A stretch of 64,000 bases of DNA from Amphiscolops sp. MND2022 (lineage: Eukaryota): contig OZ076419.1 of the NCBI GenBank assembly GCA_964187785.1, forward strand, positions 7,254,001 to 7,318,000, read 5' to 3'. Positions 1 through 64,000 of this stretch are shown in pieces. How positions within the stretch are numbered: position 1 is the stretch's first letter; each line of letters begins with the position of its first letter. The notes under the pieces were generated by a model. The model did no database searches and was not told the origin of the DNA. It was given only the letters and a program-made list of their open reading frames with translations. The position numbers and the translations under genes are program-made.

Positions 1-1500
1 GCCAATAACAAGCTTTTGATGAATAGCCATCTGAATATCTTCGTTTCCGCAGTCCTTCGAATGAATGGTTACATTGACAATCTCACTGTAGTGGCATTCA
101 AAACTATTTATTCCGCTGCCAGTTAGACCGTGCTTGACTCCCTGCAGATTAAGTTGGTCTGCTGACGTTTTATCAATCCATGACAGACTAGATCCACTAT
201 CAACTAACGCGAGGAGTTTCACCCTGTTTACATTGTTTGAGAGCTCCACTTTGTACACAGGTAGATTGCCAAAGGTGTTCAAACGTACGCTTGCATGAGT
301 CTCCACATTCTTCGTTGACGTTGTTTTAGAGTTTTTGGTCTCTTCCGGTCGGTGCAGTAATCTGTTGTGACGTCTTTTGCAGCCGTCGATTCCACATTCT
401 TTCATCTTGCAATCCTTCACTGCATGTCCCCCGCGGAAACATAGGAAGCACAATTTGTTCCCTTTCACCTTTTTGTATCTGTCTATAGGAGCCAGTTTCT
501 TGAAGGCATCACAAACCCATAATCCATAGGTATTACCGCAGACAACACACTTGATTGGACCTTTTGGATTAGAATTAAAGGTAGACAACCCTGTCTTGTT
601 GGCAGTCGCAGACATGGATGATCCTGTTGTTTTTGATCGGTCAGCCGACGTGGACTGCTTCTTGTTGATGCTTTGCCTGAATTGAAGGAGCAGTTCATCA
701 TGAACGAATGCAATGTCGTTCAACCACTCACTAAATTTACTGAAGTTTGCAGTTTGGTATTTTTGTCCTTTTGCATAGAACAACCATTTCGTTTTCAGCT
801 CTGGAGGTAATTTTCTGACAGCGCTGTTCAATACAGACTCTGAGCTAAGATCACAAGTATAGCTGTAATGATTAAAGACACTAACACACGTCGTTATGAG
901 TTGGGCAACTTTGATAATTGTCGCCGAGTCGTGAGACTTGATGAAAGGGTACGTGTGAATGAGTTTCAATTGAGAATTAACCACTGTTTGAGGTCGACCA
1001 AAGTTGCGAACTAACGTGTTCCAGGCAGTGTGATATAACGCCCCAGAGTAACCAAGGCCTGCGATTGCGGCTTTGGCTTTGCGCTCCACCAACGTCTTCA
1101 AATAGTTCTTTTTCGCGTTGTCGTTGATTGGCGCATTGTGAATAACTGCATTGAATAGACTGGACCATTCGAGCCACTCCAGAGGATCACCTGAAAAATC
1201 GGTCATCTTCAGTTTCGGTAGACTGGATGTTTGGACTGTCCACTGGGGCAGGACAGGTTGTTGGAAAGGCAATGAATCGAAGCGTGAGACCCTGTTGGGC
1301 ACTTCGCAATTTGCATTGAGATGTCGTTTCGGTGAGAATTTATTTGATTTTGAGAGACTTTGGCTTCTATCACCTCGGTCATTTACCCTTCCGCATTTGC
1401 GGTCGGTAGAAGGGTCCTTCCGCTCAATTACTTTCGAGGGTTGTCCTCTACAAATTCTTGAAGCCCCTGGATCGTTTGAGATAACAGTGATTCCTTTTAC
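1..1500 (-). pseudogene. BEL/Pao gag (DUF1759-like, Zn knuckles) and aspartic protease, frameshifted
   Basis: Motifs as above. The ORF track misses it because of frameshifts. Confidence 0.85.
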
Positions 1501-2372
1501 AGTTTGCAAAACATTCTGTGAATTTTGCTTTTGAATATACACAACATCGCCGTTTTGATCTAACCAGCTTTTGATGTCGCTGTTCTTATTGGCATTAATT
1601 GATGTCTACATCAGACTGGGACTAACAGTTGACCCATTACAAGAGCCTTAGCCTTCCTCGATTTGAACTTTCATTTCCTGCATCTTAAGGGAGGTGTGAT
1701 CCCTTAAATCATCCAACTCTGTTTCAGCTTGCATTTCTTTGAGTTTCATTTCCATTTGTCACTGCATGAGTTTCAGTTCCAATTCTCTTTTTTTTCTCGA
1801 TTGCCATTCGTGATTCATGTTCCAGAAGTTTTGCTCGACTCTCAAGTCGACGACGTTCACTTAGTCGTGAAGATCAGGAACCGATGTTGGAATTTTGATA
1901 CTTCGAAGGCTCACTGGCAGCACTTTTCTTCGTGGATGGAAAATTACTGGTAGATTGCTTGCGCTCCTGACTCACGTCCGCCGGAGCTTTGTATTTTGAA
2001 GAGCCTTTCTCGTATCTACTTGACTCGTCTAGAGAAATTGTGTCATTAAAACTCTTCAGTAATTTCAAACTCTTATCCATTTTCCCGACAGCACTTTTCT
2101 TGCAATTACCTTGATCTGTTTCAGGATAAGTCGAGGGATTGTGGGTTTTCGAACGTTCTGCGGCTATCGTTGCATCTTCTGTCGCAAGGTTTTCTGGTGC
2201 GGTGTTCGTATCCTTGCTATCCGGGTATACATAGCCGATTCATTCATTTGTTGCTTTCTGAAGTTCTCTCTCGACATCAGCTAAAGTGGCTTCCTTCGGT
2301 GCAAAGAACTACCGATTGCCAAAATGCAGATTCATCAGAGTTTGTTGCTCCTTCAGAGTTTTGTCCATTTCG

Positions 2373-3028
2373 TCATCTCTCGAACTTTTGGTAAGCTAAT
2401 TTGACTTTAGTTGATCTAGCGCCCTGTGCAATCAATGAACCTGTCGTGAATATTTCGTCTTGAATCTTGACACGGTAGTCGTTAATTTGGTCTGATAACT
2501 TACAGTAAGGTAGGGACTGTCCTTTAGCCTTCCAATTAGGGTGAACAATTTCACATCCTTTCAGTTTGCTGAACAATGTTGAGCATTCTTTGTAAAGTTG
2601 ATCAAGCCCACTCGTTTGACAACGCAAGACTTTGCGACGCTCTGACTGATACTTGTCTTTGAGCAGGTGAATGTAACTGTTGCATTCGTTAGTTATTCCT
2701 TCATTGGATTTGGTGTGATCTTGATAAAGACTACCCAATTCGTAAATACTGGGTTATTAATCTGTTCCTTTAGATTTCAGTCCTCGAACTTTGAAGATAT
2801 CGGTGCTATTGCTTCAATTGTTTTAGCAAATCGCAGGTCGTGTTCTCTCCATTCTGCAGCATTGGATGAGATCTTCAAGGCGTCCGAAATTAACAACACC
2901 TGTGTTGTTCCGCCTTTCTTCACTGTCATTACCTTCGAGTCGGTTACGTCAAATGATGTCGCCATCCTTGTACAGTTACTTGTGCTAAATTGTATGCTAT
3001 GTAATATTTTGGCCAACCCGATGGACAA
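2373..3028 (-). pseudogene. N-terminal ORF fragments of the BEL element, function unknown
   Basis: ORFs 2777-3028 and 2373-2738 lie between the PBS and the gag core on the same strand. No motif recognised. Confidence 0.45.
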
Positions 3029-3182
3029 TTAATCAGATCCTCTGTGACGTGATTGCAATGTCCAAATAAATTAGAATTTTTCCTCTTCAAGATAAGAGCA
3101 AACCAGTAGGGAATCTACAAATCTAACAAAGCGAGAATTGAAGAACAGTAGAAGTTAGAGATAGTTAATATCAACGCAACCT

Positions 3183-3200
3183 TCCCGGGTCGCGGCACCA
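3183..3200 (-). promoter_or_regulatory. Primer-binding site of the BEL element
   Basis: Minus strand reads TGGTGCCGCGACCCGGGA, 3 nt after a ...TTTACA LTR end. It is complementary to a tRNA 3' end UCCCGGGUCGCGGCACCA (Phe/His-type acceptor stem; isotype not resolved). Confidence 0.8.
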
Positions 3201-3203
3201 AAG

Positions 3204-3621
3204 TGTAAAGCCTGATTCTAGTAGCTTATGCGTTCGAACCAGGGATACTTTTAACTTGTAAAAAGTAGTAAAGTTCCCAAAAACTCTACAAACCCGTGAT
3301 AAAAACTGAATATTTCAACTTCTAAAAACACTCACAACTTGCTTTCAAGAAGTCAATTTTCTGTTCTAATATGATTATACTACATCTCAGGTACATCGAC
3401 TAAAAGTGTAAACAATATAGAAGTAAATATTTATGCGGAAATATGAAGTTATGAGGGTATATCCGCTGATTCACAACAAATAACTACACTTTCGTGATCA
3501 GTAAATACACTATCTTGGGCATTTTCTGCCTATCTAAGTAGGCCAATATCGGCTACAATTACTCAAATATGTTCTCACCACCCGATCACAAACAAATATG
3601 AGGGCTAAAGTGGGTTAAACA
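3204..3621 (-). repeat. Putative 5' LTR of the BEL element
   Basis: The inner end (TTTACA before the PBS) is clear. The outer end (TGTTTAAC at 3621) is a guess because no second LTR is in the window. Confidence 0.45.
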
Positions 3622-4737
3622 GGAAATGGAGGGCAATATTTGCGAGAAAAGTGATATTGATCGAAATGTCCAAAATTCCCCCATAAAAACTTTTTTGAAA
3701 AAAAGTTGCTTTGATTCCAGTTTTTTGTGCCAAATCAGTAATTTGGCTCAAATAAGGTAGTTAGCCGCTATTTTGGGAATGATTCTTTTATTGGGGTCGA
3801 AGTTATGACACTGCAAAATCACCCAATTTGAGGTCTTTTTTCTGTACTGCTTTTCAGGCCTTTTCATCGACCTAAACTAATTTTGGCTACTGGATCATAA
3901 TTAGTTACATAAATATTTTAGTTTTAGCTTTCATACATTTCTAAATTCGAATTTGCTCATTTTTGCGCCAGTTCTGATACGTTATGGCTTCTTCATGAAA
4001 AACTACTATTTATCAAGGCTGTTTGACTCATTAGTAAATATTGTACTGAGATAAAACCTCAACCGAATTAAGACTAAATAACCAAAAATTGTTTAGGTCG
4101 AAATTGCGGACGGTTGAAAATGTGAGCGGTTGAAATGGCAACGGTTGAAATTGCATATATTGAAAGTGTATAGTATGAAATGTCATGTAACCGCTTGATT
4201 TCACCAAAAAAATTTCTCAACGGAGAAACCTGATCATCACTCCAGGTCTTCAGATGAAATCAACACAGTTTTTCAGTTCGTTTTCTCCTGTGGATAGAAC
4301 TCTGAACTAATAGTGACGTTTTTGCCCAGTTTTTTGAAGCAGTCTTACATTCCCTATTAACCATTTGTCTTTTAACGATGTATTGTTAGGAGTTTTGGAG
4401 AATATTCTAAATAAAAAGCTGCTTCCAACCCTGGTTTTTCCATTCTGGATACTGCTTCGCGGTCCTTTCTAGCAAAGTGGTTTTTTTGCAGAAGGGGATC
4501 TTCTCGTTACAGGGTAATTGTATTTCGAACTCATCCAATTCTTTGTAAAACTCCAAATCACCTTCTGGGGCACCACTAACTTGAGCCATTATTCTTGTTT
4601 TTTTTTTCAATTTTGAATTGATATAAAGTCGGGGCAAAATCACACTCAAGTTGGCAACAACAACGCAAACTTGACGGCGGAAAGTGTAAGAGATAACGAA
4701 CGGCACTGTTACAAATATAAGGGTTGTAAGTAGTATA

Positions 4738-4917
4738 GGTGGTTGCGGATATGAGACCAGTCTAGAAAAATAGAATAAAAAATAATATTTAACCGAAACA
4801 TATCCATGCACAAAACTCATTCGCTTCGCTCATTCGTTTCGTTCATTCAAGTTTGATTATATATTAGTTTTTATTCTACTTTTTTAGACTGGTCTCATAT
4901 CCGCAACCCCCCCCCCC
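4738..4917. mobile_element. Small TIR element (MITE)
   Basis: ~40-bp inverted repeats: GGTTGCGGATATGAGACCAGTCTAGAAAAATAGAATAAAAA (4741-) and TTTTTATTCTACTTTTTTAGACTGGTCTCATATCCGCAACC (-4908), with G/C-run ends. Confidence 0.75.
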
Positions 4918-5646
4918 ATTATTGTTTTTTTTTCGCTTGATATTGTTAATGTAATTGTTTTTTTCGCTTGATATTGTTAATGTAATTGTTTTTTTCGCTC
5001 GATTATATTTCTAATTTCGAGTAAAATTATGTTAATATTTTTAGCGCTGTAGATTTGAAACTAGAATGAAATCTCGAACAATAACTCGAACAAAATTCAG
5101 ACTATCATTCACTTATTGTATTTTAGCACGTGTGTTTTATTGCTTTCAGCGATAACATTCTTCACATTCCTGTGTATCCGCACCTTGGCAAGCTTATAAT
5201 TTTCTTACTCTAATAGTCTCTTGAGAAAAAGTTGAACACTTGAGTGATTATAATTACACCACTTAACATGAATTTTTTTACAAACTTTTTTTTTCGGGGA
5301 TAACTATGAGGAATTAATTGTTCTTGTTTTTGGTAATGTGTTCGTCTTGATAAGAGGATTAAAACGAAATGTCGTAGGTTGAAATCGGTTCTGTAGATGT
5401 AAATTACAACAAAGTGAAGAACAAATGTTTTTGAAAATGTTCTACCTCGAACAAAAACTTTTGAAAAAGTTCTGTTTAGATTGATGTTGTTCATAATACT
5501 TTAAGTTTCTTTCACCGCGATGAAGAATTTTAGTTTTATTTTTGTTTGTATTTGGTCTTTGTTTTCCGTGAATAAATTTTTCTCTTTTAGTCATTTATTA
5601 GGAAATATTTATTTACAATCATTTTCACTTTTTACAGAATTAAATT

Positions 5647-6153
5647 TTAACGAACAATCAATAATTCACTTTTATTTTCTTTATAAACAATTTTACTAGA
5701 GTTAAAACAATTATTATCTATAACTTTCATAAAAGCTACACCTTTCTTCAATTCACATAAAATTTTTACATATTTGTCAACTAAAAACTTTGCACAAGTT
5801 TTATCAATATCATTCAAAATTTGATCAACATCAATTATCCATTCCGTTTCATCTTCTGTCTCTGCAATATTGATTTTATTATTATACACTCCTTTATTTT
5901 TAGTATAATCTAACACATCTAATTTAATTGATTTACAAAAATATTCTTCTTCAATTTCACAATCAGAAAACTCATTATAACATATATTATCAGTTTTACA
6001 TCTTTTTACAAATTCTATAGGTTGCCGAGTAATAGGAGAAGTCTTAGATTTCTTCATCCACTCTTTCAACAATGTTTCTTCATACATATAACCATCATTA
6101 CGAATAACAGCATGTCTAACTCCTATTTGGTTGATTGGACAAATTGGATTCAT
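5647..6153 (-). CDS. U-box domain protein (putative E3 ubiquitin ligase), 168 aa, in the Polinton
   Basis: N-terminus ICPINQIGVRHAVIRNDGYMYEETLLKEWMKKSKTSPITRQPI follows the U-box consensus (CPIT.E.M.DPV...DG.TYER..I..W......SP.TR.PL). ORF is intact. Confidence 0.8.
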   Translation of the reverse strand: MNPICPINQIGVRHAVIRNDGYMYEETLLKEWMKKSKTSPITRQPIEFVKRCKTDNICYNEFSDCEIEEEYFCKSIKLDVLDYTKNKGVYNNKINIAETEDETEWIIDVDQILNDIDKTCAKFLVDKYVKILCELKKGVAFMKVIDNNCFNSSKIVYKENKSELLIVR

Positions 6154-6173
6154 TTTAATTATGAAATATGTTT

Positions 6174-6960
6174 TTAATTATTGAATGCATATGCATTATT
6201 AAACTGCAATCGATAATCTAATTCATTTAATTTATTACCTTTACTAAGATTGTCTTCTTTTAAAAGAGGTTGCGTGTTTTTCCAGTTGAATGCTTCTAAC
6301 AATTCATCATCATTACTAACATCAAATGACGAAATAGGCTTTACATGATGAACATGAATGTTGTTCCAATTCATTACTTCTGTCATTTGGTACTCGATCC
6401 AGCGTTTATATGTTTTAATATCAATTCCTAAAATTTCCTTGGTTTGAAAAGACTTTGACTTACCATCTAGAGCGCAATTATTTCGTCTTCTTGTATTGTC
6501 TATCAGTTTTACATATTCATCAGTTTGACGTCCATTTCGCATATAATCATTTATCTTTTCTCTATTCTTTTGAAAAAATTTTGTGCTGTACTCTTTAAGT
6601 TTGTCTGAATTTTCCACACGATATGCTTTCATGTATTCGCTTTTCTTTTTTTAATTTTTCTGTACATAATCTTTATCATAATCTCTCTTTTTTCTATGTT
6701 TTTCCTTCGATATTTGATTCTCTCTTCTTTATTCTCAACATAATTTTTTCTTCCTTTTTCTGTCAAACATTTCTTTCTGTCAAACTGTTTTTCATTCGAT
6801 ATTTAATTCTCTCTTCTTTATTCTCATCATAATATTTTCTTCCTTTTTCTGTCAAACATTTCCTACATTCTTTTCTGAACCTATTTTGTTCTTTTCTAGA
6901 ATAAACACTTGATAAACCTTTATCTACTTCGCAGACTGAACTTTTTTGTTTTTGTTCTTC
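6174..6960 (-). pseudogene. HNH / endonuclease VII-like nuclease with charged N-terminal region, 5' part disrupted
   Basis: C-terminus MNWNNIHVHHVKPISSFDVSNDDELLEAFNWKNTQPLLKEDNLSKGNK matches HIDH..P...F.......CF...NLQPL...NL.KG nucleases. The N-terminal part has RKECRKC and a ~68-bp direct duplication (6706-6773 and 6795-6862). Confidence 0.75.
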
Positions 6961-7057
6961 ACTCAGTCAATAAAAACTTTTTAATTGAAATAATTTTACA
7001 CAATATAGTAAGGTAACATCTGATTCAATTCGTTTGGAGGATGTCGTTTCAGCTGAT

Positions 7058-10000
7058 TTAAATTCGCCTGGAACTCTTTAAATTGTTTTGTCTTCTCTTC
7101 ACACTCTTTACATATACTTTCACCACATTTGTTACAAAATCTATCTCTAGTTGGAATAACAACACCTCAAAATATTTCTTCCAAGATAAAGGAAAGTTTC
7201 CACTAACCTTAATACCTTCTTGCATCTCAAAGTATTTCTTCGAATCCAACAACCTATTCACATCACCAAAACCTTTAAAAGTTTTTATCTCTTCAGCAAC
7301 TCCATATTCATTAACATTTAAACAATATTTTATTTTTGGTGCTAAAAAGAATCCGAAGAAAATTCCACCACCAAAATCTGAAACATCGTTTTTACCTTGA
7401 CCTAAATTACTTCCAACATATCCAGTTGAATTCAAAATGTCCCATTGTTTCTTTTCAATATACAAACTATCAGTATCTTGGTGAAATACATTATTTGTTT
7501 TAAACCCATCTATAACTTCAACAAAGTTATTCATAATTCTTTTGCTTTTACTCAGAAAAAACGCTCCTAATTGTGAATGCATAGTGTTTTTGTCATCAAC
7601 TGGAGTATCAACACCCTCATCAATAGATAGTTGAACTATATAATCACCATTTGGCAATTTCCAAGAATCTTTAACTCTTTCATCATACTCTATTTTCATC
7701 CAATTCTCCGTTTTACAACAAAACTCATCTTCAATATCTCTACGAATAGTTTGCCCATGTATGCTGTTCATATTCGGTTTGACCATTTCTTGTAGGATAT
7801 TATTACCTTCCGTTTTAAATTTCAATCTTAAATCAAACAAGTTTTTATTGAACTCTCTAAAAGGTGATACTGTGAAGTTTTCTCTATAAATTACACCTTC
7901 CATAAACTTCTATAACTTTTCCACCAACTCTTACAATTTCTCGAATGTCAACACTTGTTAGAACATCAACAATACATCCATTTCTCAACCTATTGACTTC
8001 AACTTTCTTCACTTCTTCCTCCCTAACAGAAATGTGTTGCAGAATAATATCTTGTGAATTGAAACATTTAATTTTTAGAATTTCTGATTTTGTAAACGTT
8101 TTCGTTTTGAACTGATTAACAATTTCATCATTCATTTCTGATGTAAAAGCATATACAGTTTCAATTTTTGGATAAACAGATGTCTCATCATACATAGCAC
8201 TTGGATATAAACTCGTTGAATCGAAAGCCACTAACAAATCATCACGAATAAGTGTTTGAAGTTTCTTTGATATATCCAATTCAGATAATTTTTCGTTAAT
8301 GTATTTCTCTTTGACTTTTTGTTTAACTTGTCTATAATCTATATAATTCGATAAAGATTCAGTTTCATATTTATTTTTAAACTCTAATATATTTGGAGTA
8401 ACCTTTTTTTATTTCATATTTATTACCATTAACTTTTAACTCATCACTAATAGCTTCAAACTCTTTGTTAGAGTTTTGTGATTCTTATGATTGATTGAAT
8501 GCTCCTACTTTTCCTCCCTTGATTGATTGTCTAACAAAATGTCTCATGTGTTTGTCAGCATATGCAGAAATTGTTTGATCATCTACACACCGAGAAGACA
8601 TAAAATGTTTCCACCCTAGAGAAGGTAGTGATAAACAATCATTCATTCCAAATCCAGTGATTGAAGACATATTCATTGCATATCTCGCATATATGAACGC
8701 TAAAGACAAAATATCCATTTTAAAACACGGTTCCCACTCACTTCGTTTAGATTCCCACGTGTCTTCATAAATTTCCTTATGATCCATTTCTTGCTTAAAC
8801 AAGAGAAGATTGTACTTTGTAAGTTTCACCTAGTTTTCCTAATGAACTTTTCATATGATTCATACTTCATGTGAAAGTAAGCTATTGTGGTTCTCCTTTT
8901 GACTTGATTTAACATTCACCATTCCATTAAAAATCTTCAAACTATTTATTCCTTTACCATTTTTAACTAGGTTAATAAAATTTTACTCCCTTCAGGTAAG
9001 GTATTGAAAATAATCCAAGTGTCAAACCCAGAACCATTATGAGCGATTAATTTTGAATCATTTTCGGCTATATATTCTTCTCCATTTCTAATAAATTTCT
9101 TTGGTTCACCTTTAAGTAATCGCAATCGTTCAAACTATTCAGTTATACAGTTTTCACCTTCAAAAAGTCTTGCATCATTCAAACATTTATCAATTTCATC
9201 TTGAGTCAAATCACGATTCCATTTTGAAGCTAATTGTGAAACGGGATAGAAACCAATAGCGTAGGGGACTGCTCTGTCTTTGTTGTATGTTTCAATGTCA
9301 TAAACACATACATTGTTTAATTGGCTTTCTATAGTATTTGGTTTGAAATTGTATTCTACATATTTATTTACAAAATAACAATTTACAAAATTATTAACTA
9401 ATTTAAAGTTGACTTGAAGTTCTTCGACTGCTTTCTTTAGGGAATCACCCCAAATACAACAGAAGTGATTGTTATGTAAATACAAACATTTTTTTCGTTC
9501 TTTAACACTTCTGGGCAAAACTTCTTTTCCATTAAAATATTCTATTTCAATTCCATTTTTCTTAACAAAAGGTTGAATTCTTGCAAGTGTCATAACATTC
9601 TTTCTTCTATCACCTTCACTAATGAAGTCTAAATATTGTTGAGTATAATCATTTCCGGTTAGATAATTAATACATTTAACAAAACAATTATTTCCAGTTA
9701 GAATATAGCAGTTGGTTCCGAAGTATTCTTGAATGTTGTACAGATGATTGCTTGCTCTACCATAATTACTTCGCTTTAAGGGTTTGAAATCAAGTTGAGG
9801 AAGTTGAAAAGCATCACCCTCAAAAACTACATCTCCTCCATCATATTTTTCATCAATTTTTTCAATGTAAGATTCGAAGTCATTAATATTCTTGAAACGC
9901 ATGTTAGTTTTCTTTTTGATTCCGTTTATTGTCATTTCACCAACGAGTTCAAATCCACGGTTTCCATCATTTAATTTCTCGCGTATTTCATAAATCTTTA

Positions 10001-10114
10001 ACCCCTGATGTTTGACCTGTCGGCTTCTTCTAATTCAAAAAATCTACCTACATCTATATCTTCAACATCAACGTCACTAGACTGCCTCTTTGAGTTTCGT
10101 TCTTTGGCTCTCAT
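7058..10114 (-). pseudogene. polB: Protein-primed family B DNA polymerase (pPolB), frameshifted
   Basis: Exo I VYDIET, Exo II IAHNGSGFDTWI (~9050), polymerase motifs AFDSTSLYPSAM, K...NS.HGQTI, HQDTDSLY and FLAPKIKY across ORFs 9135-9935, 8485-8829, 7884-8279 and 7058-7903. ATG at 10114 follows a TAATAA motif. Confidence 0.93.
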
Positions 10115-10475
10115 TTATTAGGAAACTATTACTTGAAATGATTTTTACATCTTCATCAATTTTAAGAATGGTCCGTATAAATTTCCTTAATTCTTCAGGA
10201 CTTTTTTTCAATCAAATCATTCAGTTCAGTCATTTAACAAGTATAAATATATTGAGTATCATCTGTTTGTTTAATTTTTTAAAAAATATTTTTTTGTAAT
10301 TGTTACAACTCTTTAAATGTTGGTGTCATAGTAATTGGAATTAACAAAAAAAGTTAAACAATTTTCCATCCCTAAACAGATATTCGAATCAGGGTAGTCA
10401 AAATTAAAGTCTGTGTTATTAACAAGTTCAACAAAACTTTAATATTTTTCACTAGTAAAAATTATATATCCGTCA

Positions 10476-10724
10476 CTAATTACTTGAAACTGAAACTTTT
10501 ACTATGGTTAATTCACATGAATCTATGTTCTGCCTTTTATGAGGAATATATTCATCATCGCTTTCATCTTCTGAAACATCGCTTTCATCTTCAGAAACAT
10601 CACAATCATCTATGAAGTCTTCATCTGAGGTATGTACATTTTCGGCTGACGAAATATCACTGTCTGAGTAAATTGTTTCATCATCTGAGAAATCAGATTC
10701 AGTATCGGAGTGGAAGTCCGTCAT
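10476..10724 (-). CDS. Small highly acidic (D/E/S-rich) Polinton protein, 82 aa
   Basis: Intact ORF preceded by CTATAATAAATG. No known domain. Confidence 0.6.
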   Translation of the reverse strand: MTDFHSDTESDFSDDETIYSDSDISSAENVHTSDEDFIDDCDVSEDESDVSEDESDDEYIPHKRQNIDSCELTIVKVSVSSN

Positions 10725-11049
10725 TTATTATAGAAAAAAATTGAATAGTGACATTAAGTTTTTCTCCTTTCGTAGCAGTTAGAGCAGTAGCAATTAAATC
10801 ATAATAGTTCATATTTGCATAATAGATATCTGATACCATCCACTTCATCATTCTAATTGCATCGTTTCCAGCTCTATGAATTCCTTTTGAATTTTGGGAG
10901 AAATAATCAGTTTCAAAGTCTTCAGGCATCTCATCAAACTTTTGTAAAATCCTTGCTATAACAATCAACTTTTTCAGTTTAAGATATGTTAAAGCAGTCG
11001 CAAGCAGATCAAAGTGAGTGGCTGATGGAATTAATGACTCAACTTCCAT
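10699..11049 (-). CDS. Polinton accessory ORF with an internal repeat, 116 aa
   Basis: HFDLLATALTYLKLKKL and YYDLIATALTATKGEKL are two copies of one motif. Confidence 0.5.
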   Translation of the reverse strand: MEVESLIPSATHFDLLATALTYLKLKKLIVIARILQKFDEMPEDFETDYFSQNSKGIHRAGNDAIRMMKWMVSDIYYANMNYYDLIATALTATKGEKLNVTIQFFSIINDGLPLRY

Positions 11050-11081
11050 ACATATACTGATTATTTTTGGTGTTGCATACG

Positions 11082-11504
11082 TTAATCGGTTAGTGATACA
11101 AGCATTCTGTTTGCTTGTAGTTTAGTTAATTGCTGTTTCGTTTTATCAATAACAATGTTACACGAAAGACATACGAATTCTGTAGCATATTCTAAAAGTA
11201 AGTTTCTACCACATTTCATGCACATTGACGTGTTTCTAAGAATGAAATTTTTTTCTGCATCAAAACCTATGTAGTCTGGGTCTGTGTCTGTTTCGGTTGT
11301 TGTTTTTTTAGAATCAACTAAAACAAGAGAACCATCATCAAGTTCAATGACAGTTTTGTTTTTATCTTGTTTAACATTACTAATAGCTTCATTTCTTGTC
11401 TTCAGAGATTTGGGTGCAACTGTCTCTCTAAAAACTTTACCTTCTTGAATTATGTTTTTATCGTTTTTGCATTCAGTATAAAAATTATTATTCAGGTACT
11501 TCAT
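11082..11504 (-). CDS. Polinton accessory ORF with C-terminal Zn ribbon, 140 aa
   Basis: CMKC-x13-CLSC. Preceded by CTATAATAAATG. Confidence 0.55.
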   Translation of the reverse strand: MKYLNNNFYTECKNDKNIIQEGKVFRETVAPKSLKTRNEAISNVKQDKNKTVIELDDGSLVLVDSKKTTTETDTDPDYIGFDAEKNFILRNTSMCMKCGRNLLLEYATEFVCLSCNIVIDKTKQQLTKLQANRMLVSLTD

Positions 11505-11575
11505 TTATTATAGATTAATTATTTGAAATGAATTTTCAATTTTTGCATTACAACTTCATTTTCAGCAAGTGTTAG

Positions 11576-11926
11576 TTAACTCTTCTTCAATAAGGCTTCG
11601 TCAAAGCGTTTAGGTAAAGAGTCAAAAAGATAATTTGGAATAGTGTCATCAATTATTTCTGTAATTGTATGAAGCTTATAACTCCAGTTTATTGAATCAC
11701 TTTTTGAAAAAATATTTCTTGTGCCAGCAGTTCTGACTAAATCACCTAATTTATATTTTGGTTTTCGTTTTGTTCTTTTGTCTTGTAGAGTTGTGTTTAC
11801 TCCACTTTCATTAGACTTTTTCGATGGCTGAATTGGCGACATCTTAGTTGAGCTGTAGATTTTGTTGTTGTACTTAGCTGTAATTGTTGAAAGTTCATCT
11901 ATCCAGTTAGCATTTCCTTTTTCAAA
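11576..11926 (-). pseudogene. Polinton retroviral-like integrase, C-terminal part
   Basis: NWIDELSTITAKYNNKIYSSTKMSP...KYKLGDLVR...NIFSKSDSINWSYKLHTITEI matches the Polinton integrase tail (W...L..LV..YN...HS...M.P; KF.VGD.VRI....IF.KG...NW). Confidence 0.85.
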
Positions 11927-13280
11927 TGGAGGAGAATGAAGTAGTCGAATTCCGTGGGCTGAAGAGTACTTTATTGGCGGGTTTCCTTAGCACTGACAAA
12001 CAGAAATGATTCGCACTTGAAATGGATAATTCGCCCACAATAATATGCAACAAAACCGTGCATCCTACAATAAAACAAAACGTTTGTGTCATACTTGACA
12101 ACTGGGATTTGGAATTTCTTGAAGTCAACTCGGTCGATGCTTCTATGCTTTTCCAAAGTCGATTGGAAATAGTATATGCGCGCGGAGTACAAGAGACGGA
12201 GGATCTTTGGGTAGAAATATACGTTCAGAAATGCAAGATAACCATCTCAGAGAGCAATTGAAATTGTCACTCATTTCTAACGTGGTGTGGTGAGTATGGT
12301 GTTAGGAGTCGGAGGTGTAGGGGTGCATGTGGAGCGAGCAGGCGGAGTGGTTTACCTGCATCGATGCGCAAAAAATGGAAGTAATGGTGATCGAAAACAC
12401 CTTTTACACCGAAGACGTAGCAGTACGCCTAGGTGTGGACGGAAACTCTGAAATAACATACATGCATCCGATTACACGATTTTTCTATACTAACTACACA
12501 ATGACTGAATGCAACCCTATTCATCCCAATTTACTGAAGTTCGCAAACGGTACGTGGATAACATACGGGAAAAAAAAGAAAGAGCCAGAGTGGAACCAAC
12601 ACCAATTTTCCATGATACTAGACGTGAAATGAGACCCCACGAGTTCGTAGGGCTAAAAGAAAACGGACTTTTCACGATGGAGGATCTGTGGAGGAGTAGC
12701 AAAGCATGGGCATTGAAGCACAGTCGAACTACAGTCACAGGACGGGAAGTTTACTTAGGTCCACGAGGAGCATACGGCCATGCAGGATACTTTCATCTGA
12801 ATTTGCCAAGTAGACAGCTGTGTTTCAGCTGGAGCCTTCTCAAGTGTTTTGAGAACGTAAAAAGAGAAACGTAGTTTGTATGGTGGATAGCGAGAGAAAT
12901 CGCGCTATCTATGTTGACTTTGATGCTTTTCGGTACGCTTTTCAGATTTTTATACAAATTGTTTTTCATGATCCAACTTAAGAAGCTAGGAACAACCACC
13001 AGGTTCGTTTTACAACCTTTCAACCCGTTTTACGAGTATAGTAAGTACCTTGCTGAAGTCAAGAGTCTTAAGGGAGAGCATGCTGAAGAAGAGCAATCGA
13101 ATATAGATGAAAACGCAGTGTAAATTAGCAGCGTATAAATTTTCCAAATTAAAATTGAAAACATGCTGGTTGAATTTTTTTGATCAGAGATGGACGGAGG
13201 ACGAGTAAATGAATACGTCTACTACCTTCCTGAACTGTATCCAATTAAAATGGAGGTATCTCCAGGACTTTACAGAGTGC
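11927..13280 (+). repeat. Direct copy of 15088-16442 (3' half of env plus start of accessory gene A)
   Basis: Near-identical sequence at an offset of ~3161-3162 bp. The ORF track shows paired ORFs (12022/15183, 12911/16073, 13190/16352). Confidence 0.95.
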
Positions 13281-14280
13281 GGGAAGGAAATGCAATGAAT
13301 GAGCGAACCAACAGGACATTGGAGGAGAGCATTACTAAATATGTGAGTGAACATCAGCATGAATGGAAAAACTACCTGCAATTGGTAACGATGGCCTACC
13401 GTTCCTCGGTACACGCAGTAACGAAGTATAGTCCTGCATACGTTATTTTTGGGACACCACTAAAACTTCCAATTGATTGGTTGTACGAGACGCGTCATAC
13501 AGAGTTAAATCCAACACCTAGTGATTTCATATTTAAAACAAGGCGTGAGCTACGGAAAGCACATCATCAGATCAGGATTCATATGGAAGAACAAACTAGA
13601 CAGAAAACCCTCTTTGATTACCGCGCACCACGTACAAAGAAGGACAGCAAGTTCTTGTCTTTTTCTCAACAGTAAAAAAAGGAGAAACAAAAAAGTTCAC
13701 ATCTTTCTACAAAGGACCTTACACAATTGTCGAAATTAATAACGACCTTAATTTTCGGGTTTGTCACAATGACACAAAGAAAATTAATGAGGTGCATTAC
13801 GATAGATTGAAACAAAATAGGAATAGGGAGCGAACATGTGTCAAAATTACCGAAACTAGGAGACAAAGTGATTTGGAGGAAAAATCATTCATCGAAAAAG
13901 TTGACGACGACTTCATTGAAATTGAAGTCGAGCAAACAAACGAACCGAAAAGGGCGGAACAGAGAGAAAATTTTCAGAATGAAAACCCTGAGACAGCTCA
14001 TCCACACAATGATGCCATAACCGTGGAAGAAGATCCTAACGAGCGACCGTGTAGCGAGTCTTCAAAGAAGGACGGAAGTAGCAGTCAACGAGATAACTTC
14101 TTGACCGAACCAATTAAACAAAAAAAAATCAGAACAAAAAAAACGGAAAACATTCCACAACCTAGAGAAAAGAGCACGCGTATCCAATCCGTACCGAAAC
14201 GCTTTGCTGACTACTTTGTGTATAACCCCGATGACGACAATTTCGATACAGATGACGTTCTTACTTCAGGAAGCAAGTGA
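13281..14280 (+). pseudogene. Gypsy integrase C-terminus with GPY/F module
   Basis: NERTNRTLEESITKYV...WKNYLQLVTMAYRSSVHAVTKYSPAYVIFG (integrase core end), then FYKGPYTIVEI...VHYDRLKQ (GPY) and an acidic tail ending VPKRFADY. Confidence 0.9.
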
Positions 14281-14286
14281 AGCACA

Positions 14287-16285
14287 ATGAGAGGAAACAA
14301 ACCTAACAAAGAGGGTTAACACGTACTAGTGTTCTGCGCGTTCATGGCAATCTGTTGGAATATCACAATATGCGAAGAAATAAGAATAGTGGCATATGAC
14401 TTCGAGCAAATTGTGACAACATCAGTGTTTTCTCTTCCTGAACAAGAAACTGGATGTTCTCGAGAGTCGAGAACAAGAAAGAAAGTAACGAAGGCTACAA
14501 TTATTTTTCATGGAAGCAATGCGGAAATTGAGTTGAGGTTTTGTCACTATCAAGGGTCATATACAGTACAACACATAAAAAATCCAATGTTTACGATGAC
14601 GGATTATACTTACACCAAGAATCAAAAATTCTACCTACGTTTTACCTCTTGTCGATAGAAAAGTGTCAGTCTATATGGATTAGAGAAGGATTCAAGTTAC
14701 CGGGTTTCGGTAACCAAGAATTCCAACTTAGCACTGCTGAATTAAACAAGGTGACAAGTAACAGGGCAGAAACCACGGAAACGTTTGACTACTCAGCAGT
14801 GTTTATGAAAAGAAGAGGGCGTGGAATTGGCTATGCATATCCAGGAGAGTGGACCACACCTCTTGGAGAAACAATCGTTGGTTCTGTTATGATCAACGCG
14901 CGTCTAGCAATAGGCAAAGTTTACGCTAGAAAAAGAATGCACATGGACGAGTTGCTATTGACTTAGAAAGACCCCGTCGGTAATGAACAATCAAGGATTG
15001 AAATTGAGGAGGACTTTGAACATGATTTTGTGGTTTACTTGACAAAAAATACAACGGAATGTAAATGGTCAAAACTGGTTACCATAGTGGAGGAGAATGA
15101 AGTAGTCGAATTCCGTGGGCTGAAGAGTACTTTACTGGCGGGTTTCCTTAGCACTGACAAACAGAAATGATTCGCACTTGAAATGGATAATTCGCCCACA
15201 ATAATATGCAACAAAACCGTGCATCCTACAATAATACAAAACGTTTATGTCATACTTGACAACTGGGATTTGGAATTTCTTGGAGTCAATTCGGTCGATG
15301 CTTCTTTGCTTTTCCAAAGTCGATTGGAAATAGTATATGCGCGCGGAGTACAAGAGACGGAGGATCTTTGGGTAGAAATAGACGTTCAGAAATGCAAGAT
15401 AACCATCTCAGAGAGCAATTGAAATTGTCACTCAATTCTAACGTGGTGTGGTCAGTATGGTGTTAGGAGTCGGAGGTGTAGGGGTGCATGTGGAGCGAGC
15501 AGGCGGAGTGGTTTACCTGCATCGATGCGCAAAAAATGGAAGTAATGGTGATCGAAAGCACCTTTTACTCTGAAGACGTAGCAGTACGCCTAGGTGTAGA
15601 CTGAAACTCTGAAATAACATACATGCATCCGAATACACGATTTTTCTATACTAACTACACAATGACTGAATGCAGCCCTATTTATCCCAATTTACTGAAG
15701 TTGGCAAACGGTACGTGGATACCATACGGGAAAAAAATAGAAAGAGCCAGAGTGGAACCAACACCAATTTTCCATGATACTAGACGTGAAATGAGACCCC
15801 ACGAGTTCGTAGGGCTCAAAGAAAACGGACTTTTCACGATGGAGGATCTGTGGAGGAGTAGCAAAGCATGGGCATATAAGCACAGTCGAACTACAGTCAC
15901 AGGACGGGAAGTTTACTTAGGTCCACGATGAGCATACGGCCATGCAGGGTACTTTCATCTGAATTTGCCAAGTAGACAGCTGTGTTTCAGCTGGAGCCTT
16001 CTCAAGTGTTTTGAGAACGTAAAAAGAGAAACGTAGTTTGTACGGTGGATAGCGAGAGAAATCGCGCTATCTATGTTGACTTTGATGCTTTTCGGTACGC
16101 TTTTCAGATTTTTATACAAATTGTTTTTCATGATCCAAATTAAGAAGCTAGGAACAACCACCAGGTTCGTTTTACAACCTTTCAACCCGTTTTACGAGTA
16201 TAGTAAGTACCTTGCTGAAGTCAAGAGTCTTAAGGGAGAGCATGCTGAAGAAGAGCAATCGAATATAGATGAAAACGCAGTGTAA
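14287..16285 (+). pseudogene. env: env-like class III fusion glycoprotein (chuvirus G / herpesvirus gB-like), ~665 codons, several stops and frameshifts
   Basis: Signal-like HVLVFCAFMAICWNITIC, then IVAYD.EQIVTTSVFSL...C, then GVHVERAGGVVYLHRCAK-MEVMV, MHPNTRFFYTNYTMTECSPIYPNLLKLANGTW and GLKENGLFTMEDL. A C-terminal hydrophobic segment IALSMLTLMLFGTLFRFLYKLFFMI follows. Motif order matches chuvirus-type glycoproteins as I recall them. Confidence 0.75.
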
Positions 16286-16351
16286 ATTAGCAGCGTATAA
16301 ATTTTCCAAATTAAAATTGAAAACATGCTGGTTGAACTTTTTTGATCAGAG

Positions 16352-17063
16352 ATGGACGGAGGACGAGTAAATGAACACGTCTACTACCTTCCTGAACTGT
16401 ATCCAATTAAAACGGAGGTATCTCCAGGACTTTACAGAGTGCAGGGATGTATTTCCGGGCATCGGAAAGTTGCCACCGAAGACACGCTCGCTGCCGCTAA
16501 CATCAAAAACAGGGCAGATGTTACTAATCCACAACTGATCGGGCTTCGGCAAGGACTGGATATGGCGAAATTAAAAACTGAATCGTTGGAGGAACAACTC
16601 CAGTCCAGGGAGAAGCATATCAACGGGGAGCGAGAAGAGCAGCGGAGGAAAATTCTCGAACTTGAGTTCGACAACAGAGTGCAGCGAGAAAAAATACGAA
16701 GGCTGGGGGAAGATCTCGAGCGCCAAAAGATACTTGTGAAGAGTGAGAGAAACAAAGCCAGAGTAACGGAAAAACTTAATAGGGAGTTGAAACAAAGAAA
16801 ACCTCATCCAACGTCCGTTCACACCGTATGAGATTCTTTTCGTATAGGATGACGCAGACGTTGAGGATATCAAACGTATATACCAAAAATTAGCTGCCTT
16901 AACTCATCCTAATCCTGATGCTGGCGGATGTGAGGAACACTTCAAAACAATCCATAGGGCGTATCTTATTCTGAGTAACCAGAATGCAAGAAACATATAC
17001 GACACATTCGGGTTAGAGAGGGCAGAAGAAGAGTTAACCCGGAGAGCTAATTGGAGTGACTAA
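16352..17063 (+). pseudogene. Accessory gene A: N-domain, coiled coil and DnaJ J-domain (frameshift near 16800, one stop)
   Basis: ORF 16352-16831 is coiled-coil-rich. The overlapping frame from 16824 reads PYEILFV*DDADVEDIKRIYQKLAALTHPNPDAGGCEEHFKTIHRAYLILSNQNARNIYDTFG, a J-domain with HPNPD at 16905-16919. Confidence 0.8.
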
Positions 17064-17377
17064 CTGAAATGAACTGTTAACTTTATAATTTTTTTCGTAC
17101 TTTTGATTTTAAAAAAATAATGATAATCATATGAAAAAAACTGAGACACAAAGGTCTCTAGGTGGAAATAACCTAAAAAGGGGGCAATTAAAGTGTGTTC
17201 ACTTTAAAAAAAAAAGGCAAGGTGAGAGTCACCTGTTGATTGAAAAACTTGATAATGAACATGTCGAGTTCGACAAATTCCATGTCTAGCGGGTATCGCT
17301 AGGCACCGTCTCAATTGTTTTAGGTGCAGTAATTATACAATTATACTCAAGTGTGGCGCTGATTTTGGTGTTTAAGC

Positions 17378-18168
17378 ATGCATCCTTCAGCTGTGGACAT
17401 TGTCTACTACCTGCCTGAGGTTTTTGTGGTGAAGTCTCAGATGTCATCTGGAGTGTTCCGGATGGAAGGCCTAGTCAGCAAAACTCGGAAAGTTGCGGCA
17501 GCTGACACCCTCTTTCCAGTGAGGCTGGTTAGGAGAGCTGAGATGAACGACGAAGGACTGTCAATACTGCGAAACAAATATGCAGGACTGATGACGGAAC
17601 GGCAATCTTTTGTTTTTCAACTGGATGCTCTCAAAGCTGAAATCCTCAGTTGGCAGAAGAAAGCAGACATCATTGACGGCCAACTACAACTCTGGAAGGG
17701 GGCAACAAATCAGCGGCAACAATTCTTGACTGAGTACAAGGAAACGTCGAAGAAATTGAGGCGACAAGTGGACAGCTTGAAGCTGACTATGCCGCAGCGA
17801 TAACTGCAATAGAGGAGAGTCGCAGTTGAGAACAAAACTTGGTGGAGGAGCTGCAGTTGTAGGGCAAAGCTATCAATGGTCTCCAGAGAGAACTGGAAAC
17901 CAGAGAAATCTTCAAAATGGGCGACAAGCTGACGCTATACGACCAACTTATGGTGTCGTCCAATGTTTCAGTCGAGACCATTGCAAAAAGATTCAAAAAA
18001 CTCAGCCTGTTCTGCCACCCAGATGATGGAGGCTCCTATGACGTGTTTGTTCGGCTTCAGATGGCACATCGGATACTAAGTGACCCCGAGGCAAGACTCC
18101 GATACGAAGCTGAGGGATGTGAGGCAGCAGGGGTGTTTCTCAGTTTTAAAAACAACAGCAAAGACTAA
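17378..18168 (+). pseudogene. Accessory gene B, paralogue of A: N-domain, coiled coil and J-domain with intact HPD
   Basis: VYYLPEVFVVKSQMSSGVFRMEGLVSKTRKVAAADTL aligns with gene A VYYLPELYPIKTEVSPGLYRVQGCISGHRKVATEDTL. The J-domain reads LYDQLMVS...IAKRFKKLSLFCHPDDGGSYDVFVRLQMAHRILSDPEARLRYE (HPD at 18016-18024). Confidence 0.85.
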
Positions 18169-18230
18169 TGATTTGCGTGTTTTAATGTTTGCTTGTTTAT
18201 TTCTTCTAAGCGGCGAATAACTTCTCATAT

Positions 18231-18659
18231 AGGGGGGAGCAATATAGGAAACTTAAAAAAGATTAAACTTCAAACGTTGGGACAGATTTACGATGAGAAA
18301 CAAATTATTGTTATCAGACATATTCGAATAAAGGTTGTCGGGGATCGACAATCCTAGGTTAAGCAACTGTCGGGGTTCGACAGTAAGATATCCAAAGTAA
18401 GTAAGAAACCGTCGGGTTTAGACGGACTGTATTGAGAAAATATAAAAACCTTCAGATATCGGCGGATTTCGCCAGACTATCATAAAGATAAAGGGTATTT
18501 AGGCAATATGAGAAGTTGGCCAATTGCTTTTCGCCTACTGTCAAAATTCCTAGAGCTATATCTCACATTGAATACATTCATAAATTCAAATAAACATTTC
18601 TTCTATCGGACATAGAATTAATTCTTCTATAACCACGTTTTCGTATTGAGGACGTTACA
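18231..18659 (+). repeat. Polypurine tract (18231-18242) and putative 3' LTR (18243-18659)
   Basis: AGGGGGGAGCAA is followed by TATAGG... and the segment ends ...GACGTTACA. It contains TATAAAA (18441) and AATAAA (~18588). No partner LTR in the window, and the 5' end reads TA rather than TG. Confidence 0.6.
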
Positions 18660-18699
18660 ACCCCAAGCACCGCCTCGGGGCTAGACGCTAGAACACCGT

Positions 18700-21600
18700 C
18701 GCTCAGGTTACTAGAAAAGACTAGATTATAGAATAGATGTTTCACAATCTAAGGCCGAAGCCTTTGGTGATTGGCTCTTTGCTGTTTGGGTTCCCCTTCC
18801 ATCGTCATTTCGTATTTCAAATTTCTCCAGGTGTTGTCCAATTTCGCTTTAAAAACGGCAAGGGTTCCTGCCGACGTGACATCATCTGGCAGGCTATTCC
18901 AGTCATTGGCTGCTCTTACAGTGAAAAAATTTCCTCTTGTTGATGCTCTCGATGGCTGCACCACAAGTTTTCTTTGATTTCCTCTTGTGATTCTGTCATT
19001 TTCCATCAGCATCCCTCCAGTGACTCTCTTATCATACACTCCATTGAGTATCTTGTAAACTTCAATCATCCTACCCCGTTTCCTCCTGAAGTCCAGGGTG
19101 GGTAGGTCTAGTTTCATCAATCGTTGTTCATAAGGGAGAGATGCGAGAGAAGGGAGGAGTCTTGTCGCTCGTCTCTGGGCATTTTCGAGGTTACTTCTGT
19201 GTTTTTGGAAATGTGGATGCCATGCTTGGTTACAATATTCCAAGTGGGTTCTGACAAGCGTCTTAATTAGTACACTCAGTGACTGGCAGTTCAATTTCAT
19301 GAAACATTTTTTGATAATAGCAAGCATTGAATTCGCTTTTTTTTATTTTTTCAGCAATATGCAAGTCAAAATTTAGTTTGTGATCAGTTAGTACACCCAA
19401 GTCTTTTTCACATCTAACATTTTCCAACATCTTTGTTGTGTTCATAAAGTAATGTCTCTCAGTGGAGTCTTTCTTCGTTGTGAGGGTCATTTTCATGCAT
19501 TTTTCTCATTGAATTGAAGTAAACTGCTACTCGACCAGCTTCCCAGCCTTCGGAGGTCATCTTGGAGTATTTTCTGATCTGCGTCTGAGTGTATTTCCCT
19601 GTAGAGCTTCGCGTCATCGGCAAACAGGTAAAATTCTGACTCCACAGCTTCCGGCAAAAAATTTATGTAGATCGTGACTACTACCCTCTGCTGTCTCCCG
19701 GAGAGGAACGCTTTTATCCAGTTTAGAGTTTTTCCATTAACCCCATTTTGTTCGAGAAGAGCTATGAGTCTTCTGTGTGAGACGCTGTCAAACGCTTTCC
19801 GAAAATCGAGGTACACTACATCTACTTCATCCTTATTGTCCAATGCCAAAGTCCACTGATCAAATATTTTCAGAAGTTGAAGAAGCGTTGATCTTTTTGA
19901 CAAGAAGCCACATTGTTTATCACTCAAGATGTCATTATCTGTGAGAAATGTCAGTAGTCTCTTTCCGATAATTCTTTCCATTAGTTTGCAGGGTATTGAG
20001 GTCAGGCTCACTGGACGACAGTTGGTTGCCTCTGATTAATAAATCAGAGGCAACCAACTATCGTCCAGTGAGCCTGACCTCAATCGCCTGCAAACTAATG
20101 GAAAGAATTATCGGAAAAAGAATAATTTGTTTTGACTTGGAAATCGGCACTATGTTAGCCCGCAACCAGTCATCGGGTAGTATTGCAGTATTCCCGGATT
20201 CCGTCATGATTTGAAATAGGAGCGGTGCTATTCCAGACCCTATTTCTTTCAGTATCCTTGGGGAGATGTTTTCCACTCCAGCAGATTTTGCTGTATTAAG
20301 GGCATTAATTTCTTCAAGCACCTCTTTTTCAGTGAAAGTTATGTTATCTTCCATACATTTGTGCGTGGTGTTTATTTGCCAGAGTCCGGGTCCTTCATAT
20401 ACAAAAACGGATTTGAAAAACAACGAGAGTTCTTCTGCTTTCTCCAAATCCGTTTGTGTGAAGCTTCCATCTTCTCGTCTGATTGCTGGAATCGTCTCTC
20501 TTCGTTTTGTTTTTTGGCTAACATAACTCCAAAATGTTTTGGGATTGGACTTTAGGCTATTTGTTACTTCCTGTTCCATTTCTTGGGCAAGATTTCTGGT
20601 TTCTTTCCTCAACGAATTCCTGCTTGCTTTGTACTTTTCGTGATCGTCGGGGGATTTGCTATTAACAAAATTCTTTCAGAGTCGTTTTTTCTTTCTCACT
20701 AGCTCCAGGATGTCCCTGTTAGCGGTATATCGTCTATTTTTGTTCGACTTAATGCTCAATTCCGGGATGAATTTTTTCTTAGCTTTAGTGATTTTGCTTT
20801 TTAGGAAAAGCCATTTCTCATTGACATCTAGCTCATCCGGGATGGTTGTTCCTCTCAAGACTAAATCAACTAGTGATGGTTTATCGTCGCCACGGATACG
20901 TGTTGGTCTGATGGTGTGCTGTGTCAGGTAAGAATCAGCTAAAGCATCAAGAAAGTTGTTCTCCTTGCTTCCTACTACTGTGTTAGAGGTGTTGGATTTC
21001 CAATCTATTTTTGGAAGATTGAGATCCCCGGTCATCAGGAAATTGCTTCTCTGTGATTCTTTCCTGATAAAGTCGTTGATCATGATATTATTTTCGGTAG
21101 AGGAGTTTGGACTACGGTAAACAGATGCCAGGAACAATGTTTCCATTTGTAGTTTGATAGAGACATAGAGTAACTCGTCATTTTCCTTTTTGTGTCAATG
21201 GGGCGGTAGTCAAGATCACCTCTCGAAAAGAGTGACATTCCTCTCCCTTTGTCTGTGAGTTTCATGTTTAGGGGTTCCATGTTGTACGATGGGATCTGGA
21301 CTGTTACAGGATTGAAGTCTGTTTTCGAGTATTTTGGTTTAGCCTCAGAGATTGCAATAACATGCGGTAAAGTACTTCGATTATAGATTGTTTGTAGGAG
21401 CTCCAGCATTTTGTCTTTTGTTAAGGTGTCGGCGTTGTTGGACATAATGTTGAGGTTCATCTCTTTTCCTTATTTCATTGCGTTCTCTTTTTGTTTTTTA
21501 CAATGGTTGTTCCTTGGACGATGTGCATGAAATCTCCAGTCTCTTGTTCGGTTAGGTTTTTTGCCGCTGGATCAAATTTCTGACTTCTTCTCTCTCTTTC

Positions 21601-22590
21601 ATTGAACGATCCGGACTGATTCAAAGATTCCGTAATTCATCTGGTGCATTCTTCAACTTTCGCAGGTTTTTCATAACAGTTTCCACCTCGCTGCTATTGT
21701 TAAGTGTAACCATTAGCTGTCGGTGATGTTCAGTCAACGGTGTGTCTTTTTCTTGCGAAGTGTCCGTCTTTTTGCCGAGACGAGTTGTCTTCTCAACAAC
21801 ATCATAGCTAAGCTCCAACTCCTCTAGGAAACTTCGAACATGGTTTTTGTCTCCTTCTTTGCGGTCTTCCTGACTTCCAGTGGGTTGGGTGGGCGGAAGT
21901 AGGTCGAAGGAACGGGATCGAAAATCAGAGTTAGTCCTCAGGTCGACATACCAAATTTTAGAATGGGATCGAAAAAACTCGGATCGAAATTCTTTTAACG
22001 TAGTCAGATATGTTCACATACCCCTAGTGCCCTGAATGCAGGAGCGAAGCGAAGCGGAGCGACGTGCCATATGGCCATGCCTCAAGGTTGCTACTTGGCG
22101 AAGGGAGCGAAGCGACCGAGCCATACAACAAATACGATAAAATTCGACCGCATTCCATTCAATCCCTGCAATTCAATCAAAAGGTTCGACCTCTGTCCTT
22201 TCGACCCGGTAAATTCGACCTATTTACAGCCACCCCAGTGGATTGCTCTGCTGCTCTGTGTATGATGAAATTTTTCTTTCGTCTCTCCTCCTTTTCTTCT
22301 CCCTTACTTGCTCTGCGTTTGCCTCCAGGATTATGTCTTTCAATGGTTTGACGGGTATGTCTTCAGTTTTAGCCCATTCGTTCGCTTTCTGCGTTCTATT
22401 GGGACCGTTTACAAAGCAGTGGAAATCTTTCATCAGGGTTTTGACGCAGTTGATGGTTGTATCAAGATCCTTCCGTATCTGGTCCGTCTCTTCACTCCGC
22501 GGTTTATCATTCTTTTCATTGTTAATCAAGGTTGTCACTGCTATGCTGCATTTACTGCAGCACCAGAGGGCAGAGGGCTCTTTGTAAGAA
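18700..22590 (-). mobile_element. CR1-clade LINE, degraded and 5'-truncated: ORF1 (22590-21480) and ORF2 EN-RT (21460-18749)
   Basis: APE motifs (NADTL, VIAISEAKPK, SVYRSPNS, MTGDLNLP, LVDLVL) and RT motifs (NYRPVSLTS, VYLDFRKAFDSV, LFADDAKLY). CR1-type C-terminus RRKRGRMIEVYKIL...FFTVRAANDWNSLP. ORF1 NFIIHRAAEQ...TRLGKK is restored when the 21882-22236 insert is removed. The GVPQGS motif appears deleted. Confidence 0.92.
21882..22236. mobile_element. ~355-bp non-autonomous TIR element (second copy at 45880-46235; partial copy at 26348-26569)
   Basis: TIRs G-run-TGG...AAATAGGTCGAA / TTCGACCTATTT...CCA-C-run. Apparent 3-bp TSD (AGT here, TTG at 45877/46236), although microhomology blurs the boundary. 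Confidence 0.8.
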
Positions 22591-24033
22591 GTAAAAACAA
22601 CCTAAAAGAACAAAGTGTTGAGAACGAATGGATTTTTCATATGAACATAAGGTCTATCGACTACAATTTTGAAGAACTAGAAACGCATATAGATACCTTT
22701 CGTGAAAACAAACCGTCTATAATTTGCTTGTCCGAAACATGGATGACTGAATCCTCAGACAAAAATGCCTACGCACTAGAATCCTATGCACCTATGGAAT
22801 TTGATACTGGTTCAACAAGAAATGAAGGTGTTGCAATATATGTCCATGAATCTCTGGCATTTGAACTTTTGGAGCTTAACATACAGAAAGATTCTCTTCC
22901 TGATCTAAACTATACTGGAGTCAATTGTACCGCTAGGAATAAGGAAAAATTTACCGTTGTATGCTTATACAATTCGCCTTCCGTAAATAAACAGGATTTC
23001 TTGGATCAGTTTGAGTTACTTCTTGAGTCTCTTAGTCAAATTAAGAACTACTATCTAATAGGCGATATTAATATTGACCTCTTGGAATGCAACCGTGTTG
23101 CAGATAGGTATCTGAAATTGTTGAAAATTCATGGTTGCGCCCAAGGAATCGAAGAACCAACCCGTGTAACGCTTGACTCAGAATCGTTAATCGATCATAT
23201 AATCCATAATGACTACCAAAGACCTCTGGAATTTGGAGTTATCAAGACGTATATTACAGACCATTTTGCAACCTACGTTGATTTGGATATAAGTAAATCT
23301 AAATCCATTCGTTCTCAACATTTTATTAAGGATAGACCGTTTCTCTGGGACGGTAATGCAACAAATCTCTATCTAAATTACTTAAAACTTTGCCTGGAAC
23401 TTGTAGACTTAGGACAGGACATCAATGCATCTACTGAATCGTTTGCCAATGCAATATCGGAAGCAGTTAATGCTTTCACAGTTGAAAAACAATCAGAACA
23501 CCAAGATGCCGTAAGACCTTGGTTCACAAAGGAAGTAAAAAAAGCCTTAATTCAAAGAAATTGTAGTTTCCACAGATACAAGCGCTGTAAAAACTATTAG
23601 AACAAGCTACGCTACACAAGAGCTAGAAATAATGTGCACCAGCAGCTTCGTAAAAGCAAGCGCGAATACTACGATTCACGTCTGAATGGGCTTATCAATA
23701 ATCCTAAATGTTTCTACAAAGAACTAAACAAATTCACTGGTAAAGCAACAAAAAATTCCAACTTTGTTATCAAGAATGATAAAAATGAATTGATTACGGA
23801 TGATATTGTAGTGGCCGAATCGTTCAATGAAAAATTTTGTTTCCATCAGTAAAACCTTAGCTGCTTCAATTGATAATGTCCCATTCACGACTCATGGTAT
23901 AAAAACTAATGAAAAATCACTATTTTTTAATCCAGCTGATGGCACTGAGATTTCGAGTATTATAAAAAGTCTTAAGAACCATAAATCACCTGGTCTAGAT
24001 GGACTGACTGCAGAAATACTAAAAGTGAGTCAC
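22590..24033 (+). pseudogene. LINE (CR1/L2 group) ORF2 5' part: APE endonuclease and linker, copy 1
   Basis: FHMNIRS, ICLSETW, CLYNSP, IGDINIDLL, SLIDHI, TDHFA and KSPGLDGL. Interrupted at 24033 by a Gypsy LTR. Confidence 0.9.
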
Positions 24034-25554
24034 TGTCGCAACCCAGGAGTTGCGTTGGACCCGGTGTGCAGCACTAATTGAAGAAAACAGAACGTTCCTC
24101 TCCCCATCTCCTTTGAAAACTGTGAAACTTTCACTGAAAAAACTTGGTTTCGTTCATTTCTAATTCACTTTTTCTCTTTTGGAAGTCATGTAAATAATTT
24201 GTGTAATTTAAATTGAAACGGGTCCAGTTTTACTGTCTATTGAGAACTCATAATTGCATGAAACCCAGGCCAGAATAGAAAAACACTTGCTAATGAGCAA
24301 TACATTACGTAACATTGGTTTTCATTGAGCCCCATTAGTCTAAATACCATTTTGTGCTGATGACTATGCGGTACTATGCGGTCGAGCAGTACCGCATACT
24401 CGTCATTATGCGTTTTTGCCAATCTTATTATGCGGCATCCTACGGATCGAGGTTAGACGAATACTCGTCTTTATACGATTTTCATAGAAACACTATGCGA
24501 TATCCTGCGGATCGCGTGGTGACGCATACTCGTCACTATGCGGTTTCAGCAGGACCTTCTGAATAGAGTAGAAAGACGAAATAGTGCTAGTTGGAAACCA
24601 TTACAATTGCAGTTTAGACAGTATTTCGAGTAATTTCCAGGGTTTCCTAGTTCTTTCCTTGGATATACTCTAAACGTGGAGTAATTTAGCTGATACTATA
24701 AATAGTATGACGTTACCCTGACGTAATCCTATTTTTACCTTTCTCTAAAAGTGACTACAGTGAAAAGGAGTGTCATGGTTTTTTTGTTGGAGCCATTTCA
24801 TTTTAAAAACTAGGAGGAACATCATTCAAATCTCGACCGTCGAATAGTGCAGTTGTTTTTTTCAGACATCTGTAAACTTCTTGATAATTTCGTGATATTT
24901 CCGAATCTTGTTATTTTTGAAAAAACAAGATAATTCAAATTCTTCCCCAAAAACCAAAATCCATTTTCACTCAAAACAACATGGGAAACAGACGCAATAG
25001 ACGTTCTAGAAAACTAGAAACACCTTCCCCAGACAGAGAAGTAGAAGTAACTCAGACAGGGACGCCCATTACGGGTAATGAAACTTTAACTTATGTTTTT
25101 ATTGTGGTTCAAAGAGATTTAGGTGAAGACAACTTAGAGAACCAGTTTACCGAACCTAGCCAAATAAGCAACGAGATCCAAGTATGGACTCAAATTATGG
25201 AACAAAAGAACAATGATAGAATTGAAAAGATGAGAGAAGAGATGGAAAATGAACTCGAAATGATTCTAAAGGAAATAAAGTCTAATAAGAGTGCATCAAC
25301 TGTGACAAACCCAGGGTCAGAAAATAACAAAAACAGAGACTCGCAACCATCGGGATCCAAAACAAATAGGTCTATAGGAGTTCACGCATCTAATAACGAG
25401 AATTCAGATTCTGAAAATGATGATTATGCTCTCAGAGCTTCCAAAATGAAAGACTTAAGACATCCTCCAAGACCAATATTTCACAATGAATTAGATATAG
25501 ATGTAAATATAAACCCAGAAGATGAGTCCGATGCAGAAGTAGAGGATTATCACA
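24034..25554 (+). repeat. Gypsy LTR, 1521 bp (duplicated copy of the 5' LTR)
   Basis: TGTCGCAAC...TTATCACA followed directly by the PBS TGGTGACAGGAG. Matches 28367-29889 and 42776-44297. Confidence 0.93.
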
Positions 25555-26347
25555 TGGTGACAGGAGCCAACCGACAACTCCATAGACAAAGCTCTCAGAA
25601 ACTAAATGACACAGTAGGATCCCACGCAGACCACAATTTGTCAAACTTGACAGTAAAACAACTTGACCCAGTTAACCAAATCGCTTTAGCAATAGAAAAA
25701 TTGGCGAACAAGAACCCTTCACAATCACTTTTTCACCCCAAAAACATTAACATTCAACGGGAAAAACGAGAAAAACGAGAAATTCGAATACTTCGAAGAC
25801 TTATTCCACACGACACTTCAAATGCAACCAAACCTAACAGAAGACTAAAAATTTAACTATTTTTATGCCCATCTCAGGGGTTTGGCACTCAAGACTTCAA
25901 GACTTTCAAGAATATACAACGAACCCCAAACACAACCTTAGAAGACATACTCAAAGTCTTTAGACGAAAATAAGTAAAACCGGAATCCAGTGCGTCAGCG
26001 AAGCACAGATTCAACAGACTCTCATTTGACCCAGAAAATCAGAAACTCCCAGATTTTCTAGAAGAACTTCAGGAGAGTGCCGAAAAAGCATTCGGGGAAA
26101 ACGCTCATCAAATGATAGAAAACTTACTATGCAAAAATGCAAAAATGCCTCCCCATCTTAAAAAGTCAATTAATCAAGCCTACCTTGAGAATGGCACATA
26201 CGACCAAATAGTCAAACATCTCGAAAGAGAGATGGAACTCAACGGTCTAGAGGCAGATGAACATCTCGTCAAAACCCAAATGACCGTCACTAAAAAGAAC
26301 AAAACACCGAAAAAACCAACAAAAAACCAAATGACAAAGCCAAAAAA
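24981..26347 (+). pseudogene. gag: Truncated gag, copy in the tandem duplication
   Basis: Same as 29313-30683; cut at the duplication junction. Confidence 0.85.
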
Positions 26348-26922
26348 CACATACCCCTAGTGCCCTGAATGCAGGAGCGAAGCGAAGCGGAGCGACGTGC
26401 CATATGGCCATGCCTCAAGGTTGCTACTTGGCGAAGGGAGCGAAGCGACCGAGCCATACAACAAATACGATAAAATTCGACCGCATTCCATTCAATCCCT
26501 GCAATTCAATCAAAAGGTTCGACCTCTGTCCTTTCGACCCGGTAAATTCGACCTATTTACAGCCACCCCAGTGGATTGCTCTGCTGCTCTGTGTATGATG
26601 AAGTTTTTCTTTCGTCTCTCCTCCTTTACTTCTCCCTTACTTGCTCTGCGTTTGCCTCCAGGATTATGTCTTTCAATGGTTTGACGGGTATGTCTTCAGT
26701 TTTAGCCCATTCGTTCGCTTTCTGCGTTCTATTGGGACCGTTTACAAAGCAGTGGAAATCTTTCATCAGGGTTTTGACGCAGTTGATGGTTGTATCAAGA
26801 TCCTTCCGTATCTGGTCCGTCTCTTCACTCCGCGGTTTATCATTCTTTTCATTTTTAATCAAGGTTGTCACTGCTATGCTGCATTTACTGCAGCACCAGA
26901 GGGCAGAGGGCTCTTTGTAAGA

Positions 26923-28366
26923 AGTAAAAACAACCTAAAAGAACAAAGTGTTGAGAACGAATGGATTTTTCATATGAACATAAGGTCTATCGACTACAAT
27001 TTTGAAGAACTAGAAACGCATATAGATACCTTTCGTGAAAACAAACCGTCTATAATTTGCTTGTCCGAAACATGGATGACTGAATCCTCAGACAAAAATG
27101 CCTACGCACTAGAATCCTATGCACCTATGGAATTTGATACTGGTTCAACAAGAAATGAAGGTGTTGCAATATATGTCCATGAATCTCTGGCATTTGAACT
27201 TTTGGAGCTTAACATACAGAAAGATTCTCTTCCTGATCTAAACTATACTGGAGTCAATTGTACCGCTAGGAGTAAGGAAAAATTTACCGTTGTATGCTTA
27301 TACAATTCGCCTTCCGTAAATAAACAGGATTTCTTGGATCAGTTTGAGTTACTTCTTGAGTCTCTTAGTCAAATTAAGAACTACTATCTAATAGGCGATA
27401 TTAATATTGACCTCTTGGAATGCAACCGTGTTGCAGATAGGTATCTGAAATTGTTGGAAATTCATGGTTGCGCCCAAGGAATCGAAGAACCAACCCGTGT
27501 AACGCTTGACTCAGAATCGTTAATCGATCATATAATCCATAATGACTACCAAAGACCTCTGGAATTTGGAGTTATCAAGACGTATATTACAGACCATTTT
27601 GCAACCTACGTTGATTTGGATATAAGTAAATCTAAATCCATTCGTTCTCAACATTTTATTAAGGATAGACCGTTTCTCTGGGACGGTAATGCAACAAATC
27701 TCTATCTAAATTACTTAAAACTTTGCCTGGAACTTGTAGACTTAGGACAGGACATCAATGCATCTACTGAATCGTTTGCCAATGCAATATCGGAAGCAGT
27801 TAATGCTTTCACAGTTGAAAAACAATCAGAACACCAAGATGCCGTAAGACCTTGGTTCACAAAGGAAGTAAAAAAAGCCTTAATTCAAAGACATTGTAGT
27901 TTCCACAGATACAAGCGCTGTAAAAACTATTAGAACAAGCTACGCTACACAAGAGCTAGAAATAATGTGCACCAGCTGCTTCGTAAAAGCAAGCGCGAAT
28001 ACTACGATTCACGTCTGAATGGGCTTATCAATAATCCTAAATGTTTCTACAAAGAACTAAACAAATTCACTGGTAAAGCAACAAAAAATTCCAACTTTGT
28101 TATCAAGAATGATAAAAATGAATTGATTACGGATGATATTGTTGTGGCCGAATCGTTCAATGAAAAAGTTTGTTTCCATCAGTAAAACCTTAGCTGCTTC
28201 AATTGATAATGTCCCATTCACGACTCATGGTATAAAAACTAATGAAAAATCACTATTTTTTAATCCAGCTGATGGCACTGAGATTTCGAGTATTATAAAA
28301 AGTCTTAAGAACCATAAATCACCTGGTCTAGATGGACTGACTGCAGAAATACTAAAAGTGAGTCAC
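26923..28366 (+). pseudogene. LINE ORF2 5' part, copy 2 (continues at 44298)
   Basis: Same motifs as copy 1. AEILKVSH (ends 28366) rejoins SHDVIVEKLTHLVNESL at 44298 via the GTCAC duplication. Confidence 0.9.
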
Positions 28367-29312
28367 TGTCGCAACCCAAGAGTTGCGTTGGACCCGGTGT
28401 GCAGCACTAATTGAAGAAAACAGAACGTTCCTCACCCCATCTCCTTTGAAAACTGTGAAACTTTCACTGAAAAAACTTGGTTTCGTTCATTTCTAATTCA
28501 CTTTTTCTCTTTTGGAAGTCATGTAAATAATTTGTGTAATTTAAATTGAAACGGGTCCAGTTTTACTGTCTATTGAGAACTCATAATTGCATGAAACCCA
28601 GGCCAGAATAGAAAAACACTTGCTAATGAGCAATACATTACGTAACATTGGTTTTCATTGAGCCCCATTAGTCTAAATACCATTTTGTGCTGATGACTAT
28701 GCGGTACTATGCGGTCGAGCAGTACCGCATACTCGTCATTATGCGTTTTTGACAATCTTATTATGCGGCATCCTACGGATCGAGGTTAGACGAATACTCG
28801 TCTTTATACGATTTTCATAGAAACACTATGCGATATCCTGCGGATCGCGTGGTGACGCATACTCGTCACTATGCGGTTTCAGCAGGACCTTCTGAATAGA
28901 GTAGAAAGACGAAATAGTGCTAGTTGGAAACCATTACAATTGCAGTTTAGACAGTATTTCGAGTAATTTCCAGGGTTTCCTAGTTCTTTCCTTGGATATA
29001 CTCTAAACTTGGAGTAATTTAGCTGATACTATAAATAGTATGACGTTACCCTGACGTAATCCTATTTTTACCTTTCTCTAAAAGTGACTACAGTGAAAAG
29101 GAGTGTCATGGTTTTTTGTTGGAGCCATTTCATTTTAAAAACTAGGAGGAACATCATTCAAATCTCGACCGTCGAATAGTGCAGTTGTTTTTTTCAGACA
29201 TCTGTAAACTTCTCGATAATTTCGTGATATTTCCGAATCTTGTTATTTTTGAAAAAACAAGATATTTCAAATTCTTCCCCAAAAACCAAAATCCATTTTC
29301 ACTCAAAACAAC

Positions 29313-31012
29313 ATGGGAAACAGACGCAATAGACGTTCTAGAAGACTAGAAACACCTTCCCCAGACAGAGAAGTAGAAGTAACTCAGACAGGGACGCCCA
29401 TTACGGGTAATGAAACTTTAACTTATGTTTTTATTGTGGTTCAAAGAGATTTAGGTGAAGACAACTTAGAGAACCAGTTTACCGAACCTAGCCAAATAAG
29501 CAACGAGATCCAAGTATGGACTCAAATTATGGAACAAAAGAACAATGATAGAATTGAAAAGATGAGAGAAGAGATGGAAAATGAACTCGAAATGATTCTA
29601 AAGGAAATAAAGTCTAATAAGAGTGCATCAACTGTGACAAACCCAGGGTCAGAAAATAACAAAAACAGAGACTCGCAACCATCGGGATCCAAAACAAATA
29701 GGTCTATAGGAGTTCACGCATCTAATAACGAGAATTCAGATTCTGAAAATGATGATTATGCTCTCAGAGCTTCCAAAATGAAAGACTTAAGACATCCTCC
29801 AAGACCAATATTTCACAATGAATTAGATATAGATGTAAATATAAACCCAGAAGATGAGTCCGATGCAGAAGAAGTAGAGGATTATCACATGGTGACAGGA
29901 GCCAACCGACAACTCCATAGACAAAGCTCTCAGAAACTAAATGACACAGTAGGATCCCACGCAGACCACAATTTGTCAAACTTGACAGTAAAACAACTTG
30001 ACCCAGTTAACCAAATCGCTTTAGCAATAGAAAAATTGGCGAACAAGAACCCTTCACAATCACTTTTTCACCCCAAAAACATTAACATTCAACGGGAAAA
30101 ACGAGAAAAACGAGAAATTCGAATACTTCGAAGACTTATTCCACACGACACTTCAAATGCAACCAAACCTAACAGAAGACTAAAAATTTAACTATTTTTA
30201 TGCCCATCTCAGGGGTTTGGCACTCAAGACTTCAAGACTTTCAAGAATATACAACGAACCCCAAACACAACCTTAGAAGACATACTCAAAGTCTTTAGAC
30301 GAAAATAAGTAAAACCGGAATCCAGTGCGTCAGCGAAGCACAGATTCAACAGACTCTCATTTGACCCAGAAAATCAGAAACTCCCAGATTTTCTAGAAGA
30401 ACTTCAGGAGAGTGCCGAAAAAGCATTCGGGGAAAACGCTCATCAAATGATAGAAAACTTACTATGCAAAAATGCAAAAATGCCTCCCCATCTTAAAAAG
30501 TCAATTAATCAAGCCTACCTTGAGAATGGCACATACGACCAAATAGTCAAACATCTCGAAAGAGAGATGGAACTCAACGGTCTAGAGGCAGATGAACATC
30601 TCGTCAAAACCCAAATGACCGTCACTAAAAAGAACAAAACACCGAAAAAACCAACAAAAAACCAAATGACAAAGCCAAAAAACAAACTCCAAAAACAGTC
30701 CCCGATAAAACACTCAAAAGTGATCAATGCCGTTATTGTAAAGATACCAGTCACATGATGACTGACTGTCCCAAATCAGCAAAACGGAGGAAACGCGAAG
30801 AAGACCCGGAGGCTCCCAAATGCCCTAACTGCAACACTCCTGGTCATGATGAAGAAGATTGCTATTTTGGTGCCAACATGGGTAATCGCCCACCAAACTG
30901 GAATTTGACTGAAGCACAAAAGAAGGCAATCGAACTCTACAAGCAAGCAAGGAAACAAATCAGACCAAAAATAGAACGACATCAACAATCCTCGTCGAAG
31001 GATTTAAACTAG
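29313..31012 (+). pseudogene. gag: Gypsy gag, starting inside the 5' LTR, with two CCHC knuckles, frameshifted
   Basis: Capsid-like LAIEKLANK...AHLRGLALKT...FLEELQESAEKAFG. Knuckles CRYCKDTSHMMTDC and CPNCNTPGHDEEDC are both CX2CX4HX4C. Confidence 0.88.
29890..29903 (+). promoter_or_regulatory. PBS, tRNA-Leu-like (copy at 25555)
   Basis: TGGTGACAGGAG directly after the LTR end. One mismatch to the typical tRNA-Leu(CAG) PBS TGGTGTCAGGAG. Confidence 0.65.
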
Positions 31013-31077
31013 AAACGCCACGCCTTTACACAAAATCACCACAAAAACCAAACTCAATTGATGACTGGCAGGATCAG

Positions 31078-34000
31078 TTGAGCCCAAAACCTACAAAAAC
31101 ATCAGCCTGTGAAGCCGACTCAATAACAGAAAATATACAACAACTAACCCTGGAAGCTCAACCTGAAGACTTATATGAACTCTTACATGATGCACCAGAC
31201 AACTACTTTCCTCAACAACCAAACAACCCCGAAATCAACTTAAACCCAGATACCCAACACACAACAAAACACCGCGTAACAATAAAAACTTGCAATAATG
31301 AAAAACAACCTCTTCTAAATGAAGATCTTACTGAATATATACATTTTGACAAGGAACGAAACTTGTCATATCTTCCAATTTCAACCTCTTTGACATTGAA
31401 ACGAAAACGCCACATGTACTACATTCCAATGGACTTCGAAAAACTTACACTTGCTGGTCTCCTTAATACTGGAGCTCTCACAAGTGCAATCTCCGAACAA
31501 GACCTCAATAAAATCAAATTGCTAGCAAACGAAGCAATTAAAGAAACCGGTCCACCACCAAACTTCCAAATTATGGTGGCAAATGGACAACTAGAAGTCC
31601 CCATTGGTACGGTACTACTAGAATTTGAAGTGGCTGATTTCATGTTAAAAGTAAACTTCATCATCATGAAAAATCTACCGAACCCGCTAATACGATTGTG
31701 TTTCCTCCGTAGGAATAACGCAATCTTTGATGTCAACCAAGGAATCCTAACATTTTCTTATCTGTCAATGCAACTCAAACCTGATACCCAAACAGCAATT
31801 CGTCAAGCAACGCCATTGTTTGCTGAAAATACCTATACTCTACAACCAGGCGAAACTCTTGCCATAGCAAGCAGAATGCCCCATCTGATGGACCATAATG
31901 CCACTGGCATAGTCACCCCATCACAACAATACGAAAACCATGGTAGCATTTTCATCACTGCATCACTCAGTACCGTCAACAATAATGCCATCGGCTATCA
32001 AATCATTAACTGCTCAGAACTTTCACACACAATCACAATGTACACCCATTTGGCAGATTTCAAGATATTAACCCCAGAGCAAATCAAGCATATACAACCA
32101 GTAGACCCAGCATTATTATCGTTCATGATACAACACGAGGAAACAAAAGAAGTCTACATAAATGAACTTCTTAAAGTACCACAACAAAATTCCGAACAGG
32201 AGACATACTGGTTCCCTACCCCTGAAGAACCAGGCGACCCTGCAACATAAACCCCAATTCAGCAAAGCATTTACAAAGAGCTTCTTGAGCTACAAGAACT
32301 TGAGAAACTGAACCCAAATGATAACGAAACTTCCAGAAACACCATTCTTTCAAACTTCGACTGGTCTGACACAACGCTCAGCCCAGGTGAACGACAAGAA
32401 ATTGAAGAAATTCTCGTTGAATTCCACGACATTTTTGCCAGACAATGTTTCGATATAGGCATAAACCGTGAATTCAAAGTGAAACTAACACCGAATGATG
32501 ATAGACCTGCTTACAGTCAAAGTCTGCCAACTCCTATCAATCTCAAAGATGATATCACAGTAGAACTTGCACTTCTACACAAGTACGGTATCATTACAAC
32601 CTTACCCTTCTCCAAATATGCAAGCCCAATTTTTGCACAACGCAAACCTAACGGCGGCCTCCGACTTTTAGTAGACCTCAGGAAGATCAACAACCTCATC
32701 ACATCACTGAAGCTTACACCAAAAACAACCACCCGGTAAGCACTTTATCAGACGCAGCCCAACATATGGCAGGAAAAAAACTTTTCTGCAAATTAGATTG
32801 CTCACAGGCTTACCACTGCCTTCAGATGGCAGATTACCAATCCATCCAAATGCTCGCTTTTAACTTTGCCAGTAGAACATTTGCTTATCGTCGCCTTGCT
32901 CAAGGTCTTAGCAGATCACTATCTGCATTTTCAAGCTTTATGAGAGAGTACCTAGACCGAGCAATTAAGGCCGACCAATGTGCCCAATATGTCGACGACA
33001 TTGGCATAGCGGCGAACGACACAAAACAATTGTGCATAAATATCAAAACGGTCTTTGAATGCATTCGCAATGCAGGATTAAAGCACTCCATGTCAAAATG
33101 TCACTTTGGAGTCAAACAGTTCGACATTCTGGGACGTACCATAACACCGAACGGAGTCGCCCCTCAAGCAGACAAAGTGACAGATTTTCTATCGAAACTC
33201 CGCTTTCCCAAGTCAAAAAAGGCTTTACAAAGGTATAGTGGATTTTTAAACTATTACCGAAACTACATCCCACGCCTTTCAGAACGGCTTTCTCCGTTAA
33301 ACAAGCTCCTCAAAGAAACCTCCAAATTCTACGTACCAACAAACTTGGTAGAAACCTTCACCAACCTCAACAAACTCCTGGAAAAATCTTGCCTCTTAGC
33401 TTCAAAACAACCACTCAAAAACAAACAACTTATAGTCATGTCCGATGCAAGCTTCACCGCAGCAGGATATGCTATAATGATTGAAGACGACCCGAACCGA
33501 AAACTCCAATCAAAACGAAAAACATATGCACCTATTGCATTCGGTTCAAAAACTTTTAACCCAACGCAGACAAAAATGTCAATTTACGCAAAGGTATTTC
33601 TCTCCATATACTTTGCTTTTGTTGAATTCGGACACCTCATGTGAGGTAGTACCTTCCCAGTGATCGTCTTCACAGACAATCGTCCTGTAAGACGCTTTTT
33701 TCAAACGAAAATGATCCCTCCAGCACTCTGGAAGGCATGCGATTATGTCCTGCAATACAATTTCGTAATCGCCCACGTTGCTGGTTCAATGAACACCGCG
33801 GCTGACTTCTTATCCAGAACGGAAGTCGACCCAACTGAAATACTAGAAATGGCCATTCGTGATGATATCCATACGAAAGCCATAGAAGTCAATATTCAAT
33901 CATCTGGCATTGTTGAAGAAGAACAAATTTATGTCCTTCCAGACGAAGAAATTGATGAAAATCAATTATGGGAAGAAAAACAAAACATCCGAAATCAAGC

Positions 34001-35882
34001 ACAAACTGAAACACACAACGAAACAGAAATCACAGTCTCTGGACTACAACAATTCCATAAGCCTACCTCAGGATTGATCTCCTGCTCTTCAGGATACTTT
34101 AAGGATAATGCAAGAATCCGCCCTGAACAGAATAATGACATAGTCCTTGGAAACCTAAGAGAAACTCGAGGGAAACACATTTGATGAAAATGAATTAGCA
34201 TCGGATTACAGATACCAACACTACTTACAAAACATAACACGAACAGAGATAAAACAGGAAGTTCTCACACGCAAACACTACACAGACACAGGAACCATAT
34301 CTCACTACCAAATTCTTTTACCAATCCAACTCCTAGAAGAATTCCTTCAGGCCTTGCATGGTCATAATTCAAATCTTAAAGATAATTCAAGAAGCACGTC
34401 AAAAATATTACTTCCCATGTATCGCTAAATACATCAAAAAATGGGTCAGTAACTGTCAAGTTTGTATTCAAACGAAACGCATTAACAACGATCTCCTCAG
34501 AACCGAATTCCTTAATTGCCCAGAATGGGATCATGGCCCAGAAGACATACTGCAGATGGATATTTTGCCAAACCTTCCCCCAAGCGGAGGCAATGATCAT
34601 ATCATCACGGCAATTGATGTCTTCTCAAGATACTTGTTCGCTTATCCTGTAACTCGAATCACTGCAACAACGGTGTCAAAAGTTATCATGGATATACTCT
34701 GCAAACATACATTCCTTCCAACAACGATAATCACAGACCTAGGCACTCAATTCAACGCCCAAGTAACTCACGAAGTTGCAGCAGTGCTGGGAATCGAATT
34801 TAAACACGCAACAATGAAACATGCCCAAACAATAGGACTCCTCGAGAGAACCCGTGCCTCAGTGAAAACACACCTAAAAGCTGCAACAGGTGAATTCAGG
34901 AATAACTGGCTTAAATACCTCCCGTTAGCAGTCCTTAACCATAATACAACATACCATGCATCACTCGGTTGTGAACCTTCACGAGTCTTCCATGGCAGAA
35001 TACCACATAATATTCTAGATTACAAACTAGGATATAACCCTAACCCACGATACCAACCACAGGCAGATGTGGCCGAATAAATCCAAAAACGCATGAAAAT
35101 CCTTTTAGATCAAACAAAGAAAAACATGATGCAATCCTATCTTAAGTACAAAGCCTACTATGATAGGAAAGCCAAAGCAGCTCCGCTCGAAACAACGGAC
35201 TATTGCTACATTCTCAACCCAAAAGCCGACACGCAAGCAACGAAAATACCATTTCGAGAATTCAGATGGTGTGGACCATATAAAGTGGAAAAAGTTCTCC
35301 CTAACAATAATTATATCGTCAGGAGACTTGGTACTAACAAAACGCAACTGCTACACAAGATACGCCTGCGGAAATTCACTCCGCAAGCCCCATTAGCAGA
35401 CATTTTTGTCCGCGAAACCGATTGGCAAAAAGACGACCAGATGCCTATAGCAAATGATGATCTATATGCCCAATCATGGAATACAAATTTTGGATCTAAT
35501 CCGTTTGAAGATGGTCCTTCAGAATACGCAGAGGACACTGAAGAAACCGAATATACTCCAATTCAAATACCTAATGATAACCGCCCGTCCTCCCCAGGAT
35601 CTTCAAAAATTAGTGGGGGGAGCCCAGTGGAACAGACCACTGAACCAGATGAAAATTACGACAATCACGAAAATGAAATTCCACAACACATCAGTGAAGA
35701 TGATGAAAATACCCAAAAAACCCAAATAGAATTAAATAATTCATCAGTTGATGATACCCAAAAAAACCCCAGAAAATCCCCAAAACACCCCCTTGCAAGA
35801 AGATCCCATAAACACACGTGGTGAAAAATACAACTTACGCCCCAATCCCAACCCAAACTACTCTGACTCATACAGATATTAA
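31078..35882 (+). pseudogene. pol: Gypsy pol: protease, spacer domain, RT, RNase H and integrase, frameshifted
   Basis: Protease LLNTGALTSAIS (D to N), RT LVDLRKIN, KLDCSQAY and QYVDDI. RNase H MSDASF and FTDNRP. Integrase HX6-like...CQVC, QMDIL, ITDLGTQF and LLERT, then WCGPYKV. Stop at 35880-35882. Confidence 0.95.
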
Positions 35883-36308
35883 AACAAAACACAGACAAAC
35901 ATCTTTTTTTTCCTCCCTTTGTCTTCTAATAAATACCAGGGAGAGTGACTGTTTTTTATCAGTAATGACCCGTCTGTCATAAGATAAATACGTGACAAAA
36001 ACAGATATCAAACAAACCAAAGAACGGAAAGAAAACAGTAATCAATTATACACTACAATCCCCATTTAGTTTTTCTTGCTTTTCGCAAACTTGGAGTTGG
36101 ATTTCTTGCCGGTATCTTCAACTGAGGAACTGGAACAGCAATTAAGCGACACACTAATCCTGCTCAGACTAGGATCAGGTGAAGGAGAACTGTTCACACT
36201 TCCAATCCTGCTGGCACTGGGGTTGTTGTAGTTGACGAAACAATTGGCTTATCATGTTGCAAAACCGCCTTGCGATAACCAGTTTCAAGTTTTCCTAACA
36301 ATGCTGTT

Positions 36309-39300
36309 CTACGGACAACACTCCCCTCTCATGAAATTCCAGATGGAGAATTTTCTATCTGCCAATAAATCGGCTCCACGGCCCAAGAGTCGGAAAACCC
36401 GACTTACTGATTTGGGATCCCGATACAGACTGGAAACATGGGGAATAATGCTGTACGACATCTGAAGATTTTTAATGCAAGACTGAAAGTTTTCTTCACC
36501 TAAACCAGCCATTGGAATATTAAATTCTGGAGGCATTACAACACGTGGAGGCAAACATAAACATGAATACTTGAAGAATTGAAACAGTTCGGGTCTCCAT
36601 TGAAGCTCATAGTGAGAAGTCAGAAATGTAATCCAATCATCGTACTCTGGAGAGTCATCGGATCGCAATTTAATTGCTAATGATCGGTACTGGCTGACAA
36701 CCTTTACTTTAACACTTGAAGTAATCAAGTTAGCAGAGACGAAATGGCTTGTCAGTTTTTCAATGGCGTTCGTGTAGTTGGCTGCCGGTCCAACAAGGAT
36801 AACTGCAGGATCAAATGCTGACAGCCCTCTGATGAGTTTAGATTTGATGTTCCCATGTTCCAATAATTGTCTGCGAAACGATTTAACAAAGCAAATAGAC
36901 TGTTCAACAAATTTGCTGGGACGTGGCAATTTACTCGCAGTGACTAATTTGTGAAAATCTTTGTTGAGCACGTTCTCGTCCGGGGTTTTGTATGGCAAGT
37001 CTGCTTGATATAAATCAAACCGCAAAAAATTGTCCCAATCTGATATATTCCCAAGCGAGGAATCCGGTAAGAAACTCTGAAGCTGGCAGTAAATAAAAAT
37101 GGCAAACTGACTGAAGGCGCGAAATCCACAATCCACACTTTTCTGAACTTCAGAGAACGTTGAGTTGTCTAAAACAACAAATAAGTTAAGTATACATTAG
37201 TCCTGCATTTTCATAAAACGAAAAGAACAGGAGTTATTTTAAAGAAAGCATCAGCGCCGTAGAACACGTGCAGAATTACTACAGTGGAAACCGACACATT
37301 AAAGCTGAATAATCAAGTATTATACGTCACTATGCGGAATGAGCTGGATGATTATACGTCACTATGCGGAACGAAGTGTAGCGACTATACGTCACTATGC
37401 GGAATCAGCTGGATGATTATATGTCACTATGCGGAACGAAGTGTAGCGACTATACGTCACTATGCGGAATCAGTTGAAAGATTATACGTCATTATGCGGA
37501 ATGAGCTGAATAGCAATACAGAGCAATGTAGAACAGGATGCAGCGAACATGCGTTACTATTCGCAACCAGCAGAATGGTTATGCGCCATTATATTTACCG
37601 AGAAAGGAAAGATATACGAAATTGTGCTTAAATGAGTTTCGGAGGAGTGAAAAGTGCGCTACAAAGTGGCATGTGAGTTTTGGGAACGATAATACTTAGA
37701 AACTGTTACAACAATAGTTAGTATGGAAACAAAAACAACTAACAATGGTCTAGGACACAGCGGATGACGAAGAAGCGGGCTAGGTAAGCCGTGTCAAGGC
37801 GGAAACATTCATCCAAAGTGCTTGGCTGAAACGAAAGGATAACATAAAGAAAAGGAAAACACGCATTTTTGGTCTCAAAAGGAAACATAGTAAAGGAGAG
37901 CAAATAACCTCACGCATATGGAACCGATACGCAGGAAGCTTCGCAACTTGATTGAGGTGGTCAAGCACGTGATCCCAATTATTGGATAAAGTCTCTATAA
38001 TTGAATATGCATCCTGAAGAGAACACTCCAAGCGGACTACACTCTAAAAGAAAAAGAAAAACACATCTAGGAAACTTAGACATTTAATTGAAACTAATAT
38101 AGTACTTTAATTACTTTGTGCAGTAGTGGTAACTTCTTTAACCAATCTCGGTCCAAGGCTGTTCTCAATTACATTAAGAGAAAGTCTAATATCGTTCGAA
38201 AGTCGTGGCGCTCAATGATTTGAGAAGTTGGTAACGCAAGCTTCTTCTCAAATTCCTCTGGCCCATATGTACTGACAACGGAAGATTGCTGTTTTCCTGG
38301 GAGACAGCTTGATAGGCATTCACTTAACTTCTCACTGAAGTCAATGAGGGCAACACAAGATGGAGCTTCCTCGAAGAGACTGATGAATGATGAAATTGTC
38401 ATCAGAGTTTTCCTTGGCATCAACATTCCCCGAGGTCCATTCCCAAGCAAACGTGTTGTAATACGTTCCCCGACCAGAAGTTGAGGATTAGGTACGTTGC
38501 TGTTGGGGTATATTGCAAAGCAAGAGAGTAATGGCCAGATGCAGTGATCGCAGTGACACAATATCCAACCAGTTCTCGGAACATGTAGACGAAAATTCCC
38601 TGTGAGACAAACAAAATGTTCCTGACTTATAGTAAATAAACTTATATTAAAGGGATTTCTCTGAGGGAAATTCAGTTCAGATAGAAAATGAATACTGTTA
38701 ATTGAGAAAAAATTACTAACAAAAAGTCGCTGTGGGCTCCAATTCTGTTCACACATCCTGCTGCTGGAGGCCAGACGAGACAGTTCACCATAGATGCCGG
38801 TCAGGCTTCTAATGTGCCCACCATGGCGGAGTCCGTGTTCGAGTATGCAGATCTGCGACAGTACTTTATCGGTAGGATTGGTAACAGCATTGAAATCTGA
38901 GACAGTCTCTTGTCCCACGAAGGGCCGGCATAGGTCCAGTTGAGGAGCGATTGGGTAATTGTTTTTGGCTTTTTTCTTGGCCTCTTGCAGTGAAATTCCA
39001 TAGATTTCTCGTCCTTCTCTGTCAAAGAGGGCCATACCGGGTATCTCCATGCGCATCCGGTGCTCTTTCACTAAATGAGACTCGGATTTGTAGTGAGATA
39101 GTAATTCAAGGCTACCTCTACTCATTAGATAAAGTTCTACCCTGCATACCCGGCACCACCATTTGTGTGGTGTTTTGTCTTTGTCGATGGGGCCAGTAGC
39201 AGAAAATGCTAGAAATGGATGTTTCTTAAGCATAGCTCCAGTCAAAGAATTTTTTGGTCTGCGACGTTTCCCTCTTCACATTGAGTGTCCTCCTTGTGGT

Positions 39301-40196
39301 TCATTTGGATAAACGTCGGACGAAACATGCTGTCCTATTTCCTCTTGACTAGATGAGGCGACGTTGGGGGCAGTTTCTGTATCGTTTACAATGGTTAGGG
39401 TCAAAGCCTGACCTTCGCCAGTCTCTTCATTGAGGACATACTCTTGTGGGATACGTTCCAGGACTCTAGTTAATGTAAGGATTTCCCTCCTAGTGATGTT
39501 AATACTGCCCTGAGCAGCATCAGGTATCACAACATTACTGAAGTTACCTTCGTCATCTGGGGACAGTACTGGAAGCTCATTATGGGGTGGTACATTTTGT
39601 TCCGTAACGTGGGACATAGCATGTTCAAGCTCAGAGCCAGCACCTTGAGGGAGGTATTGACTATAATGTGAAGAAAGGGCTTGAGCTGTTTCCGAACCTA
39701 TGAAGCTTTCCACTATTTCACGACTAATGTTTGCAAAGGAGCCCTCCATGTCTCCTGTGGGGGTCGCTTCTTGTTCAGGATTGGTTAGAGTAGTGGTGAG
39801 GATGTTTTCCGTTGTGGGTTCTTGATGATCAGCCCCGGTTGCAATTGGAGTATCAACGGGGGTGTTTTCGATTGCGGTTTCTACACTAATTTCTTCATGG
39901 ATTTGAAGCGAAGCAGTACTGGGGGATTCGAGTGATCCCGAGACAACAGGAAATTTGGGAGAGGATGTTTGCAGGGGTGTATAAACCTTGACCGGGGATT
40001 GAGTTGAATGTAATTCACTGGCCTCTAGTTCAACTGAAACAAATGATCTAGTTAACAAAACAAAATTATGCAAGTGGAAGCCGTTTAATTTGACTGGAAC
40101 CGGACGCGGGGACATGAAATGAATGAAAACCGGAAACCACTTAGAAATTGGAAACGGAAACGTTTCAAAAGAATCTAAAATTGATCTGAAGAACAA
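36309..40196 (-). pseudogene. Antisense multi-exon gene inside the Gypsy: acidic N-terminus, NLS, BED/U1-like Zn finger and hAT-transposase-like body (~1000 codons)
   Basis: Exons ~40196-38721, 38599-38115, 38043-37909, 37825-37744 and 37168-36309, joined by GT-AG introns of 121, 71, 83 and 575 nt with consistent phases. Zn finger WWCRVCRVEL...LLSHYKSESH. Single in-frame stops at 39276 and 38169, and about one frameshift near 38420. The 5' end is uncertain. Confidence 0.72.
37321..37503. repeat. Six copies of TATACGTCACTATGCGGAA at 32/33-bp spacing
   Basis: Cores at 37321, 37353, 37386, 37418, 37451 and 37483, with two alternating spacer types. Confidence 0.9.
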
Positions 40197-40804
40197 GGAT
40201 CATTTTCACTTATGAGTATGGCCAACTCAGCAAACCGAAATTTCCCTGAACCAACCAAACTAAAATCATATTAAAAGTTGAACTTGCCTGGATCAGACCA
40301 GAAAGATGGATTATAATTCCTCCCTCCACCGTAACGACGAGGTGATTGCTCTTCTTGCGTCCCCTTCTCCCCAGATAAACTCTCTTCCTGTTTTTCCTCC
40401 ATCCGAAAGTGATGTAAAGAATGGGACAGTGGAGCGTGATTATGAAATAAAATATATGATCCACAAAGAAATCAAATAAATCTGAAAATAAAGCTGAAAT
40501 CGGTGAAGGTTAAAAGGAGTAGATTGAACTGCAATGTTTTGTGAACTCTGGACTGATATACTATGTTGACTATATGACAGTTTGACAAATGATGAAATAC
40601 AAAAGGCGTGGCGTAACAAGGCAAAGGCAAAGAGCAAATGATGCAAGTTTGCGCAAATGTGCAAAGAAATACTGAAATCTGGTTGGCTAATTAAATATCA
40701 ATTACGTCTGCCAGCGTGATTGATTGACTCATTGTGGAGCTGGATGTGAAAATACATGCAAATGCGTTAATACGAACCAAATTGGAATGATTTATATGCT
40801 AGAG

Positions 40805-40955
40805 TATACGGCAGTATGCGGATCGACTAAAGGCGAATATACGGCAGTATGCGGAATTGCAGTGACGAGTATGCGGCAGTATGCGGAATTGCAGTCGAGG
40901 ACTATGCGGCACTATGCGGATCGAGTAGTGACGCATACTCGGCATCCTGCGGTTT
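40805..40955. repeat. Related array of TATACGGCAGTATGCGGA units at ~33-bp spacing
   Basis: About four cores plus a GACGCATACTCG...GCGGTTT unit that is also found in the LTR array (24360-24545). Confidence 0.85.
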
Positions 40956-41767
40956 TCGCTGTATGCATTCAAAAGGAGTGGATTAATGTCGTCAATGATT
41001 AGAACCGTATGAATAGAATAGTTTTATGTAATACAACGAAGAAACTACATACTCTTAAAGACAAAACATATGTGATATTAATAATGTGTCAGTACAGCAC
41101 CGGCGCTCTTTTGATTTTGATATGATTTCAGAAGTCTAGACTGCTGGTACATTTTGCCATTTTGAATGGATTTACCAATAAACATGAAAACCTATTTGCT
41201 CTATTGCCAACCCTGTTGCATTTTTCAAATGCAGGACTGAGATTAAACTATGTTTTTCTTAAAAATAAACTTTGATTCTGTAACGATGTGAAACTGAAAT
41301 GAAACATTCACTTTAACATCTTTCATTTTCATGTAAACCTAGTCATGTAAGAATAAATAAATTCAACTTTGAATTGTTTCAAAGAAGATCCCCATAAAAA
41401 TATTCCTAGGTTAGTTACTCTGAAGTTGGGAAGAATTTGTTTATATATCACTTAAACGTATGAGGAAAGCTGTAAGCTCTGATGATGGGTGATGATCAGT
41501 CGGGGCGTTAACCGAAACACCTTTTATAGAAATTGTTTACAACTCGTTGTGAATGAAACCCGAAAACATCCCTTATAAGGATGTCTGCAGGATCAGAACA
41601 TGACAAGCAATTTTCCGCGGGTTTTCATCCAAAATCAAGAGGAAGAAGGGAGTTCATCACCATATGGTCTATATTTCAACTCGCAATCAGCAGCTTCTTC
41701 AGTTCAAATAAATTTGTAGAAACTTCCCCTCAGAAATATTCTGCCAAAGTTTAAATCTGAAATAAAA

Positions 41768-42823
41768 ATGCTATTCAACATTGACGAGATGTTCGACAAT
41801 TTCGACTCTCCACCATCGATAATCGACGTCTCTACCGAATCCGGAGATGAGTTCGTGGTGGAGCCAGGCGAAGTTCAGGCACTGGACGAAAGATTCCGTG
41901 TAGGAGGCCCCTCCGCAGATGCAATGTCGGCATTCGTGGGAGCTGCCGCCGCAACTCTTTTCCCCTCCTCAGCGGTTCCTTACCAAAATGAAGAAACCAT
42001 CGATACAGCCGGCTCGCAGATTGAGAGACAACTAATGGAGCTAGTAGAGAAGCATCAGAGTAATGACTCAACCTCACCGCCGTCATTCATCGACACAGAG
42101 TTCGAAGAATCTCCGGAATCCCCAGACGAGCAAGAAACGAGCGGAAATATGTCGGTCAATAGTTATTGTCGTCCGACCGCGGCGGTTCTACCCACTCCAA
42201 GAGGCCGTGGCAGAGGTAGGGGATCTGTCACCCGCCCCGTGCCGACTTACCGGCCTGGCTACTCACCTGAAATGAGTAATTTCAACATAACAGGAGCTGG
42301 CATACGAGAAATACAACCCGCAAGTCTTGGTATAGAGAGCAACTTCCAATGGAACAGACCAGTCACAGCTAACCCAAGTGTCCCACTTATTGGTGTGCCA
42401 CCACAGACTAATGTCATCCCGCTGATGATCCAGATCCCGCTAAATGCATCCAACTTCGCGGTCAATCATGGGGGTTTTCAAGCTCAACAGCAAATACCGT
42501 ATGGGATAACAGTGCAAACTACCCACAGCACAAGTTTCCTACTCTTTCCAGCTAGAGAGAGGGAAGCGTATCGCTTATCACCCACAGTAATGCCTAATAT
42601 CGCCGGTTTTTGCGACTGGTGTGGCAAGACGTACGATCAAATAGGGTTGGAAATTCTCGGAGAGTATCTCTTAACGACAGCTTATGACTCCGAAACAGTA
42701 AGGGATCGCAACGTGAGGTCCCGTGCCTTCATCGACGGTTCAAGGCAGCCCTGTTCACCTTCAAAAATGCAGGACTGTCGCAACCCAGGAGTTGCGTTGG
42801 ACCTGGTGTGCAGCACTAATTGA
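41768..42823 (+). CDS. Unknown 351-aa Gypsy accessory ORF ending inside the 3' LTR
   Basis: Long open frame with an acidic/Pro-rich N-terminus, an RGRGRGRG stretch and a C-terminal FCDWCG region. The last 16 codons are LTR sequence. Confidence 0.65.
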   Translation: MLFNIDEMFDNFDSPPSIIDVSTESGDEFVVEPGEVQALDERFRVGGPSADAMSAFVGAAAATLFPSSAVPYQNEETIDTAGSQIERQLMELVEKHQSNDSTSPPSFIDTEFEESPESPDEQETSGNMSVNSYCRPTAAVLPTPRGRGRGRGSVTRPVPTYRPGYSPEMSNFNITGAGIREIQPASLGIESNFQWNRPVTANPSVPLIGVPPQTNVIPLMIQIPLNASNFAVNHGGFQAQQQIPYGITVQTTHSTSFLLFPAREREAYRLSPTVMPNIAGFCDWCGKTYDQIGLEILGEYLLTTAYDSETVRDRNVRSRAFIDGSRQPCSPSKMQDCRNPGVALDLVCSTN

Positions 42824-44297
42824 AGAAAACAGAACGTTCCTCTCCCATCTCCTTCGAAAACTGTGAAACTTTCACTGAAAAAACTTGGGTTCGTTCATTT
42901 CTAATTCACTTTTTCTCTTTTGGAAGTCATGTAAAGAATTTGTGTAATTTAAATTGAAAAGGGTCTAGTTTTACTGTCTATTGAGAACTCATAATTGCAT
43001 AAAACCCAGGCCAGAATAGAAAAACACGTGCTAATGAGCAATACATTACGTAACATTGGTTTTCATTGAGCCCAATTAGTCTAAATACCATTTTTTGCTG
43101 ATGACTATGCGGTACTATGCGGATCGAGGTTAGACGAATACTCGTCATTATGCGTTTTTGCCAATCTTATTATGCGGCATCCTACGGATCGAGGTTAGAC
43201 GAATACTCGTCATTATACGCTTTTCATTGAAACACTATGCGATATCCTGCGGATCGCGTGGTGACGCATACTCGCCAGTATGCGGTTTCAGCAGGACCTT
43301 CTGAATAGAGTAGAAAGACGAAATAGTGCTAGTTGGAAACCATTACAATTGCAGTTTATACAGTATTTCGAGTAATTTCCAGGGTTTCCTAGTTCTTTCC
43401 TTGGATATACTCTAAACGTGGAGTAATTTAGCTGATACTATAAATAGTATGACGTTACCCTGACGTATTCCTTTTTTTTACCTTTCTCTAAAACCTTACA
43501 GTAAAAAGGAGTGTCATGGTTTTTTGTTGGAGCTATTTCATTTTAAAAACTAGGAGGAACATCATTCAAATCTCGACCGTCGAATAGTGCAGTTGTTTTT
43601 TTCAGACATCTGTAAACTTCTTGATAATTTCGTTATATTTCCGAATCTTGTTATTTTTGAATAAACAAGATAATTCAAATTCTTCCCCAAAAGCCAAAAT
43701 CCATTTTCACTCAAAGCAACATGGGAAATAGACGCAATAGACGTTCTAGAAGACTAGAAACACCTTCCCCAGACAGAGAAGTAGAAGTAACTCAGATAGG
43801 GACGCGCATTTCAGGTAATGAAACTTTAACTAATGTTAATACTGTGGTTCAAAGAGATTTAGGTGAAGACATCTTAGAGAACCAGTTTACCTAACCTAGC
43901 CAAATAAGCAACGAGATCCAAGTATGGACCCAAATTATGGAACAAAAGAACAATGATAGAATTGAAAAGATGAGAGAAGAGATGAAAAACAAACCCGAAA
44001 TGATTCTAAAGGAAATAAAGTCTAATAAGAGTGCATCAACTGTGACAAACCCAGGGTCAGAAATTAACGAAAACAGAGACTCGCAACCATCGGGATCCAA
44101 AACAAATAGGTCTATAGGAGTTCACGCATCTAATAACGAGAATTCAGATTCTGAAAATGATGATTATCCTCTCAGAGCTTCCAAAATGAAAGACTTAAGA
44201 CATCCTGCAAGACCAATATTTAACAATGAATCAGATGTAGATGTAACTATAAACCCAGAAGATGAGTCCGATGCAGAAGAAGTAGAGGATTATCACA
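42776..44297 (+). repeat. Gypsy 3' LTR, 1522 bp
   Basis: TGTCGCAAC...TTATCACA followed by the TSD GTCAC. Visibly more diverged from the 5' LTR than the two tandem 5' copies are from each other. Confidence 0.95.
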
Positions 44298-47277
44298 GTC
44301 ACGATGTAATAGTTGAAAAATTAACTCATCTCGTGAATGAATCGCTAAAAAGTGGAACATTTCCTCAGGTTTTGAAAGCTGCGAGAGTGGTACCGATATA
44401 CAAATCCCGCAAAAAATCTATACGTGAAAATTACAGACCCATATCTGTCTTATCAGTATTGAGCAAAATATTTGAACGTGTTGTGCATGAACGACTATAT
44501 ATATATATTCATGGATAAAAATAAGCTATTATACCCAAGACAATTTGGATTCAGGTCAAAACTGAGCCCCATCCACGCTCTTTCCGATTTTACAGAAATG
44601 ATTAGGGATAATTCTAACCTCGATATTTGTTGTATTTTGCTTGATTTACAAAAAGCCTTCGATACAATAAACCATGAATTTCTCTTATATAAACTCGAAG
44701 CATACGGTGTCAGAGGGGTTTGCTTGGATTGGTTCACATCATATCAAAGTAAACGAAGTCAATGTGTTTCAATTAACGGTAAAGTCTCAACACCATTACT
44801 TATTGACTGCGGCGTTCCTCAAGGATCTATTCTTGGCCCACTGCTCTTTATAATTTATGTAAATGATTTCCCGAACTCGTGTAAAAACATTATTCCGTTT
44901 CTCTTTGCGGATGATGCAAATTGAGTTTACGCGAGACCCAAAAATGAGACATCTACATTACAAGATGAAGTTGAACACATTCCTGGATGGATGGCTATGA
45001 ATAAGCTTAGTCAAAATATTCCTAAAACTGAATTGGTCCATTTTTTAAACTGCAAAGATGAAAGCATAGTATTGAAATATACTGAAATAACATGTACTGA
45101 ATACGTTAAATCTCTGGGTATCTTACTTGATGAAAATTTAACTTATGGTTTCCACGTCAAACGTGTACTGAATAAATTAGCCAAACATGTATCCATTATT
45201 AACCGTCTAAGGCATTTCACCAGTAGTTCGGTAGTGATACGATATTATAAAACATACATGAAACCAATTATTCAAAACAGACACTTGATATATAGGTGCA
45301 CGAGGAAGAGTGTACTGAATGATATATTTCTTGTTCAGAAAAAAATCCTCCGTATTACATATTTTAAAAACAGACGATATCCATCGGATGAATTGTTCAA
45401 AAGAAGCGAAATTATGAATGTTTTTGATCTAAACGTATTTGAACTATTAAAATTCGCCGTGCGTTCTAGTAGAGAAAGTCAACTGCATAATATCAAGAGC
45501 GTATTTATCCACAAAAATTCAGGTAAATGGTCACTTGGCTTAATGCCATTTGGCTTAAAGTCATTTGGCTTACTACATTTGGTCACTTGGCTTTATTTTT
45601 TTAAGCTAAGTGTCTCGGGTATTGGTCACTTGGCCTAAAGTCATTTGACTTAAAACCACTTAGTTGAAAACACGTGGCAGATTTTGTCGATTTTATCTTT
45701 ATAACGGGAACAGGACGTTTCGGCAAAGACGTTTCGGCAAAAAAAAATTCGAGACGTTTCGGCAATTTTTTTTTGCCGAAATGTCCGCCGCCATGTTTTT
45801 GCCGAAACGTCTTTTGCCGAAACGTCCTGTTCCCCTCTCGGATATGTCCCCGTTTCCTCTGGTGTCCCGCGGCCCCTTGGGGGGGTGGGCGGAAATAGGT
45901 CGAAGGAACGGGATCGAAAATCAGAGTTAGTCCTCAGGTCGACAATACCAAATTTTTGAATGGGATCGAAACAACTCGGATCGAAATTTTCATAACGTAG
46001 TCAGATATGTTCACATACCCCTAGTGCCCTGAATACAGGAGCGAAGCGAAGCGGAGCGACGTGCCATATGGCCATGCCTCAATGTTGCTAGTTGGCGAAG
46101 GGAGCGAAGCGACCGAGCCATACAACAAATACGATAAAATTCGACCGCATGCCATTCGATCCCTGTAATTCGATCAAAAGGTTCGACCTCAGTCCTTTCG
46201 ACCAGAAAAATTCGACCTATTTACAGCCACCCCCCTTGGGGCCGCCTTTTTTCCCATCATGCTAAGCGAGGTCGAACAGGAGCGAAGACCTAGCGGGAAC
46301 GGAGATCGCGAAGCGATCGTAGTGGGAGCTGCTCTTTGCGACGGTGAGGGCGAGCGTGCATACATCGCATATATCATGCGAGACGTTTCGGCAATTTTTT
46401 TAGCCTGAGACGTTTCGGCATATTTTTTTTGCCGAAACGTCCGCCGCCATGTTTTTGCCGAAACGTCTTTTGCCGAAACGTCCGGAATTCTTTATAACGT
46501 AGTCAGCGTATTATTATAACATGTCATATCAAGTACCCCTCGGATATGTCCCCATTTCCTCTAGTGCCCTGCGGCCCCTTGGGGCCGCTTATATTCCCAT
46601 CTTGCTAAGCGAGGTCGAACAGGAGCAAAGACCTAGCGGGAACGAAGATCGCGAAGCAATCGTAGTGGGAGCTGGTCTTTGCGACGGTGAGGGCGAGCGT
46701 GCATACACCGCCTATGCCCCACATTATGATATTTCCGGGAGTTGACATATTTATTCCCTGAGTTGGAATGGAGTTGGCTTAATTTTGTGGTCACTTGGCT
46801 TAAAATTTTTAGGCCAAATGACTCGACGAAAAAATTAAGCCAAGTGACTGGTAACCAAAATTCACTTGTTTTTACTCGGAGTGTTTCTTCCAATATGCTT
46901 CATGTACCTGAAGCACGAACGCAAGTTAGCCGACAATCACTAAAATATCGTGGAACTGTCTTACTGAATCATCTACTAAAAACGAAGCTTTTACATCGCA
47001 ATTATGAATCTATCAGTGAAAATGAGACTAAAAGATTGATATTAAAAATTAAAAACAAAATAAGTAGCGAACGTCTGGCAGACATAGTTTTTTGTTGATG
47101 CCCTTGTGTTTGGAGGGTCCTCCCCCGTTTAGGAATAATAACCTTTGGAGGGTCCCCTCTGGTGCTATATTTTATTTAAACCGACTGCATTGTACTTAAC
47201 TTCTGTACTGGTACTATTGTTCAATTTTTTAAACATAGCATCAGAGAAAATTTAATTCTTTCTTTCTTCTTTCTTTC
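44298..47277 (+). pseudogene. LINE ORF2 RT, C-terminus and 3' UTR with (TTTC)n-like tail; interrupted by 45522-46856
   Basis: NYRPISVLS, QFGFRSK, LLDLQKAFDTI, CGVPQGSILGPLLF and LFADD. C-terminus resumes at ~46865. TTCT repeats at 47256-47277. Confidence 0.9.
45522..46856. mobile_element. TIR element with 8-bp TSD containing nested MITEs
   Basis: Ends GGTAAATGGTCACTTGGCTTAA / TTAAGCCAAGTGACTGGTAACC; TSD AAAATTCA (45514-45521 and 46857-46864). Inside: a palindromic ACGTTTCGGCAAA foldback (45707-45835, half copy at 46380-46482), the 355-bp TIR element (45880-46235), and two copies of a ~200-bp module. Confidence 0.8.
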
Positions 47278-47641
47278 ATGAATTCGTAAACTTGTTGAGG
47301 CATGTTTACTAGTGGAAGATAACGCGGCCTTGTCGTGGGAAAGGTACCAGAGGTTCCCAGAATCGCGTCATCTGAACAAACTGTGCAAAGCAACTACGAA
47401 ACCGCGGCTCATATCAAGAGGTGAAAATACATTCCGACCCGAGTGGAGAAGGCCATGCAAAGAATTGAAAGTCTGAATGAGAATTTAGACCCGAGCGAAT
47501 TATATTGTGTATTCTCAGCTCGCACTTATAGCTAAAATATAGGCGAAGTATATATTTTTATACCGATAATGAATTCAAGGTAATTCATTTTTAGCTAAAA
47601 TATCAATCGGGCGTCAACGTAAAAAAATGTTTCAGAATACA

Positions 47642-50600
47642 ATGGGTGGCGTGGGTGTTGAAGAACTTCGATTAAATTTCCACGAATATTTAATTGGAGA
47701 ACTCTGGACATTGGCGGTTGATGATTTTATCGAGATGAATTGTATATGTTAGTGTTTCACGTACGTTCAATTTAGACCGAAGCTGCTCCTGGTTTATAAA
47801 ATGCCTCTAGCATCTGCCGCTCCTAGATTTGATCAACTCAGTTTGTAAAAGCCTACATTACAACTGCTTGAATGTTCCTCTATGTAAAAAGGGAATAAAG
47901 TCTTCTAGTAGTAGTAGTAGTAGTTTCTGCAACTACCTTCTACCACTTCTACAATCTTGGAGTTTCTACCATTTCAAAGTTTATTTCAAAGTTTTTTAAT
48001 TTCAAAGTTTATTAATTGGCGCTTGTTTTTATTCTAGATTTTGAACCACAAAGCTGTAATAACAGCGACAACCACAGAGCTATCTGGAAGAGTTACGTTT
48101 CTTTGGTGAGATCATGTTTTTAATTGAGTAGTCGAGCCAAATATGAAATTCTTTCGAAGATTATACACAAGCTGTAGGAATTTAACATCGATCAATTTCG
48201 AAACTGATTATTTCGACCAACTTCAATTTGAAAATGCGTATGTAATTAGGCATGCTTGTCAAGTTGTCATGGTTGCAAGAAAGTTTTCAATAACTTTGAC
48301 ATTGACAGAGCTTTTTACCTTTCTGCGTAAATAGAGGTCGTTTCAGGTTTCTCGTCAAATCGATTACTTCTTGGAGGTTTTTGGAGTCTCTGGCTCAAAT
48401 CTCAAATCAGCTTTACAGACGGAATCTTCCACTGCTAAAATTAACCCCGTAAGTATTTTTCAAGCGACTATGTTTGATTTTTTCTATCTTTAAATGGATT
48501 AGACAGTTCCTCAATTTGAGCTAATTCATTTCGTCTGCTTCGTTTTAAGTTTCAAGTTTCTTGATGTAATAATTATCACTGATTTGATACTTCAGAATTA
48601 CAATTACCTCTAGCTTTCATGTTTAGAGTTTCAAGTAGAAGTTCTCGAAATTAGTTGAATATAAGTTGAAAGTTTTTCATTAGAAGTATTGTACCTCAAT
48701 AAAGTTGGAGACTGCATTCATTTTCGGAAAAAGCCGCCTAGAAACTCAACAGGAGCATTTTGAAACTCCTTTGTACCCCAAAAGTTTTTGAATATTCTAG
48801 CAACGAGCTGTGCTCCATGTCGGGGATGGATTTTTGCGCATTTTGGGATGTCCGTGCATTTTTGGCGATACCAGTGCTGACACTTATCGCATTGCATCGA
48901 CTCATCTTCTGGTGCTCGCCAGTCGTCTTGATCGATGAGCCATTATTATATGAAACTATTTAACAAGTTTTCTATATTACTAAAAACATTACTAAACTAT
49001 AGTAAACAACCTGAAGCTTCTGCTGACACTTGAGACAACAACTTGTACATCAGACAACAACGGCCTTGCATTAATACTCGCGACGAGTTCCGCAGTAGAG
49101 CCCTCTCTTATGCATTCTGAAACCGCCCCATCCCTTCCGACCTATGGTGTTCCTGACAGCTCGCTGTCGTATATCAGTTACAACTCATTGTATTTCTATT
49201 GTGATTGTATCGTTTGATGTCTTTTATATATTTTTAGACAAACATGACTGATGATGATCTGTTCAAGGATCGAAAAGCTTTTCAAAATTGCATTGTCTTC
49301 TATTTCTCAATTTTACTAAACTATGTTTTTTGAAGAAACGTTGGGAACGTTAAAAAAGGTAAATTTCTGTGATTTTGAATGGGTCGCTTTTCTGTTGAAA
49401 AAAAAACGCCACCCTGCTGGGACTGATCGTCAAATATTTTGCAGTAATCCTTTGGAGTTCCAAAGTGCTGGTTGTGCACAAACTCTACTACTTGTTTCCG
49501 AAGAGGTTGAACTTCAATAGTTGAAGCTCCCATTAATTTTTAAGGTGTTGAACTATGGTTTTCATTGCTTCTATGCGGAGAACGAATTATTCTAGAGGCC
49601 GTGGTGGACCACGATGTTATTTAAGATTCTGAGACTTGTTTCCAGATTTAACTTCTAGAAGGTTTTGGCAGTAGGATGCAAGCTAACATCTGGAACTACA
49701 AAAACATTGTCTCGTGTAGTTTTTCGTAATGCGGGAGGTGCTTTATTAACGGCTCTTGGCAGAGAAACAGCTCCAATCGCCTAAACCATTTCGATGGACT
49801 TCGTCCTCCGCGCCGACCCTGGGATAAGTTGGAGTTTTTATCTTTTCAGCGGACCAGCATAGGCCAGAAAGATGAAAAAGTTCTTCGGAAAAATGATTTC
49901 AATAAATTGAGAAAGTAGTTCCAACTAAACATGTCTAAAAATTCTCTGCAGAAGTGGAAAAGCACCGTTAAAATACAAGGTTTACCGCTTTGGAGAATGT
50001 TAGGAAATGTATCACTTTTTAATTAGTAGAGAGATAATTGGGGCAAAAATTCCCCATTATAACCATTGAGAGGTCAAAAGGTATTTTAATCAAAGAATAA
50101 CAGGAGATTTATCAACAGCATTTGCCAGTATAAAGCATTTTAATCATTTTTATTCAATTCAGGAGCTTTCTTTTTTCATGAGGTCAGTAGAGTTTCGATG
50201 TGAAACTTTCGTTCAAGTAACATTTTCGATTTGAATGGCATGCTTTAACATACCACCCGCCTTGATTCAATCGAATCAAAATGAGTATCAATCGAATCGA
50301 ATGAGTATGAGAAGCAGCTTTCATCGTGAGAAGCAGGACGATTATGTTTGTCAGTTGGATGAGTTTTTTTGTAGTTCATGAGAATATCAAAATCTATTAG
50401 AATTTTGCCTTTTTACAAAAGATGCCTGTTGTCTGATTTAGTCCCAATTAATCTAAGTGTTATATATAATCAATTAGAACCGGTGCATCTACGTACTCAA
50501 AATTTCGGAAGCCGTACTCAACATTTTGGAACTATACTGTATAGTATGATCCAGTCAAGATGTTAGTAATTTTTCAGAAACTGGTCCAGATTTGTAAATT

Positions 50601-51225
50601 ATGAAAGACGAGCGGAAATGTCTCGACTTAAAATCAGGTCTGATAAAAACCTTTGAATATTTTTATAAATAAACTTTTTATTTTCCGACCCCATAATTTA
50701 TTGTGTAGGGGAGGAAAATTATAATCTGTGTTGCGTTTTTTTTCAAATTCTGCCAAATCTCCACTTTTTACTCATTTTAAATTTAATATTGCGTTTTATT
50801 AAGGAGGAGGCAGAGATTCGAAAACAAGCGCTCTCATTGATCCTAGCACGCTATATCCGAACGTTTGACGTTATATCCGAAGTGAATTGCGTTTTACCAA
50901 AGAGGAGGTAAATTTTCGATTTCGGCTTTCAACTGAAGGCGGAAAGTATCCCGGTGCATAGCGGGTGTCTTGTTCATAATTGGAATGTAGTAAAAGAGAA
51001 GTTAATGACAATTAATTGAGTATTTAGGATAAATTGCGGCAAGTGTTGGCCGGAGAAGACACTAGTGATGGCTTTAATCTATTCGTCAACATCATGATAT
51101 CTAAACGCATAGCTCTAGACAGACTCACGGCTGAAATCATGGCCCAGATCGCTGAGAGTGAAAGCAGCACCGACTCCAAGTCTACGAGTTCCCCCGCCAA
51201 AACCAAATCCCAGATTCAAGGTTAG
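47642..51225 (+). CDS. CFAP36: Host gene: BART-domain protein, CFAP36/ARL2BP-like, four coding exons (47642-47747, 48038-48105, 48347-48448, 51028-51220/51225)
   Basis: GT-AG introns with phases 1, 0, 0 give MGGVGVEELRLNFHEYLIGELWTLAVDDFIEMNCIYFEPQSCNNSDNHRAIWKSYVSLVSRQIDYFLEVFGVSGSNLKSALQTESSTAKINPDKLRQVLAGEDTSDGFNLFVNIMISKRIALDRLTAEIMAQ. This aligns by eye with the CFAP36 N-terminal BART domain (W..P..DF.E..C.VF...IH.EY..LV...L...G...VLAAEDF..F..MM..K). It either stops at 51225 (157 aa) or splices at GTTAGT 51221. The symbol is family-level only. Confidence 0.72.
48800..48945 (-). pseudogene. PHD-finger-like fragment in intron 3
   Basis: ESMQCDKCQHWYRQKCTDIP resembles the second half of a PHD finger (MIQCD.C..WYH..C). 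The first Cys pair and one His are absent. Confidence 0.4.
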
Positions 51226-51589
51226 TTGGACTGAATTCATCCTTTTTCTACCTATTAGGTGATGACCTAATCAGAGTCAAGTATTCCATCTGAATTTTGG
51301 TGCGTCTGTTCGTCCGTTCGGTTTAGATCATTTAGAAACCATCAAGCTAAAGTCCAGAGGAAACCTTGTAACCGTCCGCTGTTTTCTTTTTTGAAGGAAT
51401 TATCTGAAATCAATTTTGTTTTAGTGGGCAAGGATCCGTTGAAATTGACACGCTATACGTGTCGTCTCGGATCCCCTTCATTGTTGCTATCCCGTTCGAT
51501 ATTTTAATGTATGATAATTTGCGATATTTTGAAGAAACCTTCAATAGGAAATTTAGGTTCAACAAGAAATTCAGGATGGAAAAATAGTT

Positions 51590-52950
51590 CATGCAGTCTT
51601 GTTGGATTTATCAAAAGCTTTTGACTCACTTTCACATGAAATCCTTTTGTCTGAACTCAAGTCTCTTGGTTTCTCATCTTCGGCCATCAGCTTTATAAAA
51701 AGTTTCCTCCGTGATAGACTGCAGCAGGTTTCATTGAATGGTGTCAAATCGGATTGGATAGAACTGAAACAAGGCGTTCCCCAGGGCACAATTTTAGGAC
51801 CACTGCTCTTCAACCTATATGTCAATGACCTGACTGGACAGATAACGGATGATGCTCGTATTATCCAGTACGCCGATGATTGTTTGCTTTTTTGTAGTCA
51901 CCAGGACCCTGACATTGCTTTGCAATGTTTGCAAACAAATATTTTGAAACTTGAAAGTTACTTTAAGTCCCACCGACTAAATTTGAATGGCAGTAAAACA
52001 GAATTCATAACTTTTTCTCGTAAAAATGACAAGAGGCAGCTAAACTCCGAAACAGTTGTGTGCTCCTCAGTTGTCAAGAAGAAATGTGAATGTAAATTTC
52101 TTGGAAGAACGTTAGATCAACACTTGACTTTCCAAACCCAGGTAAAAAAAGGCTCTAAAAAACATGGCAGTTGGAATAAAAACTATAGAATCTATACAAC
52201 ACAAATTTCCGACCACAGGCTTAGTCATGCTTTTCCACGCGCTAATAATCAGTCATTTCGAATACTCTGCGATTTTTTTCACTCAAATATTCCCTCCTTT
52301 ACTACTTTTCCTTGAGAAACCGATGAACTGGGCATTGAAATCTGTCTACTTCCGTTCGAGCTTTAAATCGAGTGATCTGAGAGAGAGAAAAAAAGAAAAT
52401 AATTGGAATAAAGCAACTTATCGAGTTGAAATCTCTAGTATTTCTGTTCCAATATCTCAAAATTACTTAAAAAAGCCTTCCAGAGCACTTCAAAATTACC
52501 TACGGCGATTTTAGGTGGAACAATTGCACTAATCAGATGATATACGTGGGAAGTCATGTATCTCTCTTCAGTTCTTTCTTTCATCATTCTTCTTCGGAGT
52601 GGAACTCACTACCGTTGTACTTGAGAGACACTAGTATAAGTCTACACACATTCAAAAGTCGTCTCAGAAAGCATCTAACTTTGGAAAGTAGTCGTATGCC
52701 TATCCATACATCTCATACATGGCGTGAGTTCCGCTTCACCTGATTTATCGCCCTGTAAAACTTGAAAAAATCATATATGCTTCAGCATAAATCAATCTAC
52801 ACTTATTGTATACTGGCATCAGCTATCCCTATACAATAATACAGTGTTTTCTCTCTTTCTCATAGTAATGAACCTTGAAGATTCAATTTCCTACATTAAC
52901 AATCGTGACTAGAAGTTAAATCTGTGACTGGAGTTCCCTTGGGTTTGATT
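51590..52950 (+). pseudogene. 5'-truncated LINE RT fragment (CR1/L2 group) with 3' UTR; 3' part duplicated at ~55795-56150
   Basis: LDLSKAFDSL, QGVPQGTILGPLLFNLYVND and QYADD. C-terminus SSSEWNSLPLYLRD...FKSRLRKHL. Confidence 0.9.
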
Positions 52951-53897
52951 TAAATTGGATGAGAGGTCGGTTGTTCTAAATGGTTCTTAGCTAGTTTTTT
53001 GTAGTTCTAGGATTGCTCAAATTAAAAGTATCTTCGTCTTTTTTTGAAGACTTGCAGTTTAAACTAACTGTTTAAAGTTAACAATTTACATTATTTTATC
53101 AATTAGCACAATTGGAGTAGAAGTTAGCTGGAGGGTTTCAGAAGCAAAGTTAGAAGGGTGAAGTTGAGAGAAGAGCAAGAACTGCTTTCTTCTTCGGAGT
53201 TAGTTTGTTGAATGATCAAGAATTTTTTTCTTGCGCTTTTCGAAAGGTTCAACAAGTTTTTCTCATGAATTTTGTCAAGAGGTAAATAATTGAGAAGCTT
53301 CGAGGGTAAATTCTAACATGAATTGTAGTTAATCAGGGATGTTTTGAGCAAGTTATAACAGCGAGATGATATAATTGAACAAGCTGTAGCACTTTTGTTT
53401 CTAGAATACAGATATAGTATAAAAACAAACAACAAGATACGGCAGGGTTATGATTATTGAATGACTTACTATCCTTCAGTACCTTTATCAGTACAGATAT
53501 AATGTCGGGACAAGCAACAAGTTACAGCAGCACTATTGTTTCAAGGGGGTTTTGCAAATGACAAGTTTTAATTGTTTTGTTGAGTAGATACTGCTTGCCA
53601 ATAGTGTAAACCAGTCAATTAGTGAATTTTAGTCATTCAGTGTAACTAATCATCCATTGGTGTAATATGAGAAAAGTGTAAAACTGTATTTATAATACTA
53701 ACTCACTGTGATTGGTTATTAATGCAAGTCGCAAGATCTGGGAACTTGCTTGCGGGGATATGTATCGTAATGTGTTTCATGTTTTTCTGTTTTGTTTTGG
53801 CTTGTTATATCTGATCCTTCCTATGTGGAATTGTGTCCTCACAATTCGTTTGATTGGTCCATTCAAGAATTGAACAGCATGTACAACTGAGGGTTTT

Positions 53898-55072
53898 CTA
53901 TGCGGCCTTGCTTTGCTGGGCGGCCATCAGATGTACTTGGCAGGCATTCGCTGCATAACAGGCGGCGGGAGAGTACTTGGCTGGCATAACAGGCTGCAGG
54001 AGAGCTGAAGGGCTGTGAGACCACAGTGGTCGTGATCTAGGCGAAGAGGAGGATGCATATGAACCCGCTTTGTTTGTGATTAGAGGTACAAGTCGCGCCG
54101 CATCGTGGTCCAAGGGCCCAGTGAGGGTCTTTTTGTCGGCGTGCATGAGTCGGAAGTTTGCATTCGCCTGCAAGGACAGGAATGTAGAATCAGCATCGGA
54201 TTTACAACACAGGAAGTGATGCAGTGTCATCGGGTGTAGTTTCAGCTTCGAAGTCGGTCGGCAGCGACGTTAAATGTCTTAGGAGGAGTTGAATAGCGGC
54301 GTCTGGTGATGTAATATTCTTGCGTTTGAGCTATGACTTGAGGTCGTTGATTTCCTCAATTCGTCGGATGGATTCTTACAGCAACTTAATATGCGTGACT
54401 CGAAGCTCTTCGAGAGTGGCCTTCCAGCGTTTGAATTCTGACTGGGAGTTTGCTAGGGAGTTTCGTATTCTAATGGCTTCCTGGCTGGCTTGTTCAAACA
54501 GATCAAAGTTTTTCATGGCTTCTTCTCAAGCTTCGCAAAAGGCAGTATTTAAGAGGTCCACGGATGAGAAATTAGTCAATATAGAGCACCAGTCATCGAG
54601 AGCTTTATCGATCGTTAGTTCACATTGAATCGCGCTGTCATCAGTGCCGGGGTGTACTTTGGGGGGTTCAGGGTCATGGCAAAGGTAGTTGTTGGTGGGA
54701 AGAGCTACGATACATGTGGAGTCTGAGGTTAGCGGGGGCCTTTTGCCAATTTGATGCCACGAAGGACGGAAGGGGCTGTTGGTGTTGATGTGCACCACCT
54801 ATTAGTGGGGAAGGAGCTGCGTGACCCGGTATTGCACATGTTCCACGAGATAGACGTTGTCACCAACACAGAGGGGGTGAACTCGTCCAGAACAAGTTTG
54901 CACCGGAAAAGGGTGTATTCCGGAACTCCGGCATTGAAGAACTGGAAGGAAGCCCTAGACAGAATAAAATGATTTACTAATTTTATTTTATTAGAACCCT
55001 GTTATACTGAGCAGAGTAACATACGAATACGTGTGTAATGCAGCTGAGACGTACGGGTGCGTACGAGTGCAT
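53898..55072 (-). pseudogene. Spliced coiled-coil gene of the array, copy 1 (exon 55072-55025, 70-nt intron, exon 54954-53898)
   Basis: MHSYAPVRLSCITHVF|GFLPVLQCRSSG is in frame across GTATGT...TCTAG. The coiled coil reads FEQASQEAIRIRNSLANSQSEFKRWKATLEELRV. Several stops. Confidence 0.65.
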
Positions 55073-57554
55073 GAGTTACAGGGACGTTGGCGACTGTTTT
55101 AAGTTAGTTTGTTGAGTGATAATGAATAATTTTTCTTGCGCTTTTCGAAAGGTTCAACAAGTTTCCTCATGAATATTGTCAAGAGTTAAATAAATAGAAG
55201 CTTCGAGGCAGAAATCATAACATGAATTGTAGAATTGTAGTTAACAAGGGATGTTTTGAGCAAGTTAAAACAGGGGGGTTATATAATTGAACAAGATGTA
55301 GCACTTCCTTTTACCGTACAAATATAGTGAGAACGAACAAGTTATGGCAGGCTTATGGTTATTGAATGAGTTACTATGCTTTTATCAGTATAGATATATT
55401 GTGGTGCCAAGCAACTAGACGTGGACAGCTGATAAGAGATTCCAGAAGGCAGGAAAGTGTAAAAAAATTGAAGTTACTTTGTGATTGGAGGAGCTTAAAG
55501 TAATTTGAATGGAACTAAACAAATTTCTCTTCAACTTGGCAGTCAGTGACAAAAACAGCAGATGAACAAAATCAAAAGCAAAAAATTTTCAGGCAGCTTG
55601 CAAGAGACTCAGTTGCTCATTTATTTCGAAGGAATAGGAAAACTTTCTTATTGATGACTCTTCAGTTGTGGTAATTCATATCTGTTAAGGTGTACACCAT
55701 CCGATCGTAACACATTTTCGCACGACATGTTAGATGCCACATCGACATATATGTATCGGTAGGTTTCTTCAGACAAAAGATTATTGAATTGGCACAATTC
55801 TTCTTCGAAGTGGAACTCACTACCGTTGTACTTGAGAGACACTATTATAAGCCTACACACATTCAAAAGTCGTCTCAGAAAGCATCTAACTTTGGAAAGT
55901 AGTCGTATGCCTATCCATACATCTCATACATGGCGTGAATTCCGCTTCACCTGATTTATCGCCCTGTAGAACTTGAAAAAATCATATATGCTTCAGCATA
56001 AATCAATCTAGACTTATTGTATACTGGCATCAGCTATCCCTATACAATAATACAGTGTTTTTTCTCTCTCTCATAGTAACGAACCTTGAAGATTCAATTT
56101 CCTACATTAACAACCGTGACTAGAAGTTAAATCTGTGACTGGAGTTCCCTTGGGTTTGATTTAAATTTTGATGCGAGGTCGGTTGTTTTAAATGGTTCTT
56201 AGCTAGTTTTTTTGTAGTTCTAGGATTGCTCAAATTGAAAGTATCTTCGTTTTTTTTTATGAATTCTTGCAGTTCAAACTAACTGTTTAATGTTAACATT
56301 TTACATTATTTTATCAATTAGCACAACTGGAGTAGAAGTTAGCTGGAGGGTTTCAGAAGCAAAGTTAGAAGGGTGAAGTTGAGAGAAGAGCAAGAACTGC
56401 TTTCTTTTTCGGAGTTAGTTTGTTGAATGATCAAGATTTTTTCTTGCGCTTTTCGAAAGGTTCAACAAGTTTTTCTCATGAATTTTGTCAAGAGGTAAAT
56501 AATTGAGAATCTTCGAGGGTAAAATCTAACATGAATTGTAGTTAATCAGGGATGTTTTGAGCAAGTTAAAACAGCGAGATGATATAATTGAACAAGCTGT
56601 AGCACTTTTGTTTTTAGAATACGGATATAGTATAAGAACAAACAACAAGATACGGCAGGGTTGTGGCTATTGAATGACTTACAATCCTTCAGTACCTTTA
56701 TCAGTACAGATATAATGTCGGGACAAGCAACAAGTTACAGCAGCACTATTGTTTCAAGGGGTTTTGCAAATGACAAGTTTTAGTTGTTTCGTTGAGTAGA
56801 TACTGCTTGCCAGTAGTGTAAACCAGTCAATTAGTGAATTTTAGTCATTCAGTGTAACTAATCATCCATTGGTGTAATATGAGAAAAGTGTAAAACTGTT
56901 TTTATAATAATAACTCACTGTGATTGGTTATTAATGCAAGTCGCAAGATCTGGGAACTTGCTTGCGGGGATTTGTATCGTAATGTGTTTTGTTATGTTTT
57001 TCTGTTTTGTTTTGGCTTGTTATATCTGGTCCTTCCTATGTGGAATTGTGTCCTCACAATTTGTTTGATTGGTCCATTCAAGAATTGAACAGGCTGAGGG
57101 TTTTCTATGCGGCCTTGCTTTGCTGGGCGGCCATCAGATCTACTTGGCAGGCATTCGGTGCATAACAGGCGGCGGGAGAGTACTTATATAATTTAACAAG
57201 ATATAGCACTTCTTTTTACCGTACAAATGTAGTGAGAACGAACAAGTTATGGCAGGCTTATGGTTATTGAATGAGTTACTATGCTTTTATCAGTATAGAT
57301 ATATTGTGGTGCCAAGCAACTAGACGTGGACAGCTGATGAGAGATTCCAGAAGGCAGCAAAGTGTAAAAAAAATTGAAGTTACTTTCATGATTGAAGGAG
57401 CTTAAAGTAAATTGAATGGAACTAAACAAGCTTCTCTTCAACTTGGCAGTCAGTGACAAAAACAGCAGATGAACAAAATCGAAAGCAAAAAATTTTCATG
57501 CAGCTTGCAAGAGACTCAGTTGCTCATTTATTTCGAAGGAATAGGAAAACTTTC

Positions 57555-58077
57555 TTATTGATGACTCTTTAGTTGTGGTAATTCATATCTGTTTAGGTGT
57601 ACACCATCCGATCGTAACACATTTTCGCACGACATGTTAGATGCCACATCGACATATATGTATCGGTAGGTTTCTTCAGACAAAAGATTATTGAATTGGC
57701 ACATGGAATTAAATTTTTTCTCCTGGGCATACCCATGACAAATACTCGAAATACCGAGTTCATGCATGTATTTCGCAATTTAATCTATGTGAACTTTAAC
57801 TTCCTTGGGGCACATCTGTTGCCTTGCTGAGCCATTCACAGTTTGTGAAAATCCGTTTCCTCCAAGAAAAAAAATAAATGTGATATTCTTCGAGATTGTT
57901 GGTTCTCAAATAACTACCTACGTCCTCTGCGCGACCTCTAGAAATGGAAACCTTATCGCATTCCTGCATTGAGAAGTCTCATATCAGGGAGTCACCAATC
58001 AACAATGTATTGGTATTCGGGAAAATTCTTTCATACACTCGAAATGTAAATCCATCAATTCGCGATGATGGATCCAT
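57555..58077 (-). pseudogene. Stand-alone SGNH/GDSL hydrolase, ~175 codons (two stops, one frameshift)
   Basis: Block I LLIGDSL, block II SIS(G)G, block III LGGNG and block V RSDGVHLN. A C-terminal remnant also lies at 55648-55790. Confidence 0.82.
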
Positions 58078-58913
58078 TAAAAACGAAATCCATCATCACA
58101 ATGATTGAAAACAAAAACAAAAACATGAAGCTCATAAATCAAATAAACTGTTTCCCCATACAATTTTTTAGATCACAATGCAAGGTAAACGCGAAACAAA
58201 TTGACAGTATAGAGTTTATATTAGCGTGTGTTCGATCTGGTTTTGACAAAAGCCATTATCTTGAGCTCTGAACAATACATAAATATGGATCACAATGATA
58301 TGAAAGATAGATTTCTAGAGAGTACAGTTTGATAGCAGAAGTAGAAAAATAAAAACCGACGAGAAAATTTAAGATGTTGAACAAATTTCAAATTCAGATT
58401 CGAAAACAATTTTAAAATAATAATTGAAGTGTGTTTCTTTACAAAGAAAAGCAGAATTTTCAATCGATGGACGCCGGGTATTTCTCTTGACGAAGACAAA
58501 TTTTATAAGTCAATAAAAAAGTTAGTTAGCAAGTTAAAACAGCGAGATGATATAATTGAACATTTTGTAGCACTTTTGTTTTTAGAGTACAGATATAGTA
58601 TAAGAACAAACAACAAGATACGGCAGGGGTTTGGTTATTGAATGACTTACTATCATTTATTAATTTTATCAGTAAAGATATAATATCGTGACAAGCAACA
58701 AGTTACAACAGCACTTTTGTTTCAAGGGGGTTTTGCAAATGACAAGTTTCAATTGTTTTTGTTGGGTAGAAACTTGCTTGTTTTGTTATGTTTTAATGTT
58801 TTGTTTGTAGTTTTGGCTTGTTATATCTGGTCCTTCCTTCGTGGAATTGTGTCCTCACAATTTGATTGATTGGTCCATTCAAGATTTGAACAGCATGTAC
58901 AACTGAGGGTATT

Positions 58914-60057
58914 CTATGCGGCCTTGCTTTGCTGGGCGGCCATCAGATGTACTTGGCGGGCATTCGGGGCTTAACAGGCTGCAGGAGAGAAGATCCTGAA
59001 GGCCTGTGAGACTACAGTGGTCGTAAACTAGGCGAAGAGGAGGATGCATATGAACCTGCTTTATGTTTGTGATTAGAGGTACAAGTCGCGCCGCATCGTG
59101 GTCCAAGGGGCCAGTGAGGGTATTTTTGTCGGCGTGTATGAGTCGGAGTTTTGCATTCGCCTGCAAGGACAGGAATGTAGAATCAGCATCGGATTTACAA
59201 CACAGGAAGTGATAGTGTCATCGGGTGTAGTTTCAGCTTCGAAGTCGGTCGGCAGCGACGTTAAATGTCTTAGGAGTTGAATAGCGGCGTCGGGTGATGT
59301 ATTCTTGCGTTTGAGCTGTGACTTGAGGTCGTTGATTTCCTCAATTCGGTGGATGGATTCTTACATCAACTTACTATGCGTGACTCGAAGCTCTTCGAAA
59401 GTGGCCTTCCAGCGTTTGGATTCTGACTGGGCGTTTGCTAGGGAGTTTCGTATTCTAATGGCTTCCTGGCTGGCTTGTTCAAACAGATAAAAGTTTTTCA
59501 TGGCTTCCTCTCAAGCTTCGCAAAAGGCAGTATTTAAGTGGTCCACGGATGAGAAATTAGTCAATATAGAGCACCAGTCATCGAGAGCTTTATCGATCGT
59601 TAGTTCACATTGAATCGAGCTGTCATCAGTGCCGGGGTGTTCTTTGGGGGGTTCAGGGTCGGGGCAAAGGCAAATGTTGGTGGGAAGAGCTACGATACAT
59701 GTGGAGTCTGAGGTTAGCGGGGGCCCTTTGCCAATTTGATGCCACGAACGACGGAAGGGGCTGTTGGTGTTGATGCGCACCACCTGTTAGTGGGGAAGGA
59801 GCTGTGTGACCCGGTATTGCACATGTTCCACGAGATAGACGTTGTCACCAACACAGAGGGGGTGAACTCGTCCAGAACAAGTTTGCACCGGAAAAGGCGT
59901 GTTTTCCGGAACTCCGGCATTGAAGAACTGGAAGGAAGCCCTAGACAGAAAAAAGTGGTTACTAATTTTATTTCATTAGAACCCTGTTATACTGAGCAGA
60001 GTAACATACGAATACGTGTGTAATGCAGCTGAGACGTACGGGTGCGTACAAGTGCAT
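58914..60057 (-). pseudogene. Spliced coiled-coil gene, copy 2
   Basis: Homologous to 53898-55072 with the same intron ends. Confidence 0.65.
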
Positions 60058-60603
60058 GAGTTACAGGGACGCTGGCGACTGTTTTAAGTTAGTTTGTTGA
60101 AGGATAAAGAATAATTTTTCTTGCGCTTTTTGGAAGGTTCAACAAGTTTCCTCATGAATATTGTCAAGAGTTAAATGAATAGAAGCTTCGAGGCTGAAAT
60201 CATAACATGAATTGTAGAATTGTAGTTAACAAGGGATGTTTTGAGCAAGGTAAAACAGGGGGGTTATATAATTGAACAAGATATAGCACTTCTTTTTACC
60301 GTACAAATATAGTGAGAACGAACAGGTTATAGCAGGCTTATGGTTATTGAATGAGTTACTATGCTTTTATCAGTATAGATAAAATGTGGGGCCAAGCAAC
60401 TAGACGTGGACAGCTGATAAGAGATTCCAGAAGGCAGGAAAGTGTAAAAAAAGTTGAAGTTACTTTCGTGATTGGAGGAGCTTAAAGTAAATTGAATGGA
60501 ACTTAACAAATTTCTCTTCAACTTGGCAGTCAGTGACAAAAACAGCAGATGAACAAAATCAAAAGCAAAAAATTTTCAGGCAGCTTGCAAGAGACTCGGT
60601 TCC

Positions 60604-61157
60604 TCATTTATTTCGAAGGAATAGGAAAACTTTTATATTGATGACTGTCTTCAGGTGTGGTAATTCATATCTGTTTAGGTGTACACCATCCGATCGTAAC
60701 ACATTTTCGCACGACATGTTAGATGCCACACCGACATAAATGTATTGGTAGGTTTCTTCAGACAAAAGACTTTTGAATTGGCACATGGAATTAAATTTTT
60801 CCTCCTGGGAATACCCATGACAAATACTCGAAATACCGAGTTCATGCATGTATTTCGCAATTGAATCTATGTGAACTTTAACTTCCTTGGGGCACATCTG
60901 TTGCCTTGCTGAGCCATTCAGTTTGTGAAAATCCGTTTCCTCCAAGAAAAACTATAAAAGTGATATTCGTCGAGATTGTTGGTTCTCAAATAACTACCTA
61001 CGTCCTCTGCGCGACCTCCAGAAATGGAAACCTTATCGCATTCCTGCATTGAGAAGTCTCGTATCAGGGAGTCACCAATCAACAATGTACTGGTATTCGG
61101 GAAAATTCTTTCATACACTCGAAATGTAAATCCATCAATTCGCGATGATGGATCCAT
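60604..61157 (-). pseudogene. SGNH hydrolase, copy 2 (frameshifted)
   Basis: LLIGDSLIRD, SISGGR and DGVHLN in ORFs 60918-61157 and 60604-60945. Confidence 0.82.
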
Positions 61158-61985
61158 TAAAAACGAAATCCATCATCACAATAATTGGAAAAAGACAAAA
61201 ACATGAAACTTATAAATCAAATAAACCGTTTCTCCATACAATTTATTAGATCACAATGCAAGGTAAACGCGAAACAATTTGACAGTATAGAGTTTATATT
61301 AGCGTGTGTTCGATCTGGTTTTGACAGAAGCCATTATCTTGAGCTCTGAACAATACATAAATATGGATCACAGTGATATGAAAGTTAGATTTCTAGAGAA
61401 TACAGTTTGATAGCATAAGTAGAAAACTAAAAACCGACGAGAAAATTGAAGATGTTGAACGAATTTCAAAATCAGATTCGAAAAACAATTTTAAAATAAT
61501 AATTGAAGTGCGTTTCTTTACAAAGAAAAGCAGAATTTTCAATCAATGGAGGCCGGGTATTTCTCTTACCGAAGACAAACTTTATATAAGGCAATAAAAA
61601 AGTTAGTTAGCAAGTTAAAACAGCGAGATGATATAATTGAACAATATGTAGCACTTTAGTTTTTAGAGTACAGATATAGTATAAGAACAAACAATAAGAT
61701 ACGGCAGGGGTATGGTTATTGAATGACTTACTATCCTTCATTATTTTTATCTGTAGATATAATATCGGGACAAGTTACAACAGCACTATTGTTTCAAGGG
61801 GGTTTTGCAAATGACAAGTTTCAATTGTTTTTGTTGAGTAGAAACTTGCTTGTTTTGTTATCTTTTAAGGTTTTGTTTTCAGTTTTGGCTTGTTATATCT
61901 GGTCCTTCCTTTGTGGAATTGTGTCCTCACAATTTGATTGATTGGTCCATTCAAGAATTGAACAGCATGTACAACTGAGGGTATT

Positions 61986-63155
61986 CTATGCGGCCTTGCT
62001 TTGCTGGGCGGCCATCAGATGTACTTGGCAGGCATTCGGTGCATAACAGGCAGCGGGAGAGTACTTGGCGGGTATTCGGGGCATAACACGCTGCAGGAGA
62101 GAAGATCCTGAAGGCATGTGAGACTACAGTGGTCGTAAACTAGGCGAAGAGGAGGATGCATATGAACCCGCTTTATGTTTGTGATTAGAGGTACAAGTCG
62201 CGCCGCATCGTGGTCCAAGGGGCCAGTGAGGGTATATTTGTCGGCGTGTATGAGTCGGAGTTTTGCATTCGCCTGCAAGGACAGGAATGTAGAATCAGCA
62301 TCGGATTTACAACACAGGAAGTGATAGAGAGTGTCATCGGTTGTAGTTTCAGCTTCGAAGTCGGTCGGCAGCGACGTTAAATGTCTGAGGAGTTGAATAG
62401 CGGCGTCGGGTGATGTATTCTTGCGTTTGAGCTGTGACTTGAGGTCGTTGATTTCCTCAATTCGTTGGATGGATTCTTACAGCAACTTACTATGCGTGAC
62501 TCGAAGCTCTTCGAGAGTAGCCTTCCAGCGTTTGGATTCTGACTGGGCTTTTGCTAGGGAGTTTCGTATTCTAATGGCTTCCTGGCTGGCTTGTTCAAAC
62601 AGATCAAAGTATTTCATGGCTTCCTCTCAAGCTTCGCAAAAGGCAGTATTTAAGTGGTCAACGGATGAGAAATTAGTCAATATAGAGCACGAGTCATCGA
62701 GAGCTTTATCGATCGTTAGTTCGCATTGAATCGCGCTGTCATCAGTGCCGGGGTGTTCTTTGGGGGGTTCAGGGTCGGGGAAAAGGCAGTTGTTGGTGGG
62801 AAGAGCTACGATACATGTGGAGTCTGAGGTTAGCGGGGGCACTTTGCCAATTTGATGCCACGAACGACGGAAGGGGCTGTTGGTGTTGATGCGCTGTGAG
62901 CGCACACCCTGTTGGTGGGGAAGGATCTTTGTGACCCGGTATTGCACATCTTCCACGAGATAGACGTTGTCACTAACACAAAGGTGGACTCGTCCAGAGC
63001 AAGTTTCCACCGGAAAAGGCGTGTTCTCCGGAACTCCGGCATTGAAGAACTGGAAGGAAGCTCTCAACGGAAAAAGTGATTACTAATTTTTATTAGAACC
63101 CTATTGTACTGAGCAGAGTAACAAACGGAAACGTGCCACTGAAACGTACGTGCAT
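61986..63155 (-). pseudogene. Spliced coiled-coil gene, copy 3 (more diverged first exon)
   Basis: Homologous to copies 1 and 2. Intron GTTTGT...TTGAG. Confidence 0.6.
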
Positions 63156-63699
63156 GAGTCATAGGGACGTTGGCGACTGTTTTAAGTTTGTTTGTTGAGT
63201 GATGAAGAATAATTTTTCTTGCGGTTTTCGAAAGGTTCAACAAGTTTTTCTCATGGATATTGTCAAGAGTTAAATAATCAGAAGCTTCGAGGGTAAAATC
63301 ATAACATGAATTGTAGAATTGTAGTTAACAAGGGATGTTTTGAACAAGTTAAAACAGGGGGGTTATATAATTGAACACGATACAGCACTTCTTTTTACCG
63401 TACAAATATAGTGAGAACGAACAAGTTATGGCAGGCTTATGTTTATTGAATGAGTTACTATGCTTTTATCAGTATAGATATAATGTGGTGCCAAGCAACT
63501 AGACGTGGACAGCTGATAAGAGATTCAAGAAGGCAGGAAAAGGTTTAAAAAATGAAGTTACTTTGTGATTGAAGGAGCTAAAAGTAAATTGAATGGACCA
63601 AAACAAATTTCTCTTCAACTTGGCAGTCAGTGACAAAAACAGCAGATGAACAAAATCAAAAGCAAAAAGTTCTCATGCAGGTTGCAAGAGACTCAGTTG

Positions 63700-64000
63700 C
63701 TCATTTATTTCGAAGGAATAGGAAAACCTTATTGATGAATGTCTTCAGTTGTGGTAATCCATATCTGTTTAGGTGTACACCATCCGATCGTAACACATTT
63801 TCGCACGACATGTTAGATGCCACACCGACATGTATGTATCGGTAGGTTTTTCAGACAAAAGATTATTGAATTGGCACATGAAATTAAACGATGAATTTTT
63901 TCTGGGAATACCCATGACAAATACTCGAAATACCGAGTTCATGCATGTATTTCGCAATTGATTCTATGTGAACTTTAACTTCGCTGGGGCACATCTGTTG
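63700..64000 (-). pseudogene. SGNH hydrolase, copy 3, C-terminal part (5' end beyond the window)
   Basis: YMHELGISSICHGYSQ...RSDGVHLNRY. Confidence 0.75.

Follow-up and report, generated by a model that had tools for sequence, protein, structure and literature searches.

The window, that is, the whole 64 kb stretch of DNA analysed here, carries on its forward strand two paralogous genes, gene A (16352..17063) and gene B (17378..18168). They lie between the remnant of an env gene (14287..16285) and a polypurine tract (18231..18239), followed by a 3' LTR (18243..18659) that begins TATAG and finishes TTACA. The first-pass annotation had proposed this order from the letters alone, and it was borne out. 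The env gene is broken and of the gB or class III type (a Monjiviricetes-like fusion glycoprotein; the PF24664 match of the window piece, E 7.9e-6, is under the cut-off). Upstream of it, also on the forward strand, lies the broken 3' end of pol (13282..14280), which comprises the end of the integrase core and a p58 C-terminal domain (PF22938, E 1.7e-7) and matches the full elements described below. This is preceded by a local duplicate of the 3' part of env and the start of gene A (11927..13283, forward strand), fused to this integrase end and 98% identical to 15088-16445. Apart from the duplicate, no sequence of the same element was seen within the window upstream of the pol 3' end (13282), and its gag, protease, RT and 5' LTR are absent from the 64 kb. 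The reading frame of gene A is disrupted near 16820-16847, and that of gene B near 17800 and 17860. The window copy, consisting of integrase end, env, A, B and 3' LTR, is a dead fragment of an element. A PF17476 match on the A fragment of the window (E 0.046, far under the cut-off) was set aside as chance, the intact protein having no such match.

The surroundings of the fragment are rich in other repeats. It adjoins a stretch on the reverse strand (5650-11986) that by eye is a decayed Polinton-like element whose ORF pieces resemble DNA polymerase B, an integrase and a U-box; the U-box alone gave a Pfam match, a weak one (E 0.002). On the other side lies what by eye is a decayed CR1/L2-type LINE (18749-21469, reverse strand) with endonuclease and RT pieces and an inverted junction at 19955-20124. 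A dispersed repeat of about 350 bp (21887-22235) is 91-96% identical across many of the genomic loci examined. Large tandem duplications occupy 22000-30200 and 53200-63900 (units of about 4.3 kb, and of 1.9-3.1 kb), and a 65-bp repeat family is also present.

The genome (1.07 Gb, in chromosome-scale contigs with animal-type genes) was searched at the DNA and protein levels, which gave at least 49, at least 142 and at least 155 matches. From the match lists, 38 neighbourhoods were picked and examined, the window included. The complete order LTR-gag-RT-IN-env-A-B-LTR was found in 12 of the 38, and both A and B were present in 29. A 3' LTR lay no more than 1.8 kb away in 31 neighbourhoods, env was upstream in 27, and 37 had one or the other. 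Full elements are about 10.5 kb long in subfamily 1, to which the window copy belongs, and about 11.2 kb in subfamily 2. In these other copies the LTR pairs are 84-98% identical (mostly 93-98%), a primer-binding site directly follows the 5' LTR, and 4-bp target-site duplications were recognized by eye, exact in three copies and with one mismatch in two more. The domain order is gag followed by PR-RT-RH-IN, the Pfam order having been read on the pol of a related clade. By its LTRs, primer-binding site, polypurine tract, target-site duplications and domain order, the element is a Ty3/gypsy LTR retroelement (Metaviridae). In two other copies the env match to PF24664 was over the cut-off (57 and 63 bits, E 1e-15 to 2e-17); judged from this profile, env is class III fusogen-like and follows pol, as in gB-type env-carrying errantiviruses in the wide sense. 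A and B are accessory genes between the env and the 3' LTR of gag-pol-env elements. The linkage between LTRs was thus confirmed, and the suggestion of a gag-pol element with a class III env held for the full copies elsewhere in the genome, the window copy itself being devoid of gag-pol.

Most genomic copies of A and B are broken. Five fragments contain B without gag-pol-env in the flanks examined, and all five end in the LTR of the element. The idea that these B and LTR-only copies are subgenomic retrocopies was dropped: three of the five begin at runs of N, and their breakpoints differ. The env-A-B-LTR end is often tandemly duplicated (C3:59.89M, C1:1.18M, C4:81.99M, C1:62.75M and C10:27.55M), through either assembly artefact or local recombination.

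In naturally open copies of both subfamilies, A and B are each a single ORF of about 234-263 residues, with the N-domain, coiled coil and J-domain build that had been predicted for intact copies; the N-terminal motif common to the two genes is conserved in all relatives aligned. The two proteins are about 31-35% identical to each other. A structural model of A (mean pLDDT 79, pTM 0.35) shows a small beta domain, a helix of 90 residues and a J-domain. The helix spans residues 68-157, with pLDDT >90 over most of its length, and corresponds to the coiled coil noticed at the outset.

The C-terminal pieces of both window genes match DnaJ (PF00226; 45 bits, E ~1e-11), as the first reading of the sequence had suggested. 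The profile aligns along the entire J-domain of yeast Sis1, including the basic residues of helix II, the HPD and the next Phe (E 4e-17), and the model places the HPD between helices II and III, as in known J-domains; yeast Sis1 and human DNAJA1 were the best matches by both profile and fold. HPD was present in 59 of 84 rows of aligned, decayed copies (A1 15/20, B1 16/22, A2 12/18, B2 16/24; the digit denotes the subfamily), tandem copies being counted separately and four rows being misaligned. It was also present in every divergent J-containing relative placed in the tree. Gene B of the window has the motif, as had been stated; the HPNPD that had been taken as the motif of A was seen in 1 of the 20 subfamily-1 A rows, that of the window copy, where the motif is disrupted. 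HPNPD is a private insertion or decay in the HPD loop of the window A gene. The captured part of DnaJ is the J-domain only, without the G/F region or client-binding domains. A class A or B DnaJ layout (N-terminal J, G/F, client domains) does not apply, since the J-domain stands C-terminally after a barrel and a coiled coil, and by build A and B are class C J proteins.

The N-domain had no sequence match in Pfam or the PDB. Modelled alone from 16 sequences, it gave pLDDT 82.6, the first strand being missing from the model. The top 50 fold matches were mostly KOW, Tudor, PWWP and SH3 chains, which tie at Z 3-4 so that the fold class is not separable; the best match was weak (Z 4.0, rmsd 1.9 over 41 residues) and none reached Z 5. 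The model suggests a small SH3-like barrel, a fold that names no function. The alignment of the domain shows conserved aromatic residues. No membrane or signal segment was found by hydropathy in any of 10 proteins (maximum 1.12).

Candidate splice sites were examined in the full elements. A pyrimidine tract followed by AG lies about 17 nt 5' of env and, in A1, A2 and B2, 0-2 nt 5' of the start codon. By a crude score, these acceptor-like sites rank 1-19 among the 379-808 AG sites per element, those of env at 5-8 and those of gene A at 2-19; the site of B1 is weak (rank 29-57). In the window, on the forward strand, the predicted acceptor of gene A (16335..16349) is 2 nt 5' of the start codon and is kept in both subfamilies, the site before env ends at 14269, and a consensus-like donor is predicted within the 3' LTR (18397). 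The LTR donor fits the consensus in subfamily 1, and none is clear in subfamily 2. A and B are each predicted to be expressed from a spliced subgenomic RNA of their own, and the same may hold for env. In the accessible text of 10.1101/2023.08.03.551782 and PMC2585583, splicing of the env RNA is the rule in Drosophila errantiviruses. Contigs from four low-cover sequencing runs, one of them an RNA library from seawater, contained pieces 95-99% alike that cover parts of env, A, B and the LTR; no splice joint appeared in these contigs, which are too sparse for a conclusion on expression.

Selection was assessed by counting substitutions column by column between subfamilies 1 and 2. Silent sites are saturated (pS 0.73-1.0). 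The pN values are 0.19-0.25 for the J-domains, 0.21-0.26 for the N-domains, 0.29-0.51 for the coiled coils, 0.29 for env and 0.08 for gag/RT. At the protein level, identities in the two genes are 72% and 63% for the J-domains, 71% and 62% for the N-domains, and 51% and 29% for the coiled coils, compared with 55% for env, 80% for IN, 88% for RT and 89% for gag. A dN/dS ratio was computable for parts of B only (J 0.075, coiled coil 0.30). Among variants common to several subfamily-1 copies, pN/pS was 0.51 for A and 0.37 for B, similar to the 0.43-0.55 of gag/pol/env, and singletons in this comparison gave 0.74-0.94. Singleton variants as a whole lay at 0.65-1.0, near neutral, as expected for dead copies. 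The shared variants of subfamily 2 (silent/replacement 1/3 for A and 4/13 for B) are too few to judge selection. Saturated silent sites with a kept protein, together with the shared-variant ratios, indicate that A and B were functional in the replicating lineage; both have been under purifying selection in the past, in answer to the check on selection that had been proposed. The duplication that gave A and B is older than the split of the subfamilies.

When the genome was searched with DnaJ, other multicopy intronless J ORFs were found (more than 20 such matches), and all 10 that were examined are located 3' of env, in elements of another, related Gypsy clade (C4:16.67M, C12:50.97M, C2:92.79M, C2:33.33M and others). 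The RT-RH of this clade is about 40-49% identical to that of the A/B clade, compared with about 30% for other nearby Gypsy elements, and the start of the primer-binding site is common to the two clades. Its env is F-type (Baculo_F E 1.7e-5 in one family), and we refer to it as the F clade. Its LTRs are 98.9-99.9% identical, hence very young, and a weak macro-domain match lies inside pol (E 0.005). After env comes a single gene, encoding a barrel-like N-terminus, a coiled coil, a J-domain with HPD and a Cys-rich tail; this gene, too, is conserved over saturated silent sites (pS 0.82, J region 60% identical). Joining the predicted LTR donor, which ends in AT, to predicted acceptors that start with G would yield an in-frame AUG, for the J gene in three families and for env in two. 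A splice-created AUG is reported for the Drosophila gypsy env in the accessible part of PMC2585583. The presence of a J gene in the same slot beside a different type of env indicates that its role does not depend on any one fusogen, and a class III env is thus not essential to the system.

A common origin of the N-domains of the two clades was not supported. Profile comparison gave a probability of 0.2%, below that of shuffled controls (best 4.2%), and comparison of the full-length proteins aligned the J-domains only; both N-domains look like small barrels by eye, with sequence homology undetected. Nor did a single capture of the J-domain find support in the tree (87 columns, with an unresolved backbone), where the J-domains of the two clades form separate supported groups (100/96 and 98/90) that are not joined. 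Two captures appear likelier than one. No host donor emerged, none of 17 sampled host J-domains grouping with either clade. A divergent coiled-coil and J ORF (locus L148 / L168:1956-2816, reverse strand) groups with the J-domains of the F clade.

Relatives of both types of J gene come from ENA or Logan; for the F clade there are 37, at 27-99% identity. Intact proteins of the A/B family (P0085, P0087, P0090, P0105, P0244, P0007 and P0031; 29-64% identity) lie on short contigs from these sources. Some A/B-family database proteins have no close copy in the genome (best 89%, P0031), which indicates that the family reaches other individuals or species. In database protein P0126, J-domains flank Gypsy integrase fragments; it falls outside both clades, weakly placed beside the F clade, and may hint at J-bearing elements in another organism. 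No relatives were found in JGI metagenomes and IMG/VR. In the ESM Atlas the N-domain of A had no usable match and that of the F clade gave leads only (≤0.80).

A and B are a real, selected accessory-gene system of enveloped Ty3/gypsy elements. J-domains are obligate partners of Hsp70, and the domains joined to them choose the clients delivered to it. This partnership is also set out in the accessible text of PMC3486835. By its sequence features, each protein (barrel, coiled coil and J-domain, under selection and devoid of a membrane anchor) is very probably a functional Hsp70 adaptor, cytosolic or nuclear. Given such an adaptor, the chance that its target belongs to the host is about even. Our preferred reading, held tentatively and at somewhat less than even confidence, is that the products of these selected accessory genes are cytosolic adaptors bringing host Hsp70 to a host silencing or chromatin factor. 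Each protein would be translated from a spliced subgenomic RNA of its own; binding of the target would fall to the N-terminal barrel, the coiled coil would act as spacer or dimeriser, and the J-domain would trigger ATP hydrolysis by Hsp70 and thereby remodelling of the target complex, as with the polyomavirus large T antigen. Loading of Argonaute or PIWI proteins is a plausible point of attack. Hsp70 and Hsp90 load both, according to the accessible part of PMC11125864.

The adaptors might instead bring Hsp70 to the particle of the element itself, in Gag assembly, uncoating or release of the integration complex. Viruses often employ Hsp70 in assembly and uncoating. The same anatomy and evidence of selection would serve a particle role equally, and in both env clades the J genes accompany gag-pol, yet we regard such a role as possible rather than likely. 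Between subfamilies the N-domain, at 62-71% identity, drifts much more quickly than Gag (89%) and RT (88%), the gB and F clades have alignable Gag but N-domains without detectable homology, and, to our knowledge, Gypsy elements that are more distant lack a J gene as a rule and still replicate; none of these points is decisive. We favour a host target over the particle because the barrel resembles reader-type folds and drifts much faster than Gag, because there are two paralogs, because the system is independent of the type of env, and because Hsp70 and Hsp90 take part in Argonaute and PIWI loading.

A less probable role is direct action on Hsp70: the proteins would serve as its sink or would misdirect it, thereby starving small-RNA loading or altering the stress response, and the barrel would set location only. 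This would suit a J-domain captured without G/F or client-binding DnaJ domains, and, in the accessible texts, a phage J protein acts so on the heat-shock response (PMC3486835) and Hsp70 is linked to Argonaute loading (PMC11125864); a sink, however, needs neither two long-kept paralogs nor an N-domain conserved like the J-domain. That the proteins chaperone the folding or trafficking of Env seems very unlikely: the J genes are directly 3' of env in both clades, but the Env ectodomain folds inside the ER, whereas the proteins have neither signal peptide nor membrane segment, and unrelated F and gB envelopes each adjoin a J gene. Finally, A and B can hardly be passenger host pseudogenes or chance neighbours, despite the many broken copies and the five B-only fragments, as the protein is conserved over saturated silent sites, the 17 sampled host J-domains include no close match, and the B-only fragments end in the LTR of the element, three of them starting at runs of N; a processed host pseudogene in particular is contradicted on all its marks (a close host parent, evolution at neutral rates, independence from the element), with env or LTR in 37 of 38 neighbourhoods.

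Returning to host-directed adaptors, it is conceivable, if rather doubtful, that Gypsy elements took up J-domains repeatedly and independently, among them the gB and F clades, joined them to reader-type barrels, and thereby evolved an undescribed anti-silencing class of proteins that directs Hsp70 at PIWI/Argonaute or chromatin complexes and uses spliced RNAs as complex retroviruses do. Few invertebrate LTR-element accessory genes have an identifiable biochemical activity, and the conserved J-domain would supply one, Hsp70 recruitment. If the acceptor-like sites are real, two paralogs after env would give these five-gene elements an organisation resembling that of complex retroviruses. The apparently separate J-domain of a second clade, which has a different envelope, points to capture on more than one occasion, and hence to a recurring pressure on retroelements met by steering host chaperones; the partner of the barrel would name that pressure.

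The gene combination had been put forward as undescribed, and we found no description of it in the open literature, nor, in the open-access texts as far as accessible, a paper describing a J-domain in a retroelement: accessory 3' ORFs of LTR elements and virus J proteins are each known, and their combination after env was not found there. PMC9004415 names DNAJB9 just as a neighbouring gene, and PMC6338049 does not mention chaperones. As portrayed in the main text of PMC13524379, where DnaJ, J-domain and chaperone do not occur, env-carrying Ty3/gypsy elements (errantiviruses in the wide sense) have the same LTR-gag-pol-env and PR-RT-RH-IN orders and an HSV/gB-type or F-type env, the A/B clade being gB-type and the second clade F-type; unlike them, the A/B and F elements have extra genes after env. 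The accessible text of PMC5408684, in which DnaJ does not occur, describes LTR elements of bdelloid rotifers that likewise captured host-type domains (a DEDDy exonuclease and a GDSL esterase) as separate, non-env 3' ORFs, typically expressed via spliced messages. There ORF3 replaces env, whereas here env is retained and the J genes follow it as genes four and five. Like A and B, the J protein 057w of a T4-related phage gives a mobile element its own Hsp70 co-chaperone (PMC3486835, as far as accessible). The DnaJ proteins of giant viruses and phages are likewise co-chaperones of Hsp70 encoded by mobile elements; for both, the hosts are prokaryotic or large-DNA-virus hosts, and the matches lie in the J-domain only. 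In sequence and fold, the J-domain and the helix that follows it match yeast Sis1 and human DNAJA1 best, which are cytosolic J proteins of classes A and B; in genes A and B, however, the J-domain is C-terminal, and the G/F region, the zinc-finger region and the C-terminal client domain are missing. The polyomavirus T antigen joins a virus-encoded J-domain with HPD to a target-binding module. It belongs to a DNA virus, has its J-domain at the N-terminus and carries different partner modules, so that homology to A and B is claimed for the J fold only; by analogy, its union of J-domain and target-binding module may serve as the model for how A and B act.
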